Below the pieces are notes generated by a model. That model worked only from the letters and a program-made list of their open reading frames with translations, searched no databases and was not told the origin of the DNA. From an uncultured Clostridia bacterium (GTDB taxonomy: Bacteria > Bacillota > Clostridia > Christensenellales > CAG-917): a stretch of 64,000 nucleotides of DNA. How positions within the stretch are numbered: the first letter of the stretch is position 1; the number at the start of each line of letters is the position of its first letter. Of the stretch, positions 1 to 64,000 are shown piece after piece. The DNA is taken from NCBI GenBank assembly GCA_947589395.1, contig CANQAA010000001.1:449-64448 (forward strand), in the 5' to 3' direction. Both the position numbers and the translations under genes were made by a program.

Positions 1-805
1 AGACCTCGCCCACTCACTTATTTGAAACATTGCCCCCATTCGGGGCGTAGCTTGTCCTCGCCCGAGAAAGCATTTTGAAACATTCTGTCTCGGGGTCCCC
101 GCAAAAATATGCAATGTTTTTGTGGGGTAATGTACGGGGTGGAGCCGCAAGGCGGCGACCGCAGTCCAAACCCCAACAAACGAGGCAAGCTCATTTGTTG
201 GGGACCCCGATTTTACCCCATAAAAACAGGCAAGCTGTTTTGATGGGGACCCCGAAGGGGGCTGGCTGCCGTTTATCGGCAGCCTGAGGGGATTGTCTGA
301 CGTGCACTTATTCGAAGACCTGCATGAGCACGACAAACACTCATTCGAAGCGTTCTTAGACCTCGCCCGAGAAACTTCTTTGAAACTTGCTGTCTCGGGG
401 TCCCCGCAAAAATATGCAATGTTTTTGTGGGGTAAAGTTAGGGGAGCTGCCAGAATGGGCTGAGGGGATTGTCTGACAAACAACTTATTACGGGTTGAAA
501 CCTTTTTTCAAACTAAAACTTAGAGCGAGCGCTCATCCAAGCGCGCAAAATAGCGAGCGGGCGATAACAAGCAAAATGAGTGGATTTTGACCTTTATATC
601 GCAAAGCGAAGCGTAAGTTTTGCGTGCGCGGAGAAGCGAAAAAACCGTGTTGCCCTTTTGGCGAGGTTCATGCTTTGCATGAATCCGCAAGGGCTTACAC
701 GGTTTTTGAGCGGGGAAAGCCCGGAGGGAAAGGGTGGGTCTTCTAATTTGGGTTCGCACATCCAACTTAAGTAGAGAAAGTTCTCGTTTGCGTGCTTGAG
801 TACAA
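1..805 (+). repeat. Mosaic GC-rich hairpin-module repeat region, left copy (reverse-complement homolog of 53400-54330)
   Basis: No credible ORF. Many hairpins are capped by CCCC/GGGG, e.g. 97-127, 171-203, 216-248 and 264-284. A shortened second unit lies at 350-470. Long stretches recur as reverse complement at 53400-54330. Confidence 0.6.
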
Positions 806-860
806 CGAAAACTATTTCGAAGACCTATAGGAGAGCCGTCGTGCTCTTAATTTTCCTTAC

Positions 861-897
861 AAAACCACGCTCCCGTGCGGGAGCGCAAAAGATTTTT
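861..897 (-). terminator. Intrinsic terminator downstream of argS
   Basis: Stem CGCTCCC/GGGAGCG (868-885) with A/T runs on both sides. On the minus strand it is followed by TGGTTTTG. Confidence 0.5.
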
Positions 898-899
898 TG

Positions 900-2582
900 T
901 TACATCTCTTCGAGCGCGTCGATGCCGAGAAGATTAAGGCCCGTGCGGAGAGTGTTTTTGACGGCGAGGGTGAGCTTCAAGCGCGCGCTACGCACGTCCT
1001 TGTCGTCCACGATTATCCTGTGATCGATGTAAAATCGGTTGAACTTGCCAGCAAGGTCCACGATGTGGCGAGAGACGTAGCAGGGCTCGCGAAGTTTGGC
1101 GGCGAGGCGGACGCTTTCGCCGAATGTGACCACGCTTTTGACGACCTCGTAGCCTTCCGCGTCGGTGATGGAAGAAATATCCCCGTCCTCGAAGTTCGCT
1201 TCCCCGCTCTTTCTGAGCGCGCTCGCGCAGCGGGCGTAGGTATATTGAACGTACGGGGCGGTCTCGCCGTCGAAGTTGAGCACCTTGTCGTAGGAAAACA
1301 CGATATCCTTGATGCGGTTGTTCCAAAGCGCGGAAAAGACCACTGCGCCCACGCCGACGCTCTCGGCGATCTTGTCCTTATCCTTGATGTTGGGGTTTTT
1401 GTTTTCGATGATGGACTTGGCTTTTTCGACGGCGCGATCGAGGACTTCCTTGAGCCAGATCACCCTGCCGTTGCGCGTGGACATTGCGCCGTCCTCCATC
1501 GAGACCATGCCGAACGCGATGTGTTCCATGTCTTTCGCTCCTGCAAAATCCATGAGTTCAAGCACCTTAAACAGCTGCTTAAAGTGCAGATTCTGCTGAT
1601 ATGCGACGACATACAGGCATTTGAAAAAGTCGTAGGTTTGCTTTCTAAAGTAAGCGGCGGCGATGTCTCGCGTGGCGTAAAGCGTCGCCCCGTCCGCCTT
1701 GACCAAAAGACACGGCGGCATGCCGTACTCGTCGAGCTCCACGACCATTGCGCCGTCGCTCTCCTTGAGCAGTCCCTTGTCCTTCAAAATGTCGAGGCAG
1801 GGCGTCATTTTGTCGTTGTAGAAGCTCTCGCCCGCGTAGCTGTCGAAGGTGATCTTGAGTCTGTCGTACACCTTGCTCACCGCGCGCATCGTGACCTCTT
1901 TGAAGGCGTCGAAATATTTTGTCGCTTCCTTATCCCCGTCCTCGATGCGTTTGAACCAAGCTCTCGCTTCGTCGTCCATTTCGGGGTGCTCCTCCGCCTC
2001 CTTGTGATAGCGGACGTAAAGCGAATTCAAAAAGTACTCGTCGTTTCTTTCGACCTCCTCGAGCGACGACCACTTGCGGGTGGCGACGATGAGCTTGCCG
2101 AATTGCGTGCCCCAATCGCCCAAGTGATTGATGCCCACGACCTTATATCCCAAGTGCTTGAAGATCCTGTACAGCGCGCCGCCGATGACGGTCGTGCTGA
2201 GATGTCCTATGTGGAAGGGCTTTGCGATGTTGACGGAGCTATAGTCTATGCATATGGTCTTGCCCTCGCCTTCCGTCGACGTCCCCACGACGGGCGTATC
2301 CGCCGCCGCGAGCGCGAGTTTTGCTACGGTTTGCTTGTCGAAAAATATGTTTAGATATCCCCCGACGACTTCCGCTCTCTCGACGAAGTCCAGTCCCTCT
2401 ACGCGTTCCTTTAGGTTTTGCGCTATGACGGGCGGAGGGAGCCTCAACGTACGCGAAAATTTGAAGCACGGAAGGCTTATGTCCGCAAGTTTCGCGTCCT
2501 TTGGAGCTTCGAGCGCGCATTCTATCTCTTCAGCCGTGAGCTGCGCGTCGCTCAGCGCTTTTGCCAATTCACTTTCAAACAT
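900..2582 (-). CDS. argS: Arginine--tRNA ligase
   Basis: Start trimmed to MFESELAKAL. Class I HIGH motif (PFHIGHLSTTVIG) and full-length ArgRS-like sequence. The ATG lies 2 nt after the proS stop. Confidence 0.93.
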   Translation of the reverse strand: MFESELAKALSDAQLTAEEIECALEAPKDAKLADISLPCFKFSRTLRLPPPVIAQNLKERVEGLDFVERAEVVGGYLNIFFDKQTVAKLALAAADTPVVGTSTEGEGKTICIDYSSVNIAKPFHIGHLSTTVIGGALYRIFKHLGYKVVGINHLGDWGTQFGKLIVATRKWSSLEEVERNDEYFLNSLYVRYHKEAEEHPEMDDEARAWFKRIEDGDKEATKYFDAFKEVTMRAVSKVYDRLKITFDSYAGESFYNDKMTPCLDILKDKGLLKESDGAMVVELDEYGMPPCLLVKADGATLYATRDIAAAYFRKQTYDFFKCLYVVAYQQNLHFKQLFKVLELMDFAGAKDMEHIAFGMVSMEDGAMSTRNGRVIWLKEVLDRAVEKAKSIIENKNPNIKDKDKIAESVGVGAVVFSALWNNRIKDIVFSYDKVLNFDGETAPYVQYTYARCASALRKSGEANFEDGDISSITDAEGYEVVKSVVTFGESVRLAAKLREPCYVSRHIVDLAGKFNRFYIDHRIIVDDKDVRSARLKLTLAVKNTLRTGLNLLGIDALEEM

Positions 2583-2584
2583 AA

Positions 2585-4027
2585 TCAATAACTCTTTGCA
2601 AAATATATGACCTTGTCGGCGGGCTTGTGGCAGCAAACGCACTCATGCCCGACGGGGGTCTGGTCAAACGGCATCACCCTTGACGTCGCCTGAAGTTGCT
2701 CTTTGATCTTGTCCTCGCAGCGGCGGTCTCCGCACCACATGGCCTTGACGAAGCATTGCTTGTCGAGGGCGTCCTTCATCTCGTCCATATCATTGCAAGT
2801 GACGATGTGCGAGTGCAAAAACTCGTGGGACATGCGGAACATATTTTCGTGCACGGCGTCGAGCGTCTCCTTCACGGTCTCGGCTATGCCCTCAAGCGGC
2901 GCGGCGAACTTTTCATGCGTGTCGCGGCGCACGAGCACTGCCTGCCCGTTTTCGATGTCGCGCGGTCCGAGCTCGAGACGGACGGGAACCCCTTTCATCT
3001 CCCACTCGTTATATTTCCAGCCGGGAGACTGATCCCTGTCGTCAAGCTCCACCCTGACTCCCGCGTTTTGAAGCTCTTCCTTGAGCGCCGCCGCTCTTTC
3101 GAGCACGCCCTCTTTGTGCACCGCAACGGGCACGATGACCACTTGAATGGGCGCGACTCTCGGCGGCAACTTGAGCCCCCTCTGATCGCCGTGCGCCATG
3201 ATGAGCGCGCCGATAAGCCTCGTGGACACGCCCCAACTCGTTTGATATGGGTTTTTGAGTTGCCCGTCCTTGTCGAGATACTTGATTTCGAATGCGGAAG
3301 CGAAGTTTTGCCCCAAATAGTGCGACGTGCCCGCCTGCAAGGACTTGCCATCCAGCATCATGGCTTCCATCGCGTAGGTCGCCTCCGCGCCCGCGAACTT
3401 CTCTTTTTCGGACTTCACGCCCGTGAGCACGTCGATCGCGAGCACGTTTTGCATGAACTCGCGATACACCTCGAGCATCTTCAAAGTCTCCTCTCTCGCT
3501 TCCTCTTCCGTCCTGTGCAGCGTGTGGCCCTCCTGCCACAAGAACTCGCTCGTGCGAAGGAAGGGACGAGTGGTCTTTTCCCATCTCACGACGTTCGCCC
3601 ACTGGTTGATGAGCACGGGCAGATCGCGATAGCTCTGCACCCACTTGGCGTACATCGAGCATATGATCGTCTCCGAAGTCGGGCGCACCACGAGCTTCTC
3701 CTCAAGCGGCACGTCCCCGACGTGCGTCACCAGCGCGACCTCCGGCGCGAATCCCTCCACATGCTCCGCCTCCTTCACGAGGTAGCTATACGGAATGAAC
3801 ATCGGAAAATACGCGTTCTTGTGCCCCGTCGCCTTGAAGCGCTTGTTCAGCTCCTCCTGAATGCGCTCCCAAATTTCGTATCCGTACGGGCGAATGACCA
3901 TCGTGCCCTTCACGGGGCCGTAGTCCACAAGTTGCGTCTTCAAAATCACGTCCGTATACCAGCGCGGAAAATCAACGGTCATGTCCGCAATGTCCTTGAC
4001 AAATTGAGCGTCTTTTGCGTCTGCCAT
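2585..4027 (-). CDS. proS: Proline--tRNA ligase (480-aa archaeal/eukaryote-like type)
   Basis: N-terminus FPRWYTDVILKTQLVDYGPVKGTMVIRPYGYEIWE and the 480-aa length are typical of the short-form class II ProRS. Confidence 0.92.
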   Translation of the reverse strand: MADAKDAQFVKDIADMTVDFPRWYTDVILKTQLVDYGPVKGTMVIRPYGYEIWERIQEELNKRFKATGHKNAYFPMFIPYSYLVKEAEHVEGFAPEVALVTHVGDVPLEEKLVVRPTSETIICSMYAKWVQSYRDLPVLINQWANVVRWEKTTRPFLRTSEFLWQEGHTLHRTEEEAREETLKMLEVYREFMQNVLAIDVLTGVKSEKEKFAGAEATYAMEAMMLDGKSLQAGTSHYLGQNFASAFEIKYLDKDGQLKNPYQTSWGVSTRLIGALIMAHGDQRGLKLPPRVAPIQVVIVPVAVHKEGVLERAAALKEELQNAGVRVELDDRDQSPGWKYNEWEMKGVPVRLELGPRDIENGQAVLVRRDTHEKFAAPLEGIAETVKETLDAVHENMFRMSHEFLHSHIVTCNDMDEMKDALDKQCFVKAMWCGDRRCEDKIKEQLQATSRVMPFDQTPVGHECVCCHKPADKVIYFAKSY

Positions 4028-4275
4028 ATTCTATACTCCTTGAAAAACTAATTGCTATTATATACCATAAACCCGCTTCCCGCAACAATAATGCAAAATT
4101 TGTCCTTAGACAAAATCCGCCCGCGAGTTGCAGGGGCTGACGCCTCGCTTGTGAGTTGCAGGGGCTGCACCCCCGCAAAGGACTTCGTCCTCTGCACTCC
4201 CAAAACTAAAATGCGCGAACGGCAGTTCTTTCATCACCACCATTCGCGCGTTTTGATTTTTGAATTGCAAAGTTG

Positions 4276-4971
4276 TCAGTTGTTTGCTTGTTCATTATCC
4301 TCTTTTTCGCCATATTTCCATAAGATCATATCGAGCTTTTTGGAAACGGAGTATGTAAATTTGTATCCTTTGTCCGTTTTATTTGGCAAGGCTTTGAGTT
4401 CTTCGGCATTGTCGGCGAGATAATCATAATACTCGCCCAAAAATCTGTCGTTTTCGCAAATATTATCTGACCATTTGAATCCCAACGCTTTCCAAGCGTC
4501 TTGTACTTGAGAATCGCACGCCATTATGCAACCGTATGCGACCATGAGGAGCTTGCAAATGAGCACGTTTTTATAACCTTTTTTATCTTCGCCAAGAGCT
4601 TTTTTGATCGCCGTTGTTGTGTTTTTCACAAACTCGATATACTCTTCTTTTTCGCCTTCGGCTTTTGTGGGACAAAAATCGTTGCAGAAAGGACAATCTT
4701 CTTTGTAATTTTCTTTCAACGCCTGCGCAACTTCTATAAGACAAGTGTAGTTGTGCGCTATCAAATATTGTTGATGGGTAGCCATGCCCCAGCATGCCAA
4801 AAACGAATAGAGATGAAGCGCCATTTTGTCGTCGTCCATTTTCCCTGCTACATAATCTTTGAAAGCGACTTTGCAAATATCATACGCTCTATATCTGTCT
4901 TTTTCTTCATCAAGACCTTCGAGGAAGGTGGTGTAAAAAGTTGCATAATTTTCTGGAAGTTTGTTGCTCAT
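4276..4971 (-). CDS. Hypothetical protein (Cys-rich, no family recognised)
   Basis: Uninterrupted 231-aa ORF in a locally AT-richer segment. Only weak competing ORFs on the opposite strand. Confidence 0.55.
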   Translation of the reverse strand: MSNKLPENYATFYTTFLEGLDEEKDRYRAYDICKVAFKDYVAGKMDDDKMALHLYSFLACWGMATHQQYLIAHNYTCLIEVAQALKENYKEDCPFCNDFCPTKAEGEKEEYIEFVKNTTTAIKKALGEDKKGYKNVLICKLLMVAYGCIMACDSQVQDAWKALGFKWSDNICENDRFLGEYYDYLADNAEELKALPNKTDKGYKFTYSVSKKLDMILWKYGEKEDNEQANN

Positions 4972-5019
4972 TTTTTATTCTCCTTTTTTTTAGGCATACA
5001 GCCTTATTTTTTATATTTT

Positions 5020-7527
5020 TTAATCTTGTTTGACCCAAAGGTCAAGTTTGTCGCAAGCGATCAAGACGGGTTGGTCGCTCGGCAGGGCGGAAATATTGCT
5101 CGCCACTTCTGGCCCCGTGGAGTTGTAATGCATTCTTTTATAATTTGGAGTATTATAATCCCAACCGGATCTTTTATCGATACTTCTCCACTGCGTTTCA
5201 TCACCCGCATAATATATATCTTCCACGCCTGTACATCCACCGAATGCATAACTGCCTATGCTTTGCACGCTGTCGGGAATTATTACGGAGGTTATATCTG
5301 AACAATCATAGAATGCATATGCGGATATTTTGGCAACTCCGTCCAAACCATTTACTTCGGTTACCAAAGCATCATTCAGATACAATTTTGCCGTGCCTGC
5401 TATGTTATTGTTTGCCGCAAACAAAGGATTGGCTTCATAATTTCCAAACTCGATCTCGCACCATGTCTTAAGTGAAGTTACATTCACCTTTGTTATGTTC
5501 ACACAACCGGAGAATGCATCCTCGCCTATGCTTTGCACACTGTCGGGAATGATGACAGAGGTTATGCCTGTGCACTTAGAGAATGCATACTCGCCTATAC
5601 TCTTCACGCTGTCGGGAATTGTGACGGAAGTTATGCCTGTAAGTCCATAAAATGCATATTCACCTATCTTTGTTGTGCCTGCAGGAATAGTAAGATTTGT
5701 TAGATCTACTAAATCCTCATTACAATATAACTCTGCTTTGCCGTCGGTAACAGACAAAGGATTGGCTGACCCACCACCAAACTCGATCTCACACCATCCT
5801 TTGAAATTCCCGAGATAATTGACTTCGGTTATGCCCCTGCAAAACTGGAATGCTCCACCGCCTATACTTTGCACACTGTCGGGAATGGTAACAGAGGTTA
5901 TGCCTGTGCAATAGGAGAATGCATCATGGCCTATACTTTGCACTCCGTCGCCTATCGTCACCGTCTTTAAGCCTGTACAATTACGGAATGCATAATAGCC
6001 TATGCTTTGCACGCCGTCGCCTATCGTCAATGACTGCAGTCCTGTGCAGTCGTAGAATGCACTATTGCCTATGCTCTGCACACTGATGGGAATTGTTATC
6101 TCGCTCAAGCCTGCGCAACCACAGAATGCATACTCGTCTATGCTCTGCGCGCTGCCCGGAATTGTTACGGAGGTTATATCTGAACAACAATAGAATGCAT
6201 ATGCGGATATTTTGGCAACTCCGTCCAAATCATTTACTTCGGTTACCAAAGCGTCATTCAGATATAGCTTTGCATTACCTTGTGCCGCAGACAAAGGATT
6301 GGCGTCACGATTTCCAAACTCGATCTCGCACCATGTCTTAAGTGAAGTTACATTCACCTTTGTTATGTTCACACAACCGTAGAATATGTCAGCGCCTATA
6401 CTTTGCACATTCGCGCCTATGTTTATTGTTGATATATTATTCAAGGATATATTATTATAGTCGAATATTGGATACCCTTGATCTTTTTCTATAGCGCAAT
6501 TTATAGCATTCCAATTCAATGTCTGCAAATTCGTGCACTTCTCGAATGCTCTCTCGCCTATGCTTTGCATGCTGTCCGGAATTGTGATGGCAGTTAAACC
6601 TTTGCCACTAAAAGCAGACTTGTTGATTTTGACGCACCCGTCGAGGATCGCAACTTCGCCTTCTAACGCTTCTGGAATAAAATAAATTGATTTGTCGGTT
6701 TTGTTATAAACTATCCCATCTTTGCTTAGATAAATTGCATTGCCCTCTTCAATAAAAATCGATTTAAGACTGTTGCAACCGTCAAATGCAGACGACGCTA
6801 AGTTTTGCACGCCGTCGCCTATCGTCACCGTCTTTAAGCCTGTGCAACTTGCGAATGCACATTCGCCCATACTTTGCACCCCGTCGGGAATAGAAACCGA
6901 CGCTATCGTATTGCAACCTTCAAATGCGTAGCCGCCGATGGACGTGATCGTTTGCCCGTCTATCTCGCTTGGGATAACAAGGTCGCTCACAAGCGCTATT
7001 CTGTCGCTGTGCCCAACCAAAACTCCGTCCTTCACAAGCAGCACGCACCCGCCGAACTCCGCTTTGAGAGTGGCGTTTTGCTCGATGTTCCAATTTGCTA
7101 TGCTGCCGTCCGAAGCGGAAAGCCGTATGCCGTTGTACGCCCAGCCCAAAAACTCCGTGTATATCTCGTTGGCGGGTTTGGGTACGGGCAATTGACAGGG
7201 CTTGCCATATTGCACCGTATATTCGGTCTTTTCAAGCGGTTTGCACCCCTCGACGTCCAAAGTCACGGTAAACTCCGTTCCTATCGCCGGCGTATTCCCA
7301 CCTGTTGATGGTGTATTCTCACCTGTTGACGGAGTATTCCCACCTGTTGATGGAGTATTTCCACCTGTTGATGGGGTATTCCCTCCCGTTGAGGGCGTGT
7401 CCCCGCCGGTTCCCACGTTGCTTGGGGGAGTGTTGGGCTGCGCTTCCTTGCCGCAAGCGGCGAGGGTCAGGATCAAACATAAAAGACATAGCGCCAATAT
7501 AAGCGCAAAAACAACTTTCTTTTTCAT
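5020..7527 (-). CDS. BspA-type leucine-rich-repeat surface lipoprotein
   Basis: Start trimmed to MKKKVVF, preceded by GGAGGT. Lipobox LTLAAC|G, then a GGNTPST x5 linker, then many repeats of the form IPDSVQSIGxxAFxxCTGLxSVTI. Confidence 0.85.
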   Translation of the reverse strand: MKKKVVFALILALCLLCLILTLAACGKEAQPNTPPSNVGTGGDTPSTGGNTPSTGGNTPSTGGNTPSTGENTPSTGGNTPAIGTEFTVTLDVEGCKPLEKTEYTVQYGKPCQLPVPKPANEIYTEFLGWAYNGIRLSASDGSIANWNIEQNATLKAEFGGCVLLVKDGVLVGHSDRIALVSDLVIPSEIDGQTITSIGGYAFEGCNTIASVSIPDGVQSMGECAFASCTGLKTVTIGDGVQNLASSAFDGCNSLKSIFIEEGNAIYLSKDGIVYNKTDKSIYFIPEALEGEVAILDGCVKINKSAFSGKGLTAITIPDSMQSIGERAFEKCTNLQTLNWNAINCAIEKDQGYPIFDYNNISLNNISTINIGANVQSIGADIFYGCVNITKVNVTSLKTWCEIEFGNRDANPLSAAQGNAKLYLNDALVTEVNDLDGVAKISAYAFYCCSDITSVTIPGSAQSIDEYAFCGCAGLSEITIPISVQSIGNSAFYDCTGLQSLTIGDGVQSIGYYAFRNCTGLKTVTIGDGVQSIGHDAFSYCTGITSVTIPDSVQSIGGGAFQFCRGITEVNYLGNFKGWCEIEFGGGSANPLSVTDGKAELYCNEDLVDLTNLTIPAGTTKIGEYAFYGLTGITSVTIPDSVKSIGEYAFSKCTGITSVIIPDSVQSIGEDAFSGCVNITKVNVTSLKTWCEIEFGNYEANPLFAANNNIAGTAKLYLNDALVTEVNGLDGVAKISAYAFYDCSDITSVIIPDSVQSIGSYAFGGCTGVEDIYYAGDETQWRSIDKRSGWDYNTPNYKRMHYNSTGPEVASNISALPSDQPVLIACDKLDLWVKQD
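7291..7416. repeat. Six 21-bp tandem repeats encoding the (T/G)GGNTPS linker of the LRR lipoprotein
   Basis: gtattcccacctgttgatgg-like units at 7291, 7312, 7333, 7354, 7375 and 7396. Confidence 0.8.
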
Positions 7528-7710
7528 CGTTACCTCCGATTTCACCAACATTTTAACGCTTGTGCGTTAGTCTGTCAACATTTTTGCGTTAGGTATATAA
7601 CGCAAAAGCGTTATACAATATTTGTGAAGGCGCAAGCGATTTGCCCGAATATGTTTGCACGAGCGCCTTTTGGCGCATAATTTTTGCGATTTATTTTGGG
7701 GAGGCATTCC

Positions 7711-8007
7711 ATGAAGATAAACGAACGTATAAACGAACTCAGGCTCAAGCGCGGGTGGTCCGTGAACAACCTTGCTCTTGAGGCGGGGCTGACGCAATCC
7801 ACGCTCAACTCGCTTCTTTTGAGGGAGTCCTCGCCGCGCGTGGAGACCCTCATCAGCATTTGCAACGCGTTCAACATTTCGCTCGCGCAATTTTTCATCG
7901 AGGACGAAAAACTCGAGATGCTCTCGGACGACGAAAAAAAGTTGATAGAAGCCTTTCGCCGTCTCACCCCCGAAAAACAAAGATATCTTTTGGGACTTTT
8001 GCTTTGA
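7711..8007 (+). CDS. XRE-family helix-turn-helix transcriptional regulator
   Basis: MKINERINELRLKRGWSVNNLALEAGLTQSTLNSLL is a classic HTH_3 pattern. RBS GGGAGG lies 8 nt upstream. Confidence 0.85.
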   Translation: MKINERINELRLKRGWSVNNLALEAGLTQSTLNSLLLRESSPRVETLISICNAFNISLAQFFIEDEKLEMLSDDEKKLIEAFRRLTPEKQRYLLGLLL

Positions 8008-8080
8008 GAATCAAAAAAGCGGCATATGCGCCGCCTCTTTTTTTGTTTCATTCAAAAATTTGCAACCTGTGTGAGATTTT

Positions 8081-8554
8081 TCAAAAATCTTCGTCGTCCT
8101 CTTCGTCTTCGTCGTCGTCCTCTTCGTCAAAGCCCTCGAGGTCCTGCAAGGATTCGTCGAAGTCGTCGGGCTCGTCGGAGTTCTCCTCCTCTTCCTCAAT
8201 GTCCTCGTCCTCTTCCTCCTGAAGCTGACTGAGCGACACCTCGTTTTCGTCCTCGAGCTCGACCTCGTCGTCGTCTTCGTCCACAAAGTCGCGCCAACTT
8301 TCGTCGTCCTCGACCTTGTCGCGCAACTTCGCCGCCTGCTCCATTCGGCATGAGGGACAAATGTCCTCACCCTCGTCAAGGTAGTTCACCTTGCAGATGG
8401 GGCAGATCCTGTCCTCATAACTTTCGTCGTCGTCCTCCTCGAGCAAGCTGATGGAGCTTGCCTTGCCGAGTTCCGCCTTGCAAACTTCGCAAAGTTCCTC
8501 GTCAAGAGCGATCCAATTGAGCTCACAGCGTGGGCATTTTTTGTATTTTCCCAT
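8081..8554 (-). CDS. Zinc-ribbon protein with poly-acidic C-terminal tail (hypothetical)
   Basis: Start at MGKYKK after GAGG. Two Cys pairs CPRC..CEVC and two more CPIC..CPSC. The last ~70 aa are almost entirely D/E. Confidence 0.6.
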   Translation of the reverse strand: MGKYKKCPRCELNWIALDEELCEVCKAELGKASSISLLEEDDDESYEDRICPICKVNYLDEGEDICPSCRMEQAAKLRDKVEDDESWRDFVDEDDDEVELEDENEVSLSQLQEEEDEDIEEEEENSDEPDDFDESLQDLEGFDEEDDDEDEEDDEDF

Positions 8555-8754
8555 TTTTACCTCGCCTTTGGCTTTCATATATTATATTGATAAGATCGCA
8601 TTATGTAAACTGTTTTTTTAATTTTTTTCGAAATTTTTATTCCGCCCCTCGCTTTTTGAGCTACGAGGCGAGTTTTTGCCCCTTTTCCCCCATTCATCAC
8701 TATGAAAAAACAAAAGAGTTTGCCATTTGGCGTTTTGTATGTTATTATAAACGT

Positions 8755-9195
8755 ATGTCGGAATTTTTTGCTTCGATAATGCTGAAAACCCCAATACCCG
8801 AGGCGGAAGCTCTCAAGCTCAGCCCCATGTCCCTCGCGTTCGTCGGAGACGCGGTGCAGGCTCTTTACACGCGCACTCGCGTGACCGTCGGCTCAACCAT
8901 CAAGACCGCCGCGTTGCACAAAGAAGTCACGCAGGTGGTCAAAGCCGTCTCGCAAGCAAAGGAAGCCGACTTCATCATCCCCTCCCTCACCCCCGTCGAG
9001 TGGGATGTGTTTCGCCGCGCGCGCAACTCAAAAGTTTTGACGTCCGCAAAACACGCCGAACAGGGAGAATATCGCAAGGCGAGCGGGCTTGAGGCGGTCA
9101 TCGGCTTTTTGTTTTTGACCGGCAACGAGCAGAGACTCGACTACGTCTTGTCCGCCGCGTTCGACGAGGCGCAAAAACTGCAAGAGAAGGACTGA
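8755..9195 (+). CDS. mrnC: Mini-ribonuclease III
   Basis: LAFVGDAVQALYTRTRV and YRKASGLEAVIGFLFLTG motifs. Sits directly upstream of rlmB and a sigH-like gene, as in Bacillus yazC-yacO-sigH. Confidence 0.8.
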   Translation: MSEFFASIMLKTPIPEAEALKLSPMSLAFVGDAVQALYTRTRVTVGSTIKTAALHKEVTQVVKAVSQAKEADFIIPSLTPVEWDVFRRARNSKVLTSAKHAEQGEYRKASGLEAVIGFLFLTGNEQRLDYVLSAAFDEAQKLQEKD

Positions 9196-9197
9196 TC

Positions 9198-9926
9198 ATG
9201 TATATCTATGGACGAAATCCCGTAAAAGAAGCGTATCTCGCGGGCAAAACCGTGAACAAGCTCTACGTTCAAAAGGGCGAGCCCGACTCCACCCTTTCGC
9301 GCGTCCTCAAACTCGCAAAAGAGGCGAGAACCGTGATAAGCTACGTCGACCAAAAAAAACTCGATTTGCTCGCGGAGGGCAAAAATCATCAAGGCGTGGT
9401 CGCCGCCGTCACGGACTTTGAATATTGCGAGCTCGACGACATCCTCGCGCTTGCAAAAAGCAGGGGGGAAGAGCCTTTTCTCGTGCTGCTCGACGGCATA
9501 ACAGATCCCCACAATTTCGGCGCGATGATAAGAAGCGCGGAGTGCTTCGGCGTGCACGGCGTCGTTATTCCCAAACATCGCAGCGCCGTCGTCAACGACA
9601 CGGTCGTCAAAGTCTCAAGCGGGGCTGCCGAGCACATGCTCATTGCAAAAGTCACAAATCTCAACGACGCGATAAGATATCTCAAACAGCAAAATATATG
9701 GGTTTATGCGACAGATTTTGACGGTAAACCCCCAAAATGTGCAAATTTGACGGGCGCTGTTGCGATCGTCGTGGGTAGCGAAGGCGAGGGCATCCATCGT
9801 CTGACAAAGGAGCTTGCGGACGACGTTTTGACCATCGAGCAATATGGCAAGATCAACTCGCTCAACGCGTCCGTCGCGCTTGGCGTGACCCTATATGAGG
9901 CAGCAAAACAAAGACATGAAAAGTGA
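9198..9926 (+). CDS. rlmB: 23S rRNA (guanosine-2'-O)-methyltransferase, SpoU/TrmH family
   Basis: N-terminus YIYGRNPVKEAY. SpoU motifs ITDPHNFGAMIRSAECFG, VVGSEGEGI and NSLNASVA. Confidence 0.85.
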   Translation: MYIYGRNPVKEAYLAGKTVNKLYVQKGEPDSTLSRVLKLAKEARTVISYVDQKKLDLLAEGKNHQGVVAAVTDFEYCELDDILALAKSRGEEPFLVLLDGITDPHNFGAMIRSAECFGVHGVVIPKHRSAVVNDTVVKVSSGAAEHMLIAKVTNLNDAIRYLKQQNIWVYATDFDGKPPKCANLTGAVAIVVGSEGEGIHRLTKELADDVLTIEQYGKINSLNASVALGVTLYEAAKQRHEK

Positions 9927-10467
9927 GATCGACGAAAAAAGTCTGCTCATAGCGGCAAAAGCGGGCGACGCGGACGCCGAAAACGAATTGATGCTCCTCT
10001 ACAAGGGCTTCGTTTTGCATTTGTCCCGCAGTTTTTTCGCCGCGCATCCCGATTGCGACCCGGACGACCTCGCGCAGGACGGAATGATCGGGCTCATGAA
10101 GGCGATCCGTCATTTCGACCCCGAAGTGGGCGCGTCCTTCAAAACCTTTGCCGCGACTTGCGTCAAAAACGAACTCGCCTCAAGCCTCCTTCACAAAAAG
10201 ACGGTGAACACGGTGGAGCTCGAGGACGTCGAGGGGGCGGGAGATCCCGAAGCCGACGTCATCGAAAACGAGAAGGCGACGGAGCTCTACTTTGGGATCG
10301 CGTCGACGCTGAACGAGACGGAGCTCGAGGTGTTCAAGTTGTTTTTGAACTCCATGACCTATGATGAGATCGCCGCTGAGCTCGGCATAGAAAAGAAAAA
10401 GGTGGACAACACCCTCTTCGCTCTCCGCAAAAAAATCAAAAAATTGCTCGACAAAGGCAAAAAATGA
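9895..10467 (+). CDS. sigH: Sigma-70 family sigma factor, SigH-like by sequence and synteny
   Basis: Region 2 (DLAQDGMIGLMKAIRHFD) and a region 4 HTH (MTYDEIAAELGIEKKKVDNTLFALRKK). Follows mrnC-rlmB. Start is uncertain: 9895 or 9916. Confidence 0.7.
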   Translation: MRQQNKDMKSEIDEKSLLIAAKAGDADAENELMLLYKGFVLHLSRSFFAAHPDCDPDDLAQDGMIGLMKAIRHFDPEVGASFKTFAATCVKNELASSLLHKKTVNTVELEDVEGAGDPEADVIENEKATELYFGIASTLNETELEVFKLFLNSMTYDEIAAELGIEKKKVDNTLFALRKKIKKLLDKGKK

Positions 10468-10540
10468 ATAAAAATTTTTTTCATTCGCTTTACAAATCAA
10501 TTATATTAATATATTATAGTTAAGCATCAACTTGCAAAAT

Positions 10541-10563
10541 CCTTTCCCGAAAGGGACGAAAGG
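10541..10563 (+). promoter_or_regulatory. Hairpin in the rpsF 5' leader (possible S6:S18 autoregulatory element)
   Basis: CCTTTCCC-GAAA-GGG-acg-AAAGG lies immediately before the GGAGG RBS. TTTACA-17-TATTAT promoter-like hexamers lie upstream. Confidence 0.35.
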
Positions 10564-10579
10564 CCAAAAGGAGGTAAAT

Positions 10580-10861
10580 ATGGATAAGTATGAGATCTTG
10601 TACATCATCCGCAACACCGTCGACGACGACCGCAAAACTCAGGTCGTCGAAAAGTTTGAAAACCTCGTAGCTTCTTTGGGAGGCACAGTGGACTCCCTCG
10701 AAAAGTGGGGACTCAAAAAGTTCGCTTACGAGATCGAAAAACAAACCGAAGGCTACTATGTGCTCATGAACGTCACCTGCACAAAGGAAGCTCAGGCGGA
10801 GATCGACAGGCTTATGCGCAACGATGAGGCGATCATCAGGCAAATGATTTTGAAAAAGTAA
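10580..10861 (+). CDS. rpsF: 30S ribosomal protein S6
   Basis: MDKYEILYIIRN...EKWGLKKFAYEI. RBS AGGAGG. Confidence 0.93.
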   Translation: MDKYEILYIIRNTVDDDRKTQVVEKFENLVASLGGTVDSLEKWGLKKFAYEIEKQTEGYYVLMNVTCTKEAQAEIDRLMRNDEAIIRQMILKK

Positions 10862-10873
10862 AAGGAGAAAATT

Positions 10874-11257
10874 ATGAACAAAGTGTTTTTGATTGGCAAT
10901 CTGACCAAAGACCCGGAGCTTGCGACAACGTCAAGCGGTATCAAGTTTTGCAGATTTACCCTCGCTGTGTCCAGGAGCTATTCCAAAGACGGCAAGAGAG
11001 AAACGGATTTTCTCCCTGTGGTCGTTTGGAGAGCGCAAGCCGAAAATTGCGCGCGCTATCTCAAAAAGGGAAGCAAGGCGGCAATAAGCGGCAGCATTCA
11101 GACGAGAACGTACGACACGCAGGACGGCGGCCGTCGTTTTGTCACCGAAATTGCGGCAGACGAGGTACAGTTCCTCTCCACGAGGAACGAGGACGAGAGA
11201 GGCGACGATGTGGATTTTGACGACCTCAAACCCATCGACGAGGACCTCCCATTCTGA
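10874..11257 (+). CDS. ssb: Single-stranded DNA-binding protein
   Basis: MNKVFLIGNLTKDPEL...FLPVVVWRAQAEN, with an acidic C-terminal tip DEDLPF. Confidence 0.93.
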   Translation: MNKVFLIGNLTKDPELATTSSGIKFCRFTLAVSRSYSKDGKRETDFLPVVVWRAQAENCARYLKKGSKAAISGSIQTRTYDTQDGGRRFVTEIAADEVQFLSTRNEDERGDDVDFDDLKPIDEDLPF

Positions 11258-11272
11258 TAAGGAGATTTTATT

Positions 11273-11521
11273 ATGGCAGAAGAAGTGAAAGCGCCGCGTC
11301 CCGCAAAAAGGGCGCCCAAGAAAAAAGTTTGTCAATTCTGCGTCGAGCACGTCGAGTATATTGATTACAAGGACACCGCAAGACTCAGAAGGTACATCAC
11401 CGAAAAGGGCAAGATCCTGCCCCGCCGTATGAGCGGCGTGTGCGCAAAGCATCAGCGTCCGCTCGCCGTCGCGATCAAAAGAGCAAGACAAATGGCTCTG
11501 CTCCCCTACAAAGCCGACTGA
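11273..11521 (+). CDS. rpsR: 30S ribosomal protein S18
   Basis: [47 protein letters not shown]. Confidence 0.93.
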
Positions 11522-11604
11522 TCGCGGCAACCAAAAAAAAGATATCGCCCTCCTCAAAGATACAACGCAATTTTTTGTCGGGCATATCCTGAAAACATCA
11601 TCAA

Positions 11605-11642
11605 ACAAAAAAAGTCCTCGTTTTTGCGAGGACTTTTTGTTT
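11605..11642. terminator. Bidirectional intrinsic terminator after rpsR
   Basis: AGTCCTCG/CGAGGACT stem flanked by an A-run and a T-run. Confidence 0.7.
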
Positions 11643-11686
11643 GATTAAATCCAAATGGCTTTTTATGTTTCGCGCTTTTGAAAAAG

Positions 11687-12643
11687 TTATTCCCTGACTT
11701 CTTCCTCAGGTTCGGCGGGGGCGGAGGGGTCGACGACGGCGGTGGGAGCGCCGTCGGATTGCTCTTCCTTTTTCGCGACAAGGGAGCAGATATAGGAGTC
11801 CGTCTCGCAGTCCACGACGTTGATGGAATATATCGCGACGGGCACGAGTATCAAAAGCGCAAGCACCACGTTGAAGAGGGAGATCAGCAGCGCGAGCGCG
11901 ACGTTCATCACCAGCACTATCACGATAAACAGGAAGTGTTGAAACACGTTGCCCGGCGTCAAAACTTCCTTCAAGGATATCTTTTTGTCGTTGTACACGA
12001 GCCAGGACGTCGCAAGGTTGATGATGCCCGCAAACGTCACGAACGCCACCATCGCGATGAGGCTGTACATCTTGATGAGGGAGACGAGAAAGAGGAACGC
12101 GATGACGCACACCGCCTCGAAAAGGGGCGCGAGCGTGTGCGCGATCACAAACTTTTTGACGTTGCGCTTCGCGACCTTGCGCCTAAGCGCAAATCGAGTG
12201 ACGTAGCTTGCGATGGTTATGCCCGCAGCTCCAAGCGCGATCGCGCCGCCGAGTTGAGCGAGCAACGTGCTTTTGAGATTGGAAACTATCGCGGTGAACT
12301 CCGCCTCAAAACCCGCCGTCGACACATTGAGCGTCTCAAAGAAGTTGACGAGGGTGCTTTGCAACCAATTTACGTCCAGCACTTGTCTCAGAACGCTGAG
12401 AAGCGACCCGTTCCACTCTATCTGCCCGAACGAATACGCAAGGGCGTCCTCAACGGATGCGGAGGACTGCTCCACCGACGTGCCCACAAGTTCCACGAGG
12501 TCGCCCAACGACCCTGCAAAGCTCTGCACCGCCGTCCCCAAAAACATGAAGACGGCAAGCAGCACGAAAAGATATACTATGCCCATAGGAATGAACACAT
12601 AAAGAAGGTTTGAAAAGAAGTTTTTGAGAGAATTTTTTATCAT
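11687..12643 (-). CDS. Hypothetical polytopic membrane protein
   Basis: 318-aa ORF with several long hydrophobic segments and an acidic/proline tail. The antisense ORF of similar length is Arg/His-rich and implausible. Confidence 0.65.
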   Translation of the reverse strand: MIKNSLKNFFSNLLYVFIPMGIVYLFVLLAVFMFLGTAVQSFAGSLGDLVELVGTSVEQSSASVEDALAYSFGQIEWNGSLLSVLRQVLDVNWLQSTLVNFFETLNVSTAGFEAEFTAIVSNLKSTLLAQLGGAIALGAAGITIASYVTRFALRRKVAKRNVKKFVIAHTLAPLFEAVCVIAFLFLVSLIKMYSLIAMVAFVTFAGIINLATSWLVYNDKKISLKEVLTPGNVFQHFLFIVIVLVMNVALALLISLFNVVLALLILVPVAIYSINVVDCETDSYICSLVAKKEEQSDGAPTAVVDPSAPAEPEEEVRE

Positions 12644-12724
12644 GGCGCTATCCTACGGTATAACGGTAACCTTTCTTTTGAATTTTGTCAAGTCAAACGA
12701 CGCCCCTTGCGCAAGACTGCGCAA

Positions 12725-12775
12725 ATTTTCGCCCCATATCGACAAAATGCGACAAAATTTCGCATACAGGTCGCA
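12725..12775 (-). promoter_or_regulatory. 10-bp phased TGTCG(A/C)-type motifs upstream of the membrane-protein gene
   Basis: Minus-strand TGTCGAT (12738-12744) and TGTCGCA (12748-12754), plus weaker copies at about 10-bp steps. Confidence 0.35.
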
Positions 12776-12777
12776 AT

Positions 12778-13317
12778 TCAGCTTATTTTCTTTGCCATCT
12801 CGTACGCCTCGACGAACGCGGGAGTCCCCTTTACGCTTCCCTTCTCGTCCGCGCCCACGCCGTAGACAACGCCTGAAAGAGTCGCGCCCTCAAAGCAGTC
12901 CAAAAAGCCTTGAACCGTGTGGATCGCCCCGTCCATAGCGCTTCTCTCGGCATCTGCGGAAGTTGCGAGCAGATAGAAGTCTTTGAACTTGTTGTCCCTG
13001 CCGTAGAGCGGATTCATGCGATCGAGGAAGGTTTTGAGCTGTCCGCACACGGAGTAGTAGTATATCGGGGTCGCAAGCACGACGACATCCGCGCCGCCGA
13101 CTGTGCCGAGCACGTCGTTCACGCCGTCCGATTGCACGCATCTGCCCAATTTTAGACACGCCATGCACCCAAGACAATATTTGAGTTGCATATCTCTGAG
13201 ATTTATCACGGTCACTTTGTTGCCCGCCTCAGTCGCGCCTTTTTCGAATTGTTTTGCGAGAAGTTCGGAATTTCCGTCCCTTCTCAAGCTGGAATTGATG
13301 ATGACTATGTTTTTCAT
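12778..13317 (-). CDS. Flavodoxin-like NAD(P)H-dependent FMN reductase family protein
   Basis: MKNIVIINSSLRRDGNSELL...LATPIYYYSVCGQLKTFLDR matches the FMN_red / iron-sulfur flavoprotein pattern. Confidence 0.75.
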   Translation of the reverse strand: MKNIVIINSSLRRDGNSELLAKQFEKGATEAGNKVTVINLRDMQLKYCLGCMACLKLGRCVQSDGVNDVLGTVGGADVVVLATPIYYYSVCGQLKTFLDRMNPLYGRDNKFKDFYLLATSADAERSAMDGAIHTVQGFLDCFEGATLSGVVYGVGADEKGSVKGTPAFVEAYEMAKKIS

Positions 13318-13421
13318 ATATCCTCCAAACGCGGGTTTTATCACGCAAAATACGTTATATAAACATCATTTTGCGCGATATGACAAACGAAAAGGAAGCG
13401 TTGCCGCTTCCTTTTTTATCG

Positions 13422-15956
13422 TTAATTTTCTTCGGCGGGAGCTACGGCCTCGCCTTCCGTCTCTTCGGGCTCCTGAGCCTCTCCGGGTTCTTCGTCCTCG
13501 TGCGGGGTGAGAGCCACAGCCATGACGTTGACGTCGCCTCTCAGCTTCATCACGCGCACTCCCTGCGTCGCGCGCCCGATCTTGCTTATCTCATCGGACT
13601 GCACTCTTATGATGACGCCGGAGTCCGTTATCATCATGACATCCATATCCGACGGAATGACGTTGAGGCCTACAAGCTCGCCCGTCTTTTCGTTGAATAT
13701 GCCCGCCTTGACGCCCTTGCCCGCTCTGCCTTGAAGCGGATAATCCTCTATCTGCGTGCGCTTGCCGTAGCCGCCTGCGGTCACTGTGAGGATCTCGTCG
13801 CCCTCGTGCACGACCGTGAGCGCGACGATGGTCGCGCCTGCCGGCAAATTCATCGCCTTGACGCCCATTGCCGTCCTTCCCATCGGGCGGATGTCCTTTT
13901 CGTGGAAGTGGATGGCGTAGCCCGCGCTGTTTGCGATGAGCAGCTCGGAGTTGCCGTAGGTTATCATCGCGTTGATGAGCTCGTCCTCTTCGTTGAACTT
14001 TATCGCGATCTTGCCGTTGCGCTTGATGGACTCGAACTCCTCAAGCGGAGTCTTTTTGATGAGGCCCTTCTTTGTGACGAGCACGAGGAACTTGTCCTTG
14101 AGATCGTCCGGCATCTGCAAAAACGCCTGTATCTTTTCGCCCTGCTCGAGTTGCAGCAGATTGACCGCCGCTCTGCCCCTCGCGTTTCTCGTCGCTTCGG
14201 GGATCTCGTACGCCTTAAGCGTGAACACTTTGCCGAAGTTTGTGAAGAACATCAGCCTCTCGTGCGTGTTGGATGTGAAGATCTTTTCCACAAAGTCCTC
14301 GTCCTTCGCCTTGTGCGCGGTGATGCCAACGCCGCCCCTGTGCTGAGCCTTGTACTCGCTGACGGGCAAGCGTTTGATGTAGCCGCCGTGCGTCATAGAG
14401 ATGACGACGTCCTCCTTTTCGATGAGGTCCTCGATGTCGATATCGCCGTAGTCGTAGGTGATCTCGGAGAGTCTCGGCGTGTTGTATTGCGCCTTGATCT
14501 GCAAAAGCTCCTCAACGATGATCTTTTTGACTTCTTCGTCGTTTGAGAGTACGAAGTTGAAGTAGTCTATCTCCTTTTCGAGAGAAGCGAGTTCCTCTTC
14601 GAGCTTTTCGACTTCCAAGCCGGTGAGGCGTTGCAGTCTCATGTCGAGGATGGCGGCGGACTGTCTCTCGCTCAGCCCGTAGTTTTCCATGAGCTTGGAT
14701 ATCGCGTCCTGACGATCCCTCGATTTTTTCAAGAGTTCGACGATCGCGTCGATGTTTTCAAGCGCGATGTGCAAGCCGAGCAAGATGTGCTGTCTTTCGA
14801 GCGCCTTTTCGAGGTCGAAGCGGGTGCGGCGGACGATGACGTCCTGCTGATGCGCGGCGTACGCTTCGAGGATCTCTTTGAGGTTGAGCACCTTCGGCAC
14901 TCCGTCGACGAGCGCGAGCATGATCATGCTGAAGTTGGTCTGCATCGCGGTCTGTTTGTAAAGTTGATTGAGCAAAACTTGCGCGTTGACGTCTTTTTTA
15001 AGCTCGATGACGATGCGCATGCCGTGACGGTCGGTCTCTTCTCTCAGGTCCGAAATGCCCTCGAGGCGCTTGTCCTTGACCTGGTCGGCGATATTCTCGA
15101 TGAGCTTGGCCTTGTTGACCTGATATGGGATCTCGGTGACAATGATGTGGCTTCTGCCGTTGGGTTGCTCCTCTATCTCCGCCTTTGCGCGCAATATGGC
15201 CATGCCTCGTCCCGTGCGATACGCCTGACGGATCGCGCTTCTGCCAAGCACGAGCGCTCCCGTCGGGAAGTCGGGCGCGGGAATGAACTCCATGAGTTCG
15301 TCGATCGTTATCTCGGGATTTTTGATGAGCGCGACCGTCGCGTCGATGACCTCGCCGAGATTGTGGGGAGGAATGGATGTCGCCATGCCCACCGCTATGC
15401 CGTCCGAGCCGTTGACGAGCAGGTTCGGGAAGCGGGAAGGAAGCACGACGGGCTGCTCTCTCGTGTCGTCGAAGTTGGGATAAAAGTCCACCGTCTTTTT
15501 GTCGATGTCCCTTATCATCTCGAGCGCTATCTTGCTCAGCCTCGCCTCAGTGTAACGATACGCCGCCGCCGGGTCGCCGTCGACCGAGCCGAAGTTGCCG
15601 TGTCCGTCGACCAAAGGACAGCGAATGGAGAAGTCTTGCGCGAGCCTGACGAGCGCGTCATAGACGGAGCTGTCGCCGTGAGGGTGATATTTGCCCAGCA
15701 CTTCGCCGACGACCATAGCGCACTTTCTGTACGGCTTGTCGGGGGTGAGACCGAGCTCGCTCATGGCGTAAAGTATGCGCCTGTGCACGGGCTTCAGACC
15801 GTCGCGCACGTCGGGAATGGCTCTTGACACGTTGACCGCCATCGCGTACGAGATGAAGGAGCGCTTCAGCTCGCCGTTGATCTCCACGTCTTTGACAGTG
15901 GAGTTGGCAATATGCTCTATATACTCATTGTTTTTGTCGTCTCTGATGTTTGCCAT
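13422..15956 (-). CDS. gyrA: DNA gyrase subunit A
   Basis: [30 protein letters not shown] (QRDR region) and a full-length 844-aa GyrA with an acidic tail. Confidence 0.97.
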
Positions 15957-15966
15957 ATCTCACTCC

Positions 15967-17946
<1,980 letters not shown>

Positions 17947-18051
17947 TCAAATATAATAAGGCTTTGCAACAATTTTCCGAAAATTATCAAATTAAGTGTT
18001 ACACACTTAAAGTCCTCTGCCTTTGAAGTTTTCAAGCGGAAGGGCGAACGA

Positions 18052-18084
18052 CGAAAAGCGGCGGGACGACCCGCCGCAAAAAAC
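18052..18084 (-). terminator. Intrinsic terminator downstream of purL
   Basis: GCGGCGGG-tcgt-CCCGCCGC on the minus strand, followed by TTTTCG. Confidence 0.6.
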
Positions 18085-18109
18085 TTGTTTTTCAATTGTG
18101 CTTTCGCGC

Positions 18110-21100
18110 TCACTTGAAATATTCCACAGCGCTTTCAAACAGCTTCATGTCGTAGTTGCCGGGCACGTTTTGATAGAGCCCGCCGCCCTTTCTTTCCGCA
18201 TGTCCCATCTTGCCGAAGATCCTGCCGTCGGGAGAGAGCACGCCCTCTATCGCGTTCACGCTGCCGTTGGGGTTGAAGCGGATGTCCATCGTGGGCTCGT
18301 CCTCGAGGTCGACGTATTGGGTCATAATCTGTCCGTTCTCTGCAAGTTTTTTCACGAGCTCGTTCGAGGCGATGAACTTGCCTTCGCCGTGCGATATCGG
18401 GACGGAGAACACGTCGCCGACGTTGACTTTTTTGAGCCAAGCGGACGCGTTGGAGGCGACTCTCACCCTCACGATACGCGACTGGTGTCTGCCAATGTCG
18501 TTGTATGTGAGCGTGGGGCAGGTCTCGTCTGCGTCGACGATCCTGCCGTAGGGCACGAGCCCGAGTTTGATGAGCGCCTGAAAACCGTTGCAAATGCCGC
18601 CCATGAGCCCGTCGCGCTTTGCAAGAAGCTCCTCGATCTGCTCGCGCACTTCGCCGTTTCTGAAAAACGCCGTGATGAACTTGCCGGAGCCGTCCGGCTC
18701 GTCTCCGCCCGAAAAGCCGCCCGGAATGAACACGATCTGACTGTCCTTGATAAGCGACGCAAACTCGCTCACCGACCTTGCGACGTCGTCCGCGCTGCCG
18801 TTTCTTATCACAAACAGCTTCGCCTTGCCACCCGCGTCCTCGAACGCCTTTTTCGTGTCGTACTCGCAATTCGTGCCGGGAAAGACGGGAATGAGTACGC
18901 TCGGACGCGCGACTTTGACGTGAGCCTCGAACTTCTTCTCGCTCTTGTAGCTCGCCTTGAAGGTCTCCCCCTCGACCTTGATGTTGCAGGGGTACACGCT
19001 CTCGAGCTTGTCCTCGTAAATCTTTTGAAGCTCATCGAGCGGAAGTCTCTCGCCGCTCATCTCTATGACGGGGGCGGATATCGTCTCGCCAAGCAGTTCG
19101 AACTCCTCTGCGTCGTCGACCATTTCGAGCACGAAACTGCCGTAGCAATATTCAAAAACGGCACTTAAAGTGGTGTTTTTGTCATATTCAAACCCGATTT
19201 TGTTGCCAATGCACGCTTTGAACACGCCTTCCGCAACGCCGCCGTACGTCGGGGTGAAACAGCTGACCGCCCGCCCGCTTTGCAAGAGCGTCGAGACGAT
19301 CTCGAAGTTCTTTTTGAGGGAGTCTTTTTCGGGCAAGCCGTTTTTATATTCGGGTCTTATTATGACGACCTTGTGTCCCGCCGCCTTGAAGACGTTGTCT
19401 TTCACTTCGTTCGCCTTTCCCGTCGTCACGGCAAACGAGACGAGCGTGGGCGGGACGTCGATGCTTTCAAACGTGCCGCTCATGGAGTCCTTGCCGCCTA
19501 TCGCCGCGATCTCGAGATCCTTTTGCGCCTCGAACGCGCCCAGCAACGCCTCAAACGGCTGCGCCCAACGCCTCTCGTCCCTCATGGGTTTGAGGAAATA
19601 TTCCTGAAAAGTCAAATACATGTCCTCAAAATGCGCGCCGCTTGCAATCAGTTTACTCACGCTCTCCACGACCGCGAGATACGCGCCGTGATACGGGCTC
19701 TTTTCAAGGATATACGGATTCGACCCCCACGCCATATACGAGACGGAGTCCGTGTGACCGTTTTCAAGCGAGATGAGGTGGACCATCGCCTGCGGAGGAG
19801 TCTGTTGATATTTGCCGCCAAATGGCATGAGCACCGTGCCCGCGCCTATCGTCGAATCGAATCTCTCTGCCAGCCCGCGTTTGGAGCAGACGTTGAGATC
19901 GTCAAGTAACGCCTCGTAGCCCGCCTTGAAGTCCGTCGGGACGCGCTTTGCAAACGGTTTTGCCGCTTGAGATCTGACGCGAATGTGCTTCTCCGCTCCG
20001 TTGGAGTTCAAAAATTCCCTCGAGATGTCGACGATCGCCTTGCCCCGCCACTTCATGACGAGGCGGTTTTCATCCGTGACTCTCGCGACTTCCGTCGCCT
20101 CCAAATTCTCCTCGTTTGCGAGCGCGACGAAGCGCCTGACTTTGTCCGCCTCGACGACCACCGCCATTCTCTCCTGAGACTCCGAGATGGCAAGCTCCGT
20201 GCCGTCCAGCCCGTCGTACTTTTTGGGAACGAGGTCGAGGTTTATCTCAAGCCCGTCCGCAAGCTCGCCTATCGCGACGGACACGCCTCCCGCGCCGAAG
20301 TCGTTGCAACGCTTGATGAGAAGCGTCGCCTCCTTGTTGCGGAAAAGCCTCTGCAACTTTCTCTCTTCCGGAGCGTTGCCCTTTTGAACTTCCGCTCCGC
20401 ATTGCGTGAGGGAGCTTTGCGTGTGCGATTTGCTCGAACCAGTCGCGCCGCCGCAGCCGTCTCTGCCCGTCTTGCCGCCGAGCAAGATGACCCGATCTCC
20501 CGCCTTTGGGACTTCGCGCCGCACGTTCTCCTGAGGAGTCGCGGCGATGACCGCGCCTATCTCCAGCCTCTTTGCGACGTAGCCTTCGTGATACATCTCG
20601 TCCACCTGCCCTGTCGCGAGCCCGATCTGATTGCCATACGACGAATAGCCCGCCGCCGCCGTAGTCACGATCTTTCGCTGCGGGAGCTTGCCCGCCAATG
20701 TGTCCTTGACGGGAACGAGGGGGTTTGCCGCGCCCGTGACGCGCATCGCCGCATAGACGTAGCTCCTGCCCGAAAGCGGGTCGCGTATTGCGCCGCCGAT
20801 GCAGGTCGCCGCGCCGCCGAATGGCTCTATTTCTGTGGGATGGTTGTGCGTTTCGTTTTTGAAGAGCAACAGCCAATCCTCGTCCTTGCCGTCCACGTTG
20901 ACCTTGATCTTGACCGTGCAGGCGTTGATCTCGTCGCTCTCGTCGAGTTTCGCGAGCTTGCCGCGAGCCTTGAGCAACTTCGCCGCGATCGTGCCTATGT
21001 CCATGAGGTTGACGGGCTTTGTCCTGCCAATTTCCTTTCTTGCGGAAAGATAGTCCTCATACGCCGCCTCTATCTCGGCGTCCTCGAACGTGACGTCGTC

Positions 21101-21796
21101 TATCGTCGTCAAAAACGTGGTGTGGCGGCAGTGATCCGACCAATATGTATCGATCATTCGTATCTCGGTGAGAGACGGATCTCTTTTTTCTCCTTTGAAG
21201 TACTCCTGACAGAACTTTGCGTCCGCAAGATCCATCGCGAGCGCGTATTTTTGTCTGAACTCATCAAGTCCTCTCTCGTCGAGCTGCAAAAATCCGTGCA
21301 ATATCTCGACGTCGCTCGGGGTGGGATACTCCGCTTTGAGCGTGCTCGGCAAAGCCTTGTCCGCCTCGCGGGACTCGACGGGGTTGATGACGTAGCGCTT
21401 GATCGTCGCAAGCTCCTCATCCGTGATGTCGCCGTAGATCATAAAGACCTTTGCCGTCCTCACCGTCGGGCGCTTGCCCTTTGAGATGAGCTGAATGCAT
21501 TGAGAGGCGGAGTCCGCCCTCTGATCGAACTGTCCGGGCAGATACTCCGTCAAAAACACCCTTGCGCCGTCCTCTTCGAGGGAGTCGTAGGTCGCGTCCA
21601 TCTGCGGCTCGGAAAACACCGTGCGAACTGCCGTGTCAAACAGCGCCCTGTCCATATCCTCCGCGTCGTAGCGGTTCAAAAGGCGCACTCTTGTCACGCC
21701 CTTGATCTCGAGCAGTTCGTTGATGTCGAACTTCAGCGCCTTCGCCTCGTTGTCAAAGCCGGGTTTTTTTTCGACAAAAATTCTGAAAACCATCAT
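18110..21796 (-). CDS. purL: Phosphoribosylformylglycinamidine synthase, single-chain form
   Basis: 1228 aa. IDTYWSDHCRHTTF and NHPTEIEPFGGAATCIGG motifs, with a C-terminal glutaminase domain (GICNGFQ). Confidence 0.95.
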   Translation of the reverse strand: MMVFRIFVEKKPGFDNEAKALKFDINELLEIKGVTRVRLLNRYDAEDMDRALFDTAVRTVFSEPQMDATYDSLEEDGARVFLTEYLPGQFDQRADSASQCIQLISKGKRPTVRTAKVFMIYGDITDEELATIKRYVINPVESREADKALPSTLKAEYPTPSDVEILHGFLQLDERGLDEFRQKYALAMDLADAKFCQEYFKGEKRDPSLTEIRMIDTYWSDHCRHTTFLTTIDDVTFEDAEIEAAYEDYLSARKEIGRTKPVNLMDIGTIAAKLLKARGKLAKLDESDEINACTVKIKVNVDGKDEDWLLLFKNETHNHPTEIEPFGGAATCIGGAIRDPLSGRSYVYAAMRVTGAANPLVPVKDTLAGKLPQRKIVTTAAAGYSSYGNQIGLATGQVDEMYHEGYVAKRLEIGAVIAATPQENVRREVPKAGDRVILLGGKTGRDGCGGATGSSKSHTQSSLTQCGAEVQKGNAPEERKLQRLFRNKEATLLIKRCNDFGAGGVSVAIGELADGLEINLDLVPKKYDGLDGTELAISESQERMAVVVEADKVRRFVALANEENLEATEVARVTDENRLVMKWRGKAIVDISREFLNSNGAEKHIRVRSQAAKPFAKRVPTDFKAGYEALLDDLNVCSKRGLAERFDSTIGAGTVLMPFGGKYQQTPPQAMVHLISLENGHTDSVSYMAWGSNPYILEKSPYHGAYLAVVESVSKLIASGAHFEDMYLTFQEYFLKPMRDERRWAQPFEALLGAFEAQKDLEIAAIGGKDSMSGTFESIDVPPTLVSFAVTTGKANEVKDNVFKAAGHKVVIIRPEYKNGLPEKDSLKKNFEIVSTLLQSGRAVSCFTPTYGGVAEGVFKACIGNKIGFEYDKNTTLSAVFEYCYGSFVLEMVDDAEEFELLGETISAPVIEMSGERLPLDELQKIYEDKLESVYPCNIKVEGETFKASYKSEKKFEAHVKVARPSVLIPVFPGTNCEYDTKKAFEDAGGKAKLFVIRNGSADDVARSVSEFASLIKDSQIVFIPGGFSGGDEPDGSGKFITAFFRNGEVREQIEELLAKRDGLMGGICNGFQALIKLGLVPYGRIVDADETCPTLTYNDIGRHQSRIVRVRVASNASAWLKKVNVGDVFSVPISHGEGKFIASNELVKKLAENGQIMTQYVDLEDEPTMDIRFNPNGSVNAIEGVLSPDGRIFGKMGHAERKGGGLYQNVPGNYDMKLFESAVEYFK

Positions 21797-23067
21797 TTCC
21801 TCTCTATCGCCTCGAGCGCGCGACGGCCTATGTCGTGGCGCATAAAGGCGTTTTCAAAGTGTATTTTGCCTGCCAATTTATATGCCTTGTCAATTGCGCC
21901 CGCAAGCGTCGCGCCCCTTGCCACCGCGCCGAGCACTCTGCCACCGGACGTCAACAGTTTGTCCCCTTCCGCCTTTGCTCCCGCGATATAGATGTATTCG
22001 TTTTTGTCGAGCGTTGGAAGGTCGATTTGATAACCTGTGTTGTATTTTTGCGGATATCCGTCGCTTGCAAGCACCACGCAGCACGCGCTGTCCGTTGAAA
22101 ACTTCACTTCGACTTCGCCGAGTCTCTCGTCGGCTACCGCGAGCATTATCTCAAACAGATCGCTCTCGAGAAGGGGCAACACCACCTGTGTTTCGGGATC
22201 GCCGAAGCGGCAGTTGTACTCTATCACCTTCGCCCCGTCTTTTGTCAGCATCAGGCCGAAGTACAAACAGCCCTTGAAAGGTCTGCCATCCGCGTTCATC
22301 GCGCGAACTGTCGGAAGGAATATCTTTTGCATGCACTCCTCTTGAATTTCCTTTGTGTAGTACGGATTTGGCGCGACAGCGCCCATGCCGCCCGTGTTCA
22401 GCCCCATGTCGAAGTCGTGCGCGCGCTTGTGATCCATCGAGGAGACCATCGGGACGAGCGTCTTGCCGTCCGTGAAGGAGAGCACCGAAACTTCCGGTCC
22501 CGTCAAAAACTCCTCGACGAGCACCCTGTTGCCGCTCTCGCCGAAGACGTGCTCCACCATGATCTCGTCTATCGCCGCCCTTGCCTCCTCAAAGTCGTTG
22601 ACGATGATCGCGCCCTTGCCGAGCGCAAGTCCGTCCGCCTTGACCACGCAGGGATATTCAGAGGTCTCAAGATACAAGAGCGCGTCCTTCGCGTTGTCGA
22701 AAACTTCGCTCTTTGCAGTGGGGATCCCGTACTTTTGCATGAGCCTTTTGGAAAAGACTTTGCTGCCCTCTATCTCGGCCGCCTTCGCGTTTGGGCCGAA
22801 GCACTTGACCCCGACCTCTTCGAGCGCGTCGACCATGCCGAGCACGAGGGGATTGTCGGGCGTGACGACGGCAAAATCTATGCCGTTCGCCTTTGCGAAC
22901 TCGACCATGCCTTTAATATCGGTGGCTTTTACGCTCACGCACTCCGCGTCCGCCGCTATGCCGCCGTTGCCGGGCGCGCAAAACAGCTTGTCGACCTTTT
23001 TGCTTTTCTTCAACGCTTTCACGACGGCGTGTTCTCTTCCTCCGCCGCCAACGACCAATACTCTCAT
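21793..23067 (-). CDS. purD: Phosphoribosylamine--glycine ligase
   Basis: MRVLVVGGGGREHA and an ATP-grasp body. Overlaps the purL start by 4 nt. Confidence 0.95.
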   Translation of the reverse strand: MRVLVVGGGGREHAVVKALKKSKKVDKLFCAPGNGGIAADAECVSVKATDIKGMVEFAKANGIDFAVVTPDNPLVLGMVDALEEVGVKCFGPNAKAAEIEGSKVFSKRLMQKYGIPTAKSEVFDNAKDALLYLETSEYPCVVKADGLALGKGAIIVNDFEEARAAIDEIMVEHVFGESGNRVLVEEFLTGPEVSVLSFTDGKTLVPMVSSMDHKRAHDFDMGLNTGGMGAVAPNPYYTKEIQEECMQKIFLPTVRAMNADGRPFKGCLYFGLMLTKDGAKVIEYNCRFGDPETQVVLPLLESDLFEIMLAVADERLGEVEVKFSTDSACCVVLASDGYPQKYNTGYQIDLPTLDKNEYIYIAGAKAEGDKLLTSGGRVLGAVARGATLAGAIDKAYKLAGKIHFENAFMRHDIGRRALEAIERK

Positions 23068-23080
23068 ATTCCCCTCCCTA

Positions 23081-24265
23081 TCAATGATGGAAAAGTCTCA
23101 TTCCCGTGAAGCACATCACCATGTCGTGCTTGTTTGCCGCTTCTATCACGAGGTCGTCTCTGAGCGATCCGCCCGGCTCTGCGACGAAGCTCACGCCGCT
23201 CGCCGCCGCCCTCTCGATGTTGTCCGAAAACGGGAAGAACGCGTCCGAGCCGAGCGACACGCCCGTTATGCTATTGAGATACTCTTCTTTTTCTTCCTTC
23301 GTGAAGGGTTCGGGGCGCACGGCAAAGTTCTTTTGCCAGACGTCGTCGCCCAAGACCTCGCTCGGATCGTCCGAGAGATAGAGGTCGATTATGTTGTTCT
23401 TTTCGGGACGGCCTACGCCGTCTGCAAATTGCAAATTCAGCACTTTATCATGCTGTCTCAGATGCCACAAGTCCGCTTTTTGCGCTGCGAGGCGGGTGCA
23501 ATGTATTCTCGACTGCTGCCCCGCGCCAACGCCTATCGCCTGTCCGTCCGTCGCAAAACACACGGAGTTGGACTGCGTATACTTGAGAGTTATGAGCGAG
23601 ATGATGAGGTCCGTCGCCTTGTCGTCGGGCAGGTTTTTATTGCTCGTGACGACGTTGTCAAGCAAGGCTCTGTCTATTTTGAAATTGTTTCTTCCCTGCT
23701 CGAAAGTCACTCCGAACACCTGCTTGCGCTCTATCTCCTGCGGGACGTAGGACGGATCTATCCTGACGATGTTGTAGCCGCCCTTGCGCTTGGTTTTGAG
23801 AAGCTCGAGCGCCTCTTTCGTATACGCGGGAGCGATGACGCCGTCGGAAACCTCTCTTGCGATTATCTTTGCCGTTGTCAGATCGCACTCGTCGGAGAGG
23901 GCGATCCAGTCCCCAAACGAAGACATTCTGTCCGTTCCTCTCGCGCGAGCGTACGCAAGCGCAAGCGGGGAGTCGTCAAGACCCTCTATGTCGTCCACAA
24001 AACAGCTCTTTTTCAGCCTGTCGGACATGGGCTTGCCAATCGCGGCTGAGGTGGGCGAAACGTGCTTGAAACTTGTCGCCGCCGTGAAGCCGGTGTTGTC
24101 CTTTATCTCCTTGACGAGCTGCCAGGAGTTGAAGGCGTCGAGAAAGTTGATGTATCCCGGTCTGCCGTTCAAAATTTCAACAGGCAAGTCGCCGCCGTCC
24201 GCCATAAAGATGCGCGCGGGTTTTTGGTTGGGATTGCACCCGTATTTCAAAGAAAATTCGTTCAT
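23081..24265 (-). CDS. purH: AICAR formyltransferase (transformylase-only PurH homolog, no MGS-type cyclohydrolase domain)
   Basis: LKYGCNPNQKPARIF start, 394-aa length and the C-terminal FTGMRLFHH ending are typical of stand-alone AICARFT. Confidence 0.88.
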   Translation of the reverse strand: MNEFSLKYGCNPNQKPARIFMADGGDLPVEILNGRPGYINFLDAFNSWQLVKEIKDNTGFTAATSFKHVSPTSAAIGKPMSDRLKKSCFVDDIEGLDDSPLALAYARARGTDRMSSFGDWIALSDECDLTTAKIIAREVSDGVIAPAYTKEALELLKTKRKGGYNIVRIDPSYVPQEIERKQVFGVTFEQGRNNFKIDRALLDNVVTSNKNLPDDKATDLIISLITLKYTQSNSVCFATDGQAIGVGAGQQSRIHCTRLAAQKADLWHLRQHDKVLNLQFADGVGRPEKNNIIDLYLSDDPSEVLGDDVWQKNFAVRPEPFTKEEKEEYLNSITGVSLGSDAFFPFSDNIERAAASGVSFVAEPGGSLRDDLVIEAANKHDMVMCFTGMRLFHH

Positions 24266-24295
24266 ATTCCACCTCTACATGATTTTTTGTCTCTT

Positions 24296-24540
24296 TTCGC
24301 GGATTTTTGTCGCATTTTGCGCTATCCGTCGAGCTCTGTCGATATATGTCGCCTTTTGCTCGCATTTTGCGGTTTCGCTCGACCTTTGTCGTTTTATGTC
24401 GAGCCTTGCCGCTTTCGCTCGAGCTTTGTATCTTTTTGTCGAACATTGTCGATGTTTGTCGACTTATGATCTCGCGGGTCTTGTCGCACTGTGTCGGTTT
24501 AGCTCGATTTATGTCGATTTGCGTCGATTTTTATCGTTTT
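24296..24540 (+). repeat. Degenerate 10-bp tandem array (about 24 units, consensus TTGTCGAnnT) between purO and the AICARFT gene
   Basis: TGTCG or near variants start at 24308, 24327, 24337, 24347, 24387, 24397, 24437, 24447 and 24457. The register then shifts to 24482, 24492, 24512 and 24522. An exact TGTCGAA lies at 24437-24443. Confidence 0.8.
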
Positions 24541-24558
24541 TGAAGCCTGTGTTGAGTT

Positions 24559-25305
24559 TTACTTCTCGTTTTTGTTGAAGAGCGCCCTCTCGCTTTCTCC
24601 GGTTTTAAGGTCGTACGCGACGCAATAAAGGGAGATCTTGTTGTTTTCATCCAGCGCGTTCCATATCTCGTTTGCAAAGGCGCGGACGTCGTTTGGAATG
24701 ATAACCCTCTCGGGTTCCCCCTCGAAGGAAGGAAGCGGATTTCCGTCCTTTTTGTATGTGTGGATAAAGTGCCCCACTCCGCTCACCGCCTCGAAGTCGA
24801 AGTAAAAGCGATTGCACTTCTTTCCCTTGCCGTCAGCACTCTTCAAAATGGACAGCTCGTAGGAGAACTTGTTGTCGCTCGCCCTCTTGCCAAAGTGCAA
24901 GATCGCGCTTATGCGAGGGGTAAAGTTGGGGGCGTCCGGCTCGAAGCAGCGCGTGTTGAGGGCATGACGGAAGCACTTGCCCGCCTTGAGGCTCTCCTCT
25001 ATAGTGTCCGTTTGATCTCCGTTTGTGACGATGACGTCCTTGCCTCCTTCAAACTCCACTTCCTTCACGGGGGAGTAGATGATGAGGGACGCGTCCTGCA
25101 CCTTGCTCTCGTCGAACGGAAGCGTTTTGAGTTGTCCGTTTTCAAATTCTCCAAACACTCTGTTGCGGCTGTTTTCGCTTCTTCCCATTATGAAATAAGC
25201 AAACACCGCCTTCTTGCCGTCGGAGGATTTTCCAACGACGATACCTCTTCCGGGATACGCGTTGTTTTGCAGCGCTCTTGCCATGCTCTTTCTGACGTAG
25301 CTCAT
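24559..25305 (-). CDS. purO: IMP cyclohydrolase, PurO (archaeal) type
   Basis: NAYPGRGIVVGKSSDGKKAVFAYFIMGRSENSRNRVF is the characteristic PurO-family N-terminus. Confidence 0.85.
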   Translation of the reverse strand: MSYVRKSMARALQNNAYPGRGIVVGKSSDGKKAVFAYFIMGRSENSRNRVFGEFENGQLKTLPFDESKVQDASLIIYSPVKEVEFEGGKDVIVTNGDQTDTIEESLKAGKCFRHALNTRCFEPDAPNFTPRISAILHFGKRASDNKFSYELSILKSADGKGKKCNRFYFDFEAVSGVGHFIHTYKKDGNPLPSFEGEPERVIIPNDVRAFANEIWNALDENNKISLYCVAYDLKTGESERALFNKNEK

Positions 25306-25416
25306 AAAAACCTCTCTTTTTTTTTGGATATAATATTTTTACAATTCTTCTTGCTCGTTTGAGCCGTTATTGCCCGTTACACTCTTCTGTTCGTCTCTTT
25401 GCGGCTTTCTTGCTCG

Positions 25417-26037
25417 TTACAACTCTTTTTGCTCGCGCCTTTGGGCGAGCTCTTTCGCGACCTTTTCCACAGACTCGGGCAAAATTTGCCACTCCGCCTC
25501 GCGCATGACCCGCTTTTGCAAGCTCTCGGGGGTGTCGTCGTCTCTCACCTCGACCGCTTTTTGCGCGATGATGGGGCCGCCGTCGCACTCCTCAGTGACA
25601 AAATGCACCGTCGCGCCCGTCACCTTCACTCCGCGAGCAAGCGCCGCCTCGTGCACATGAAGACCAAACATTCCCATGCCGCAAAAACTCGGAATGAGCG
25701 CAGGATGCACGTTGATTATGCGCCCCTTCCACTCGCTCACGAATCTCTCGCCAAGCACGCTCAAAAAGCCCGCGAGCACGACGAGCTCCACGCCCTCCGC
25801 CTTGAGAGTTTGCATCATTTTTTCTTCCCTCTCGGCTTTTGACATCTCGCGCCTGTCGAAAACGGCGGTCTTTATGCCTTTTTGCTTTGCCCTTTCAAGC
25901 GCGAACGCGCCACTATTATCGCTCACGACGATCTTTATCTCTCCGTGCTCGAGCTTGCCCGCCTTTTGAAAGTCGATGATCGCCTGCAAATTTGTGCCGC
26001 CGCCCGAACAGAGAACGGCTATCTTCGTTTTTGTCAT
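25417..26037 (-). CDS. purN: Phosphoribosylglycinamide formyltransferase
   Basis: IAVLCSGGGTNLQAII and INVHPALIPSFCG motifs. Confidence 0.93.
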   Translation of the reverse strand: MTKTKIAVLCSGGGTNLQAIIDFQKAGKLEHGEIKIVVSDNSGAFALERAKQKGIKTAVFDRREMSKAEREEKMMQTLKAEGVELVVLAGFLSVLGERFVSEWKGRIINVHPALIPSFCGMGMFGLHVHEAALARGVKVTGATVHFVTEECDGGPIIAQKAVEVRDDDTPESLQKRVMREAEWQILPESVEKVAKELAQRREQKEL

Positions 26038-26141
26038 GTTGACCTCATTTTTTATTTGCCGCTTTTGATTGCCCTTTGCAAAACGCGTGTTCTTGCAAAA
26101 TCGGCGGTTTATCTTCCGATTTTAGTTTGATAAAATGCTTT

Positions 26142-27176
26142 TTATGCCAAGATGACGCCTTCGCCATCGACTATCTCGCCGAGCAAATACGCATCTTCTC
26201 CTTCCGCTCTCAAAATTTCGATCGCGCGATCCAAGTCCTCTCTTTTTACGATCACGCTCATGCCAACGCCCATATTGAAGGTGTTGAACATGTCGTGCTC
26301 GCTTATCCCGCCGCGCTTTTGAATGAGCTTGAATATTTCGGGGATCTGCACGTCGCTCTTTTTGATCTTCACTCCCAATCCTTTCTTGATCGAGCGAGGC
26401 ATGTTTTCAAAAAATCCGCCGCCCGTGATGTGGGAAATTCCTCTCACTTCAACGCTCTCGAGCAATTTGAGCACGGGTTTGACGTAGATTTTCGTGGGTT
26501 CGAGCAGGGCCTCGCCGAGAGACCGTCCGCCGAGTTCCTCTACGGGAGCGAGCAAGTCGGCGTTTTCAACGTCGAAGACCTTTCTCACGAGCGAGTAGCC
26601 GTTTGAATGCACGCCGCTGCTCTTCAAAGCGATCATGACGTCGCCCGCCCGCATTTTGTTTTTGTCTATCACCTTGCTCTTGTCCACGATGCCGACGGTG
26701 AAGCCCGCAAGGTCGTAGTCGTCCTCCGCCATCGTGCCGGGATGTTCGGCCGTCTCGCCGCCGATAAGCGCGCAGCCCGCTCTCACGCAGCCTTCCGCCA
26801 CGCCGCCGACGATAGCCGCGATCTTTTCTGGCACGTTCTTGCCGCACGCGATATAGTCGAGGAAAAAGAGGGGTCTCGCCCCGCAACAGATGACATCGTT
26901 CACGCACATGGCGACGCAGTCGATGCCGATGGTGTCGTGCCTGTTCAAAAGTATCGCAAGGCGAAGTTTTGTGCCGACGCCGTCCGTTCCCGACACGAGC
27001 ACGGGATCTTTGATCCCGGCGAGGTCGAGCGCAAACAGTCCGCCGAAGTCGCCGACGTTCTCCGCGCCCTTTGGAAGGGTGCGCGCGATGTGCTTTTTCA
27101 TGAGCTCCACCGCCCTATATCCCGCCGTGATGTCCACGCCCGCCTGTTTGTAGCTTTCAGAGTAGCTGTCTTTCAT
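26142..27176 (-). CDS. purM: Phosphoribosylformylglycinamidine cyclo-ligase (AIR synthetase)
   Basis: SYKQAGVDITAG, DGVGTKL and GGETAEHPG motifs. Confidence 0.95.
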   Translation of the reverse strand: MKDSYSESYKQAGVDITAGYRAVELMKKHIARTLPKGAENVGDFGGLFALDLAGIKDPVLVSGTDGVGTKLRLAILLNRHDTIGIDCVAMCVNDVICCGARPLFFLDYIACGKNVPEKIAAIVGGVAEGCVRAGCALIGGETAEHPGTMAEDDYDLAGFTVGIVDKSKVIDKNKMRAGDVMIALKSSGVHSNGYSLVRKVFDVENADLLAPVEELGGRSLGEALLEPTKIYVKPVLKLLESVEVRGISHITGGGFFENMPRSIKKGLGVKIKKSDVQIPEIFKLIQKRGGISEHDMFNTFNMGVGMSVIVKREDLDRAIEILRAEGEDAYLLGEIVDGEGVILA

Positions 27177-27179
27177 GGT

Positions 27180-28625
27180 TCACTCCTTGAATTTCGGATT
27201 TTCGCTGATGGGTCTGTCCCATCTCTCAAAGCGGGACTTTTTGCCGACGGCGGGAGTTTCGGTCGGATACTGCCCGTCAAAGCACGCCTTGCAAAGGCCC
27301 GTGCCGTCCCCGCCTGTCAAGAATGCCACTTTGTCGAGGTCGAGATAACCTACGGAGTCCGCGCCGATTATCTCGGCGATCTCTTCCGTCGAATGATGAC
27401 ACGCAATGAGGTTTTCTCTTGAATCGATGTCCGTCCCGTAGTAGCACGGGTTCAAAAACTTGGGCGCAGACGAGAGCATGTGCACCTCAGTCGCTCCCGC
27501 GTCGCGAAGCAGGGTGACGATCCTTCTGCTCGTCGTGCCCCTCACGATGCTGTCGTCGACGAGAATGACGCGCTTGCCCCTTATCGCCGAGCCGAGCACG
27601 TTGAGCTTGATGCGCACGAGGTCCTCCCTCGCCTCCTGACCGGGCGCGATGAACGTCCTGCCGATATATTTGTTTTTGATGAAGCCTATCCCATACGGTA
27701 TGCCCGATTCGAGCGCGTAGCCGTAGGCGGCGTCAAGTCCGGAGTCCGGCACGCCGACGACGATGTCCGCGTCTATCTTGAACTGCTTCGCCAAAAATCT
27801 GCCCGCCTGCTTTCTCGCCTCGTGCACGGAGTGTCCCTCGATGACGGAGTCCGGCCTTGCGACGTACAAAAACTCGAACACGCAAAGCGCCTTTTCCCCT
27901 CCGCAATGTGAACGGTCGGATGTCACGCCGTTTTTGGTGAACACGAGCATTTCGCCGGGCTCGATCTCCCTTATGGGCGTAAATCCGATTGAGTCGAGAG
28001 CGCAAGTTTCTGAGGCAACGGCGTACGCGCCGTCGTCCCTCACGCCGTAGCAAAGCGGTCTGAAACCGTGCGGGTCGCGAAGCGCGATGAGCTTCGAGGG
28101 CGACATGACCACGAGCGAAAACGCGCCCTTCATCCTGTCCACCGCCCTCAGCACCGCAGCCTCGATAGAGCCGCTCGTCAATCTCTCTTTGGTGATGATA
28201 TACGAGATGACTTCCGTGTCCGACGTGGTGTGAAAGATCGCGCCCGTGTTTTCAAGCTCGCATCTCAGCTCATACGAGTTGACCAGGTTGCCGTTGTGCG
28301 CGAGCGCCATATTTCCCTTCAGATGATTGACGACGATGGGCTGAGCGTTTTCTCTTCCGCCCCCGCCCGTCGTCGAATATCTGACGTGGCCTATCGCCAT
28401 ATTTCCCTCGCCAAGCCTTTCGAGCACGTCCTCCGAGAAGATGTCGTTGACGAGTCCCTCGTCCTTGAACGCGCTGAAAACGCCGTCGTTGTTGACGACG
28501 ATCCCCGCCGATTCCTGCCCCCTGTGCTGCAACGCAAACAGCGCGTAGTAGGCGGTGTGCGCGACGTTTTGCTTTGTCGGCGCAAAGATGCCGAACACGC
28601 CGCATTCCTCATGGATATTTGACAT
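27180..28625 (-). CDS. purF: Amidophosphoribosyltransferase
   Basis: ECGVFGIF N-terminal nucleophile, HRGQESAGIV and the PRT motif VILVDDSIVRGTT. Confidence 0.95.
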   Translation of the reverse strand: MSNIHEECGVFGIFAPTKQNVAHTAYYALFALQHRGQESAGIVVNNDGVFSAFKDEGLVNDIFSEDVLERLGEGNMAIGHVRYSTTGGGGRENAQPIVVNHLKGNMALAHNGNLVNSYELRCELENTGAIFHTTSDTEVISYIITKERLTSGSIEAAVLRAVDRMKGAFSLVVMSPSKLIALRDPHGFRPLCYGVRDDGAYAVASETCALDSIGFTPIREIEPGEMLVFTKNGVTSDRSHCGGEKALCVFEFLYVARPDSVIEGHSVHEARKQAGRFLAKQFKIDADIVVGVPDSGLDAAYGYALESGIPYGIGFIKNKYIGRTFIAPGQEAREDLVRIKLNVLGSAIRGKRVILVDDSIVRGTTSRRIVTLLRDAGATEVHMLSSAPKFLNPCYYGTDIDSRENLIACHHSTEEIAEIIGADSVGYLDLDKVAFLTGGDGTGLCKACFDGQYPTETPAVGKKSRFERWDRPISENPKFKE

Positions 28626-28706
28626 ACAAATCTCCTATAATATTATCTTTGTCAACAAAACTTGCGCTTTATCTATCGTTTTTGATTTGCTAAAGCGCCT
28701 GTTTTG

Positions 28707-29414
28707 TCATTTTGAGGTGACTCTTCTGAAGATCTCGCGGTAGGCGTCCTCAACGCCGCCCAAGTCCCTTCTGAAGCGATCCTTGTCCAGCTTCTCGCCC
28801 GTCTTTGCGTCCCAATAGCGGCAGGTGTCGGGGGAAATTTCGTCCGCGAGCACGATCTTGCCGTCAAATCTTCCGAACTCCAATTTGAAGTCGATGAGGC
28901 GCACTCCCAGCTCGAGGAAATACTCCTTCAAAACTTCGTTGACCTTGAAAGCATATCTCTTGATGGTCTCGATCTCTTCCTTTGTCGCGAGCTTGAGCGC
29001 TAAGGCGTGATACTCGTTGATGAGCGGGTCGCCGAGCTCGTCGCACTTGTAGGAAAACTCGATGGTGGGCTCGTCGAAAATTATGCCCTCTTCAACGCCG
29101 TATCTCTTTGCAAAGCTGCCCGCAGAAACGTTGCGGATGATGACCTCGAGCGGCACGATCTTGACTTTTTTGACGAGCGTGTCCCTGTCGGATAGCTCCT
29201 TCACGAAATGCGTGGGAACTCCGCTCTTTTCAAGCAATTGCATGAGCATGTTGGTCATGCGGTTGTTGACGACGCCTTTGCCCTCTATCGTGCCCTTTTT
29301 GAGCCCGTTGAACGCGGTCGCGTCGTCCTTGTAAGACACGATGCAAAAGTTGGGGTCGTCGGTTGCGAAAACCTTTTTTGCTTTGCCCTCATAAAGTTGT
29401 TCTTTCTTTTCCAT
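28707..29414 (-). CDS. purC: Phosphoribosylaminoimidazole-succinocarboxamide synthase
   Basis: [10 protein letters not shown]...[14 protein letters not shown]. Confidence 0.95.
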
Positions 29415-29430
29415 AATATCTCCTCTCGGC

Positions 29431-29925
29431 TTATGCGCCGAATTTTTTGCTCACTTCCTCGTCCTTTTTGAGGACGTCGCGCCTTGCGTCTTCCCTTGCT
29501 TTGAGAAGCCTTTGATACAGCTTTTCGTCGTCGAGCGCGATGATCTGCGCCGCAAGATACGCCGCGTTTTTTGCCCCGTCGATCGCAACGGTCGCAACGG
29601 GAATGCCCGAAGGCATCATAACTGTTGAAAGCAGCGCGTCCATGCCGTCAAGAGAGGCGGATCTCACGGGGATCCCGATGACGGGAAGCGCCGTGTTTGC
29701 GGCAAGCGCTCCCGCAAGGTGCGCCGCCATGCCCGCCGCCGCGATTATCACGCCAAAGCCGTTGGCTCTCGCGTTTTTTGCAAACTCTCTTGCCTCTTCG
29801 GGGGTGCGATGCGCAGAAAAAACGTGCGCCTCAAACGGCACTCCAAGCTCTTCAAGCACAGCCGCCGCCTTTTCGACGACGGGAAGGTCGGACGCGCTCC
29901 CCATGATCAATCCTACTTTTTTCAT
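29431..29925 (-). CDS. purE: 5-(carboxyamino)imidazole ribonucleotide mutase
   Basis: [29 protein letters not shown]. Confidence 0.95.
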
Positions 29926-30075
29926 ATTCCTCCAAAATTAAAGAGCAGTTTTCCCGCGTGCAAAAACTGCTCTTTATCTCGTTATATTTTCAACTCCTCT
30001 TCTTTTCTCCTTACGGAGAAACCCATGCAAGTCTGTCATGCCTATAATATAATATAAACGAAAAACATAAGTCAA
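29926..30075 (-). promoter_or_regulatory. pur operon promoter plus about 110-nt leader with a terminator-like hairpin abutting the purE RBS
   Basis: TTGACT (30070-30075) with a TATATT/TTATAT -10. Hairpin TTTCTCC-GTAA-GGAGAAA. A 12-bp perfect stem AAGAGCAGTTTT/AAAACTGCTCTT (29941-29974) is followed by TAATTTTGGAGG. Confidence 0.45.
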
Positions 30076-30241
30076 GCATTTGACATCCCTTGCGCGGGTA
30101 AATTTTATTTTTCTTCGCCTCTCTCCCTGCCCCTCGCAAAATGCGGGACTGCGGGCTTTGCCTATCGAATCTCAGCCCTTTATCCCCGCAAAATCACACC
30201 ATTTATCAACCGCCTCGCTCTGCTCTTTTCAACAGCTTCGC

Positions 30242-30427
30242 TCAGTCCTTTATCAACGTCGCAAGCCAATTGCCCTCGCCGATCTTGCGATTGAACTTGT
30301 CGTAGGTGCAGCGGCCGTCGAAGTAGCCGAGCCTCGCTCCGTACTTGTCGTAGACGGTCTGCCTTGCGCCCTCGTCCCTTATCTCGCCCAACTTTCTTCC
30401 ATACTTGTCTTTCAACACCTGAACCAT
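30242..30427 (-). CDS. Small hypothetical protein with three internal (Y/K)DK(Y/F)GxxLG repeats
   Basis: 61 aa containing KDKYGRKLGEI, YDKYGARLGYF and YDKFNRKIGEG. Preceded by GAGGAGG. Confidence 0.5.
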   Translation of the reverse strand: MVQVLKDKYGRKLGEIRDEGARQTVYDKYGARLGYFDGRCTYDKFNRKIGEGNWLATLIKD

Positions 30428-30591
30428 GCTTTCCTCCTCAAATTTGCATTATGTATTGTGTTTTTGACTCAACCTATCATATATAAACGGCAGACGCTCG
30501 TCGATCGTCCACCCACTCTATCTCCCGCTCGACCTTCCAAAAAGTCTTGCCGTCAAAAAGAGGCGCTCCTCATAAACCCCTGCTAAGCTAA

Positions 30592-30873
30592 CTATCCGAA
30601 TAGCACTTCTATGTCGTTTTCCGCTTCATATATCGTTTTGCCATTGAAAATCTTTGCCTCTTCAAAAGCGGTGACGCATTCGCGCCTATCTTTGGAAGTA
30701 TGTGCAAACAGCGTTTTGGAATCTTCCTCTATTGTGCAAACTTGCAAAGTATACAATTTGCCCGTTTCATCGCTAAAACCGGATATGATATACCTCCCGC
30801 CACCGCAAACAATTTCCTTTTCGGGATTGTAGTATAAGTCGCTTATAAATTCATTCAGAGTATTTCCTTTCAT
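30592..30873 (-). CDS. Small acidic hypothetical protein (last gene of the AT-rich islet)
   Basis: 93-aa ORF lying 24 nt after the preceding gene, on the same strand, in AT-rich DNA. Confidence 0.55.
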   Translation of the reverse strand: MKGNTLNEFISDLYYNPEKEIVCGGGRYIISGFSDETGKLYTLQVCTIEEDSKTLFAHTSKDRRECVTAFEEAKIFNGKTIYEAENDIEVLFG

Positions 30874-30897
30874 GGCATTCCACTCCTTTGAAATATT

Positions 30898-31461
30898 TTA
30901 TACTTTTCGTATAGTCCTTTCTGTCGACACGTCAAATTCCCCGTCATTATTCCAAAGGCTCAAATCTGAAAACAGTGGACAAACATCATCAATGCTTTTG
31001 TCGACATTCACATATATAACTTCGTCAAACCATACATGGCTCTTTGAAAATATAAACGAATGGTTTTCCGTCCTGACTATCAACGCCATGTCAATAACGA
31101 TATCTATGCCCTGTTCAGCACATTTGATCGTATCGGATACAATCTCAACGCTCGCTACAAGCTCGTCTACGTCATACATTTTTACGCCTGCGCCTTCCAA
31201 ACCGGGCATAAACGGATGGGCTGTATCGCTTATGCTACATGAAAATTTTGCCGCTTCCTCATATGGAACGTCCTCATTTTCAAACATAGCGATCTCTTCT
31301 TCCCCGTTTTTAAGCAATATGGACGTGCCGTCAAAATTGAGACGAGCCACACAATAAGACTGCCCTTCCATAGAATCGTCAGTTTCCACCGACAAAAACC
31401 GTTTGCCTACAATGCCTTTGAACATTTCTATCATATTTTCATCAAATTGCCATATAGTCAT
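30898..31461 (-). CDS. Acidic hypothetical protein (candidate cognate immunity/antidote)
   Basis: 187-aa D/E-rich ORF. Its ATG overlaps the stop of the upstream basic protein (ATGA). Confidence 0.6.
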   Translation of the reverse strand: MTIWQFDENMIEMFKGIVGKRFLSVETDDSMEGQSYCVARLNFDGTSILLKNGEEEIAMFENEDVPYEEAAKFSCSISDTAHPFMPGLEGAGVKMYDVDELVASVEIVSDTIKCAEQGIDIVIDMALIVRTENHSFIFSKSHVWFDEVIYVNVDKSIDDVCPLFSDLSLWNNDGEFDVSTERTIRKV

Positions 31462-31838
31462 TTTCTTTCCTCCTCAAAATGAATTTTTTGTGGCTTAATC
31501 TTGCCAGATTTAATAATTCGAATCTCAACCGCAGGACTTCCGGATTTAGAATATAAACGAAAGACCACTCTTGATCCGTCAGAAAAAATGGTTTGTTTCC
31601 CACGCCCATTAGCTAATTGTTCTTCATGTCCGCCTTTACTTATCTGCTTATAAAAGTGCTTTGCAGTTTCTATTGGTGTTGTACTACATATCACTCTGAT
31701 TCCACTATTCTTACCAGGTTGTCCAAAATATCCTTTTTGTGTTATAGGATACTTTTTTGACATTCTGTTTGCATTAGCGTCAATTCTACTTATACTACCT
31801 TTTGTGCCATAAAAATGGCCGCTATTTCCTGCTCCCAT
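31458..31838 (-). CDS. Small basic protein resembling a stand-alone polymorphic-toxin C-terminal module
   Basis: 126 aa, K/R-rich. N-terminal GNSGHFYGTKGS junction-like motif. C-terminal FRLYSKSGSPAVEIRI...KIHF pattern recalled from toxin C-terminal domains. Family not verified. Confidence 0.5.
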   Translation of the reverse strand: MGAGNSGHFYGTKGSISRIDANANRMSKKYPITQKGYFGQPGKNSGIRVICSTTPIETAKHFYKQISKGGHEEQLANGRGKQTIFSDGSRVVFRLYSKSGSPAVEIRIIKSGKIKPQKIHFEEERK

Positions 31839-31839
31839 A

Positions 31840-32508
31840 TCAGCCTACCTCCTTTTTATGAGATAAACTGAAATAGCTTTCATACTGCATTATGCTGACG
31901 CCATACATTTCTGCCAAACAGAATATTCTTGATGGTGCGCTTCCGTAAACTACAACATTTTTAGGCTGTAATTTGTTCAAGATATAATCAAATCCTTTGA
32001 TAAACATATGTTTGTATTCTTGAGATTTGATACAGCCATGCGTTCCTACAGCTATTGTTGAGTTACATTCCACCCCAAGACAAGCCAATTCGTATGTACG
32101 TTCATCTCCCCAACGTACATTTGGGATCGTCGGGATTCCATTATCATTCAGCCATGCGCCGACAGCCCTGCCGCGATATGTATTCCACTCTTGCATTACA
32201 AGCGGCATATCGTAATACAAACTGTAGTCCGGAGTGATTACTCCATCAAACTGTTTGAGAACAGATAGATACCTCTTGGGATCATTCCAAAAGGGCTCTA
32301 TCTTTTCATCATGCTCATAAAAAACCACGAACCCGGTGTGATCTTTTTCTGATTTCGCATGAGAGAACGGGACAAGTCGCGTAGGTAAAATGTCGGTTGT
32401 TTTCACACATGGTATTTCCAGCTCACCATCAAACCGAGCATGTTTCACCATGTATGCGTGAAAAACATCCTTACACCCTGTCCCATAATGTACAATAGTT
32501 TTTTGCAT
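31840..32508 (-). CDS. DUF4417-like protein
   Basis: FYEHDEKIEPFWNDPKRYL..FDGVITPDYSLYYDMPLVMQEWNTYRGRAVGAWLNDNGIPTIPNVRWGDERTYE matches my recollection of the DUF4417 signature. RBS AGGAG. Confidence 0.6.
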   Translation of the reverse strand: MQKTIVHYGTGCKDVFHAYMVKHARFDGELEIPCVKTTDILPTRLVPFSHAKSEKDHTGFVVFYEHDEKIEPFWNDPKRYLSVLKQFDGVITPDYSLYYDMPLVMQEWNTYRGRAVGAWLNDNGIPTIPNVRWGDERTYELACLGVECNSTIAVGTHGCIKSQEYKHMFIKGFDYILNKLQPKNVVVYGSAPSRIFCLAEMYGVSIMQYESYFSLSHKKEVG

Positions 32509-32623
32509 ATTATAGCTCCTATAACTTTAGTCAACCTTTGGTTGCCGTCAAATACTTGACATAAAAGACAGAGAGTGCTATAATATGCATATTCTAGAGC
32601 CATTATGGCACTTCTGAATGGCG

Positions 32624-32657
32624 CATAAAAGTTGCTGCAACAACTTTTATGCGCTGT
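32624..32657. terminator. Perfect 14-bp-stem hairpin between the ImmA and DUF4417 genes
   Basis: GCGCATAAAAGTTG-ctgcaa-CAACTTTTATGCGC. The T-run lies only on the plus side, so a role as a minus-strand terminator is uncertain. Confidence 0.4.
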
Positions 32658-32671
32658 TCTTTTATGTAGTG

Positions 32672-33199
32672 TTAATATGTTTTTCTTTTTTCAGCAGCCT
32701 TTTCGGATACACCATATGTAGTCATTATTTGTTCAACGGACATATTTTGTGTCGCCTCATATGGCATCATCACCTCGCCTGCTAATGCTTTTACTATCCA
32801 TTCAAGCCTACGATAACATGGCGTATCTTTTGCGATTATTGTACGAGAATAAATTGGTTTGAAACCAAGTTTATCAGCAAACACATGCATTATTTCATGC
32901 ATGATATGCATTCTGTATCCGCCAATATTGTTTTCTGCCGCTCCTTTATATACTGAATTTTTGATTTGTATTATATACCCATACTCGTTTTGATTACATT
33001 GTGCCGGCACGTTACATGGAAGTTCATTATCATCTAAAATTTCATAGTGTACATCCTCAAACCCTTCTATATCCGGCAACATATCAAGCATTGCAACAGG
33101 ATCCATTCGGGTATCTTGTCCAACCTTTGTAATTGAGCGAAATAATTTAGCATATAAGCGCAGTTCTTTGCGATTTGTCGGTTTAGTTTCGTAATCCAA
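32672..33199 (-). CDS. ImmA/IrrE-family zinc metallopeptidase
   Basis: HEIMH (HExxH) motif in MHIMHEIMHVFADKLG. 175 aa, and abuts the upstream XRE gene with no intergenic gap. Confidence 0.8.
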   Translation of the reverse strand: MDYETKPTNRKELRLYAKLFRSITKVGQDTRMDPVAMLDMLPDIEGFEDVHYEILDDNELPCNVPAQCNQNEYGYIIQIKNSVYKGAAENNIGGYRMHIMHEIMHVFADKLGFKPIYSRTIIAKDTPCYRRLEWIVKALAGEVMMPYEATQNMSVEQIMTTYGVSEKAAEKRKTY

Positions 33200-33562
33200 T
33201 CACTTTTCCTCCTTATTTAATAGGTTGAATATTGCATTAGCCGTTTCGTCATCCAGATCTTCAAACGAACGCTGAAATTGCAAAGCAACTCTTCTTTGAG
33301 ATTGTGTTGCGCTCGTCAAATCAATTTTTGCCTGTGTCTTGGATTCTGCTATGGCTTGTGATAATTCTTGCTGCTCTTGTACCGACAATGAATAGTGTTT
33401 GGTAATAATATCAAACCAATTATCAGGGACATTTCTCTTCCCTGTTTCCACTGCAGAAACAAATGGGAGTGTAACTCCTAACAATTTTGCCGTATTCGAC
33501 ATTGTTTCTTTATGTCTGATTCTCTGTATCCTCATAAACTCACCAAACTTTGTGTATGCCAT
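33200..33562 (-). CDS. XRE-family HTH regulator (ImmR-like partner of ImmA)
   Basis: FMRIQRIRHKETMSNTAKLLGVTLPFVSAVETGKRNVP is a typical HTH. RBS AGGAGG. Confidence 0.85.
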   Translation of the reverse strand: MAYTKFGEFMRIQRIRHKETMSNTAKLLGVTLPFVSAVETGKRNVPDNWFDIITKHYSLSVQEQQELSQAIAESKTQAKIDLTSATQSQRRVALQFQRSFEDLDDETANAIFNLLNKEEK

Positions 33563-33603
33563 GCTTCGTTCCTCCTAAATGGTCTGTTACCATCTTTACT
33601 AAA

Positions 33604-33632
33604 ACTATAACATATACAATTTTAGATGTCAA
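33604..33632 (-). promoter_or_regulatory. Sigma-A-type promoter of the XRE-ImmA islet
   Basis: TTGACA, 17 nt, TATAGT on the minus strand, about 40 nt upstream of the XRE start. Confidence 0.6.
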
Positions 33633-33846
33633 CAATAAAGCTAAAATAAGTTAAGTTTTTTAATCACTTTTTTAAACAGCGGTAAAATAGGTGTTCTGTT
33701 TGTGTGGAGTGGGGAGCGCACTCATGTTACAACAAACGCTCCATATATAATTTAGCATAACGAACAAGCAAAAACAATCCGTATTTGAGAATTTAAAAAG
33801 CGGCTTGACAAATCGCCAAACCGCCTCTTGTTGCCCCCGCATCAAA

Positions 33847-35727
33847 TCAATCGTAGGAGACGTCCTTTTCGAGAACTGCGCCCGTCGTTGCGTCTATCTC
33901 TATCTCATACTTCAAACTGTTGTTGAAAAACTCGACGTCATAGCAGGGCCTGCCCTTTTCACGCTCGAGCTTGATCTTGACGACGGTCACTTGCACGCCC
34001 TCGAGGCCAAACTCCTTCAGCGCGATCTCAAGCGCCTGCTCCTCGCTGATCGAAGCCACGCCGCCGCTCACAAAGTCGTTGTTTTTGCTGACTGCGCCGG
34101 AAACCGCGTCGACAAAGTAGTCGTACTCTATGCCGCCCACGATCACTTCGATCTCGTAGACGTAGCGCCCGTTCTCGCTCTCGAGTTCCACCTCGCCCAC
34201 GACCGCGTTCGCGCCCACGACCTCTTTGACGTTTGTTATCGCCTGCTCTTTTGATATGATGTTCGCAGGCGCGGGAGGGCCGCCTTCGACATCCTGCTCC
34301 AAAACCGTGCCCGTCACGGCGTTGATCTGCGCCTCGTACTTCTTCGTTCCGACGTACAATTTGACCGTGAAGCACAAAACTCCGTCCTCTCTTTCGAGTT
34401 TGACCGTCCTGTGGGTTATCGTCTGAGCGTCCAGCCCGAACGCGCTTATCGCGATCTCTACAGCTTGCTCCTCCGTGACGACCGCCTCGCCCTGAGGCGC
34501 GCCCTCTTCGGTCACTTCGCCCGTCACGGCGTCCACTCGGAACTCGCGCTTTGCGCCGTTCAGCCTCACTTCGACCTCATAGAAATACCGCCTGCCGCTG
34601 CCGACGCCTTCCTTTTCGATCTCGATCTCGATGAGGTAAAAGTCCTGCCCCGCAAGATGCGTTCTCACCGCGCTCAACGCCTCGTCTCGCGTGATAAAGC
34701 GTGCGTCCGAAGGCGTCGTGGAGGGGCGAGTGGACTTTTCGACATCTATCTCGACGTCCAATATCCCGCCGCCGTTTGCCGCGATCTCAAATTCGTACTC
34801 CGAGCCCTTTGCGACGAGCTCCACCTCAAAGACGAACTGCTGCCCGTCCTCATAGTCCAACTTGACCTTGCGGAAGGAATACGTCTCGCCGTCCGCGCCG
34901 TTTGGGAACACAAAGCCGAGCGCGATCTGCTTTGCCTCGTCTACGGTTATCGCTTGGGGCAGTGCGGGCGTCTCGCCGACGTTTGCGAGCACGCTCTTTG
35001 ACAGCTTGACGATCACCGCGTTCGCCGCGTCTATCGTGACGTCATAGCGATAGCCCTCGAAGTCAAAGCTCAGTTTATATTGTCTTCTGCCGTCCTCGAC
35101 CTCGCTTCTTATCACGGCGTTGGTCTTGGCGCTCTCGCTTATATTCAGCGCCGAAAGCGCAAGCCTCATTGCCGTCGCCTCGTCTATGTACGAGCCAAAG
35201 TGTTTGTCGTTTTCGAATTCTATCTCGCTGTCGAGCACCGAAAAGTCCGAAATATCAAACACATATTTATATTTTGCTCCCACTTCCTCGATCTCGACCT
35301 TGTAGGCGGGCTTGCCCATGTAAGTGTCGCGATCGAAGTCAAAGCCCGTCACATTCGCCTCGTCTATCCCCGATTGCGCGAGCGCTTCGGCGTATGCTCT
35401 CTCAAGAGCCGATCCGCCCTCTGCCGCCGCTAAGGCAGCCGAGCTTCCCAACACGTCTCGCTTGGAAGAAATTTTGAGGTCCTTGCCCAAAACGTACTCG
35501 GAAACGTAGTCCGAAGTGATGACCGTGACGATATATTTGTCGTTCGACAAGACCGCCGTCTGCGTTAAGACATTCTCGGCGGGCGATATAGCTCCAAATG
35601 CCTTCACCACGCCGATCTGCGCGTCGTCGAGCGCGTCGTTTGCTCCGTTGCAAGCCGCAAGGCAACAACACGCTATGATGAGCGCCGCTACTACTATTGA
35701 TGCAAGAATAATTTTTTTAGCTTTCAT
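33847..35727 (-). CDS. Lipoprotein with tandem PepSY domains
   Basis: Signal/lipobox CCCLAAC|N. About 7-8 repeats of the form IT.EQA..IAL...G......V...KLE.E.G...YEVE......EYE..IDA.TG.IL. Confidence 0.8.
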   Translation of the reverse strand: MKAKKIILASIVVAALIIACCCLAACNGANDALDDAQIGVVKAFGAISPAENVLTQTAVLSNDKYIVTVITSDYVSEYVLGKDLKISSKRDVLGSSAALAAAEGGSALERAYAEALAQSGIDEANVTGFDFDRDTYMGKPAYKVEIEEVGAKYKYVFDISDFSVLDSEIEFENDKHFGSYIDEATAMRLALSALNISESAKTNAVIRSEVEDGRRQYKLSFDFEGYRYDVTIDAANAVIVKLSKSVLANVGETPALPQAITVDEAKQIALGFVFPNGADGETYSFRKVKLDYEDGQQFVFEVELVAKGSEYEFEIAANGGGILDVEIDVEKSTRPSTTPSDARFITRDEALSAVRTHLAGQDFYLIEIEIEKEGVGSGRRYFYEVEVRLNGAKREFRVDAVTGEVTEEGAPQGEAVVTEEQAVEIAISAFGLDAQTITHRTVKLEREDGVLCFTVKLYVGTKKYEAQINAVTGTVLEQDVEGGPPAPANIISKEQAITNVKEVVGANAVVGEVELESENGRYVYEIEVIVGGIEYDYFVDAVSGAVSKNNDFVSGGVASISEEQALEIALKEFGLEGVQVTVVKIKLEREKGRPCYDVEFFNNSLKYEIEIDATTGAVLEKDVSYD

Positions 35728-36018
35728 TGTAGCCTCTCCTTTTTGCTTTGTTCACTTATATTACACCCTACGCCACAAAAAGTTACGCTTTGCTTTCTTA
35801 ATTTTCCTTTATATTTCGTGCCCGACGCCCCTTCCACCAACTCGAACCTAAGCTACGCACGCTTGTTCAGAACGCTCTCGAGCTGATAAAACGCGGTTTT
35901 TGAGGGGTCTCTCTGTCTTTAGGCGCGGGCGAACTATAAAATCGTTGAATATTAAACTATTTTCTTCCCGTATACTGTTGATTTTTCACTTATTTTGGCG
36001 GTATTCGCGCTGCGATTT

Positions 36019-36055
36019 TGTCGAATTTTGTCGTTTTTCACGATTTTTTGACGAA
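36019..36055 (+). promoter_or_regulatory. Three helically phased Spo0A-box matches upstream of spo0A
   Basis: TGTCGAA 36019-36025 (exact 0A box), TGTCGTT 36029-36035 and TGACGAA 36049-36055. TATAAT lies at 36271-36276. Confidence 0.55.
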
Positions 36056-36305
36056 TCGCAATATCTTGTGTTTAGTGACATTTTCGCGCCTGCATCTTGT
36101 GGTCGAAAAATTTTTTACTAAAAAATGCTTGCCATTTTTCACCTTTTATTCTATTATTTTTTCATCAATAAAATACAAATTATGCGCACCTTTGTCCGGT
36201 TATCCGAAATTCAGACAGCTTAAGACGTTCCCTGCCATATTCCGCAGTTTTTCGCCACGCTATCTGGCGCTATAATACTCACAAATCTTATAAGGAGTGT
36301 GCAAC

Positions 36306-37046
36306 ATGACAAAATCCATTCTGATTGCAGATGACAACCAATCCCTTGCATTGAGCCTCAAGGACTTTCTCTCCTCAAAAGAGGACTGCTCCGTCGTCGG
36401 CGTCGCGTACAACGGCGCGGAAGCCCTCAAAGCGGCGGAGGAACTTTCTCCGGATATCCTCATATTGGATATAGTTATGCCGGAGCTGGACGGCTTCGGC
36501 GTGCTCGCGGCGCTCAGCTCCAAAAAGCCCGCCGTGATCATGATGTCTCAGCTCGCTTCGGACGGGTTCGTGCAAAAGGCGATGCAATACGGGGCGAGCT
36601 ACTTCCTCGCCAAGCCTTTTGACTACGCCGTCCTGTACAGGGTCATTGAGGAGCTGACGAGCGAACAAGCGCCGTCCAAGCCGCGCGACAAGCGCAACAA
36701 GACGCTCGACGAGAAGATCGCCAACCTCTTCATCTCGGTGGGCATACCCGCGCACATAAAGGGCTATCAGTTCTTGAGAGAGGCGATAAAGATGACCATC
36801 GAGACGCCCGACATCATCAACGCGATCACCAAGCGGCTGTATCCCGGCATCGCGGAGAGGTACGGCACGTCCGCGTCTAAGGTCGAGCGCGCCATCAGAC
36901 ACGCCATCGAGGTCGCGTGGAACAGGGGCAAAATCGAGAACATCAACAACGTTTTCGGGATCAAGATCTACTCTCCCAACGAAAAACCCACAAACGGGGA
37001 GTTCATCGCTCTTATCGCCGACAAACTTCTGCTCGAGAGCGCGTGA
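36306..37046 (+). CDS. spo0A: Sporulation master response regulator Spo0A
   Basis: Receiver domain (ILIADDN, DILILDIVMPELDG). The diagnostic Spo0A C-terminal domain is present: PAHIKGYQFLREAI, SKVERAIRHAIEVAWNRG and KPTNGEFIALIADKL. Confidence 0.96.
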   Translation: MTKSILIADDNQSLALSLKDFLSSKEDCSVVGVAYNGAEALKAAEELSPDILILDIVMPELDGFGVLAALSSKKPAVIMMSQLASDGFVQKAMQYGASYFLAKPFDYAVLYRVIEELTSEQAPSKPRDKRNKTLDEKIANLFISVGIPAHIKGYQFLREAIKMTIETPDIINAITKRLYPGIAERYGTSASKVERAIRHAIEVAWNRGKIENINNVFGIKIYSPNEKPTNGEFIALIADKLLLESA

Positions 37047-38682
37047 TCACGCGGTATGCGCCCGGTTTTATACGCAATACGCACGCGCGCAACAATCAGA
37101 TCATAACGCGTCGCGCACGCGTAGGCGTAAATGTCCGCACGGAACATGCAAGCTGTAGGGGTTTACACGGGCTGTAGGGTTTATGCAAGCTATTGGGACA
37201 TATAAAAGCGATAGAGTTCGCGGCATATTGACGAAAGACGTCTTCCTGCCGATCGCAAAAAACGAGGGAATGCGAGACGGAAGGATGTCGCCGTACAAGC
37301 GTATGACGCGCTCTGTGACTTGAAGCCTTGATAGGCTCACGCTGCCCTTTTATGGCCGCTAAGGCGCAAAGATGTCGCTGCAACTTGCGCGTGTTCGCGA
37401 ACGTATGCGCCCGCCGTATGACGAAAATCATGTTGTACGGCGTGTTGCTGCTTGCGCTTGCTCGCGATCGCATGCGCGATTGTCGCGGCAGAGGCAATTC
37501 CTTTTGCAAAACTCGGGGATATGGGGAGGCAACTGCTCATGGAGTATACAAACCCAACGCCATATCCGGCAGGGGAGACCACACTCCCCGCCTCCCCTAT
37601 CCCGCAATCGCAAAAAGGGCGTTCTCGCGACATGTCTTGATAGGCAGTCTTGACGCGTGCATTCAAATGGGCGATTTCCTCTTGCGTCGCTTTGCATGAG
37701 GGCGTGTTACGCAATGTTTTGTGCGTCCTACGGTTTTGTTTTGCATAGCCGACGAGCTTCGGGGCTTTTTAGCAATGCATAGTCTGGTCGACGACCGTAG
37801 GAGATTTTGAGCAACGTCGCTTACAAAACGGCTTTTCAACTATGCGACTTTTGAAAGCGCTTATGTGCGCCGTCTCGTCTTACTTAAACGAGTCTATATG
37901 CGAGGCGCTTTTTGCAACGAAGTAGATAAGAACGATTTATATTTAAATTAGCTAATGTTTATTGATATTTTAGTATACTTGTGAACTATTATGCGCTGTT
38001 GAAAGCGTCGCCGTCTATTCTTTGCATTATTAGTCCAATCCAATGTCCTCGATTGAGCTGTTGTGCGCAGTCAACATCGATTCCGATTCGCCATTAAACT
38101 TGTCCTATGCCACTGACTGCAATGCGCCAATCAAGGTAATCGCTGAGTATACAAATGGGAAAGTCGCGTTGCTTGCGCACTCGATTTTAGTCAATTACCC
38201 GTCTGATGTAAGTCATAAAGACAAAAGCTGAACTGTGCGGTAATAGCAATTCAAGCGAAAAAAGCGTAAGTACAAGCAAAATAATACCCATAACATATGG
38301 AATAACTTGCAAAAACAGAACTTACTTCCATAAAATTATTAGTCAGAGCACAGGTCAATTACAGATATTATTGCGATAAAGCTTAGAACTAAAACATTGT
38401 AAAAATACAAAATTCAGGCAAGAAAAACGCCAATAAACAGTGATGTTTTACAAAAAATTAACAAACTACAAGCTCGGAAACGGCTGACGAGACAAGGCAT
38501 CGCCATATATAGAATATTGTGAAACAAATTCAAAAAAATCAAGAAAATTTGCGAAACATTCTCTGAAAAATCGGGGTGAAAAATTTGGGTGAAAGGAGCT
38601 CAAAATTTTTCAAGGAGAAAGAACGAAATTTACTTTTCGGTGAGCAAAACACCTACTATTTAGTGGCATTTTCGCTGTTTTC

Positions 38683-38698
38683 GGTTTCACGTGAAACG
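38683..38698. promoter_or_regulatory. parS site (14/16 match to consensus)
   Basis: gGTTTCACGTGAAACg compared with TGTTNCACGTGAAACA. Confidence 0.75.
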
Positions 38699-38713
38699 GA
38701 CGGAGCGGATTTT

Positions 38714-38729
38714 TGTTCCACGTGAAACA
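38714..38729. promoter_or_regulatory. parS site (16/16 match)
   Basis: TGTTCCACGTGAAACA is identical to the Bacillus-type Spo0J/ParB binding consensus. Confidence 0.85.
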
Positions 38730-39533
38730 TTGACTTTTCTTGGAATTTTCCGCCATACTGACCCGAAAACCCCGCTGCGCGACAGATCGACTTATGATAG
38801 GAGTTTTTCTCTCTTGCGCACAATAAAATCCCAAACACGTTAAGCTCCTCAGCTTGGGACGACCGGCTCAAATAATGCCGCTGTATTGATGGCAACTGCC
38901 CAAACGATTTATGACCGACTGTCTTCTTTTTTTATACCCTTCTTTACGGCTTTTGGGCTTACAGTCACACTTTTGAACAATATTTTGATATTTTGCCACA
39001 AAACTGACCGCTCTGCAGACTGTCACGCTTCTTTTATGTAAAAAACCGGCCTATAACATCTTTCAGACCATATGTTGAGAAACTGAGAAAATCAATCATT
39101 TTTATTTCGCCATTCATGACCTGTTTATCGTCCAAATTTCACCGGAAACTATTGATTTTGTTGCCAAACACTATACTACAAAGACAAATTGGACGAACTG
39201 CTTAAGAGAAAGATGACGGCAATTATATGAATAAGCAAGCGCGTGTGCGGGCAATATTTGTACTACGCAAATTTGTCATAGTGTGAGCAACCAAGTTTGC
39301 TTGTGAGCGATCTCTAAGGTTATTGACGAGCAAAAGCGCACACAAGTACAATTTATCAATTGGCAAATTTGCTGTCAAGGGGCTAATCGGTGGGGCAAGT
39401 AGCTAAAGAATATAAGGGATTACGGGGATTCACATGATATATCGCCGAGAGCGGTCTTGCAGTCAATTTTGCGCGTTTGACAAAACCTCGATTTCTTCAC
39501 TATTCAGTGGCATTTTTGAGACAATTTCCGCGA

Positions 39534-39549
39534 TGTTTCATGTGAAACA
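39534..39549. promoter_or_regulatory. parS site (15/16 match)
   Basis: TGTTTCATGTGAAACA embedded in the longer palindrome cgcgaTGTTTCATGTGAAACAtcgcg. Confidence 0.75.
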
Positions 39550-40790
39550 TCGCGCAATATTCGATAGTTGCGCACCACTTGTATAATAAACAACACGGGT
39601 TACAACGGTAAGTATCGAACTGCAAGCGTAGCACATTATGGCAAATATATCATATGACAGGAGTTGTGCATAACGCCAATGTTATGCATGGCAGCAAAAC
39701 ATAGCGTGTGCCGGCTGACAGAGCGCGTGGTGTCAATCATAACGTGTGACGGCATGCTCCATGCGAGACATGGTAGACAGGACATTTCGACGGCAGCAAA
39801 AAGGCTCAATTCAAACTTTGTGAATTACAGCAAATGTTCTGCATGATCTAAAGCAGCGCAGAAATTGTAAGTATTGTGAGCGCCAAGCAAAACGTGTGGC
39901 AAGCAAAGCATGTTGGGCAATATATAATTCGTGCAGGACAAGAAGGAAAAACTTAAGACGAACAAAAAAGGTGAGCGCAAAAATCATTGAGACGAGAGAA
40001 ATTATAGTGAAAGATGTGAGGGGACGATATGTTTGGCATGCGGCATGTAAATAAGTGAGACATGTGTCAAAAGGAATGAATGAGAAGCGTGAGGGGCAAT
40101 CGAGGATCATATGCCGACACCTTCCCTGCAATGTAATAGACTCGTGAACTTGTCAAAAGTCGAAAAGATCCGTGCGCAAATGAATGCGGGTAGCGATCTG
40201 AACAGTGCAAAACTGTTTACACATGTATGTGCGAGCGAATATTAGCGTGGCCGTGCATGTTGGGTGACGACGAGCGGGGACGAGGCATAAAGGCAAAAGG
40301 CATGCGGGTTTAACAGGTTGGCGGGCATATAAAAACGAGAAAGCGGGCGAGGACGGTGCGCAAAGTCGACATGCGAGACGAACGAGCGGACGAGCCGAGT
40401 GAAAAAGTTGATGCAAGAGCCGCCACGTTCGACATCAAAAAACGAAGACTTGAGTGGAGAGCGGACGGATATTGCATGCCAAAGCCGAAAAATGTCGAGC
40501 GATGGTTGGGCGAAATGGGCGCTAAAAAGCGAAATTCGGCGTGAGGAGCGGAAAAATCAAGGGGTTTGGGGAGTGGGGCGGAAAGCAAAATTACAGGGAA
40601 TCGGAATTTTCGCGGGATGAGGAATGTATCGGCTTCGCGGAAAAATTCTCGACAGAAAAATTTGCCGTATGCTCGAAGCAAAATTTGCCGTATGTTTGGG
40701 ACAAAATTTTACCGCTCGACGAGTAGTCTTGCTCTTCTCCTGCGCACAATCTTGCGCATCGCTCGTTCCTTCGAATGGTTTAATGAAAAT

Positions 40791-41130
40791 GACTATTCTA
40801 ATAATATACGGCTATCCTCAAATAAGTAAGATCTCTCTGATGTTATAAAGCTATCCTCTTGGGATATGGGTATCATAATGAAATACGGGTGTCATAATGA
40901 GGTAGTGTATTATAATGATATAGGGTTATCCCAATGATATGGATTATTATTTTATAGGGCGTTCCGGTGGGATCAACTATCTTTTCGGGGCAAATCGTCC
41001 CATTCGAGATGAAGCTATCATGACGAGGCAAAGTTATCCCCATGCGTTATGACTTTCCAAATGATATATAGCTATTCTAATAAGATATGACTATACCAAT
41101 GAGATACGACAAAACTAATGAGATGGAGCC
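40791..41130. repeat. Array of about 17 degenerate 18-20-bp units, each a small dyad (TATC-N5-GATA type), in two blocks
   Basis: Units start at 40791, 40811, 40850, 40870, 40889, 40907 and 40925, then 41014, 41033, 41051, 41071, 41089 and 41108. Examples are gttatcccaatgatatgg and gctattctaataagatat. Stops occur in all frames. Confidence 0.7.
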
Positions 41131-41704
41131 TTCTATTATATAAAAATATGTTGCTTTTGATCTTTCACGTTACAATATTGATAGGGTAGTTTAGTTATCC
41201 CATGCACAAACGTATGAACGTTGTTTTGAAGACATTCAATCGCTTTTCCCGCATTTTTCGAATCTACACTTCCCACAAGCGGGACAAGTTTGCGTGACAA
41301 TTTAGGCATTATGTTTAATTGAACAGGCTATATACGTCTCTTCGGCAATTGTATAGCTGCTTGGATGTTGCAAGATCACCCTTTATTCCCGCTTTTTGGT
41401 CTGCTGGTTTCTGTGGCCGGACAAAATGCCGGCGCGATCTTTATGTTTTTGCGTTTTTATAAATATTACCTTTTATACTTTTACTTTTCCTGCGCTCGGT
41501 GGATGTTTGTTTTAACTCCTCACTTCGCAAGGGCGTTTTTATGCGCCCGTCGCTTTATCGACGATATTTGGGCTGCCGCGCCATATTTTCGTCACATACA
41601 GTATATTAGTTAACAAGTAAACTAATATGCATCATCAAAAGTTTCTGCGTTTGATCCGCTATGCGGAACGTATGATGTTTGCAATATACTTTGTGGAGTT
41701 TGGA

Positions 41705-42400
41705 TCACTTTGCGGCGTTCAGGGTGCGGATGATCGCGGGAAGGAGTTCTTCGTAGCGGCTCAAGCCCTTTTTGACAACAGAAGAGAAGCTCTCGGGAGC
41801 GCTATCATCGGCGCGATCGGAAACGACTTTGATTGAAACGAGGGGAAGCCCGTTTCTTTCGGCGGCGATGGCAATGCCCGCAAGTTCCATGTCGCAAATT
41901 TGCGCTCCAAAGTCCTCACGCAGACTGTGCTTTGTCTCTGCGCCCGCAACGAACACGTCGCCGGAGGCAACGCTCACCCGCCTCAGAGCGCTCTCAGAAG
42001 CCGTCAGAGAGGCGACGAGCCCTTCGTCGAGGACAAACCAGACGTCGTCCTTGCCGTCGTACTGTCCAGCTTTGACGCCGTCTAAGGCGGACGTGTCGAA
42101 TTGATAGTGGCAGACTTTGTCCGCTATCACAACCGAGCCCACGTCGAGGTCGTTTGCAAGCGCGCCGACGAAGCCGAAGTTGACGATCGCCTCGACAGAG
42201 TAGACGTCCTTGAGCAACTGTACGGCAAGCGCCGCGCGGATCTCGCCGACGCCGCTCGTCGCAACGAAGAGTTCGTCCTCGCCTGTCATGACGGCGCGAA
42301 CGGTCACGCCCGCGACGGTATCGACCTTTTTCACGTTTCCCAACTTTTGATATATCGGCAGGGCCTCTTCGGCCATTGCCGCGATGATACCTATTTTCAT
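41705..42400 (-). CDS. mtnN: 5'-methylthioadenosine/S-adenosylhomocysteine nucleosidase family protein
   Basis: MKIGIIAAMAEEA...TSGVGEIRAA...CDMELAGIA match PNP_UDP_1 / Pfs-like motifs. Confidence 0.75.
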   Translation of the reverse strand: MKIGIIAAMAEEALPIYQKLGNVKKVDTVAGVTVRAVMTGEDELFVATSGVGEIRAALAVQLLKDVYSVEAIVNFGFVGALANDLDVGSVVIADKVCHYQFDTSALDGVKAGQYDGKDDVWFVLDEGLVASLTASESALRRVSVASGDVFVAGAETKHSLREDFGAQICDMELAGIAIAAERNGLPLVSIKVVSDRADDSAPESFSSVVKKGLSRYEELLPAIIRTLNAAK

Positions 42401-42505
42401 AACGAAAACATTTTAGCATAGCGGGGGAAGATAATCAAGCGCAATCGAGGCGGGAATTTTTGCCGCGAGGTTGCAATTTTTTGGGATTGATGTTACTATT
42501 TTCGT

Positions 42506-43201
42506 GTGGAAAACGAAATAGACTTTTTGACGGAAGGAGCAAGAGCGCTCGGCGTGGAGCTTGAAAGAGGCAAGTGCGAAAAGCTCGTCGACTTCAAGCG
42601 GCGGGTGCTCGAGGCGAACAAACTTTTCAACCTCACCGCGATAACAAACGACGAGGAGTTTTTGATCAAGCACATTCTCGACTCCCTCTCGGCATCCCCC
42701 CTCATATCTCGCGGCGCGAGACTGCTCGACATAGGCTCGGGGGCGGGCTTTCCCGCCATGCCGCTCGCGATAGCGCGGGAGGACATATTTGTCGTTGCCC
42801 TTGACGCGACCTTGAAAAAGACGACGTTTTTGAGCGAGGCGGCAAGGGAGCTGAACGTAACAAACCTCACCGCCGTAAGCGGACGCGCGGAAGAGAAGCG
42901 CGAGCTTTTTTGCACTTTCGATTTCGTTACCGCGAGAGCGGTCGCGCCGCTGACAATACTTCTCGAACTCGCCTCCCCGATGCTTAAGGCGGGCGGCACG
43001 TTCGTTGCGTACAAAACGGACGAAAACGAGGTTTATCTTGCAAAAGAAGCGCTTAAAGTGCTGAATATGAAATTTGAGGGCGCAAAACGGTTGACTCTCC
43101 CGAACGGAGACGGGAGAAGTTTGCTGCTGTTCGAGCAGGTTTTGCCCTGCCCGAAAAGATATCCGAGACAGTTCGGAGCGATCAAAAAACACCCACTGTA
43201 A
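42506..43201 (+). CDS. rsmG: 16S rRNA (guanine527-N7)-methyltransferase
   Basis: GTG start. NLTAITNDEEFLIKHILDS and the SAM motif LLDIGSGAGFPAMPLAI. Lies upstream of parAB. Confidence 0.9.
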   Translation: MENEIDFLTEGARALGVELERGKCEKLVDFKRRVLEANKLFNLTAITNDEEFLIKHILDSLSASPLISRGARLLDIGSGAGFPAMPLAIAREDIFVVALDATLKKTTFLSEAARELNVTNLTAVSGRAEEKRELFCTFDFVTARAVAPLTILLELASPMLKAGGTFVAYKTDENEVYLAKEALKVLNMKFEGAKRLTLPNGDGRSLLLFEQVLPCPKRYPRQFGAIKKHPL

Positions 43202-43333
43202 GCGCGTTTTGAAAAACGATTTTTGCAAAAATCTCAAGTTACGGCGGCAAGCGGAAATAAGTTCAAATCAAAATATTAAATAATATTAAGCAACTGCCTT
43301 GAAAAATTTTTCGTTTTATGGTACACTGCTTTT

Positions 43334-44101
43334 ATGGCGCGCACGATTGCTTTTTCAAATCAAAAAGGGGGCGTTGGCAAGACCACGACCTGCGTCAATC
43401 TCGCGGCGGCGCTCGCGGGAATGGGCAAAAAGACGCTTGTGGTGGACTTCGACCCGCAGGCGAATGCGTCAAGCTCTCTCGGGGTGTTCGACAAAAACGA
43501 GAAGGGCTCGATATATTCCGTTTTGTGCGAAGATCTCGACATAAACGACGCGATCGTACCAAGCGAGGAAGATGGGCTCTTCTTCATTCCATCCTCAAGC
43601 GACGTTGCGGGAGCGGAGTTGGAGCTTTCTCAGATCGTCATAGGGCGGGAGCGCGTCCTCGAGGAAAAGTTGGAGGAACTAAAGGGTGAGTTCGACTTTG
43701 TATTCGTCGACTGTCCGCCCTCGCTTGGACTTTTGACAGTCAACGCGCTCACGGCGTCTGACGGGGTGATCATCCCCATACAGTGCGAATTTTTCGCGCT
43801 CGAGGGACTCACGCAGATGATGAACACGATCCGCCTCGTCAAAAAGCATCTCAACTCGTCCATCGAGATAGAGGGCGTCGTGCTCACGATGTACGACGCA
43901 AGAGCCAAGCTCACAAAGGGCGTGCTCGACGAGATAACGAAGTTTTTCAAGGACAAGGTCTTTGAAAGCAAGATCCCGCGCAACATTCGCCTCGCCGAAG
44001 CGCCGAGCTACGGAAAGAACATCTTTGCGTACGACCGTCGCTGCGCGGGCGCAAACGCATACATCGCTCTTGCAAAAGAATTTTTGAATAAGATAGATTA
44101 G
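43334..44101 (+). CDS. parA: Chromosome partitioning ATPase ParA/Soj
   Basis: Deviant Walker A in IAFSNQKGGVGKTTT, plus VVDFDPQANAS. Confidence 0.93.
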   Translation: MARTIAFSNQKGGVGKTTTCVNLAAALAGMGKKTLVVDFDPQANASSSLGVFDKNEKGSIYSVLCEDLDINDAIVPSEEDGLFFIPSSSDVAGAELELSQIVIGRERVLEEKLEELKGEFDFVFVDCPPSLGLLTVNALTASDGVIIPIQCEFFALEGLTQMMNTIRLVKKHLNSSIEIEGVVLTMYDARAKLTKGVLDEITKFFKDKVFESKIPRNIRLAEAPSYGKNIFAYDRRCAGANAYIALAKEFLNKID

Positions 44102-44110
44102 GAGGCTATT

Positions 44111-45004
44111 ATGGCGACAAAAAAAGGCGGACTTGGAAAGGGTCTCTCCGCGCTGTTCAGCGACAGCGAGGTGAACGTCCCCGTTGAAAATCTCGAGGAT
44201 TATCAAATCGTGGATATAGACATATCCCTGCTCGATCGCAACCTCAAGCAACCCAGAAAATCCTTTGACGACGACAAGCTCAAGGAGCTTGCCTCATCCA
44301 TCTCGACCTACGGCGTGCTTCAGCCGCTCATTCTTGCAAAGCAAGGCGAAAGATATCTGATCATCGCGGGCGAAAGAAGATACCGCGCAAGCCTCATCGC
44401 GGGCAAAAAGACCGTCCCTGCGATCCTAAAAGAGTACACCCCCGAGCAGATACAGGAAATTTCCCTCATCGAAAACCTGCATAGGGAAGACCTCAACGCC
44501 ATCGAGGCGGCGGAGGGTATGCGCGAGCTCATGGACAATCACGGGCTCACTCAGGAGGAAGTCGCTCAGCGCATAGGCAAGTCCCGCCCGTACGTCACGA
44601 ACACGCTCAGGCTGTTGCAACTGCCAAAGGAAGTGCTCGATCTCGTGCGCTCGGGAGAACTCTCGCCCGGTCACGCAAGGACGCTCATCTCCATTGACAA
44701 CAAGGCGTTTTTGATCGAACTCGCAAAAAGAGCGGTGCAGAGCGGCATGTCCGTGAGAGAGCTCGAACAGCACGTCCGCATGTACTTCACGCGCAAGGAT
44801 ATCCCCGTCGGGCCCAACAAAAATCAGGAAGTCACCCTCGAGATGAAGGAGTTCGTCAGCGACCTAAAGCGCCTCTTTGCAACGAAGGTAAAGATCAAAG
44901 GCAATCGCAACAAGGGCAGGATCACCATCGACTACTTCTCGGCGGACGATCTTGACAGAATTTACTCCCTCGTCCACGCGATGAAAGAGAAGAGCGAAAT
45001 GTAA
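44111..45004 (+). CDS. parB: Chromosome partitioning protein ParB/Spo0J
   Basis: GLGKGLSALF, LQPLIL..YLIIAGERRYRA (ParB box) and an HTH (LTQEEVAQRIGKSRPYVTNTLRLL). Confidence 0.93.
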   Translation: MATKKGGLGKGLSALFSDSEVNVPVENLEDYQIVDIDISLLDRNLKQPRKSFDDDKLKELASSISTYGVLQPLILAKQGERYLIIAGERRYRASLIAGKKTVPAILKEYTPEQIQEISLIENLHREDLNAIEAAEGMRELMDNHGLTQEEVAQRIGKSRPYVTNTLRLLQLPKEVLDLVRSGELSPGHARTLISIDNKAFLIELAKRAVQSGMSVRELEQHVRMYFTRKDIPVGPNKNQEVTLEMKEFVSDLKRLFATKVKIKGNRNKGRITIDYFSADDLDRIYSLVHAMKEKSEM

Positions 45005-45005
45005 A

Positions 45006-45040
45006 ACTCGGGCGCGGCCAAGCGGCTGCGCCGTTTTTGA
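45006..45040 (+). terminator. Intrinsic terminator after parB
   Basis: GGCGCGGCC-aagc-GGCTGCGCC followed by GTTTTT. Confidence 0.6.
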
Positions 45041-45140
45041 AAATTGCCTCTATAAGACGTCAAAACGCTGCCTTTTGTTAGTTCAAACGCTTTTCGTTTT
45101 TCAAAACGAAATATTCGACGACTAATACTTAAAAATCACA

Positions 45141-46310
45141 ATGTACGCGCTGCTGCTTGCTTTAATTTATCTTGCCTTCATCAGTTTGGGGCTGCCGGAC
45201 TCCCTGCTTGGCGCGGGGTGGGCGGTCATGCACGTCGAGATGGGCGCTTCGGTGTCGTCTATGGGCGTGCTCACGATGATAATTTCCGGCTCGACGATCG
45301 TCTCGAGCTTGTTTTCCGACAAACTCACAAAAAAGTTGGGCACGCGGGTGGTGACGGTGGTCTCCGTCTTTTTGACCGTCGTCGGACTTTTGGGATTTTG
45401 TTTTTCAAACAAATATTATTTGCTCGCGATATCTTCTATCCCGTACGGCTTGGGCGCTGGCGCGATAGACGCGTCGCTAAACAACTACATCGCGCTTCAC
45501 TACTCGGCAAAACATATGAGCTGGCTACATTGTTTTTGGGGCGTCGGCGCGATCGTGAGCCCGTTTATCATGGGTTATTCGCTCGCAAACATAAGCTGGC
45601 GAGGCGGCTATTTCATCGTGGCGTGCATTCAGATCGTCATCGGATTTATTTTGCTTGCGACCCTGCCCGTTTGGAAGGTCAATCCGATAAAGGAAGCGGA
45701 ACAGAAGGGGAGCGTGGGGGTGATATCCGCGCTTAAGATCAAGGGCGTGCCCCTAATTTTGCTCGGGTTTTTCGCATATTGCGCGGCGGAGGCGACGACA
45801 ATGCAGTGGGCGAGCACATATTTTGTTCAGGTCAAATCTTTGAGCGCGGAAAAAGCCGCAAATCTCGCGTCTCTATTTTACATCGGCATGACGGCGGGAA
45901 GGTTTGTCGCGGGGTTCGTCTCGGACAGGCTCGGGGACAAGAAAATGATCATAATCGGCACATGTATTTTGTTTTTGGGGTTGATTTTGCTTGCGCTGCC
46001 CGTGCGCGGCACAAATTTGGCTATCGCCGGATTTTTGATAATCGGGCTCGGATGCGCGCCGATATATCCAAGCATCGTTCACTCTACGCCCGGCAATTTC
46101 GGGCTCGCGTCTTCGGGCGCGATAATTTCCATTCAAATCGCCTTCGCGTACGTCGGAAACACGTTTATGCCGCCTCTATACGGGCTTTTGGGAAGTAAGA
46201 TCGGCTTTTCTATCATGCCGTTTTATCTGATATTCTTCTTTGCTCTCATGATCTTGTTCACGATGCTCACGTTCAAAGTTTGCAAAAAGAAAAGCGAGAG
46301 TCTCGCTTAA
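45141..46310 (+). CDS. MFS transporter
   Basis: 389 aa with about 12 hydrophobic segments and MFS-like loops (SDKLTKKLGTR, SDRLGDKKM). Confidence 0.8.
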   Translation: MYALLLALIYLAFISLGLPDSLLGAGWAVMHVEMGASVSSMGVLTMIISGSTIVSSLFSDKLTKKLGTRVVTVVSVFLTVVGLLGFCFSNKYYLLAISSIPYGLGAGAIDASLNNYIALHYSAKHMSWLHCFWGVGAIVSPFIMGYSLANISWRGGYFIVACIQIVIGFILLATLPVWKVNPIKEAEQKGSVGVISALKIKGVPLILLGFFAYCAAEATTMQWASTYFVQVKSLSAEKAANLASLFYIGMTAGRFVAGFVSDRLGDKKMIIIGTCILFLGLILLALPVRGTNLAIAGFLIIGLGCAPIYPSIVHSTPGNFGLASSGAIISIQIAFAYVGNTFMPPLYGLLGSKIGFSIMPFYLIFFFALMILFTMLTFKVCKKKSESLA

Positions 46311-47395
46311 CCCTCGCCGACAACTCTTCCGTTTGAAATTTTGATGATCTTTGCGGGACAGTCCACAGTGAAATCGTTGCAAGTCGTTATGATAGTCTGA
46401 AACCCCTCCGTCATTTTTAAGAGCATAGTCTGTCTCGTCTCATCGAGCTCGCTCAGCACGTCGTCAAGGAGCAAAACGGGCGGCTCGCCTATCTCGTCTT
46501 TGTATATGACGACCTCTCCGAGCTTCATTGAGAGCGCTATTGAGCGCTGTTGCCCTTGCGAGGCGTACTTTCTGCTGTCCTTGCCGTTGATTTCGATCTT
46601 TATGTCGTCCCTATGCGGTCCTACGGTCGAAAAACCGAGTTCCTTGTCCTTCTCGCGCGAGGCGACTATCTTTTGATAGAGTTCTTTTTCGACGTTGTCG
46701 AAATTTTCTATCGTCGTCTCGTATGAGAGTTTGAGCTCCTCTTTTTGCATGCTTATCTCTTTATGAAACCTGTTTGCGGCTTGATTTAGGGTTTGGATAT
46801 ATTCCACGCGCTTTGAAATTATAATCGCGCCTTCTTTTGCAAGGGAGAGATCCCACACGTCCAACATTTCGTCAGCGTGGTCGGAATGATTGTAGTTTTT
46901 GAGCAGGTTATTTTTTTGTTTCAGCAGTTTATTGTAGCGTTGCAGACAGATAAAGTAGCTTTTTTGTTGTTGAGAGAGTCCTATATCCATAAATCTGCGG
47001 CGCTCCTGCGGGGACTCTTTTATGAGTTTCATCTCGTCGGGGGAGAAGAACACGACGCCCAAAACGCCAAGTAATTCCCCCGCCCTTTGCACGGGGATCT
47101 TGTCTATCATCACCCGCTTTTTTCCGCTCTCGTCGATTTGAATGTCTATCCTATACTTTTTATATTTTTTGTCGACTACGACCTTTATGCTCGCTTTTTC
47201 CTCGCCTATTTTTATGAGTTCCTTATCTTTAAGAGTGCGCGGGCTATGCAGCATGGACGCCATATACACGCTCTCGAGCATATTCGTTTTGCCCGTCGCG
47301 TTGTCCCCGAATATGACGTTCAGCCCGCCGTCGAATTTGACGGAGGCGCTCTTGTAATTCCTGAAATTTTCTATTTCGAGGGAGGAAATTTTCAT
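46307..47395 (-). CDS. recF: DNA replication and repair protein RecF
   Basis: LEIENFRNY...GDNATGKTNMLESV (Walker A), SQGQQRSIALS and LLLDDVLSELD. Confidence 0.93.
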   Translation of the reverse strand: MKISSLEIENFRNYKSASVKFDGGLNVIFGDNATGKTNMLESVYMASMLHSPRTLKDKELIKIGEEKASIKVVVDKKYKKYRIDIQIDESGKKRVMIDKIPVQRAGELLGVLGVVFFSPDEMKLIKESPQERRRFMDIGLSQQQKSYFICLQRYNKLLKQKNNLLKNYNHSDHADEMLDVWDLSLAKEGAIIISKRVEYIQTLNQAANRFHKEISMQKEELKLSYETTIENFDNVEKELYQKIVASREKDKELGFSTVGPHRDDIKIEINGKDSRKYASQGQQRSIALSMKLGEVVIYKDEIGEPPVLLLDDVLSELDETRQTMLLKMTEGFQTIITTCNDFTVDCPAKIIKISNGRVVGEG

Positions 47396-47457
47396 AATTT
47401 AAGTATAACCCGTCGGGCGCGATTTTTCAACTTGTTGCGTATTTGTTTTTTATTTAC

Positions 47458-47485
47458 TTGAAAAATTTTTGCATTTTGCTATAAT
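47458..47485 (+). promoter_or_regulatory. dnaA promoter (extended -10) ending 6 nt before the ATG
   Basis: TTGAAA, 16 nt, TGcTATAAT. There is no Shine-Dalgarno sequence between the -10 and ATG 47492. Confidence 0.5.
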
Positions 47486-47491
47486 AAAACT

Positions 47492-48865
47492 ATGATAAAT
47501 ATAGACGAATTTTGGGCGAACGTAAGCACAGAGCTTTCAATTTCAATGAACACTCTGCATTATCAACTCTGGATCGAACATCTTGAGCCCGTTTGCTTTA
47601 TCAACAACTCCCTCGTTCTTATGACCATCACAGAGATGGCAAAGCGCACAATAGACGCAAAATATCGCGACGTGATAAAGGAAGTTGCAAACTCAATCAA
47701 CTCGTTTGTGGACGACATCATCATAATAACTCCCGACAAAAAGGACGAGTTTTTGTCAAAGCAAAATATATTTATCGAAAACAAGGGTTTCGTCACAAAA
47801 AAGCCCGTGAAGGACATTTCGGACATTCGCCATTGCCAATTTCTTGAGAAGTTCACGTTTGAAAACTTTGTGGAAGGCGCGTCAAACAGTTTTGCTCTTG
47901 CCGCTTGCAAGACCGTCGCGGAAAATCCGGGAGGGAAGTACAACCCGCTCTTCATCTACTCCGGCGTGGGACTCGGAAAGACGCATCTTTTGCACTCGAT
48001 AGGCAATTACATCTTCAAAAACTCGCCGAAGACGAGCGTGCTTTACGTCAGCACGGAGTCTCTTGTCAACGACCTTATTTCCGTGTTCCGCACGGGGTCT
48101 AACGAAAAAAACAACGAATTTCGCGAAAAATACCGTTCTTGCGACATCCTCATGGTGGACGACATTCAATATCTCATCGGAAAAGACGCAATACAGAATG
48201 CATTTTTCAACATCTTCAACGACCTGTATCATCAAAACAAGCAGATCATTTTGACTTCGGACAGAGCTCCAAAAGACCTGACTACTCTCGAGGACAGGCT
48301 TCGCACGCGCTTCAGTTGGGGGCTTATGGTCGACATTCAGCCGCCGGATCTCGAACTTAGGGTCGCGATACTCAAAAACAAAGCGGATCAGGCAAACTTC
48401 GACCTCTCCGACGAAGTGGCGCTCTTTATTGCCGAGCACGCGCAGACGAACATTCGCGAGCTTGAGGGATTTTTGAATAAGATAATCTTTTACAGCTCCC
48501 TCACAAACACCGTCATTCGCACAAAAGAGCTTGCGTATGAGGCGATAAGCGACTTCATTGAGGACAAAAAGGATACTGTCGAGGCGTGCGATATCATCGA
48601 TTGCGTCTCAAAATATTTCAACATCTCCCAGCAGGATTTGTTTGCAAAAAAGCGCACGAAGGGCGTCGTTGAGCCGAGAATGATAGCGATCTATCTCATC
48701 ACCGAGCTTCTGCCCATGCCCCTCTCGCAAATAGGGGAGTTGTTTGGCGGAAGGGATCACACGACCATCATCCACGCCCGCGACAAGATAAGCGAAGAGA
48801 TAAAGGTCAATCCCCGCATGCGCATCATCGTCACCGACATAAAAAATATGATATTGAATAAGTGA
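47492..48865 (+). CDS. dnaA: Chromosomal replication initiator protein DnaA
   Basis: AAA+ motifs (GGVGLGKTHLLHSIGN, DILMVDDIQYL) and the domain IV motif (FGGRDHTTIIHARDKI). Confidence 0.97.
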   Translation: MINIDEFWANVSTELSISMNTLHYQLWIEHLEPVCFINNSLVLMTITEMAKRTIDAKYRDVIKEVANSINSFVDDIIIITPDKKDEFLSKQNIFIENKGFVTKKPVKDISDIRHCQFLEKFTFENFVEGASNSFALAACKTVAENPGGKYNPLFIYSGVGLGKTHLLHSIGNYIFKNSPKTSVLYVSTESLVNDLISVFRTGSNEKNNEFREKYRSCDILMVDDIQYLIGKDAIQNAFFNIFNDLYHQNKQIILTSDRAPKDLTTLEDRLRTRFSWGLMVDIQPPDLELRVAILKNKADQANFDLSDEVALFIAEHAQTNIRELEGFLNKIIFYSSLTNTVIRTKELAYEAISDFIEDKKDTVEACDIIDCVSKYFNISQQDLFAKKRTKGVVEPRMIAIYLITELLPMPLSQIGELFGGRDHTTIIHARDKISEEIKVNPRMRIIVTDIKNMILNK

Positions 48866-48867
48866 AT

Positions 48868-48905
48868 TAAAAAAAAACGGCTGTTTTTGCAGCCGTGTTT
48901 TTTTA
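48868..48905. terminator. Bidirectional terminator between convergent dnaA and dnaN
   Basis: A9, then ACGGCTG/CAGCCGT stem, then T7. Confidence 0.75.
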
Positions 48906-48910
48906 TAGTT

Positions 48911-50011
48911 TTATCCGATAACTCTCAAGGGAAGGATGAGATACAGCCACTTGTTTGTCTCGCCCTTTATTATGCACGGGGCAGTTGAGGATGTGAAGTT
49001 GAGCGTAACATACGGCTCGTCGATCGCGTGCATGCAGTCGATGAGATATTTTGAGTTGAAGCCGATGACGAGGTCCTTGCCTTTGAGGCTGATTGCGACC
49101 TTCTCGTTTATCTCGCCGTCCTCGCTGTGCGCGTAAAGCTGGATGTTGTCCTCTTTGACCTCTATCCTCACATAAGATTTTTTATCCAGTCGGTTGATGA
49201 GCGCAACTCTGTCGATGGAGTTTTCAAACTGTTTTTTGTCTATCGTGACTTCGGTTGAAAAGACGTTGGGAATGATGCGCTCGTAGTTGATATATTCCTC
49301 GCTGATTAGGCGTGTGACGATCTTTGTGTGGAAGAGATCCACCATGATGTAGTTTTTCTCGACAAACACGGTGATGGTCTCGTCGCCGTCGTCGATAAGG
49401 CGGGAGAGCTCGTTCATGCTCTTTGCCGGAACGACGATCTTGTCCACAATGCCGTTGTTTTTGATGACGGAGCGTGTGAGAGCAAGGCGATATCCGTCGC
49501 TTGCGACAGCCTCGAGCTCATCCTCTTTGATGTTAAGACATACGCCGCGAAGGGTGGGGCGCGCCTCGTCTACGGACACGTTGAAGATGACCTTGTTGAT
49601 GACTTCTTTCAGCTCTTTTTTCAAGATGACGAAGGAGTGCGAGGTGTCGACTTCCTTGAAAACGGGATATTCTTCCGCCGCAAAACACTTTATTTGCAAC
49701 TCGCTGTCAGGATATCTTATGACGAGTTTTGAAAGCGCCGTACCGTCAAGCTCGACCTCTTCGGTCTCGATCTTCTTCGCGTAATCCGCAAACAGCTTGC
49801 CCGGAACGACGACTTCGCCGTCTATCAAGACTTTGGCGTTTATTTTCTTTTCGATTGCCAACTCCAGATCCGTTGCAAAAAGCGTGAGCGTGTCGTCTTT
49901 TGCGGTGACTTTCACGCCTTCCAATATTGCGTTCGTCCTCTTTTGAGGAAGCGCCTTTACTACCTTGCTCAATGCGTCGCTGAGTTCATTTCCTTGACAA
50001 ATAACTTTCAT
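48911..50011 (-). CDS. dnaN: DNA polymerase III beta sliding clamp
   Basis: 366 aa. MKVICQGNELSDALSKV..ILEGVKV..., three-domain length, C-terminal LYLILPLRV. Confidence 0.93.
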   Translation of the reverse strand: MKVICQGNELSDALSKVVKALPQKRTNAILEGVKVTAKDDTLTLFATDLELAIEKKINAKVLIDGEVVVPGKLFADYAKKIETEEVELDGTALSKLVIRYPDSELQIKCFAAEEYPVFKEVDTSHSFVILKKELKEVINKVIFNVSVDEARPTLRGVCLNIKEDELEAVASDGYRLALTRSVIKNNGIVDKIVVPAKSMNELSRLIDDGDETITVFVEKNYIMVDLFHTKIVTRLISEEYINYERIIPNVFSTEVTIDKKQFENSIDRVALINRLDKKSYVRIEVKEDNIQLYAHSEDGEINEKVAISLKGKDLVIGFNSKYLIDCMHAIDEPYVTLNFTSSTAPCIIKGETNKWLYLILPLRVIG

Positions 50012-50240
50012 AATCGCCTATTATCTCTTTTATTTTTATATTTTTAATAATGATAACATAAATAAGCCCTGTTGACAAGTGGAAAAATACATTCAAAATT
50101 TGATTTTTCGGCAAAATTTCCACTCGCTACTTGCAAATATAAAAAATAAATTTTTCTTGATTTATGTTGATAACCTCGCCGACTTATAAACATTTCTTTA
50201 AACTTACGCACACTTATCCACTATATGGATAATTGCCCGA
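50012..50240. promoter_or_regulatory. DnaA-box cluster plus AT-rich tracts upstream of dnaN (candidate oriC or dnaN control region)
   Basis: Head-to-head boxes TTATCCACT (50214-50222) and TTATCCATA (complement of 50224-50232) are each 8/9 matches. TGTTGATAA (50165-50173) is 8/9 and AGTGGAAAA (50078-50086) is 7/9. AT-rich tracts at 50021-50070 and 50131-50170. Confidence 0.45.
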
Positions 50241-51243
50241 AGGAAAATGCGAAGGAGAAGACGTATGAAAAAGCAAGGCTGATAAAAAACATAGCGGCAA
50301 ATATCATCAAACCTTCCTTCAAAAACTTCTTCTTTTTGAATAGCAAAGTGAACGCGAGCCCCGCGTTTATCATGAGTCCCCCAAGCGTCGCGCCAAACCC
50401 CAAACCGCCCATGATGTAAAGCTCGCTCAAAATTATAGACGACGTGCAATTCGGGATAGCTCCGATAATTACGGCAAAGAGAGGCGCGAGATATTTGTTG
50501 GATATCAAAAACTCGATTATATTTTCCCGCCCGACGTAATATAAGATAGTTCCAAAAACGATGTTGATGACAAACGCGTACAAAAAAATCTCGATCGAGT
50601 GCGAAAGAGGAGATATCAAAAATCTATCCAATTTTTGCTTTTTTGCAACCTGTATGCGTTTTTTCTCGGCATAATCCGCCAAAATTCCCTCACTATGTTG
50701 CATATTCAAATTATGATGATGACATTCGCTCGACCTACATTCGTCGCAATCGCACTCGTCAACGTTATCGTTTTCGGCGACGAGCTCGGCGCTCTCACAG
50801 TGGGATAATCTGATTTGATATTGCTCAGAGCAATGGCTCAAATGATGCTCGACGGACTTGCGCTTATCTTTCAAGATAAAATCAATGAGATACGCAAGAA
50901 GAAGGCCGATAACAAACTTTATAGCCAAAATAGGGAGAATATGCAGCGCTTTTGAAGGATAGCTCAAAAAGACGGGCAGCGCCTCGTCCGACGTCGCGAT
51001 AAAAACTCCGATAAGCGTGCCGACAGTGATATGTCGCTTTTGATAAAGATCCGTCGCAACAACGGAAAATCCGCATTGGGGGAGAAGGGATATACTCACC
51101 CCCAAAAGCGGCGCGAGTTTTCCTTTGAACTTGACGACCTTTGAGAGTTTAGGTTCGATGAGAGCAATAAAAAACGTGAACGCCGCAACCACAGCGAACA
51201 ATTTCAAGCTGTCTATGAAAGCGTCTAAAAGAACCTCTCCCAT
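50221..51243 (-). CDS. Polytopic membrane protein with a Cys/His-rich loop, putative metal transporter (ArsP_2 / 10-TM exporter-like)
   Basis: About 10 hydrophobic segments. Central loop ECDCDECRSSECHHHNLNMQH. IPNCTSSIILSELY motif recalled from putative manganese / heavy-metal exporter families. Confidence 0.55.
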   Translation of the reverse strand: MGEVLLDAFIDSLKLFAVVAAFTFFIALIEPKLSKVVKFKGKLAPLLGVSISLLPQCGFSVVATDLYQKRHITVGTLIGVFIATSDEALPVFLSYPSKALHILPILAIKFVIGLLLAYLIDFILKDKRKSVEHHLSHCSEQYQIRLSHCESAELVAENDNVDECDCDECRSSECHHHNLNMQHSEGILADYAEKKRIQVAKKQKLDRFLISPLSHSIEIFLYAFVINIVFGTILYYVGRENIIEFLISNKYLAPLFAVIIGAIPNCTSSIILSELYIMGGLGFGATLGGLMINAGLAFTLLFKKKKFLKEGLMIFAAMFFISLAFSYVFSFAFSFGQLSI

Positions 51244-51375
51244 ACGCGCATATTATTATACAAAAACCAAAAAAAATCAAATAAAATGAAAGATAAAATA
51301 AAAAGGGATAGTTTTTTATCCCCAAGTTATATGGAAAAAGTTTATACGATCACAAACACTTTCTTAAATAAACCG

Positions 51376-51462
51376 AAGTTTTGATCGCCGGCGGTTTTGA
51401 TATGACGGTGAGTGAATTTTTGGATAGTCCTTTATTTTCGGAAGAAAATCTTAATTTGTAAA
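51376..51462 (+). pseudogene. Possible remnant of the C-terminal end of an XRE-type HTH gene
   Basis: Translates as TEVLIAGGFDMTVSEFLDSPLFSEENLNL* directly after an in-frame TAA. No start codon or N-terminal HTH helices. Confidence 0.3.
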
Positions 51463-51495
51463 TGGCAATTTAATCAAAAATAAGTGATCTTAGCT

Positions 51496-51711
51496 TCAAA
51501 TGTCCGAAATTCCAAGCAAAAAATCCACCGAAACATTGTGAAATTCGGCAAATTCAACGAGCAGCGCAAGCGGCGGTTCGCGCTGTTCCTTTTCGTAATG
51601 AAGGTATGTGACGCTGTTCAAACCAAACACTGATGCAAATTCTTTTTGAGTCATACCTTTTTCGATTCTCAATTCTTTCAAACGTTCACCCAAAATAATT
51701 TGTTTTCCCAT
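51496..51711 (-). CDS. XRE-family HTH regulator
   Basis: LGERLKELRIEKGMTQKEFASVFGLNSVTYLHYEKEQREP. Confidence 0.85.
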   Translation of the reverse strand: MGKQIILGERLKELRIEKGMTQKEFASVFGLNSVTYLHYEKEQREPPLALLVEFAEFHNVSVDFLLGISDI

Positions 51712-51745
51712 ACACTTGACATATTAACATTTTGGTAATAATATA

Positions 51746-51776
51746 TTAATAAACTACCAAATTGTTAGTTTATTAA
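51746..51776. promoter_or_regulatory. 11-bp perfect inverted repeat in the divergent XRE / membrane-protein intergenic region (candidate operator)
   Basis: TTAATAAACTA, 9 nt, TAGTTTATTAA. Confidence 0.4.
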
Positions 51777-51861
51777 TAAAATTTCATATAAAAAAAAGAC
51801 AAAAATATGCGCTGTTTAGGGCGGGAGAAAACAAAAATAATAAAGCAATATAGGAGGAGAT

Positions 51862-52416
51862 ATGGATAAATTTTGGGAATTTTTGGGTCAACTTGCGATG
51901 ATACTCGCATTCTCGTTGCTTGTTGGTCTCACGCATTGGTTGAGGCCGGTGTTTGTCGTTTTTTACGCAATAGGAATGGCGATGCTTTCAATTTCCGCAG
52001 ACCTCATGGAAGACGCGGACGGCACGACGCGAAAAATTATGTTTTTGGTGAGCTCGGCAGTGCTCCTTATTCCCGCATTGGCGCAAAACATTTTGCTTTT
52101 CACAACAAAGACGGGAACGCTCATCGAAATGGGATTTTTTGTCACATGTGCGACGGGCGTTTTGTGCTGCTGGTATCAGATCGGCGTTTCGGACATGTCA
52201 TATTGGGCTCACCTTGCAACGCCGATACAACCGTACGCGACAGTGGCGATAATTTGCGCGATCGTGTGCTCAATGTGCGGAGGGGATATAATAGGGAATA
52301 TCCCGCACAGCAAAGTAGCTCCAATTATGGGCGGCCTATCGTTTGGCGTGGTGGCGATCGAGGGGATAATCCTTCTAATAACGCGGGCGATAAACGGCTC
52401 TGCGTTTGAAGAATAA
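51862..52416 (+). CDS. Hypothetical membrane protein
   Basis: 184 aa with about 6 hydrophobic segments. RBS AGGAGG at 51851-51856. Confidence 0.6.
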   Translation: MDKFWEFLGQLAMILAFSLLVGLTHWLRPVFVVFYAIGMAMLSISADLMEDADGTTRKIMFLVSSAVLLIPALAQNILLFTTKTGTLIEMGFFVTCATGVLCCWYQIGVSDMSYWAHLATPIQPYATVAIICAIVCSMCGGDIIGNIPHSKVAPIMGGLSFGVVAIEGIILLITRAINGSAFEE

Positions 52417-52433
52417 AAAAAGGAGATAAAATT

Positions 52434-52751
52434 ATGTTTGCAAACGGCGGCAGAAGAGGACAAAAAAACAGGGAGCAAAGACAGAGACAAAACGAATTGG
52501 TCTCGGCTCTCACTTCAAGAGAACGCGAAATATATGAAACGTTTGACGGACGTGGAAGATCCTGGTGGGAAGACGGGAATGAAAAGAGAGTGTGGCTCGA
52601 ATACGATCTTAGAGGCAGGCGATTGACCTACAGAACCAGCGGCTTCGGTATGTTTGCGTCAAGTTACGAAAAATATTCAATTGCTTGCGACATCGCCCGC
52701 GAAATATCAAGAGAAGAGGGCGTCTCCATGCCAAACATTTATGAGTTTTGA
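52434..52751 (+). CDS. Hypothetical basic protein
   Basis: 105 aa with an R/Q-rich N-terminus. RBS AGGAG. Followed by a hairpin at 52778-52801. Confidence 0.5.
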   Translation: MFANGGRRGQKNREQRQRQNELVSALTSREREIYETFDGRGRSWWEDGNEKRVWLEYDLRGRRLTYRTSGFGMFASSYEKYSIACDIAREISREEGVSMPNIYEF

Positions 52752-52810
52752 ATTACAAAATCTATAAAGCATCAAAAATATCACCTCATTCGGGGTGATA
52801 TTTGTCTCTC

Positions 52811-53240
52811 ACGAGGGACTCGCTCCGTTTGACTTCAGCAAGACCTTTCGCGCAACTTTTCGTTATATGCGTTCCCGTGCGACTGCACGCTGTCTGCACT
52901 ATCACGCCGGCCGCTAAAAAGTGTTCACCGAACACTTTTCTTAACGCGGCGTTCGAGTCCCTCAAAAATAGGATAGGGACGAGATAAAAAATCTCACCTC
53001 TATGAGAGATGAGATTTTTTATGGCGCCTATTGAGGGACTCGCTCCGTTTGACTACGGCAACGCCTCTCGCACAACTTTTCGTTATATGCGTTCCCGTGC
53101 GACGGTTCGTTGTCTGCACTATCACGCCGGCCGCTAAAAACTGTCCACCGGACACTTTTCTTAACGCGGCGTTCGAGCCCCTCAAAAATAGGATAGGAAC
53201 GAGATAAAAAATCTCACCTCTATGAGAGATGAGATTTTTT
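52811..53240 (-). repeat. Two tandem 220-bp units, each ending in a copy of the tRNA-Asn 3' T-arm/acceptor and followed by a bidirectional terminator hairpin
   Basis: GAGGGACTCG recurs at 52813, 53033 and 53253 (the last is in the true tRNA). Units are 52811-52980 and 53022-53200. Terminator hairpins lie at 52991-53015 and 53211-53235. Confidence 0.75.
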
Positions 53241-53241
53241 A

Positions 53242-53317
53242 TGGCGCCTGTTGAGGGACTCGAACCCCCGACACTTCGGTTAACAGCCGAATGCTCTACC
53301 GACTGAGCTAAACAGGC
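53242..53317 (-). tRNA. tRNA-Asn (anticodon GUU), CCA encoded
   Basis: Cloverleaf by hand: acceptor GCCTGTT/AACAGGC, D-arm GCTC..GAGC, anticodon stem TTCGG/CCGAA with loop CTGTTAA, and T-arm GGGGG-TTCGAGT-CCCTC. Confidence 0.9.
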
Positions 53318-53336
53318 ATATCTTTTATGCTTGAAT

Positions 53337-53366
53337 ATCATAATATCATACGCCCGATTTTGTCAA
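53337..53366 (-). promoter_or_regulatory. Promoter of tRNA-Asn
   Basis: TTGACA, 18 nt, TATGAT on the minus strand, about 20 nt upstream of the tRNA 5' end. Confidence 0.45.
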
Positions 53367-53399
53367 GCATTTTTTTGATTTTAGTGTGCGGTAAAATTG

Positions 53400-54330
53400 A
53401 AATTTAAAACGGCTTCCGCTCAAAAACCGTGTAAGGCTCAGACTTGCGCGGTTTTTGAGCGGCACGATTTTCACTTCGAATAAGTTCTCGTCGTGCTCAA
53501 GCACGCAAATGAGAGCTTTCTCTACTTAAGTTGGATGTGCGCCCTGAATAGAAGCCCACCCTTTCCCTCCGGGCTTTCCCCTCTCCACACAAATATAGCG
53601 TATCCTCTACATCAAGTTATCATCATGTGCGGGAGGGGAAGTCGCCTCGCTCAAAGCCGGTCGCCTCTACTTATGCCGCTTGCGGCAGGAGGAAAAACAG
53701 AACTCTCCTGCCGCCCGCGCACTGCAAGTAAGACCGCTCGGACATCGGGGTCCCCAACAAATGAGCTTGTCTCGTTTGTTGGGGTTTGGACGACGGTCGC
53801 CGCCGTTGCGGCTCCACCCCGTCTCAGCAGAATGTTTCAAAATACTTTCTCGGGCGAGGACAAACTACGCCCCTAATAAGAACCGTCGTGCTCATGCAGG
53901 TCTCCGAATGAGTGCACGTTATTATTCTTCGAACAAATTTACATTCTCGCCGCCGTTGCGGCTCCACCCCGTACATTACCCCACAAAAACATTGCATATT
54001 TTTGCGGGGACCCCGAGACAGCAAGTTTCAAAGAAGTTTCTCGGGCGAGGACAAGCTACGCCCCGAATAAAGTGCAATGTTTCAAACAAGAGAGTAAGCC
54101 AGGTCTAAGAACGCTTCGAACGAGAAATCGTCGTGCTCATGCAGGTCTTCGAATAAGTGCACGTCAGACAATCCCCTCAGGCTGCCGATAAACGGCAGCC
54201 AGCCCCCTTCGGGGTCCCCATCAAAACAGCTTGTCTGTTTTTATGGGGTAAAATCGGGGTCCCCAACAAATGAGCTTGCCACGTTTGTTGGGGTTAGACT
54301 TAGGGAGTCCTAATTAAGAACAGGTTTTAT
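53400..54330 (-). repeat. Mosaic GC-rich hairpin-module repeat region, right copy (reverse complement of modules in 1-805)
   Basis: For example, 54001-54050 is the reverse complement of 361-410, 54141-54300 of about 165-330, and 53491-53582 of 713-805. Module order differs between the two copies. Confidence 0.65.
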
Positions 54331-54453
54331 ATATAAACAAAAGTATCAAACAAAAAGCGCGGAATAACGCGCTTTTTGATGTGATAATTTAATATGTATT
54401 GTTTTTTAGAACGTCGGCGTGTTTCTTAGAACGTCGGTGCGTTACTTAAAACG

Positions 54454-57400
54454 TCACGGGGCTACGGCGGTTACCAACAGCTTTTCGACGTCGACGTAGA
54501 TCATACCTGTTGTCGGGTCGTAGCTGAGGCTCATGAAGAAGCTCTGGATGTCCGCGTCCTTGATGACCTCGACGACTTCAGACGGCACGCCCTCGACGTG
54601 GCTCCACTTGAGCAGGTTGCCGACCTTGATCTTTCTCAAGACCTCTTGCACGTTTGTGCCAAGCTCGTCAAGCTTTGACGTGCGGATCTTATCAAGGTCG
54701 AAAATCGTGCCGTGAGTCACCTCTATGATGTCTTGAATGGTCGCTTCCGCGAGTTTGTCGTTCATGTTCGAGACCGTTGCGTCCGCAAGATATTTGAGGA
54801 CGGGGGAGCTTGCCTCTTGCAAGACCTCGCCGATGTGCGTGACGTTGGAAAGGTCAAGCTCGGTTGAGCCGCCTTTGACGTAGATCTCGCCAAATTGCGC
54901 GACGTAGCCGACCTTCTTTTGATATCTTTCCCGTCCTTCATAGGACTCGTTATACTCAACGTACTTGCCGTCCACATAGACGAATTCACCGTTTTCTGCA
55001 ACGATGTACACATCCTCGCAATATTGCTTTGAGAAGGTCGGCCCTCCGTCGTACGGATATTTGCTGTCGCCAAGCTCCACAAAGAAGGAGCCCTCTTGCT
55101 TTGTTAAAAGCAGCGCCTTGTCTTTGGGTGCGCAATACGCGAGTTTTCTATCTTCGCCCGTGACGTCGTCGTTATATTTTACCATTTGACCGATGAACTC
55201 AACCAAGACGGTTTCGGGTGCGGCGTTGTAGAAAGAGCCTCTGATCGCGCCGTCGCCCGCGCTGTCGAGCTTCTTTCTGTAATACAGCTTTGCCTCGTTT
55301 GTCGAGACGTCATGATTTTGATTGATTTGCGAGACGATGTAGGTGCAAAGTTGCGGATTTCTCACGCATGTCACGCCGCTATCGTTAGAGCAGAAGAGGT
55401 TGCCCGCCGCAAGCAATTTTGCAAGCACGGCCGCCTTGCCCTCAGAATATCCGGTATAAGTCGTGATATTCTCGTATTTGTAGAACACTTCAGTCTCTGC
55501 GCCGAGCTCCGCGTCCGTCGCCTGCTCGTAGATGAAATTGTTGAGGAAGTATGTGCCGTTATCGTTGTAGGCAAAGATGACGGGTTTGTCTTTTTCCGTG
55601 AGTCCGTCCTCTTGCCACTCGATGAAGAACTTGTCGGTCTCCGAGTAGGTTGAGTCGTTTGCAAGGGCTTTTTCAGCCAGTCTCACGCCGTCGTTTTCGA
55701 CGATGGTGACGATCTCGGAGATGAAGGTGTCGTCCATCACGCTGTCAAAGGCGTCCGCCATGTTGTCTATCTTGACAAACGCGAGTTTTTTCATGATGGA
55801 GTTGGACTCGCCAACGGTTTGCACGACGTAATATTTGTCGTCCGGATGCGCGACGACATAGTCGTGATACGCGACGCGATATGTGCCCGTCTCGGAGTTG
55901 AAGTAATAGACGAACTTTTTGTTCTCCACGTCGGATTTGATCTCCTCGACAAGTGCGCCGTCCGCAGGGGCGTAGACGTCCATGTCGATGTCAAGCACGT
56001 CGCCCAAAGACAATTTCTTCATCGCCTCGTCCATGCTCGTGAGAGAGCTTCCCGCGAGGCGGAGGAGCACCTTTGAGGAGATGTCGTCTTCGGTCTTGCC
56101 TTCGGGGATCGTCCTGTCGTAGCGCTGCATATTTTGATGTTGCGCGGGATTGTACAGGGTGTAGTAGAAGTCGTTTTCGCCCTCGCCCGTTATCTTGACG
56201 TACAAGCCGTTGTCGTTTTCAACGTAATCGTAGTCCACAAGATCCATAGTCTCGCGGATGGTGATCGTTTCGATGTCCGTCGCGATGGAGTTGAGAGAAC
56301 TGTTTTTCAGCGCCTTGAGGATGGGGGCGGAGTCGTCGTCTATCGTGATGAGTTCGCCGAGCTTGCGATTGCCGAGCAGGTCGTCCGCGTTTTGCAGATC
56401 GTGGATGGTCAAAAACGCGATGGATTGGATCGCGGCTTCCGCGCTGCCCGTGTGCGCGCGAAGGTATCTGGCTCTGTCGGGAGTCTCAACTGCCGTGAGG
56501 GTGCTGTCGAGCGTGATCTCGCCCTCGACGGAGTATATGTCGGACTTGACATAGGTCGTCGCAAGAGTCTCTTCGTCCTGTTGCTTTTCAAAGAGCTCGT
56601 AGATAAGAACGACCAGATTGTTGGTTTTGTTTTCTCCTTCGACGACATAGGGTTCAAACGGAGTTCCGACCTCGTCTTGAGCTATATCGTTCAAAGAGAG
56701 GAATCCGTTGTCGAGAAGAGTGAAAGACAGACCGCTCACGGACACGACCTTGTTGGCGTAGACGGGGAAGAAATATTCCTTGCCGGGCGTAAGTTTCGTT
56801 GCGGGCTTGTAGTTGTAGTGAACATAATATTCCACGCTCTTTTGAGGCTCGTCCTCGCCCTCTTGCGGCTCGGAGGCGTCCTCTTTCGGCGCGTCGTAGC
56901 AGGAGTTGTCCACGACGTAGGTCGTCTCTTGCGTTCCGTCTTCGCCCGTCACGACGCGCTTGACAAAACGGACCTCTCTTTCGTCGAGAACGTCTGCCTC
57001 GCCGTCGTCGTCGGTGTCCTTCGCGCCCGCGAAGTAGGTCTCAACGCCAAGACGCACGTCTTTCGACGCCGGGTCTGTCACCGGGACGTACTCGTCCACC
57101 TTTTCGTAGAGCTGTTGCTCGCCCACCTTTATAAACGCGTCCGCGTCCGCGTTCAAGAGCGTGTTGATCCTAAGAAAATTGATCACGCTGCCGAAGCTGG
57201 ACAGGTTGACGTCCTGCAGGGAGCGGAGCATGTCGTTGTCGTCAACGCCCAAGTCTATGCCGAACTTGTCCTTGATGGAGCGAATGGACAGATCTCCGTT
57301 CAAAGAGCCCAAGATGTTGTCTATCGCGTCCTTGATTGGCACGGACAGGTTTTCCTGCAATATGGGAAGGGAGTTGTTCTCTTTGAGGTTGAGATGCGCG

Positions 57401-57813
57401 ACGTTGTCGACGTCCTCGAGCGTGAAGTCGTCGATTATCAGCCCAAAGTCGCCAAACAGCGTTGTGAGCGGGGTGGAGTAGAATTTTTTGCTTGAGAGAT
57501 CCAAGCCGCTCACTTCCTTCAAAAACTTGACTCCATAGTGACTGTAGAGCGTCTCGATTGTGAGTTTGTCGAAGTTGCGATAATCCTCGAGCACGAGCTT
57601 CAAGGCATCGTAGAGAGATTTATTGTATATCCCGGTTTCTTTTCCCTCTCCGTCTTTGGGGTTGTCGAGGACGTTTTCCAAGCCGAGCGGCAAGTCTTTG
57701 ACTTTGATGCCATAGCCAACGCCCAAAAACGCGCCGACGATGGTCACGATCAAAAGGACTATGCCGAGAATCAAACCGAGCACAAATGTGAGAGTCGACC
57801 TCAATACTTTCAT
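54454..57813 (-). CDS. Large (1119-aa) N-terminally membrane-anchored acidic protein, function unknown
   Basis: Single N-terminal TM (LTFVLGLILGIVLLIVTIVGAFLGVGY), then a long non-repetitive D/E-rich region. The antisense ORFs are compositional shadows. Confidence 0.75.
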   Translation of the reverse strand: MKVLRSTLTFVLGLILGIVLLIVTIVGAFLGVGYGIKVKDLPLGLENVLDNPKDGEGKETGIYNKSLYDALKLVLEDYRNFDKLTIETLYSHYGVKFLKEVSGLDLSSKKFYSTPLTTLFGDFGLIIDDFTLEDVDNVAHLNLKENNSLPILQENLSVPIKDAIDNILGSLNGDLSIRSIKDKFGIDLGVDDNDMLRSLQDVNLSSFGSVINFLRINTLLNADADAFIKVGEQQLYEKVDEYVPVTDPASKDVRLGVETYFAGAKDTDDDGEADVLDEREVRFVKRVVTGEDGTQETTYVVDNSCYDAPKEDASEPQEGEDEPQKSVEYYVHYNYKPATKLTPGKEYFFPVYANKVVSVSGLSFTLLDNGFLSLNDIAQDEVGTPFEPYVVEGENKTNNLVVLIYELFEKQQDEETLATTYVKSDIYSVEGEITLDSTLTAVETPDRARYLRAHTGSAEAAIQSIAFLTIHDLQNADDLLGNRKLGELITIDDDSAPILKALKNSSLNSIATDIETITIRETMDLVDYDYVENDNGLYVKITGEGENDFYYTLYNPAQHQNMQRYDRTIPEGKTEDDISSKVLLRLAGSSLTSMDEAMKKLSLGDVLDIDMDVYAPADGALVEEIKSDVENKKFVYYFNSETGTYRVAYHDYVVAHPDDKYYVVQTVGESNSIMKKLAFVKIDNMADAFDSVMDDTFISEIVTIVENDGVRLAEKALANDSTYSETDKFFIEWQEDGLTEKDKPVIFAYNDNGTYFLNNFIYEQATDAELGAETEVFYKYENITTYTGYSEGKAAVLAKLLAAGNLFCSNDSGVTCVRNPQLCTYIVSQINQNHDVSTNEAKLYYRKKLDSAGDGAIRGSFYNAAPETVLVEFIGQMVKYNDDVTGEDRKLAYCAPKDKALLLTKQEGSFFVELGDSKYPYDGGPTFSKQYCEDVYIVAENGEFVYVDGKYVEYNESYEGRERYQKKVGYVAQFGEIYVKGGSTELDLSNVTHIGEVLQEASSPVLKYLADATVSNMNDKLAEATIQDIIEVTHGTIFDLDKIRTSKLDELGTNVQEVLRKIKVGNLLKWSHVEGVPSEVVEVIKDADIQSFFMSLSYDPTTGMIYVDVEKLLVTAVAP

Positions 57814-57857
57814 TTTGCTACCTCCGAAGAAAGTCGTATGTCAAGCCCGAAAGGCTT

Positions 57858-58604
57858 TTAACCGAATATTCTCGACAAGATCGACGCGAGCGGATTGTGT
57901 GCGTAAAGATATCCGAACGCCGGTTGCGAGAGGAAGTATTTGTCCACAGACGGAATGTGGCAAGCGCGCAATATGGCGATGACGATGAAGATGAACACCA
58001 TCACCATGAACGCGCCAACGAGTCCGCCCAAGATCTTGTTGAGCGCCCCAAGCGCCCCGTCTTTGAACACATGCGTGCGAAAGACCTTGCGCAATATCAA
58101 AAATATTAGGGCAATGCCGAGCGTGAAGCCCACAAACGCGATGACGGCGACGATGACGGTGGTCAGAGAATCCGCCGCAAAGCCCGCAAGCGAAGTGCCC
58201 TCGTTGTCCTCGTTTATGAACCTCTCCGCCAAGCGTTTTGCGAGCGCGGCTTTCGTCTTGCTTGCAAGACCCTTGCCCTCCGCGTCCTCGATGGGGACCG
58301 TCTCGCTGTCAAGACGAATGAAATATTTGCCGTCTTCGATGTATATCGGTCTTGTGAACGCCTCGCCCCAACCGGACGCCGTCTTTTCGATGGAAGAGGA
58401 GATGCTCCTCGCGGGAGCGGCGGCGCACATCGGCTTCATGAATGCGCCCACAAGCAAAATTGACGAGAATATGATAAACACGGCGGCAAAAAAGCCCTTG
58501 AGAGCCCTTGAAACGCCGCCCAAAATTCCAAGAATAAGTCCAACTCCAATCAGCACGAAAAAGATGATGTCCATCACGGGTACTGCCGATATGATATTCA
58601 GCAT
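57858..58604 (-). CDS. CvpA-like membrane protein
   Basis: Start trimmed to MLNIIS after GGAGGTG. N-terminal pattern DIIFFVLIGVGLILGILGGVSRALKGFF resembles the CvpA family. Has an atypical central soluble insert. Confidence 0.45.
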   Translation of the reverse strand: MLNIISAVPVMDIIFFVLIGVGLILGILGGVSRALKGFFAAVFIIFSSILLVGAFMKPMCAAAPARSISSSIEKTASGWGEAFTRPIYIEDGKYFIRLDSETVPIEDAEGKGLASKTKAALAKRLAERFINEDNEGTSLAGFAADSLTTVIVAVIAFVGFTLGIALIFLILRKVFRTHVFKDGALGALNKILGGLVGAFMVMVFIFIVIAILRACHIPSVDKYFLSQPAFGYLYAHNPLASILSRIFG

Positions 58605-58784
58605 ATGTAATTTCACCTCCACGCATGCGCGCATGAGTATCATTATGTACATTATAACCAATTCTTCAAAGCTATGCAACATTAAACGGCAACTTTGAAA
58701 AATTTCTCTCTGACAAATTTTGTAAAATCAAAGTATTTTAACGGGTAGGCTTATAAAAACAAAAAGATTGTCAACAATTCGGGA

Positions 58785-59369
58785 ATGAAGCAAAATGATT
58801 TTGACAGCATAGAGCAAGAGCGCCTCTTTAATGAGCTGAAGCGCATCCTCTTCGAAGAGGATTTTGAGGACGACGATCCGCTTGCTGCGGAGCGCGAGAG
58901 CGAGAAAAACTCAACGCAGGTGAGCAAAACGAACGAGCAGACGGTCATCGTGTGCTTTGGCACGCCGTCCATTTCTGGCGATTCTCTCGGACCGCAGGTG
59001 GGCAGCATTTTGCGGGACAAGCTCAACGTTCCCGCCTTCGTTTACGGCGTGGACGAGACCTCCATCAACGGCAAAAACATGTACGAGTGGCTTGAGTTCA
59101 TAAAGAGCGTGCACAAGGGCGCAACGTTCGTTGCCGTCGACGCGTCTTTGGGACAGGCGGACAAAGTGGGGCAGATCGTCATTCGCGACGACGGGGTGTG
59201 CCCTGCGGCGATCAAGGGCAAAAAAGAGCGATTCGGAGACGTCGGCGTGCTCGCGGTGGTCGCGGAAAACAAAGGGGACGCTCTCATGCAGTTGATGTCC
59301 GTATCAAAACTTTATGTTGCAAAACTGGCGGATAAACTGGCGAATATGATATATGCCGCCATAGCGTGA
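58785..59369 (+). CDS. yyaC: Sporulation protein YyaC family (DUF1256 putative protease)
   Basis: VIVCFGTPSISGDSLGPQVGSIL and FVAVDASLG motifs with an acidic N-terminal extension. Confidence 0.75.
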   Translation: MKQNDFDSIEQERLFNELKRILFEEDFEDDDPLAAERESEKNSTQVSKTNEQTVIVCFGTPSISGDSLGPQVGSILRDKLNVPAFVYGVDETSINGKNMYEWLEFIKSVHKGATFVAVDASLGQADKVGQIVIRDDGVCPAAIKGKKERFGDVGVLAVVAENKGDALMQLMSVSKLYVAKLADKLANMIYAAIA

Positions 59370-59468
59370 GAGGTTGAAAAAATGAAAATTTTGTAACAAA
59401 GCGGGGCGTTGCAAATTTGCGACGCCCCGCTTTGCGCTTTTATATTTTGCTTTTGTGATCTCAATATA

Positions 59469-60815
59469 TCAATAGACGCCTTGCGCGAGCATGGCTTCCG
59501 CGACTTTCTTGAAGCCCGCCAGGTTTGCGCCCGCGACGAGGTTGTACGGCATGGAGTAAGACTCGAGCGTGTCGCAGATCTTCGCGTGGATGTTTGCCAT
59601 GATGTTTTTGAGTTGAGCGTCGACCTCTTCCTTCGACCAGCTCAGGCGCTCGCTGTTTTGGGACATTTCAAGTCCGCTCGTTGCCACGCCGCCCGCGTTG
59701 ACCGCCTTCGAGGGCGCGACGAGCACTCCGTGAGATTGCAAATACGCGATAGCCTCGTTTGTGGAGGGCATGTTGGAGACTTCGTTGAGCACGGGCACGC
59801 CAAGCTCGACCATCTTTTTTGCGTCCTCGAGCAAAATTTCGTTTTGCGTCGCGCAGGGCATATATATGTCCGCTTTGACGTTGCCCCATACCTTCTTTCC
59901 GGGCACGAACTCGCAGCCGAACTTGTCGGAGTAGTCCTGCACGCGGTTGCGGTTGGAAGAGCGCATTTTCAGCATGAAGTCGATCTTTTCGCCCGACACG
60001 CCGTCCCTGTCCACGATGTAGCCGTCCGGGCCGGAAAGCGTGATGACCTTGCCGCCGAGCTCGGTGATCTTTTTTGCCGCGCCCCACGCCACGTTGCCAA
60101 AGCCGCTGAGGCAGAAGGTCTTGCCCTTGACGCTCTCATGCTCGTGCTTCAAAACTTCGCTGAGGAAATAGGTTGCGCCAAAGCCCGTAGCTTCGGGACG
60201 AATGAGCGAGCCGCCGTAGCTCAAGCCCTTGCCGGTGATCACGCCGTTTTCGTAGTCGCCGACGATCTTTTTGTACTGTCCGAACAAAAAGCCTATCTCC
60301 CTTGCGCCGACGCCGATGTCGCCTGCGGGCACGTCGAGGTTGGGACCGATGTGACGATAAAGCTCGTTCATGAACGCCTGGCAAAAGCGCATGATCTCGC
60401 GATCGGACTTGCCCGTCGGGTCAAAGTCGCTGCCGCCCTTCGCGCCGCCCATAGGCAGGGAAGTGAGCGAGTTTTTGAAGGTCTGCTCAAAGGCGAGGAA
60501 CTTCATCGTGTCAAGGTTGACGTCCTTGTGGAAGCGCAAACCGCCCTTGTACGGGCCGATAGCGTTGTTGTGCTGGATCCTGTAGCCGCGATTGACGTGA
60601 TATGCGCCGTTGTCGTCCTCCCAGACCACGCGGAACATGATCTGACGGTCGGGTTCAACGAGCCTCTCGAGAATGGAAAAACGACGAAGCTCGGCTTCTT
60701 GTTGCTCAACTGCGGGCGCGATGGAGGACAAAACCTCGTGCACGGTCTGCATAAATTGAGGCTGGTTGGGATTCTTCTTTTCGGTTGCTTGGATCACATC
60801 TGAAATATAAGACAT
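59469..60815 (-). CDS. gdhA: NADP-specific glutamate dehydrogenase
   Basis: GPYKGGLRFH, LPMGGAKGG and GFGNVAWGAA motifs. Start trimmed to MSYISD. Confidence 0.93.
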   Translation of the reverse strand: MSYISDVIQATEKKNPNQPQFMQTVHEVLSSIAPAVEQQEAELRRFSILERLVEPDRQIMFRVVWEDDNGAYHVNRGYRIQHNNAIGPYKGGLRFHKDVNLDTMKFLAFEQTFKNSLTSLPMGGAKGGSDFDPTGKSDREIMRFCQAFMNELYRHIGPNLDVPAGDIGVGAREIGFLFGQYKKIVGDYENGVITGKGLSYGGSLIRPEATGFGATYFLSEVLKHEHESVKGKTFCLSGFGNVAWGAAKKITELGGKVITLSGPDGYIVDRDGVSGEKIDFMLKMRSSNRNRVQDYSDKFGCEFVPGKKVWGNVKADIYMPCATQNEILLEDAKKMVELGVPVLNEVSNMPSTNEAIAYLQSHGVLVAPSKAVNAGGVATSGLEMSQNSERLSWSKEEVDAQLKNIMANIHAKICDTLESYSMPYNLVAGANLAGFKKVAEAMLAQGVY

Positions 60816-61016
60816 TTTATACCCCCTTTTTTCAGTATAAATATACACCGAGCGAGAGGATTTATCAATAAGGGAGTATGTATATCAAAACAACGGCTTG
60901 TGAGATAAGCCTACAAAAATCAGATATTGTACGAAAAACTTTTTGCCTTTTGCTAAGGCGAGGGAGGGAATTTTTTAACTTGCGGAAAAAATCACGTCGC
61001 GAAATGGGTTCGCCCA

Positions 61017-61045
61017 TATTGACAGCTCTGACTTTTTCGATTAGA
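61017..61045 (+). promoter_or_regulatory. Sigma-A-type promoter for the 61069 membrane-protein gene
   Basis: TTGACA, 17 nt, TAGAAT, then GGGAGG RBS. Confidence 0.5.
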
Positions 61046-61068
61046 ATGACGGTAGGGAGGAAAATTTT

Positions 61069-61893
61069 ATGCTATTTTCACTTTTGGGCGCAAAAGCGCC
61101 CGGCATCACCACGCCTCAGGATCTCGAGCAAGTCATGCAAGATCCGAAGCAACTCAACTGGTACATCGTGCCGATCTTCGTCATCACTTTGTATCTCGTC
61201 TTCAGCGAATGGAAGAAAAAGAACTACAGCGTCGTGCTCGGCGGCGTGGCGTTTTGGCTGATGGACGTCTTCAACGAGACCTGGAACTCGATGGTCTACG
61301 CCACGACCGGGCAGCCCGTTTGGGGAACGACGGCGGCGGGAAACTCCGCGCTTCAGATCCTCGTGGGCTACAACATCGAGATCTCGCTGATGTTCTTGAT
61401 TCTCGGCATGTTCGCGTGCAAGCTGCTCGCCACGACGACGGGATATGAAGGCGTCAAGTTCATGGACGGCAACAAGGATTGGCTGAACGACCCGCACAAC
61501 ATGTATTATAAGGCGAACGTGCTGAATTCCAAACTCACGCCCGAAGAGCGCAAGACGAAGTGCAAAGCCGTGCTCGGCAGGGCCATTCCCGCGATCGTCG
61601 GGTCGATCCTTGCGGTCATCATCGAGATCTTGCTCAACAAGTGCAACGTGCTCACTTGGGAAAAGGATTGGTGGCAACCCGCAATGCCGCTCGTGCTCTT
61701 CCTCATCGGATATTGTCCCTTCTTCTTCGCTGCGGTCTGCGTGCACGACCTGCCAAGAAAGTGGCAATTTGTGGCGATCGGCTGCATTCTGTTTGTCGTG
61801 ATACTTCTTCTCATCATCGCGGGCAGCTTGGGCATGCTCGGCCATCAACTTGACGCAAACGGCGTCTGGGTCGGCAAATTCTACAAACCGTAA
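61069..61893 (+). CDS. Hypothetical polytopic membrane protein
   Basis: 274 aa with multiple TM segments. The antisense 309-aa ORF is Arg/His/Asp-rich and implausible. Confidence 0.65.
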   Translation: MLFSLLGAKAPGITTPQDLEQVMQDPKQLNWYIVPIFVITLYLVFSEWKKKNYSVVLGGVAFWLMDVFNETWNSMVYATTGQPVWGTTAAGNSALQILVGYNIEISLMFLILGMFACKLLATTTGYEGVKFMDGNKDWLNDPHNMYYKANVLNSKLTPEERKTKCKAVLGRAIPAIVGSILAVIIEILLNKCNVLTWEKDWWQPAMPLVLFLIGYCPFFFAAVCVHDLPRKWQFVAIGCILFVVILLLIIAGSLGMLGHQLDANGVWVGKFYKP

Positions 61894-61952
61894 TTTACTC
61901 AAAACCCGCGCTTTAACAAGCAGTTTTAGCGAGATAAAACCCTGTTTTATGC

Positions 61953-61976
61953 AAAAAGCCGCGTTCGCGGCTTTTG
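61953..61976. terminator. Bidirectional intrinsic terminator
   Basis: AAAAA-GCCGC-gttc-GCGGC-TTTT. Confidence 0.65.
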
Positions 61977-62048
61977 CTTTTATTTGATATCGAATTAAAA
62001 TCGTCATTCGAACTTTGTTTGAATGTGACCAAACTTATTTGCGGGACT

Positions 62049-62270
62049 TTATACTTGCTTTTCCTCAAAATCTATGCCGTCGATAAGGTCTTCAAAGTCG
62101 ATGTCGAGGGCGCGAAGGAGGGCGATGACGCTTGACAAGCCGGGCTCGACTTTGTTCAGCTCCCACTGGCTTATTTGCTGTTGCTTGACGCCGATCGCCT
62201 TCGCGAGCTCACCCTGCGACATGCCCTTCGAGAGCCGCTCCGCCTTCAGATTGTCCCCGAATGTTTTCAT
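62049..62270 (-). CDS. XRE-family HTH regulator
   Basis: FGDNLKAERLSKGMSQGELAKAIGVKQQQISQWELNKVEP. Confidence 0.85.
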   Translation of the reverse strand: MKTFGDNLKAERLSKGMSQGELAKAIGVKQQQISQWELNKVEPGLSSVIALLRALDIDFEDLIDGIDFEEKQV

Positions 62271-62411
62271 AATAGTTGACTTTACAATAAATTTAATGTA
62301 TTATGTGAACATACATAATATTTTATGTGAATATCGCAATTTATTCAAAGCGCGTCACAAAAGATAATCAAATGAAAAGCTACGGCAAGAGGGGCAAACA
62401 AAAGAGAAAAT

Positions 62412-62435
62412 AAAAAGCGGGAAAGCCCGCTTTTT
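62412..62435. terminator. Intrinsic terminator downstream of the ABC permease gene
   Basis: AAAAA-GCGGG-aaag-CCCGC-TTTTT. Confidence 0.65.
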
Positions 62436-62578
62436 ATCATATGTATGCGATTTTTTCAAATTTTCTTATTACAGGACGGCAAAATTCGCCATATGCGTCA
62501 AAGCTTTTTTGAAAGCCTCGTTTGCCCGCAATCGGGCAAGCGCGCAAGCCGAAGCGAGGTCGGGGTGAGCATTCACAC

Positions 62579-64000
62579 TCACTCGGAGCGGAGGGCGATG
62601 ACGGGGTCTTTCTTTGCGGCGGATATGGCGGGAATAAAGCCCGCGATCACGGTGAGAAAAATAGAGCCCGCGATAAGCACAAGGGGATGCCACCAGGCAA
62701 GTTGCATCACGCTGCCGATGCCGAGCAGCTTCGAGCAGAGGATGTTGCCGGGATATTGCAATATGAAGGCGATGAGCATGCCAAACAGTCCGGACAGCAG
62801 TCCGAGCACGGCGGTCTCGGCGTTGAAGACGTTGGCTATATCCAACTTTCTTGCGCCCAACGCGCGGAGTATGCCTATCTCCCTCGTCCTGTCCTGCACG
62901 GATATGGACATGATGATAGCAATCAGGAACATCGTGACCACGACCGAGACGAGCGCGATGCCGATGAGAACATATGTTATCAGCGTGACGGTGGAGTGCA
63001 ACTCGGTGACTGTGGAGTCGAGATCGTCGCTGAACTCCACGACGTTGGTCGTGTCAAGCTCCTCGCCCGCCGCGATCCTTGCCGCTTCCTCTCGCGAGAC
63101 TTGCGAGTTGAAGTCCGAAATGAAGCGGGATATGTTCGACTTGTAGTCCACGCTGTTGGCGTAAAAGTATATGCGCTCGGGTTGGTCGAGGTTTCGGACG
63201 TTGACGTAGGCGAGCTGACTGACGTATTGCTCTACGGTCATATCCTCGCCCGTCGTCACGTCGTCGAGCGTGGTCGTGATCGCCTGCGCGAGCCGGGCCT
63301 GCATGTCGGCGGGAAGCTCGGAGGGGGAGAGGTCGTTGTCTTCCATATATTGATATATCTCCGTAACGGCGGCGACCGCTTCAAGGTAGTGTTGATATTG
63401 CTCCTGTTGCGCTTTGACATAGTCGCAGTCGTTTGCGTCCTTTATTATGCTCAAGCCAAGCTCGGAGGAGTAGCCGATGACGCCGTTTATGCAGCCGCTC
63501 ATGCCCTCCTTTGCGCGGAGTATGCCCGAGACGTGCACGGGGATGGAGTGCTCGTCGAGCTGTTGATTTAGCCGCTTCGCGTTGAGCGGGTTGGACCTAT
63601 CCTTCAAGTTGTCGTAGCGCCTCGTGAGCGCGTTATATTGATATGCATAGGACGTGGGAAGCACATAGAACGTGGACTCCTCCTCATTCAGCACGCTCTC
63701 AAAGGTTCGGTCGTATTGCGAGGCGTCCGCCATAGGATTTGTGGCGAGGGTCACGAAGTCTCCAAGCCCCATCTCGTTGAGCGCGAGGGCGTAAAAGTCC
63801 GAGATCTGATTGTAGTCGTTGATGACGAGCACGACCTCGTTCATGTTTTGGGGAAGGTGTCCCGCGAGCACGTCGTATTGGGTGAGAATGGTCTCGTCGC
63901 TGCCGACGAGCTCGTCCCAGAAAGCGAACTGCTCGAGCATGCGGTTTATCTGCTCTCGCATCGCGTCAAACTGACTTCCTCCGCCCACGCCCGCCATCAC
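62579..64000 (-). CDS. ABC transporter permease, FtsX/MacB-like (N-terminus beyond the window)
   Basis: C-terminal FtsX domain: RTREIGILRALGARKLDIANVF...AAKKDPVIALRSE. The ORF is open to the window edge. Confidence 0.85.
   Translation of the reverse strand: MMAGVGGGSQFDAMREQINRMLEQFAFWDELVGSDETILTQYDVLAGHLPQNMNEVVLVINDYNQISDFYALALNEMGLGDFVTLATNPMADASQYDRTFESVLNEEESTFYVLPTSYAYQYNALTRRYDNLKDRSNPLNAKRLNQQLDEHSIPVHVSGILRAKEGMSGCINGVIGYSSELGLSIIKDANDCDYVKAQQEQYQHYLEAVAAVTEIYQYMEDNDLSPSELPADMQARLAQAITTTLDDVTTGEDMTVEQYVSQLAYVNVRNLDQPERIYFYANSVDYKSNISRFISDFNSQVSREEAARIAAGEELDTTNVVEFSDDLDSTVTELHSTVTLITYVLIGIALVSVVVTMFLIAIIMSISVQDRTREIGILRALGARKLDIANVFNAETAVLGLLSGLFGMLIAFILQYPGNILCSKLLGIGSVMQLAWWHPLVLIAGSIFLTVIAGFIPAISAAKKDPVIALRSE

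Follow-up and report, generated by a model that had tools for sequence, protein, structure and literature searches.

Small interspersed repeats such as REP, BOX, ERIC and Correia are well described in Proteobacteria and streptococci. We know of hardly any account of them in the uncultured Clostridia that dominate gut metagenomes. For the locus reported here, the closest architectural analogue among the described systems is the BOX element of Streptococcus pneumoniae, the analogy being one of architecture and not of homology. BOX elements are composite intergenic repeats with the arrangement boxA-boxB(n)-boxC, in which the ends are fixed and the internal tandem array is variable; they are placed at gene ends, the number of internal modules varies between loci and strains, and several stem-loops are predicted if they are transcribed (PMC3049150). 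BOX also has terminal inverted repeats and target-site duplications. In REP sequences one end of the palindrome bears a conserved tetranucleotide tag, GTAG or CGTC (PMC3733652), and successive REPs in a BIME alternate in orientation (PMC2817692).

The window, that is the whole 64-kb stretch of DNA that was analysed and the part of this genome that was examined, contains two copies of what is probably a lineage-specific composite intergenic repeat, one at 1-833 on the plus strand and the other at 54,295-53,416 on the minus strand. The likeness to BOX lies in the composite build, the variable number of internal modules, the placement at gene ends and the several stem-loops predicted on transcription; the head of the array differs among the left copy, the right copy and a strain variant, L081 (Logan SRR29273037), while the tail is conserved. 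Unlike BOX, however, the repeat is found in an uncultured Clostridia lineage, has no sequence similarity to BOX, and has a longer conserved unit (~310 nt, about six helices) with covariation, and its copies in a sister species have no terminal inverted repeats (inverted end match <=8 nt). With REP, BIME and REPIN of Enterobacteria and Pseudomonas, the repeat shares G+C-clamped extragenic palindromes, mosaic arrays at gene 3' ends and persistence by vertical descent at given loci, and its hairpins P, Q, A, B and C (Table 1) have the size given for REP (imperfect palindromes of 20-40 bp). On the other hand, these hairpins open with CCCC/CCCG or GGCT and close with GGGG/AGCC, with no GTAG or CGTC beside them as in REP, and within an array every asymmetric loop (GGCAAGCT for A and B, TATGCAATG for Q) reads on one and the same strand, unlike the alternation described for BIME.

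The window is chromosomal DNA of an uncultured Clostridia bacterium. Its genes include argS (900-2582, minus strand), proS, gyrA, gyrB, spo0A, dnaA (47492-48865) and dnaN, and the window therefore lies near the replication origin. The closest public ArgRS proteins in genomes and metagenomes are just 78-80% identical and come from Bacillota/Clostridia MAGs, and those of named Christensenella species are 53-56% identical. Two other features of the origin region may be recorded. The genes dnaA (plus) and dnaN (minus) are adjacent yet convergent (47492-50011); the pair is usually co-oriented, so that this layout is unusual. In addition, an AT-richer stretch at ~37700-41700 (GC 0.40-0.45), about 6-10 kb from dnaA and beside a change in the sign of the GC skew (~36-38 kb), has short ORFs only and no Rfam match at E <= 0.1; it could be non-coding DNA that is linked to the origin or is unusual in some other way.

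The left copy is non-coding, hairpin-dense DNA made of near-perfect hairpins, and its array is cut by the window start at position 1. The order of its head is lead, P, Q, R, A, B, mini, C, linker, D, E, P, Q, degenerate R, in which the P, Q, A, B and C hairpins are 21-35 nt long with 8-14 pairs and at most one mismatch. For positions 1-480 the fold reaches -215 kcal/mol against -159 ± 7 in dinucleotide shuffles (z = -8.1), and the opposite strand has z = -9.0; because both strands fold strongly, the fold energy does not choose a strand. A module pattern of 23 bases is found 5 times where chance predicts 0.00, and CCCC...GGGG hairpins are confined to the two composite copies, none being found elsewhere in the 64 kb. 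Only short ORFs overlap the hairpin region, and neither the 142-aa ORF inside the repeat nor the concatenated six-frame translation of the right copy has a match among 5.8 billion proteins. An earlier reading made from the sequence only had described a non-coding, hairpin-dense region of tandem units, which the fold (z about -8) and the missing protein matches bear out; the coordinates that it gave for hairpins Q, A, B, mini and C are exact, while P lies at 61-95 and not at 64-96. It had also pointed to an orphan CCCC (205-208) that could pair with GGGG (288-291) around three hairpins. Both are present, and in a local fold of 165-296 the predicted junction closes with a probability of ~0.96; the two copies are identical there, so that the prediction is without covariation. 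A shortened second unit, too, had been proposed and is indeed found: 342-451 is 83% identical to 37-146, and within it 361-435 is 92% identical to 56-130.

Table 1. Modules of the two copies in the window and the features that bound them.
Feature	Position	Strand	Remark
End of upstream unit (E-box tail, 'agacct') and 'lead' segment	1-60	+	Small hairpin CCCCC-att-CGGGG at 33-45
Hairpin P (CCCGAGA...TCTCGGGG)	61-95	+	Second occurrence at 366-400
Hairpin Q (CCCCGCAAAAA / TTTTTGTGGGG, one G·T)	97-127	+	Identical copy at 402-432
R module	131-170	+	Hairpin GCCGC-aag-GCGGC at 144-156
Hairpin A (CCCCAACAAA...TTTGTTGGGG)	171-203	+	C·A mismatch
Possible three-way junction	205-291	+	CCCC 205-208 pairs with GGGG 288-291 in the local fold
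Hairpin B, inside the junction	216-248	+	
Mini hairpin CCCC-gaa-GGGG, inside the junction	250-260	+	
Hairpin C, inside the junction	264-284	+	
Linker CTGAGGGGATTGTCTGAC	284-301	+	Repeated at 460-477
D and E boxes with 'ATTCGAAG' motifs	302-363	+	Counterparts of the 5' start in the ~310-nt element
Second, shortened tandem unit (E, P, Q, degenerate R, linker)	342-477	+	Period 305 nt
Copy-specific spacer with its own hairpins	478-639	+	No counterpart in the right copy
Tail (3' half of the ~310-nt element, in diverged form)	640-778	+	
Start of a further truncated unit (AACGAAAACTATTTCGAAGACC)	779-833	+	Equivalent to the 5' start in the ~310-nt element
argS terminator	865-888	-	Bounds the left element; argS ends at 900
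tRNA-Asn, neighbour of the right copy	53242-53317	-	Promoter-like site TTGACA-18-TATGAT at 53366-53337
Start of truncated next unit (to ~53474), then hairpin CCGCTCAAAAACCG...CGGTTTTTGAGCGG (53416-53462)	53416-53517	-	
Tail of the right copy	53518-53702	-	Matches the 3' half of the ~310-nt element (H4, H5, H6) over its full length
Head of the right copy	53744-54295	-	Module series
Terminator-like hairpin of the 1119-aa ORF (54454-57813, -)	54349-54380	-	~55 nt before the first module of the right copy

The second copy, already suspected from the letters, is real and inverted, with identities of 88.3-100% across the matched segments. Positions 169-363 correspond to 54295-54101 (96.4%), 38-158 to 54068-53947 (94.3%, the adjacent 12-33 matching 54095-54074), 361-435 to 54050-53976 (100%) and 712-822, the tail common to both copies, to 53581-53474 (88.3%); in both, ~40 nt from the beginning of a further unit come after the tail. 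Read on the minus strand, the modules of the right head are A, B, mini, C, linker, D, E, lead, P, Q, R, spacer, D', lead', P' (decayed), R, A, so the two copies differ in the order, the number and the start point of their modules. The CCCC...GGGG hairpins are nearly identical between copies, and compensatory evidence among them comes from A versus B only (two swaps), while the lead hairpin and P' of the right copy have decayed without compensation. In the strain variant L081, whose contig terminates within the array, a B-type hairpin stands in place of the A hairpin of the window. The right copy is placed between the terminator of the 1119-aa ORF and the tRNA-Asn promoter. Directly downstream of this tRNA gene we also observed a 220-nt tandem duplication (52813-53032 and 53033-53252, 93% identical), each duplicate of which ends with the same 39-nt terminator-like hairpin (52984-53022 and 53204-53242).

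Database searches give no known family for the repeat. A scan of the whole window with Rfam at gathering thresholds finds tRNA only; sensitive scans of 1-1000 and 53200-54500 (E <= 10) return chance miRNA and sRNA matches far below threshold, and the Rfam 15 models of ROOL, GOLLD, OLE, raiA, HEARO and T-box give no match even at E <= 10. This agrees with the earlier reading, which had matched the region to no RNA family, whereas the resemblance to ROOL/GOLLD loci that had been suggested finds no match at that threshold. Rfam also has no match on the element in three relatives (L001, L002 and L090), and BLAST of phage and plasmid collections finds none. The exact pattern of A/B hairpin ends has 0 matches in GTDB representatives, JGI metagenomes and IMG/VR; in IMG/VR the core motif likewise has 0 matches, and the R motif alone gives chance coding matches only. 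Several candidates were considered and set aside. A T-box or other argS leader, considered in L002, is rejected since Rfam gives no match and since the element is also met with elsewhere, in different contexts and orientations; a small toxin ORF of a type I toxin-antitoxin system is rejected since the variants aligned in A4 share no conserved reading frame; and for an oriC or parS-type origin element the sequence gives no support, though all loci are origin-proximal.

The relatives of this genome show what the repeat is made of. Their contigs were obtained via ArgRS homologues, and all sampled sister loci are origin-proximal, around argS. In the nearest relatives (L001, L002 and L090), the first shared blocks seen near argS are the R hairpin, the ATTCGAAG boxes and the tail. 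In a sister species with ArgRS ~80% identical, a non-coding element of ~305-320 nt with about six helices is found in several intergenic spacers and in both orientations, at a density of 3-4 copies per 21 kb. Contig L174 has four, at 5471-6075(+), 9517-9923(-), 12043-12395(-) and 19714-20065(-), located in the amylase/ODP (+), ychF/argS (-), argS/rpmH (-) and mnmG/pgm (-) spacers respectively, and L170 and L176 have three copies apiece. Tandem 5' modules number 1-3 per copy (e.g. L170 5677-5916). The R hairpin is the most conserved piece of the family, its 19 nt in the window being identical (19/19) to the sister-species copies. The copy between argS and rpmH, convergent with argS, has the same place and orientation in the left copy of the window, L001, L170, L174 and L176, and is therefore old; relatives at 72-76% ArgRS identity (L003, L004 and L091) lack the element at that locus. 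Meanwhile, L174, L175 and L176 share an identical ArgRS (P0134) but differ in the occupied spacers and in the orientation of copies, L175 having a copy neither in the ychF-argS spacer nor in the argS-rpmH spacer. Filled sites, when set against empty ones, show that sequence was replaced or deleted, with no clean insertion accompanied by a duplication, and in four sister copies searched for terminal inverted repeats the longest exact inverted end match is 5-8 nt; with neither such repeats nor a target-site duplication, the repeat does not fit a MITE.

A few further observations were made in these relatives. The argS-rpmH spacer of L175 (~12040-12430, minus strand) holds a different sequence of ~400 nt behind the same AT-rich heptad leader, as though the leader had been kept and its cargo replaced. 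In L001 (480-545) a solitary 5'-module fragment of ~45 nt (TTCGAGAACGGAGTCGGAGTCGCAAGGCGAC), with the GTCGC/GCGAC stem variant, adjoins the stop codon of an ODP/flavodoxin-domain gene upstream of bacA and ychF, and the R hairpin therefore occurs also alone. There is a second repeat family in the relatives, made up of long imperfect hairpins in which the centre (CAACCCTAATGTNC...GNACATGAGTTG) is conserved; these hairpins sit directly past gene ends and are often paired (L090 5685-5920; L002 9400-9640 and 11690-11800; L176 11700-11790). Downstream of argS in L002 (11807-11877, plus strand), the Gut-1 RNA model has a sub-threshold match (32.8 bits against a gathering threshold of 50, E 0.007).

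Models built from sister copies only (an nhmmer profile and the covariance model R1, from alignments A4/A6) were used to search the window. The profile matches 53702-53518(-) with E 1.4e-10 and 705-778(+) with E 0.003; the covariance model matches 53650-53518(-) over its full length (model positions 1-142) with 46.1 bits and E 1e-11, and 640-778(+) with E 0.021, and has no other match in the window. The tails of both copies are thus homologous to the 3' half of the dispersed ~310-nt sister-species element; in the left tail H5 and H6 are retained and H4 is swapped for another hairpin. At the 5' side, a profile of the 5' module has no significant match in the window (best E 2.1); the R hairpin and the ATTCGAAG boxes are recognisable there, parted by ~190 nt of extra hairpins and with D before E, an order that differs from the family element. 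The head is best read as a tandem amplification, with a period of ~305 nt, of the 5' module of the element (the ATTCGAAG boxes and the R hairpin), to which short CCCC...GGGG palindromes, near-perfect in pairing (P, Q, A, B, mini and C), have been added in the species of the window.

The compensatory changes that had been proposed as a test of the copies are found in the conserved core. Since whole-element MAFFT alignment followed by RNAalifold misaligned swapped stems, the hairpins were analysed singly and with the covariance model. Across 13 copies, including those of the window, H4 is 97.7% paired, and 9 of its 10 pairs have changed on both sides. For the 3' half the covariation score is 0.213, whereas shuffles give 0.136 ± 0.013, with none of 500 as high as 0.213, and controls with slid partners give 0.07-0.11; the alignment used for this score (A7) is fitted to the model, and the MAFFT alignment A6 points in the same direction. 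H2 occurs as three unlike self-complementary stems, GCAAGTGC/GCACTTGC, TGCGTGGC/GCCACGCA and TGCGCC/GGCGCA, which share a conserved GTKTTGTT loop start. The stem of H1 (R) varies among GCCGC/GCGGC, GTCGC/GCGAC and GCGTTCGC/GCGAACGC, and in the two imperfect copies the odd pair is G·T on the sense strand in both. For H4b, H5 and H6 the covariation is weak only. It should be noted that stem swaps in multicopy palindromes can come from template-switch mutation, with no selection needed.

As to the strand, G·U pairs are conserved at four positions in 9-13 of the 13 copies and would be C·A mismatches on the other strand, which points to plus as the sense strand at the left copy and minus at the right. 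The strands that the sequence-only reading had assigned fit this result in the family core, while its argument from the lone G:T pair of hairpin Q is offset by hairpin A. Indeed the strand signal of the window palindromes is mixed: Q folds better on the sense strand (-17.1 versus -9.7 kcal/mol), and A has a C·A mismatch that favours the antisense strand. In the sister copies the whole-element folds have unremarkable z-scores (-2.6 to +0.3), and the gap between sense and antisense energies is 12-22 kcal/mol; this gap was dropped as strand evidence, for shuffles show it to be mostly compositional, because G exceeds C. Taken together, the compensatory changes and the one-strand G·U pairs suggest that the selected structure is most likely that of a sense-strand transcript.

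Signals of expression differ between the sister species and the window. Upstream of every full-length sister copy, in the same orientation, there is an (AATNAAT)n heptad array of 4-6 units, variable in number (seen in L170-L179 and L002; examples are L176 9587-9615 and 12152-12182, and L174 20140-20170), which yields a weak promoter-like match TTAATA-17-AATAAT (9/12). The window has no heptad array, no sigma-70-like promoter was found in or before either of its copies, and no terminator was found past the 3' end of the element.

These signals bear directly on whether the copies are independent multicopy ncRNA genes of ~350 nt with their own promoters, acting in trans, for instance as regulatory or protein-sponge RNAs whose tandem 5' hairpins multiply the binding sites, and not passive ends of transcripts. 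The array and promoter-like match before every full-length sister copy speak for such genes, as do the covariation with its one-strand G·U pairs and an R hairpin identical over 19 nt between species at only 80% ArgRS identity. We nevertheless regard them as unlikely, considering that the promoter match is weak, that a terminator is missing, that the window has neither array nor promoter, and that copies are gained and lost among strains with identical ArgRS, which would be unusual for an essential regulator. The same turnover between strains would be expected if the repeats were neutral quasi-palindromes that function neither as RNA nor as DNA, and that template-switch repair keeps perfect while gene conversion homogenises them. 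Such an origin would also fit the species-specific hairpins, near-perfect and almost identical between copies, the modules that decay without compensation, and the sister copies that are not unusually stable. Yet the argS-rpmH copy persists in place and orientation across species at 80% ArgRS identity, with its core still alignable and its R hairpin identical, and G·U pairs are conserved on one strand alone, so a neutral origin appears quite improbable.

An explanation at the DNA level would be a REP/BIME-type repeat, in which palindromes forming hairpins in single-stranded DNA are spread by a RAYT (Y1 transposase) encoded elsewhere; repeats of this type have a high copy number (>100) dispersed across the genome. 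It is suggested by the G+C-clamped imperfect palindromes of 21-35 nt and by the mosaic intergenic arrays at gene ends in which assemblies break. However, the tag and the alternating orientation both fail in this alternative, which the sequence-only reading had itself raised: no hairpin end has GTAG or CGTC, and the hairpins, as judged by their loops, are all in the same orientation. Moreover, the hairpins occur within the two composite copies and are not scattered singly in the 64 kb, the conserved part is a multi-helix unit of 310 nt and not a palindrome of 30 nt, and a scan of 30 ORFs of the window, roughly half of the ~60 candidates, finds no transposase, so that we give this explanation very little credence. 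Least credible is the idea, envisaged earlier, of one large RNA gene with a multi-junction structure like those of ROOL, GOLLD or OLE; it is largely refuted. Like ROOL and GOLLD, the region is long, non-coding and highly structured, with a very stable fold, no protein match and one copy beside a tRNA gene. But it is multicopy, modular and tandemly duplicated, has no prophage context, and matches no covariance model of ROOL, GOLLD, OLE, raiA, HEARO or other Rfam families at E <= 10. The modules are reshuffled, their order and number varying between copies and strains, with unique spacers inserted; a tandem duplication of units does not suit one fixed architecture, and relatives have the compact 310-nt version in many copies.

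We therefore return to the composite intergenic repeat, which, with the mechanism and the role at transcript ends given here, we consider the probable explanation. Its arrays appear to grow, shrink and swap modules via unequal homologous recombination, slippage or gene conversion among modules that are nearly identical; this is suggested because the order and number of modules differ, A is replaced by B in L081, and the sister copies have mosaic stem variants. Classical transposition is unlikely because there is no terminal inverted repeat and no clean target-site duplication. The most likely role would be that of a structured stretch of RNA where transcription units end, which would protect or insulate the transcript ends as proposed for BOX and REP; a role at transcript ends or as an independent ncRNA is in either case putative.

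A bolder interpretation, possible but doubtful at present, is that the repeat belongs to an undescribed class of multicopy six-helix structured RNAs of ~310 nt in uncultured gut Clostridia, with tandem 5' hairpins and a turnover outpacing that of the housekeeping neighbours. It might then be either a selfish or mobile element at the RNA level, with no terminal inverted repeats and no known transposase, or a trans-acting RNA in which the number of hairpins is tuned by recombination. The interest of the family lies in a long multi-helix core with compensatory changes, a module that amplifies in tandem, and a turnover visible between strains of identical ArgRS. The arrays also break metagenomic assemblies, several contigs ending inside them, and spawn spurious ORFs; a model of the family would therefore better the annotation of MAGs. 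If expressed, the element would represent a new class of structured RNA, absent from Rfam.

Follow-up and report, generated by a model that had tools for sequence, protein, structure and literature searches.

The 293-bp gap between two purine-biosynthesis genes of a rare, uncultured gut Clostridia species is filled by a degenerate tandem array: ~25 head-to-tail units of 10 bp, each resembling the 0A box recognized by the master developmental regulator Spo0A. Our leading explanation, to which we give roughly even credence, is that the array is a young, species-specific, copy-number-variable minisatellite of 0A-box-like units, and that the binding of Spo0A~P predicted for it would be a by-product. 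This rating reflects two observations: no relative examined has the array, and within the species part of it can be dispensed with. The array lies in the 64,000-nt stretch of DNA that was analysed (the window), between two genes of the pur operon:

24286–24541, + strand: degenerate 10-bp tandem array, ~25 units, consensus tTGTCGAnnT
24559–25305, − strand: purO-like IMP cyclohydrolase gene (PF07826, E 9e-57), directly upstream of the array in transcription
23081–24265, − strand: AICARFT gene, a purH without the MGS/IMPCH domain (PF01808, E 3e-54), downstream of the array

All pur genes of the window are on the − strand. The series purE (29431–29925), purC, purF, purM, purN (25417–26037) and the purO-like gene is followed by the 293-bp gap, the AICARFT-only purH, purD and purL (18110–21796), and then by gyrB and gyrA. 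The AICARFT gene retains a ribosome-binding site (GAGGTGG, 24269–24275) just 5′ of its ATG, and no intrinsic terminator was found on the − strand across the gap. Elsewhere around the operon (28626–30080), searches at gathering thresholds gave neither a purine riboswitch nor any other Rfam family; across the whole window, the tRNA is the only Rfam match.

The anatomy of the array is best seen on the + strand, in rows of ten counted from 24286 (on the mRNA strand, the unit reads AnnTCGACAa). The motif YGTCG begins at 24308, 24327, 24337, 24347, 24387, 24397, 24437, 24447 and 24457, and then at 24482, 24492, 24512 and 24522; the 25-bp step from 24457 to 24482 amounts to a 5-bp register shift inside the array. 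An exact TGTCGAA occurs once, at 24437. The sequence-only reading had described a 10-bp array of ~24 units filling the purO–AICARFT gap, with this register shift and this exact 0A box; every coordinate it listed was recovered, and a recount gives ~25 units in register.

At lags of 10 and 20, array self-identity reaches 0.49 and 0.54, compared with ~0.25 at other lags. The best 150-bp lag-10 self-identity (0.513) is the top value of the 64-kb window, ~6 sd above the window mean (0.248, sd 0.043), and across 722 kb of sequence (the window plus 87 loci) the purO–purH array is the only lag-10 array that is not AT-rich. Tandem Repeats Finder reports periods of 10, 20 and 50. The longer periods are accompanied by block duplications of the kind expected of a variable-number tandem repeat (VNTR) or minisatellite: 40-nt blocks are present in seven copies at 60–78% identity, recurring at 20-, 45- and 50-bp spacings, and a pair of 48-nt blocks is 79% identical. 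The clearest of these is:

24304–24401, + strand: higher-order duplication, two 48–50-bp blocks of five units each, 79–81% identical

Although the units are mutually only ~50% identical, what they conserve lies mainly in the TGTCGA core and in one flanking T, instead of being evenly distributed. Within the core, the C and the G of the CG step are each kept in 20 of the 25 units, T1 in 20 and G2 in 16; the flanking T is kept in 22, the two spacer positions are near background, and the second A of TGTCGAA (A7) is an A in only three. The best-kept positions correspond to C4, G5, G2 and T1 of TGTCGAA. The bases that Spo0A specifically contacts in the 0A box are G2, C4 and G5, and the specificity of Spo0A from C. 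difficile is the same as that of B. subtilis Spo0A (PMC3485338). Eight boxes in the array have at most one mismatch to TGTCGAA, all of them on the + strand, compared with 0.25 in shuffled sequences and a window average of 0.56 per 293 bp per strand. With up to two mismatches there are 15 (3.0 expected), of which one is perfect, and 14 units have the form NGNCG in the same strand. Nowhere else in the window are near-consensus boxes so densely clustered (9 per 300 bp, the mean being 1.1), and the boxes of the array's left block share one phase (R 0.98 at 10.0 bp). The strongest candidate site is:

24437–24463, + strand: best predicted Spo0A site, TGTCGAA-cat-TGTCGAT-gtt-TGTCGAC, three consecutive boxes with 3-bp spacers

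Footprinted Spo0A sites in phages phi29 and Nf combine perfect and imperfect boxes separated by 3 bp, which gives a 10-bp period, and the phi29 origins have four consecutive 0A boxes (PMC2731898). The array shares with such sites (i) a TGTCGAA core with G2, C4 and G5 intact, (ii) a head-to-tail arrangement of boxes 3 bp apart, with a period of 10.0 bp, and (iii) a host Spo0A with a conserved recognition helix. It departs from them in that it is not conserved in related genomes. As to placement at a promoter or origin, where occupancy would have regulatory effects, the array is intercistronic, with one weak promoter-like match (0.6 expected) and no terminator. Core conservation, the 10-bp register, the Spo0A helix and an excess of tandem box pairs in the window together justify the label "phased Spo0A-box-like units". 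To this extent the earlier proposal of a Spo0A-related array stands; the roles that it added—regulator sink, nucleation platform, transcription roadblock—are extrapolations from sequence.

The candidate binding protein is encoded in the window itself, and two further tandem-box sites accompany it:

36297–37046, + strand: spo0A, open reading frame starting at GTG 36297 (249 aa)
36019–36058, + strand: four 0A-like boxes phased at 10/11 bp (TGTCGAA, TGTCGTT, TCACGAT, TGACGAA)
12744–12760, − strand: tandem pair TGTCGCA-ttt-TGTCGAT, upstream of a 318-aa gene (11687–12643)

The 246-aa Spo0A protein in the database starts 9 bp further downstream, at ATG 36306. The window Spo0A matches PF08769 (E 1.4e-40), and its recognition helix is near-identical to those of the Bacillus structures 1LQ1 and 1FC3, with conservative changes only (...TSASKVERAIRHAIEVAW... 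aligned to ...TTASRVERAIRHAIEVAW...). The four-box site lies ~250–290 bp 5′ of the spo0A start and includes TGTCGAAtttTGTCGTT at 36019/36029; the pair upstream of the 318-aa gene reads TGTCGCAtttTGTCGAT at 12754/12744 on the − strand. These are the two TGTCG-N5-TGTCG pairs that the window contains outside the array, where 0.15 would be expected, and both tandem sites thus exist as the sequence-only reading had reported. The boxes upstream of spo0A are identical in three contigs of the same species. In relatives at 76–79% Spo0A identity, no tandem boxes are present upstream of spo0A, and by eye these upstream regions have no obvious likeness to that of the window.

The purO–purH junction was then compared among relatives, using one genome per GTDB species: 80 loci, with AICARFT relatives at 71–86% identity. 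A purO-like gene is upstream of AICARFT in 74 of the 80, and in 70 of these 74 the junction either measures at most 39 bp (3–39 bp, 63 loci) or holds other genes (seven loci, with gaps of 0.5–2.4 kb that leave room for them). For L027, L033, L036 and L046, the true spacer is ~25–80 bp, as the stop codon is counted within the printed gap. The remaining four gaps (71–189 bp) have no lag-10 signal; in three of them (L034, L062 and L068; 152–189 bp), the sequence is unrelated to the array. Indeed, a lag-10 signal was found in none of the relatives' gaps that are long enough to measure, and no 0A-box run in those inspected. In the closest lineage—88% protein identity, six contigs drawn from a 5.8-billion-protein collection—the junction is 18 bp long and consists of stop codon, ribosome-binding site and start codon. 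The array is absent, then, from all 80 species loci and from the six sister-lineage contigs.

Two of the longer gaps are of interest in themselves. L068 (3811–4001) has its own non-coding purO–purH insertion with a repeated AAATCATGA motif, and L062 (3839–4001) one that is GC-rich and hairpin-like; neither is related to the array. Since relatives bear unrelated non-coding insertions of 71–189 bp at this junction, an insertion here is evidently tolerated.

Within the source species, exact-protein look-ups yielded a single contig besides the window that spans the array junction: L081, from ENA assembly ERZ27249407 (Logan contigs of the species end in purC, short of the array). Over ~330 aligned bases, L081 is 100% identical to the window except for one missing block:

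24489–24552, strand not assigned: interval of a 58-bp block comprising the register-shifted right-hand 5–6 units, found in the window but missing from L081

The block is flanked by the direct repeat ACACAG (− strand), so that its placement is ambiguous by 6 bp. It corresponds to 5.8 units, or about a quarter of the array. The two alleles known (the L081 contig having ~2x coverage) thus differ in copy number between strains, as is the rule for VNTRs and minisatellites, and since the missing block contains the register-shifted units, the register shift is a scar, left by a block that is subject to gain and loss.

Absence from relatives, the shorter L081 allele and the internal block duplications together identify the array as a lineage-specific insertion, ~275 bp long, with minisatellite dynamics, probably expansion and contraction by slippage or unequal exchange. 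A strain-specific expansion absent from relatives was the outcome that the sequence-only reading had named as fatal to its proposal, and this is largely what the comparison of purO–purH spacers returned: the array occurs in the source species, in two lengths, and in no relative examined.

A plausible history can be outlined from these observations. The array would have grown at the purO–purH junction as blocks of 10, 20 and 50 bp were duplicated, through strand slippage or unequal recombination, and would be transcribed through as an A-rich spacer. The pur operon would tolerate it, because the spacer is read through without a terminator and purH has a ribosome-binding site of its own. As the units keep the 0A-box core in a head-to-tail 10-bp register, the array is predicted to be bound by Spo0A~P; it is probably capable of this, and binding would be strongest at the triple box (24437–24463). 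Once occupied, the array would impede RNA polymerase on its way from purO into purH-purD-purL. In our judgement, any such binding would follow incidentally from the sequence and would not have been selected as a function. The minisatellite reading is supported, among other observations, by the clean 58-bp indel between 6-bp direct repeats, in otherwise 100% identical sequence from two independent assemblies. Three points stand against it. Firstly, conservation confined to the core is what constraint on a binding motif predicts, unlike the uniform decay of neutral sequence. Secondly, the near-consensus boxes are on one strand, and those of the left block are in one exact phase. Thirdly, just two alleles of the array are known, the second from a contig at ~2x coverage, and the search of this genome covered 64 kb.

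The first two of these points are the main argument for a second explanation, which we regard as tentative and on balance unlikely: that the array is a selected Spo0A~P platform, on which cooperative loading over ~25 phased sites blocks purH-purD-purL elongation or controls an internal promoter. Purine synthesis would then be switched off at sporulation entry, with copy number tuning the threshold. That diverged units are conserved precisely at the bases read by Spo0A, on one strand and in one phase, is its principal support. It is also consistent with the conserved recognition helix, with the tandem boxes at two other promoter-like regions (one of them upstream of spo0A), and with the 3-bp box separation, an architecture known in up to four consecutive copies from phi29 (PMC2731898). 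A platform of this kind is harder to reconcile with the distribution of the array, which is missing from all relatives, the sister lineage included, and a quarter of which is dispensable in another strain. Furthermore, only a single box is perfect, A7 is not kept, and the tandem boxes upstream of spo0A are themselves not conserved in relatives at 76–79% Spo0A identity. The internal promoter has one weak sigma-70-like match in its favour, with a reversed box as the −35 (24342–24314, − strand); this is within chance (1 match, 0.6 expected). A more elaborate form of the idea, in which ~20–25 sub-consensus boxes make up an evolvable, selected landing pad—filament-like loading of Spo0A~P acting as a developmental roadblock, and repeat number tuning its threshold between strains—we consider doubtful.

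The geometry of the array bears on how any bound protein would be arranged. The T-tracts are indeed phased with the units, as previously proposed, at 10.0–10.2 bp (R 0.55–0.66), but not at the 10.4–10.5-bp helical repeat (R 0.10–0.35). Because phase coherence is gone at the latter, strong planar intrinsic curvature, which had been predicted from the T-tracts, is not supported; a local bend at the purH-proximal end alone (24283–24318) is plausible. With a strict 10.0-bp period, bound proteins would spiral round B-DNA instead of sharing one face.

Several other identities were considered and set aside. A blastn comparison with 72,556 plasmids and 50,697 phages gave no match to the array, which also contains no inverted repeats. 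Given this lack of inverted repeats and of plasmid or phage likeness, and with no other lag-10 array in 722 kb, we reject a dispersed repeat or MITE. The 64 kb of this genome and the 87 loci hold no second copy, contrary to what a dispersed intergenic repeat (REP/BIME, MITE or MIRU-like) would show; a generic dispersed repeat was another outcome that the sequence-only reading had named as fatal to its proposal, and it was not observed. A coding sequence is rejected because the open reading frames of the array have no Pfam match and because no reading frame can be reconciled with a period of 10 bp. A DnaA-box or origin reading is likewise rejected: 24266–24558 contains no DnaA box (TTATCCACA) with one mismatch or fewer, and hence no datA-like cluster of such boxes.

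Scans of other contigs place the array against a background of short 10-bp repeats. Three TGTCGA at a 10-bp period were found at 60 viral loci, with at most seven units in phase; many are phi29-like, with 3–4 boxes and varied spacers. A 3+2 TGTCG pattern was found at 24 viral loci; with the permuted cores TCTGG and GTGCT, the same pattern gave 36 loci each. Since the permuted cores are commoner in viral contigs, TGTCG arrays are not enriched among generic 10-bp arrays, and such arrays arise readily without a special core. Among the metagenome matches listed for the 3+2 pattern, most are perfect micro- or minisatellites of other organisms. The contexts of phage and metagenome TGTCG arrays are heterogeneous, with terminase-like HTH and HNH genes in one case and unrelated chromosomal genes elsewhere. 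Neither the viral contigs nor the metagenome matches listed include a degenerate array of some 25 units comparable to this one in an operon of a Firmicute, and full-text literature searches gave no long degenerate 0A-box array inside an operon.

The viral contigs merit separate mention. In many of them (L097, L103, L108, L117, L119 and L134 among others), three or four perfect TGTCGAA boxes follow one another at exactly 10 bp; these runs have varied spacers and are often beside promoter-like or terminator sequences. From these sequences, the phi29-type arrangement of Spo0A boxes appears to be widespread in uncultured phage contigs. A different type, (A/T)ATGTCG(C/T)nnA in 6–8 units with a 10-bp period, is found in L166 (2880–2979), L152 (13005–13129), L164 (1198–1320) and L278 (699–824). 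In L166 it is directly upstream of an HTH gene (terminase-small-subunit-like), followed by an HNH gene and a 589-aa open reading frame, and may be a packaging or iteron site.

The window also contains the chromosomal origin region (43334–50011), with parA, parB, an MFS gene, recF (−), dnaA (+) and dnaN (−), so that dnaA has the opposite orientation to both dnaN and recF. From this position, the array is ~23 kb from dnaA, and the pur operon is co-directional with replication. DnaA boxes with at most one mismatch are clustered at 50165–50232, with more at 51316 and 51861. Immediately downstream of spo0A, 4.6 kb (37047–41704) contain no open reading frame that reaches 150 aa, and two other assemblies of the species (contigs L362 and L363) have no called gene here. 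This segment has a GC content of 0.43–0.46, the minimum of the cumulative GC skew, AT-rich 18/19-bp repeats (40800–41200), no Rfam match at E ≤0.1, and three parS sites where 0.12 would be expected: 38714–38729 (a perfect TGTTCCACGTGAAACA), 38683–38698 and 39534–39549.

Three further features of the window were recorded. Between purE and a PepSY gene (29926–33846, compared with 602–1778 of L362), the window is ~2.7 kb longer than L362 and L363; the extra segment has a GC content of 0.41, contains a DUF4417 gene (31840–32508) and an M78/IrrE-like peptidase gene (32672–33199), and is probably a mobile-element insertion polymorphism. A 45-bp unit is present in ~1.9 tandem copies at each of two places 54 kb apart and in opposite orientation (170–255 and 54209–54294), and may belong to a dispersed repeat family. 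Finally, 52813–53262 contains a 220-bp tandem duplication, its two copies 93% identical, that overlaps the 3′ end of a tRNA-Asn (53242–53317, − strand).

Proximity to the origin may be relevant to a third explanation, in which the array serves a different DNA-binding protein as an iteron- or centromere-like site (comparable to ParR-parC, TubR-tubC, phage terminase sites or Rep iterons). Type II/III plasmid centromeres are built of direct repeats spaced by about one helical turn; the array is origin-proximal, in a window that holds parA, parB, three parS sites, dnaA and dnaN; and phage contigs carry 6–8-unit TGTCG(C/T) arrays of 10-bp period, one of them 5′ of a terminase-small-subunit-like HTH gene. 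We nevertheless consider such a site improbable. No cognate gene adjoins the array, whose flanks are purO and purH, and it lacks mobile context, plasmid or phage similarity, and DnaA boxes. Moreover, the canonical parS sites that serve the chromosomal ParB system are located elsewhere.

Still more improbable, in our view, is an RNA-level element: an A-rich (AnnUCGACA)n tract in the pur mRNA that acts in protein binding, processing or stability and uncouples the distal genes. The array is inside a transcription unit, its mRNA strand is 44% A, and the fold energy of the sense strand is modestly below that of shuffled sequences (z −2.7). The antisense strand folds at least as well (z −3.3), and a modest gain on both strands is what the repeated palindromic TCGA would give. 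The strand-specific fold, terminator and family match of a structured RNA are all lacking, with no Rfam match for the array even at E ≤1 (on which ground a known RNA family is rejected), and there is no conservation on which covariation could be tested. An assembly artefact or chimeric join is scarcely credible: the window does derive from a metagenome, in which repeats are easily misassembled, but the independent ERZ27249407 assembly shares the junctions of the window and matches 235 bp of its array exactly, and both flanks continue into intact genes.

Among known systems, the array is best filed as a variant of two: tandem 0A boxes and bacterial VNTRs. The tandem 0A boxes of phi29 and Nf promoters and origins resemble it in their TGTCGAA-like core, head-to-tail order and 3-bp spacers, in the occurrence of imperfect boxes beside better ones, and in the conserved Spo0A helix of the host; tandem 0A boxes are also found at abrB, spo0A and B. 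subtilis oriC. Known 0A sites differ in having 2–4 consecutive boxes at promoters or origins, conserved within phage groups, whereas the array has ~25 0A-box-like units between biosynthetic cistrons, is not conserved and varies in length. Bacterial VNTRs and minisatellites, which include the intercistronic MIRUs of mycobacteria, resemble it in their head-to-tail repeats between operon genes, copy-number differences between strains, higher-order duplications and absence from related species. The array departs from these in its unit (10 bp, as opposed to ~40–100 bp), in being a single locus within 64 kb rather than a dispersed family, and in units that are far more diverged outside the shared core than those of a typical recent VNTR.

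Two other classes were compared with it. Iteron arrays and centromeres of plasmids and phages (ParR-parC, TubR-tubC, Rep iterons, terminase sites) share the multiple direct repeats at a helical turn, but the array is without a cognate gene or mobile replicon and lies inside a housekeeping operon. Regulator-titrating clusters, such as E. coli datA and the DnaA-box clusters of B. subtilis, are conserved, consist of canonical DnaA boxes and have demonstrated titration. What they share with the sink suggested earlier is the notion of a chromosomal binding-site cluster; the array has no DnaA boxes and is not conserved, titration by ~25 sites is implausible, and a sink of that size would be unlikely to deplete an abundant regulator.

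The significance of the array depends on which explanation holds. If Spo0A~P does load along it, no longer natural run of 0A boxes would be known; a master developmental regulator would, unusually, be acting from within a biosynthetic operon, and changes in copy number would let its effect evolve as if by a dial. Should the array be neutral, which we think more likely, it would show that short motifs resembling transcription factor sites can grow into long phased arrays inside essential operons and leave them unbroken. A neutral array would also be a caution for motif-based prediction of regulons in metagenome-assembled genomes.

Follow-up and report, generated by a model that had tools for sequence, protein, structure and literature searches.

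The question raised by this locus is what function is carried by a stretch of 4,658 nt in which no gene could be recognized. The stretch extends from the stop codon of spo0A to that of mtnN and is the longest non-coding run of the window, by which we mean the whole 64 kb of DNA analyzed here; the runner-up measures 2.45 kb. The host is reported to be an uncultured gut-type Clostridium, and the stretch lies near the replication origin. The stretch and the genes around it are the following:

36306-37046, plus strand: Spo0A (Pfam Spo0A_C)
37047-41704, no strand: the whole non-coding stretch
41705-42376, minus strand: MtnN-type nucleosidase (PNP_UDP_1)
42542-43201, plus strand: rsmG (GidB)
43334-44101, plus strand: ParA, 1.6 kb to the right of the non-coding stretch
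44111-45004, plus strand: ParB (domains ParB_N, HTH_ParB, and ParB_C)
47492-48865, plus strand: dnaA

In the preliminary description of this DNA, transcription was said to diverge from the region. This applies at the wider scale of genes, but not to the immediate neighbors, as spo0A (plus strand) and mtnN (minus strand) converge on the stretch.

The absence of sizeable open reading frames (ORFs) between 37047 and 41704, also claimed earlier, was borne out, the longest ORF being 137 aa. Period-3 power had a median of 0.8 in the stretch, which equals the level of shuffled sequence, versus 9.2 in the flanking genes, and gene callers run on the contigs of two strains (L166 and L167) predicted zero genes within it. 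A six-frame Pfam scan of the stretch gave 0 matches, as did a six-frame comparison of its two GC-rich parts (37047-38250 and 39550-40800) with 5.8 billion proteins, and tblastn with all ORFs of relatives returned no match inside it. Between strains, 26 indel events were counted in the stretch and 0 inside the flanking coding sequences. A graveyard of pseudogenes was rejected as an explanation, given the lack of protein or Pfam similarity, of codon periodicity, and of any orthologue match from the relatives' ORFs.

The series of sub-regions described earlier (GC-rich, A-rich, three parS sites, purine-skewed, repeat array, and tail) was recovered. Two strain lineages were compared, one formed by the window together with L081 and L168, and the other by L166 and L167. 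In the flanking genes, pS is 0.039; variable sites in the stretch have a mean rate of 0.038. The invariant runs, which measure 759, 275, 267, 257, 195, and 192 nt, coincide with a repeat block, a module around two of the parS sites, and a hairpin-parS unit at the third, all of which are described below. On balance, we favor the reading that the stretch is composite, truly non-coding, and origin-proximal, and that its core is the ParABS centromere of the chromosome.

Three parS-like 16-mers start at 38683, 38714, and 39534, where 0.37 would be expected, and 0 of 100 shuffled sequences reached this number. They differ from the Firmicute-type parS consensus TGTTNCACGTGAAACA at 2, 1, and 1 positions, respectively. 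The first two are 31 bp apart, while the third lies 0.85 kb away. No further parS site was found in the 64-kb window, apart from matches with 4 mismatches at chance level. The spacing of the twin sites is fixed in ten loci of different genera, and the sites are invariant between strains. Several features by which a ParABS centromere is recognized were found here: agreement with the parS consensus, cognate parA and parB genes, an origin-proximal position, and conservation of the sites.

A larger conserved module, itself preceded by a variable spacer, includes the twin parS sites:

38291-38513: A-rich spacer that is hypervariable and immediately precedes the module
38514-38735, plus strand: conserved centromere module, about 220 bp here and about 260-290 nt in relatives
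38519-38525: GTGAAAC heptamer, in the module
38551-38557: GCGAAAC heptamer, in the module
38578-38595: invariant 18-mer GAAAAATTTGGGTGAAAG, in the module
38615-38621: GAGAAAG heptamer, in the module
38646-38673: terminator-type hairpin with flanking A/T tracts, in the module
38683-38698: parS1, in the module
38714-38729: parS2, in the module

This module was matched in nine loci of other genera (nhmmer E-values of 1e-81 to 6e-53). In these nine, it always lies within kb-scale gene-poor DNA, which measures 1.8-3.4 kb in the relatives and 4.7 kb here. Where the contigs extend far enough, the genes beside it are the same, and the order module ... mtnN(-) rsmG(+) parA parB recF(-) dnaA(+) dnaN(-) was found in L084, L091, L095, and L139. 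The heptamers have conserved offsets, a spacing of about 30 bp, and one shared orientation; among the four upstream heptamers, a single one matches a parS arm exactly. The module falls in the second-longest strain-invariant run (38533-38807, 275 nt). In the spacer before it, strains differ at about 25% of positions, versus 3.9% of synonymous ones, and this divergence falls sharply to zero where the module begins. The A-rich part as a whole (38.2-38.65 kb) has an AT skew of +0.33 to +0.37.

The only conserved structure that RNAalifold returned for the module alignment was one small hairpin, and the covariation term was positive. Being unstructured as RNA, the module therefore appears to act as DNA. 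In L012, a near-identical hairpin is located directly beyond the 3′ end of the tmRNA gene, at the position of its terminator. Hairpins also precede the distal parS sites in relatives, and the third parS site of our stretch is likewise part of such a unit:

39498-39549, plus strand: second hairpin-parS unit, with the hairpin core ACTATTCAGTGG followed by parS3 (39534-39549)

This unit fits the profile of the hairpin-parS unit (E = 4e-5) and has an 18-nt flank in common with the first one. Between strains, 0 of its 53 nt differ, and it lies within a 192-nt invariant run.

From this arrangement, we infer that ParB dimers would load as clamps on the full parS sites and then spread, while the upstream heptamers would provide weak contacts for ParB. 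In P. aeruginosa, ParB was shown to bind a single parS arm (PMC5961200). The hairpins may serve to halt transcription before the ParB loading sites, and the long gene-poor flanks could spare the loading zone from transcription units. The earlier suggestion of a segregation or organization locus is supported for part of the region, where parS sites occur in a non-coding module conserved across genera and invariant between strains.

A second element lies to the right of the parS sites:

40576-41334, no strand: strain-invariant repeat block of 759 nt
40648-40709: three repeats of about 23 nt with a AAAATTTGCCGTATG core, in the block
40792-41127: about 15-18 phased 19-bp units with the consensus GCTATCCTAATGAGATAGG and the palindrome CTATC-N7-GATAG, in the block
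About 41130-41170: AT-rich stretch, in the block

Over its whole 759 nt, the block does not differ between the window, L166, and L167; a pS of 0.039 would predict about 30 substitutions. This makes the block the longest identical run of the 10-kb alignment; under a uniform model, 295 nt marks the 99.9th percentile. L081, over its part of the block (40893-41334), shows as its sole difference a 38-nt insertion, which equals 2 x 19 nt. The period of the array is exactly 19 bp (autocorrelation 0.43), and its copy number shifts between strains by whole units, with the 19-bp phase kept. No comparable array was detected in relatives by TRF, autocorrelation, unit-PWM runs, or nhmmer, and the genes near the array encode no candidate binding protein. 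A search of the array for Fur, PerR, and Zur boxes (19-bp Fur box, 7-1-7) gave matches only at the level of shuffled sequence. The block is probably a protein-binding array, if a putative one: it would act in cis and be bound cooperatively by some dimeric DNA-binding protein, and its role could be in segregation, origin anchoring, or regulation.

The remaining 3 kb or so behaves like neutral spacer DNA, which changes at the neutral rate or above and contains many indels. Apart from the A-rich spacer, 3 segments need to be distinguished:

37380-37720, no strand: GC-rich, hairpin-rich segment with the nested dyad CGGGGATATGGGGAGGC...GCCTCCCCTATCCCG
39850-40575, plus strand: purine-skewed stretch
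41335-41704: variable T-rich tail, beyond the stop of mtnN

The purine-skewed part (39.85-40.72 kb) reaches a GC skew of up to +0.36 and an AT skew of up to +0.40. It shows neither excess folding nor, in six frames, protein homology, and it mostly evolves at a roughly neutral rate, with a 267-nt invariant run at 40093-40359. The bin that covers it (39551-40640) has 3.85% substitutions and 6 indels between strains, and that of the tail (41131-41704) has 3.5% substitutions and 3 indels.

Several other explanations of this DNA have to be weighed. The stretch could, as proposed earlier, give rise to one or more long non-coding RNAs; candidate sources would be the plus strand of the purine-rich part (39.85-40.7 kb) and the GC-rich, hairpin-rich segment. 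The purine skew of one strand does resemble the sense strands of genes in the host genome, terminator-type hairpins are present, and the GC-rich segment folds with a z-score of -4.6 (0 of 100 shuffles were equally stable, and both strands fold well). However, the strain differences in this segment weaken its inner stem and none of them is compensatory, and neither an Rfam match nor a homologue in relatives was found for it. Fold z-scores are about 0 over most of the stretch and throughout 38-41.3 kb, which takes in both the purine-rich part and the invariant block. The purine-rich part is neutral in rate and carries indels, promoter-like and terminator-like sites occur at chance level, and homologues in relatives were not found. 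Rfam searches of 36500-42200 at E <= 10 gave only two chance matches, the sole match at gathering score in the window being a tRNA at 53245, and ARAGORN found nothing. A long RNA is thus very improbable. The known large RNAs that had been named for checking or considered besides (OLE, GOLLD, ROOL, HEARO, raiA, rRNA, tmRNA, and others) were rejected for lack of a covariance-model match. Also quite unlikely is that an integrated plasmid or another mobile element left the stretch, or its right half at least, behind as a remnant, with the array and the 23-nt repeats as orphan iterons or a plasmid-type centromere that has lost its rep or par genes. Iteron origins and plasmid centromeres, F sopC among them, typically have palindrome arrays and in-phase tandem repeats of 17-22 bp. 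The array here (about 15-18 units of period 19, plus the three repeats of about 23 nt) has this phased organization, for which unit lengths of about 11-43 bp apply, and is species-specific, and a strain-variable island lies just 3.3 kb to the left. Yet no rep or par gene adjoins the array, and collections of plasmids (72,556 records), phages (50,697 records), and viral contigs gave no similarity. The six frames of the stretch hold no Rep, Par, integrase, or other protein remnant, and codon periodicity is absent. The stretch is present at equal length in all strains seen, and while an orphan should drift, the block is the most conserved 759 nt of the 10-kb strain alignment. The earlier idea of a mobile-element corpse found no positive support. 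The conservation of the block could be mimicked by recombination, because only two diverged strain lineages were available. In that case, only the parS module would be functional, and the block would be a recent homologous-recombination tract common to both lineages. Tracts of about this size are common in bacteria, and the block has no known binding protein or homologue. We consider this unlikely, however, as the limits of the block enclose the repeats (from about 70 nt before the 23-nt repeats to about 200 nt past the array), the sequences on either side of it differ more than synonymous sites do, several other invariant runs match independently validated elements (the module and the hairpin-parS3 unit), and the 19-bp phase is kept despite changes in copy number.

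The position of the stretch also raises the possibility, implied in the preliminary description, that it contains oriC or one half of a split origin, with the module, the A-rich DNA, and the repeat block serving initiation and the parS sites merely co-located. The cumulative GC skew has its minimum at about 36-39 kb and gene orientation switches at about 36-42 kb (nearly all genes to the left are on the minus strand, and rsmG, parA, parB, and dnaA to the right on the plus strand), although 64 kb is too short for such an analysis and the skew stays level between 37 and 55 kb. The gene dnaA is almost without flanking intergenic DNA. In the relatives, DnaA boxes are enriched in the non-coding DNA bearing the module, at 21 versus an expectation of 5.9 +/- 2.4. 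Upstream of its first copy of the 18-mer, L082 carries three boxes in tandem, of which one is perfect, and it also has a very AT-rich stretch. Five boxes occur in L091, and in six relatives a motif resembling a DnaA box (e.g., TGTTGATAAGTGG) precedes the module by about 400 nt. In the bipartite oriC of Firmicutes, clusters of DnaA boxes flank dnaA, and the unwinding element lies upstream of dnaN. Our stretch resembles such origins in being long, non-coding, origin-proximal, and in places A/T-rich, but it has neither an enrichment of boxes nor an unwinding element adjacent to them. DnaA boxes (TTATCCACA, at most 1 mismatch) number 2 versus 1.14 expected (P = 0.33), the lineage box variant TTRTCMACA gave 0 matches in the stretch and clusters upstream of dnaN instead, and the only segment of at least 85% AT (37931-37980) has no box cluster nearby. 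Rather, box density peaks at 49-51.5 kb, and the region upstream of dnaN (50012-50235) has about 6-7 box-like sites beside a segment of at least 90% AT (50019-50067). This region is shared in conserved form with L095, where it includes four exact boxes, and it corresponds to the ancestral site of the unwinding half of Firmicute origins, as in B. subtilis oriC. Since the DnaA boxes and the best unwinding element are located upstream of dnaN, at about 50.0-50.2 kb, oriC most likely lies there, and its placement in the stretch is rather improbable.

With a centromere as the favored reading, the locus can be compared with known systems. It is like chromosomal ParABS systems (Spo0J/parS of B. subtilis and that of P. 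aeruginosa) in its 16-bp palindromes, which are 1-2 mismatches from TGTTTCACGTGAAACA, in the clustering of sites near the origin beside parAB, and in the extra single-arm heptamers around full sites. The parS1-4 cluster of P. aeruginosa similarly has half-sites around it (PMC4368675, PMC5961200). In contrast to these systems, the sites described here lie in multi-kb gene-free DNA and not inside or between ordinary genes. Moreover, the twin parS sites belong to a cross-genus module of about 220 bp, with a non-parS 18-mer and a hairpin at fixed distances, and the heptamers all have one orientation at a spacing of about 30 bp. A literature search found no description of such a parS module.

For the repeat array, comparable structures are the tandem-repeat centromeres of plasmids, such as F sopC (12 x 43 bp, with a palindrome in each repeat), R1 parC, and pSK41 parC, and the iteron arrays of plasmid origins, such as the 19-bp iterons of P1 and F. 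Like these, the array consists of short phased units arranged head to tail, each with an inverted repeat that would suit a dimeric binder, and varies in copy number by whole units. Unlike these, it has no adjacent par or rep gene and no similarity to plasmid or phage sequences, its 19-bp units abut without a spacer, and it is chromosomal, origin-proximal, and strain-invariant. A purely functional analogy is offered by RacA-ram of sporulating B. subtilis and RicO-ricS of S. aureus, which are origin-proximal anchoring sites (bioRxiv 10.64898/2026.03.06.710092) and thus also cis-acting sites for an origin organizer other than ParB. Unlike the array, ram and ricS are single sites over 600-700 kb, ricS is not palindromic, and the genes identified here include none resembling those for RacA or RicO. 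As the organism encodes Spo0A, it may sporulate. A wider reading, which we put forward tentatively and regard as somewhat doubtful, is that this lineage has a "regional" centromere, i.e., a multi-kb gene-poor zone with a fixed parS module, in which the hairpins and oriented heptamers would be functional in ParB/SMC loading. To this, the species would have added a ParB-independent array of about 15-18 palindromic 19-bp sites for a putative protein that anchors or organizes the origin, for example, in sporulation.

At the right-hand edge of the stretch, a local fold with a z-score of -3.4 on both strands (41500-41700) may represent the terminator region of mtnN.

The interval between the stop codons of spo0A and mtnN (37047-41704; hereafter the desert) is as empty of genes as the preliminary description had stated: in its 4,658 nt, no frame contains an ORF of more than 137 aa. 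No other non-coding run in the window is as long; the second, at 52.2-54.6 kb, measures 2.45 kb. The sub-regions described for it were all found again, including the compositional zones, three parS-like palindromes, and a tandem array at 40.79-41.13 kb. The bordering genes were identified by Pfam:

36306-37046, plus strand: spo0A, left border of the desert
41705-42376, minus strand: gene for an MtnN-type nucleosidase, right border of the desert

The divergent transcription proposed for this region applies to the wider gene pattern only, which is minus-strand to the left and plus-strand (rsmG-parA-parB-dnaA) to the right, whereas the two bordering genes both point into the desert.

Period-3 power in the desert (median 0.8, maximum 3.4) was at the level of shuffled sequence, against a median of 9.2 and a 10th percentile of 5.3 for 175 windows inside the flanking genes. 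Six-frame translations of the desert with stops masked matched no Pfam family at E <= 1, a Pfam scan of small ORFs gave no support for pseudogenes, and the two GC-rich parts (37047-38250 and 39550-40800), translated in six frames, had no relative among 5.8 billion proteins. Relatives might have carried intact protein genes here, which had been named as the case against the desert, yet none of 846 ORFs from related loci gave a tblastn match inside it. As all of these analyses were negative, a pseudogene graveyard was rejected. A 62-aa ORF (38043-38231) with a slight period-3 signal was rejected as a gene, given its lack of a ribosome-binding site and of homologues, and a 2-nt indel between strains. 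Contigs from two other strains of the species, L166 and L167, span the whole desert at equal length, and gene calls leave the interval empty. Between the strains, 26 indel events were counted in the desert and none in the coding sequences that flank it. Scans for promoter and terminator consensus sequences gave chance-level results. Exact-protein matches were found for P0001 and a 246-aa Spo0A, and none for MtnN (231-aa form), Spo0A (249-aa form), ParA, or RsmG.

A large non-coding RNA and the corpse of a mobile element had been put forward as well. No Rfam family matched at gathering score, and the suggested search with models of known large RNAs returned nothing beyond two chance matches at E <= 10; ARAGORN detected neither a tRNA nor a tmRNA in the desert. 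In sliding-window folding, z-scores stayed close to zero outside three places, namely 37.4-37.7 kb, the parS dyads, and the end of the desert nearest mtnN. The segment at 37380-37720 folds with unusual stability (z = -4.6); it has no homologue, and the few strain differences within it weaken a stem and are not compensated. A large structured RNA was rejected on these grounds. No mobile element was recognizable either, as blastn against plasmid and phage collections found no match for the desert, and scans of viral contigs with two motif cores gave chance matches only. Spo0A boxes were not enriched in the desert.

The three parS-like palindromes, at 38683, 38714, and 39534, are the only ones in the window (0.37 expected), and the first two proved to be part of a longer conserved element. 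The divergent rsmG/mtnN pair is kept in distant relatives, and in two of these, L082 and L084, a gap of 1.8-2.4 kb without genes lies near this pair; each gap holds 3-4 parS sites and a stretch that can be aligned to 38645-38733 of the window. An invariant 18-mer, GAAAAATTTGGGTGAAAG, is common to all copies of this element and retrieved seven further loci from metagenomes; the remaining 74 of the 81 hits lacked parS and were rejected as chance matches. The ten loci align over approximately 260 nt (nhmmer E values of 1e-81 to 6e-53). In the window, this centromere module occupies 38514-38735, and its elements are as follows:

Elements of the conserved module
1: parS-arm heptamer, GTGAAAC
2: second arm-like motif, G[A/C]GAAACA
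3: the invariant 18-mer (last seven bases GTGAAAG)
4: GAGAAAG
5: A/T tract
6: hairpin CCCACT-N4-AGTGGG between A and T runs (38646-38673 in the window)
7: pair of full parS sites at a distance of 31-33 bp (38683-38698 and 38714-38729 in the window)

The heptamers are co-oriented, and in most loci the offsets from the 18-mer are -47, -17, +11, +48, +133, and +166. Where contigs were long enough for synteny to be read (L084, L091, L095, and L139), the module is found a few kb away from mtnN(-) rsmG(+) parA parB recF(-) dnaA(+) dnaN(-), and the window matches these four in gene set and orientations from mtnN to dnaN. Gene-poor DNA on a kb scale surrounds the module across the lineage, the version in the window species being the largest seen. 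Spo0A was rejected as a synteny anchor: 80 spo0A loci were fetched, and those of other genera do not lie beside origin genes and contained no conserved desert DNA.

RNAalifold predicted no structure for the approximately 200 conserved nt upstream of parS, with an unfavorable covariation term; the small hairpin, in which one pair is changed on both sides, was the sole structure predicted in the module. We therefore read the module as a DNA element rather than an RNA. In P. aeruginosa, ParB has been shown to bind single parS arms (GTTCCAC/GTTTCAC) in vivo (PMC5961200), which makes it plausible that ParB weakly contacts the first heptamer; the other three heptamers are degenerate.

A hairpin also accompanies other parS sites. 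The window contains a second hairpin-parS unit at 39498-39549, with its hairpin at 39498-39515, and distal parS sites of relatives are likewise preceded by hairpins, with an ACTnnTTAGT core common to both. At 11510-11933 of L012, from a close relative by Spo0A, a near-identical copy of the module hairpin (AAAACCCTACTAAACAGTGG...TTTT) directly follows the 3' end of a tmRNA gene predicted by ARAGORN some 0.8 kb downstream of spo0A, and is thus a reused element in this lineage. It occupies the expected place of the intrinsic terminator of the tmRNA gene. From this hairpin and those ahead of the other parS sites, we infer that the hairpins would act as terminator-type insulators in front of parS. 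In one clade (L091, L095, L098, L161, L163, and L165), TTTTCTATA directly abuts full parS sites as well as the module's degenerate arm-like motifs (e.g., at 1440-1490 and 2300-2350 of L095), which suggests an origin of the module from [hairpin]-TTTTCTATA-parS units that were duplicated and then partly decayed. Decayed hairpin-parS units as the building blocks of the desert as a whole were rejected, as it contains only two.

Comparison between strains showed which parts of the desert are likely to be constrained. The window differs from L166/L167 by approximately 2.6%, with a synonymous divergence of 0.039 and a pN of 0.007 for five pooled flanking genes. The 178 variable positions in the desert (0.038) correspond to neutral divergence on average, and their distribution is a mosaic. 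The stretch at 38291-38513 is hypervariable (approximately 25%), and divergence falls abruptly to zero from 38514, where the module starts. Under uniform placement of the 178 sites, the median length of the longest invariant run is 141 nt, and 295 nt marks its 99.9th percentile. The longest observed runs were:

Invariant runs in the desert
40576-41334: 759 nt, repeat block
38533-38807: 275 nt, module with twin parS
40093-40359: 267 nt
38959-39215: 257 nt
37177-37371: 195 nt
39375-39566: 192 nt, hairpin and third parS (39534-39549)

The 759-nt run, in which approximately 30 substitutions would be expected, exceeds every identical run in the flanking coding DNA. It contains three repeats of approximately 23 nt (40648-40709; core AAAATTTGCCGTATG) and the array (40792-41127), which has a strict 19-bp period (autocorrelation of 0.43 at lag 19 and 0.34 at lags 38 and 57) and approximately 15-18 units with the consensus GCTATCCTAATGAGATAGG, a CTATC-N7-GATAG palindrome; an AT-rich stretch follows. 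In L081, a third strain contig, 40893-41334 is identical except for a 38-nt insertion of exactly two units. Neither distant homologues of the invariant blocks nor comparable arrays in relatives were found, and no run of array units occurs elsewhere in the window or in relatives. Resemblance to Fur, PerR, or Zur sites was at chance level and was rejected, and no DNA-binding gene lies next to the array. Its many phased dimer sites, suited to cooperative binding, recall plasmid centromeres and iteron arrays, but the array lacks the rep or par gene and the mobile-element similarity that would place it in those families. The array is a candidate binding platform for a protein of the origin region. 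Two further motifs were noted here. GAAAAATTTG has two exact copies in the 64 kb, at 38578 (start of the 18-mer) and at 40655 (first 23-nt repeat), and may be a recognition core common to both, with weak enrichment. GGGGTTTGGGGAGTGGGGCGG (40561-40581), at the right-hand margin of the purine-skewed part, its last six bases lying inside the block, has three G4 runs plus GG and could form a G-quadruplex.

As only two diverged lineages are compared, a recent recombination tract might also leave 759 nt invariant. We consider this unlikely, since the repeat architecture falls within the limits of the tract and the flanks of the block have diverged beyond the level of synonymous sites. An origin role is also unlikely for the desert. 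The cumulative GC-skew minimum (approximately 36-39 kb) and the switch in gene orientation would fit an origin in or near it, and relatives show a significant excess of DnaA boxes in the non-coding region that bears the module (21 versus 5.9 +/- 2.4 expected), including six in L082 and five in L091. In the desert itself, however, boxes with at most one mismatch are at the expected level (2 versus 1.1), and the lineage variant TTRTCMACA is absent, with four occurrences in the dnaA-dnaN region. Upstream of dnaN (50012-50235), approximately 6-7 box-like sites adjoin a stretch of at least 90% AT; an AT-rich element of approximately 40 nt and TGTTGACAAGTGGAAAA are kept at this place in L095 and are followed there by four exact boxes. 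In B. subtilis, the unwinding half of the origin is likewise upstream of dnaN. For these reasons, oriC most likely lies upstream of dnaN, at approximately 50.0-50.2 kb. The order of the origin genes recF, dnaA, and dnaN (46307-50235 in the window, 8142-12800 in L095, and also in L084) is an unusual one that the lineage has conserved: recF(-) and dnaA(+) diverge approximately 100 bp apart, and dnaN is inverted relative to dnaA, with 46 bp between the 3' ends and the DnaA-box cluster and AT-rich element upstream of it.

Taken together, the desert appears to have three layers. With high confidence, the lineage-conserved parS centromere and its accessory elements are predicted to form a ParB loading region. 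With moderate confidence, the species-specific repeat block, which is apparently constrained, is most likely a protein-binding array. The remaining approximately 3 kb, to which most of the purine-skewed and GC-rich parts belong, is spacer that varies at or above the neutral rate. We speculate that so much neutral DNA persists because it is tolerated, or because it is beneficial to keep transcription units off the ParB/SMC loading zone. A long bacterial ORF desert can thus consist largely of neutral spacer in which a few functional islands have sharp limits, and strain-level variation maps can resolve these islands.

Chromosomal centromeres of bacteria are usually pictured as isolated 16-bp parS sites, scattered in or between genes. 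The existence of parS centromeres, their clustering near the origin, and the binding of half-sites are all known. Two features appear to be new: the module in which several elements accompany a twin parS pair at fixed positions, which is conserved in uncultured genera that resemble Christensenellales (a label taken from MAG record titles), and the strain-invariant 19-bp palindromic array; literature searches returned no description of either. That parS here belongs to a longer module with fixed accessory elements, within kb-scale gene-poor DNA in several uncultured genera, suggests that sequence context, i.e., transcription insulation, weak half-sites, and DNA shape, would matter for ParB loading, and the module offers a defined sequence for testing such effects. 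The array occurs in a poorly studied group that encodes Spo0A, and its binder could be obtained by DNA-affinity methods.

Several other features of the window and the fetched contigs were noted. Non-coding repeat blocks at 38-822 and 53474-54295 share up to 198 nt at 96% identity in inverted orientation, approximately 53 kb apart, and hold hairpin units (e.g., ACCCCAACAAAYGAG...TTTGTTGGGGT). Between these blocks lie gyrBA, the pur operon, spo0A, the desert, parAB, dnaA, and dnaN, and the blocks could mediate inversion of the whole origin segment. The right-hand copy lies in a second ORF-poor stretch of 2.45 kb (52151-54600), in which a 220-nt tandem duplication (52813-53252, 93% identity) abuts a tRNA gene (53245-53317, minus strand). 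An AT-rich island (30567-33729, GC 0.39-0.42) with genes for DUF4417 and M78-peptidase proteins, 3.3 kb left of the desert, is replaced by approximately 400 nt in L166; it is therefore strain-variable, and probably a mobile element. An 843-aa ORF (5020-7551, minus strand) with approximately eleven internal 69-nt (23-aa) repeats, and 21-nt repeats near its 5' end, probably encodes a repeat-rich surface protein. Finally, the MAG contigs L001, L023, and L026 encode Spo0A proteins 58-76% identical to that of the window under record labels of Bacteroides, Bacteroidaceae, or Faecalibacterium, which points to mis-binning or mislabeled taxonomy.

Follow-up and report, generated by a model that had tools for sequence, protein, structure and literature searches.

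We found that positions 40791-41130 of a 64-kb stretch of DNA (the whole stretch analysed here, hereafter the window) hold a tandem array of ~18 usable head-to-tail units, all on the plus strand and with the consensus cTATCCTAATGAGATAnnn in the unit alignment, which in our judgement has an even chance of being a lineage-specific degenerate minisatellite lodged in the least constrained spacer of a gene-free chromosomal island. This reading is supported by the degeneracy of the array, its absence from relatives that keep the rest of the island, length differences of whole units between close sequences, the lack of a partner and of a second site, and the occurrence of other degenerate arrays in the window. 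The array is no target of ParB, and it is most likely neither an iteron origin nor a centromere of the plasmid type.

When compared with shuffled sequences, the autocorrelation of 40791-41130 at a lag of 19 bp showed 48% base matches (z=8.7), with harmonics at lags of 38 bp (z=4.6) and 57 bp (z=3.8), and a sliding lag-19 scan placed the edges of the array at ~40780 and ~41130. An earlier note on this DNA had described about 17 units spaced 18-20 bp apart: the head-to-tail array is real, but it has ~18 units and their lengths range from 16 to 20 bp, mostly 18-20 bp, with 19 bp as the commonest. The same note had split the array into two separate blocks, but the units in the 'gap' between them (40960-41014), though more decayed, are still in phase at 19 bp, and the whole is a single array, composed and flanked as follows:

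40648 to 40709, plus strand: separate short tandem repeat just left of the array, ~2.3 copies of the 23-bp unit AAAATTTGCCGTATGCTCGAAGC
40791 to 40959, plus strand: left block of 9 units, whose period drifts to 18 bp in 40889-40942
40960 to 41014, plus strand: central, most decayed units, with the 19/38-bp phase kept (CTATCTTTTCGGGGCAAA at 40977 matches CTATCATGACGAGGCAAA at 41015)
41015 to 41128, plus strand: right block of 6 units of exactly 19 bp each, including TTATCCCCA at 41034
41131 to 41180, no strand assigned: AT-rich tract right of the array, 78% A+T, not unique within the island

The AT-rich tract had already been pointed out and is present as described, though 50-mers that are just as AT-rich are also found at 37920 and 41440. 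Further cryptic repeats occur in the island, at 39.6-39.8 kb and at 40648-40709. A second long degenerate array of short period lies in non-coding DNA of the window at 24286-24540, indicating that such arrays are not rare there.

The consensus of the aligned units corresponds to CTATCCTAATGAGATA plus three variable bases, and the mean column identity across the units is only ~53%; together with unit lengths of 16-20 bp, this value shows that substitutions and 1-bp indels have both accumulated. A tandem-repeat finder, one of the checks proposed previously, was run as TRF at default stringency and recovered just the two best-kept pieces of the array (3.2 copies with an 18-bp period and 2.5 with a 19-bp period), and a matrix built from the units turned out to be directional, not dyad. 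A repeat finder linked pieces of the array at spacings of 19 and 38 bp. The form G-yTATC-N5-GATAy-rg that had been attributed to each unit fits exactly one of them (at 40926), and TATC-N4-8-GATA fits two; the recurring core reads TAT[C/T]-N2-3-AAT[G/A]A-N-ATA in one direction. The matrix scored 12.6-20.1 on the plus strand in 12 array units and ~8.5 in two further ones, and reached at most 9.8 on the minus strand inside the array; when the 64-kb window was scanned, no match above 15.8 bits was found outside the array. Conservation is uneven across columns: T6, A7, T8, A13, T14, G15, A18, T19 and A20 each recur in 12-13 of 16 units, and the linker columns are random. This is the pattern expected of a protein footprint and it counts against a minisatellite, although shared ancestry of the units and AT-biased mutation could give much of it.

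The array is non-coding, with at least five stops in each of the six frames, in line with the stops that had been reported in the forward frames, and it was rightly set apart from CRISPR arrays, as its units abut with no unique spacers between them. We consider it extremely improbable that the array is transcribed and that its repeats act as RNA, be it as a protein sponge or as a repeated hairpin RNA: the non-coding stretch is long and the repeat spacing of CsrB-like sponge RNAs is similar, but the predicted folding of either strand is poorer than that of shuffled sequences (z=+1.18 and +0.92), no Rfam match was obtained at the gathering score or at E<=1, shuffles contain promoter-like matches at least as often and terminator-like matches more often, and the array is not bracketed by a promoter and a terminator.

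The window represents the origin region of the chromosome of a Christensenellales-like gut bacterium of the Clostridia (Firmicutes), in which Pfam searches identified the following genes:

13422 to 15956, minus strand: gyrA
15967 to 17877, minus strand: gyrB
18.1 to 29.9 kb, minus strand: pur operon
36297 to 37046, plus strand: spo0A
41705 to 42400, minus strand: PNP_UDP_1 (nucleoside phosphorylase family; 'nucleosidase')
42506 to 43201, plus strand: rsmG
43334 to 44101, plus strand: parA (soj), chromosomal, type Ia-like
44111 to 45004, plus strand: parB (spo0J), chromosomal
46307 to 47395, minus strand: recF
47492 to 48865, plus strand: dnaA
48911 to 50011, minus strand: dnaN

The encoded ParB has 66-76% identity with proteins from metagenome-assembled genomes (MAGs) of Christensenellales-type bacteria and of uncultured Clostridia, and the gene order nucleosidase / rsmG / parA / parB / recF / dnaA / dnaN is common to those MAGs. 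Exact-protein look-ups with three window proteins returned no match, and a metagenome scan for closer relatives using the neighbouring nucleosidase gave nothing above 42% identity. Measured from the array, rsmG is 1.4 kb away, parA-parB 2.2 kb, dnaA 6.4 kb and the best DnaA-box cluster ~9 kb.

The ~4.6 kb of DNA that separate spo0A from the nucleosidase carry no credible genes. No convincing long ORF was found in this stretch, even when any one stop codon was reassigned, the 19 local ORFs (50-123 aa) of 37.3-41.8 kb gave no Pfam match better than E=0.06, and tblastx against relatives detected no protein-level conservation, with the parS module alone showing up. Decayed genes were rejected as an explanation of the stretch on these same Pfam and tblastx results.

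One could imagine that the array consists of iterons left by an integrated replicon (plasmid, phage or island) that has decayed, with rep lost or Rep acting in trans, since 19-bp direct repeats, an AT-rich tract and a DnaA-like box together make up the classic layout of an iteron origin. The earlier note had itself raised the case of a decayed rep gene adjoining the array, but the surrounding 4.6 kb contain neither an initiator or adaptor gene nor a recognisable remnant of one, and the ORFs of 37.3-41.8 kb hold no Rep remnant or other domain, even at E<=1. In addition, a blastn search of 72,556 plasmids and 50,697 phages gave no match, the flanks are a conserved chromosomal parS island and not mobile-element genes, and the units are far more degenerate than functional iterons. 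Such an origin of the array appears very unlikely and can already be taken as weakly refuted.

The gene-free DNA that holds the array also holds parS sites, and its elements are the following:

37973 to 41628, no strand assigned: gene-free 'parS island' of 3.65 kb holding the array, with two conserved ACTTGTAAAC-type motifs as bounds
37973 to 37986, plus strand: left boundary motif, PAL-A core, GTATACTTGTGAAC
38683 to 38729, no strand assigned: parS pair (sites at 38683 and 38714), GGTTTCACGTGAAACG and TGTTCCACGTGAAACA
39534 to 39549, no strand assigned: third parS, TGTTTCATGTGAAACA
41603 to 41628, no strand assigned: right boundary hairpin/palindrome, PAL-B, ATATTAGTT-AACAAGTA-AACTAATAT

This island is a loading place for ParB; it adjoins rsmG-parAB and lies near a rearranged dnaN/dnaA/recF locus. 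The parS pair module (38519-38751) is its sole nucleotide-conserved piece. The array fills the spacer in front of PAL-B and contains no parS site with <=3 mismatches to the 16-bp palindrome TGTTNCACGTGAAACA.

We mapped the island in nine relatives (L003, L006-L008, L010-L012, L056 and L057) by means of parS, DnaA boxes and the ACTTGTAAAC-type motif. All nine have parS sites (four in L011, five in the others), DnaA boxes and at least PAL-B, and PAL-A was not detected in L003 and L012. Their islands run from PAL-A, which is followed after 66 bp by a DnaA box, through parS1, the parS2/3 pair, a perfect DnaA box, parS4 and parS5 to an AT-rich spacer that varies and finally to PAL-B, whose arms covary among relatives and reach 19 bp; some loci lack a recognised copy of one or another of these elements. 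Compared with these, the window's island is the longest (3.65 kb), its parS sites number only three, and the conserved DnaA boxes are gone, showing further decay and expansion besides the array.

While this framework is kept, no homology to the 19-bp unit or to the array was found in L001-L012 and L056-L059. The spacer that bears the array in the window measures 276-970 bp in relatives (520-970 bp in L006, L011, L056 and L057), and inspection revealed no motif common to their spacers. Only L012 and L003 also carry an array in that spacer, built from an unrelated 17-bp unit (GGCTTTCGTGAGCAATT) and opening with the true DnaA boxes AGTGGATAA and TGTGGATAA. Homology between the 19-bp and 17-bp arrays was rejected, as their plus-strand Smith-Waterman scores are at shuffle level; on the reverse strand the score was 32 versus a null maximum of 28 in L012, a higher value that probably reflects a shared palindrome. 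The earlier note had made its reading depend in part on conservation in close relatives: at species-to-species distance the array is not conserved, and it is kept in one conspecific contig.

This single conspecific sequence (contig P0001/L055, coverage 1.6x according to the contig name) was identified by its 100%-identical nucleosidase and covers the right two-thirds of the array only (window 40897 onward). In the comparison, which spans 919 bp, four substitutions, one 1-bp indel and one longer difference set it apart from the window, the last involving this segment:

40996 to 41033, plus strand: 38-bp segment of two units, present twice in tandem in L055 (alignment)

The 38-bp difference could represent copy-number variation or, seen as it is in one 1.6x contig, could be an artefact of assembly collapse or expansion. 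Similarly, L012 and L003 are 93% identical across the island, with two indels, of 34 bp (two units) and 12 bp, and the local scrambling of one segment, all of them inside their array. Considering the two-unit differences of 38 bp (L055) and 34 bp (L012/L003), unit pairs appear to be the steps in which arrays of the spacer turn over, and these arrays evolve faster than their flanks.

If the array is a minisatellite, its ~18 same-strand copies of a 19-bp unit would have arisen through tandem duplication and would perhaps still be gained and lost, mostly as 38-bp unit pairs, the likely mechanism being slipped-strand mispairing or unequal recombination in the spacer that extends from the last parS position to the hairpin of the right-hand boundary. 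The array would then most likely have no dedicated binding protein and would at most serve as spacer DNA in a ParB-covered zone, which is to say that it would lack a sequence-specific function. Useless DNA is usually deleted by bacteria, so that the retention of 340 bp for long enough to reach such decay is somewhat unexpected. Two other observations count against a minisatellite, namely that two lineages independently have arrays in the same spacer beside the same hairpin, and that the first unit of the L012/L003 array is a near-perfect DnaA box.

We therefore also weighed the idea that the array is a functional binding platform near the origin, either for DnaA, through weak TTATCC-type half boxes with a titration or oriC-auxiliary role, or for an unlinked dimeric protein of the HTH or response-regulator type; units 19 bp apart (~1.8 helical turns) would in this case wrap a protein filament around the DNA. 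This idea draws on the uneven columns with their conserved TAT/ATG/ATA triplet pattern, on the single orientation of all units, on three units with <=2 mismatches to the DnaA box TTATCCACA (one with 1), and on the AT-rich flank beyond the array. The true boxes at the start of the L012/L003 array, which form the second-best DnaA-box cluster in L012 and the joint best in L003, speak in the same sense, and the fixed island positions of the relatives' DnaA boxes suggest that DnaA probably visits the island. However, no candidate gene was found, the unit matrix has no second site in the window, most relatives lack the array though other island elements are conserved, and the match of the array itself to DnaA boxes is poor. 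The 8/9 match at 41034 (TTATCCCCA) that had been reported earlier was confirmed, and the array has one box with <=1 mismatch to TTATCCACA and three with 2; but the unit consensus agrees with the DnaA box at 6/9 positions only, without the essential CACA, which by our own calculation is expected by chance in ~40% of random 19-mers, and the window has 15 boxes with <=1 mismatch where ~14 are expected, which is no enrichment. The resemblance of the array to DnaA boxes is thus at chance level, and a binding platform seems to us possible but doubtful. The DnaA boxes of relatives sit at other fixed places of the island, which the window lacks, just as these relatives lack the array.

The best DnaA-box cluster of the window is found elsewhere:

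50165 to 50232, no strand assigned: best DnaA-box cluster of the window, upstream of dnaN, including the head-to-head pair TTATCCACT/TATGGATAA

This cluster is the most probable oriC core. The cluster score is 10 upstream of dnaN (49825-50224) versus 6 for the array region, and the corresponding cluster ranks first in L012, ties for first place in L003 and comes second in L011. The minus-strand order dnaN-recF-...-gyrB-gyrA also points to an oriC upstream of dnaN, ~9 kb from the array. GC skew was discarded as a means of placing oriC, as third-codon-position skew tracks gene orientation and not position along the window; being inseparable from this coding-strand effect, the cumulative-skew minimum at 37-39 kb does not locate oriC. 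Among other candidates for the identity of the unit, a Fur box, a Noc-binding site and parS half-sites gave partial, chance-level matches by eye, and no cluster of Spo0A boxes (0A boxes) lies in or near the array.

A more ambitious proposal, which we find unlikely, is that the 19-bp array and the unrelated 17-bp array of L012/L003 are both fast-co-evolving, lineage-specific binding platforms, each part of a second, non-ParB nucleoprotein element in a conserved hairpin-bounded 'centromere island' of the chromosome that would organise or regulate the origin region, for example by DnaA titration or sporulation-specific origin anchoring, with the binder encoded elsewhere.

The position of the array within a partition island and next to spo0A, as well as the likeness of its ~20-bp head-to-tail units to the parC repeats of pSK41, might suggest a type II/III-style centromere (parC/tubC-like) with an unlinked RHH or wHTH adaptor, which would make up a second segregation or origin-anchoring system, for instance a sporulation-specific one. 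Centromeres of the parC/tubC type normally abut and autoregulate their own operon. Here, no adaptor or motor gene is adjacent and none lies within 5 kb, the nearest partition genes being parA-parB, 2.2 kb off and beyond two other genes. The statement of the earlier note that the array has no partner gene holds for the Rep, ParR, TubR and omega types, but it overlooked parA-parB (43334-45004), the three parS sites (38683-39549) and dnaA (47492). Considering in addition that the array is not conserved in relatives and that the dyad symmetry expected of RHH sites is found in only 2 units, we regard a centromere of this kind as distinctly improbable.

As a minisatellite, the array would be of little importance beyond serving as a strain-typing marker, and it stands as a warning that an iteron-like appearance alone makes neither an origin nor a centromere. 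If the arrays of the island bound a protein, they would show that the origin region of gut Clostridia, a group that has received little study, is organised at a further level that is new and evolves rapidly. The hairpin-bounded island of parS sites and DnaA boxes is more notable than the array itself: it is a clade-wide, gene-free element 2-3.7 kb long, its parS sites (four or five, and three in the window) interspersed with DnaA boxes and its two boundaries marked by conserved motifs. A literature search on origin-region tandem repeats in Clostridia returned nothing relevant.

When set beside known systems, the array resembles several of them in part. With iteron origins (F ori2, P1 oriR with its 19-bp iterons, RK2, pPS10), it shares units in the range of 17-22 bp and repeats in the same orientation; an AT-rich tract and a DnaA-box-like sequence adjoin as well, although comparable tracts are found elsewhere and boxes are no commoner than chance predicts. 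However, it has no rep gene or remnant, is chromosomal, shows no similarity to plasmids or phages and is absent in relatives, and working iterons are near-identical when compared with the ~53% per-column identity of the array. With plasmid centromeres (parC-ParR of R1 and pSK41, tubC-TubR of pBtoxis, omega heptads), it shares tandem short units able to carry a protein filament, and its ~20-bp period is like that of pSK41 parC; it differs from these in having no abutting adaptor-motor operon (ParR-ParM, TubR-TubZ, omega-delta), in units that are directional and not dyads, and in not being conserved. The likeness to iteron origins and parC/tubC centromeres that had been drawn before thus holds for the ~19-bp direct repeats, the AT-rich flank and the one DnaA-box-like unit, but the defining features of both classes fail.

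Compared with chromosomal ParABS centromeres, where parS sites cluster near parAB as in Caulobacter and Corynebacterium, the array lies together with three parS sites in one gene-free island, at a distance of 2.2 kb from parA-parB, but none of its units is a parS site, and relatives have a functioning island with no array in it. Like DnaA-box clusters outside or beside oriC (datA of E. coli, and those of B. subtilis), it is origin-proximal and non-coding and has a few TTATCC-type sequences, and the L012/L003 array starts with true boxes; the array of the window nevertheless has one box with <=1 mismatch and a consensus without CACA that matches at chance level.

Bacterial intergenic minisatellites, or VNTRs, share with the array non-coding head-to-tail units, no linked gene, no conservation between species while the flanks are conserved, and differences of whole units between strains (38 bp or 2 units here, in one low-coverage contig; 34 bp or 2 units between L012 and L003). 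Loci of the MIRU-VNTR type serve for strain typing. The array is much more degenerate than typical typing VNTRs, with only one other strain for comparison, and it differs from them by its location inside a chromosomal parS island near oriC.

The parS island, which holds the 19-bp array, is a gene-free region of 2-3.7 kb that adjoins rsmG-parAB, and we found it to be conserved across Christensenellales-type genomes, at these positions in the window and in loci (L numbers) of related genomes:

Window, 37973-41628: parS island
L006, 4739-7264: parS island
L010, 854-3088: parS island
L011, 4903-6792: parS island
L012, about 2870-6173: parS island
L056, 8525-10506: parS island
L057, 8952-11019: parS island

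These islands carry four or five parS sites, numbered from left to right, in a fixed order, and their DnaA boxes also occupy fixed positions: TGTGGATAT is found 66 bp past the left boundary motif, while a second box, a perfect TTATCCACA, is found about 84 bp ahead of parS4. The window copy has three parS sites, having lost parS1 and parS5 together with both DnaA boxes. The sole portion of the island that is conserved at the nucleotide level is a module at the adjacent parS2/3 pair: upstream of this pair, in window 38519-38600, the parS half-site is repeated in direct orientation (TGTGAAACA, TGCGAAACA, GGTGAAAAA and GGTGAAAGG), and next comes a small terminator-like hairpin (CCACTATTTAGTGG), to which a T-run is added in relatives.

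The core (G)TTTACTTGTAAAC is common to both boundary motifs of the island (window 37973-37986 and 41603-41628). On the right, the motif is a palindrome or hairpin whose outer arms vary by species yet remain complementary, with up to 19 bp of perfect pairing, and it often has an A-run and a T-run at its flanks. This right-hand motif might serve as an operator or a DNA hairpin site, or terminate transcription in both directions. Examples in relatives are:

L007, about 7232-7270: boundary motif
L010, about 3056-3094: boundary motif

The origin genes at window 46307-50232 are in an unusual order, dnaN (minus strand), dnaA (plus strand) and recF (minus strand), such that dnaA is inverted between its two neighbors; the best DnaA-box cluster, with a head-to-head pair (TTATCCACT/TATGGATAA), is located upstream of dnaN. 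This gene order is common to L003, L007, L008, L011 and L012, and it is rearranged again in L009 and L056-L058.

At about 51497-51780 in the window, reading by eye also revealed an XRE-type HTH gene on the minus strand, small at about 71 aa, with an inverted repeat (TAATAAACTA-N9-TAGTTTATTA) upstream of it; the 9-mer TTATCCCCA, at 51316, is present in identical form in the 19-bp array. Further along, window 52813-53317 contains a 220-bp tandem duplication (copies 93% identical) that terminates 21 nt within the 3' end of a tRNA gene and may be an integration or excision scar there:

53242-53317, minus strand: tRNA-Asn

An islet of low GC (39% G+C; window 30080-33562), flanked by the pur operon and a PepSY protein gene, encodes an XRE-type HTH protein, an ImmA/IrrE-like M78 peptidase and a DUF4417 protein, and looks like a mobile-element remnant.

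Other tandem repeats were detected in the window. A weaker 19-bp periodicity (z=4.5) at 39600-39800 has a unit (roughly CATAACGTGTGACGGCATGC) unlike that of 40791-41130. A 45-bp tandem pair (ACCCCAAAAAACGAGGCAAGCTCATTTGATGGGGACCCCGATTTT and a second version) occurs twice, 54 kb apart (170-255 and 54209-54294); by eye, the two seem to be one element in opposite orientations, and this may be a dispersed palindromic repeat. The second striking non-coding array (24286-24540; lag-10 z=7.0, lag-20 z=8.6) sits in a 293-bp pur-operon gap between an IMP cyclohydrolase-like gene and a purH-like gene, and its 10-bp unit (TTGTCGANNN, about 25 units), which recurs once per helical turn, has a core that resembles the Spo0A box TGTCGAA.
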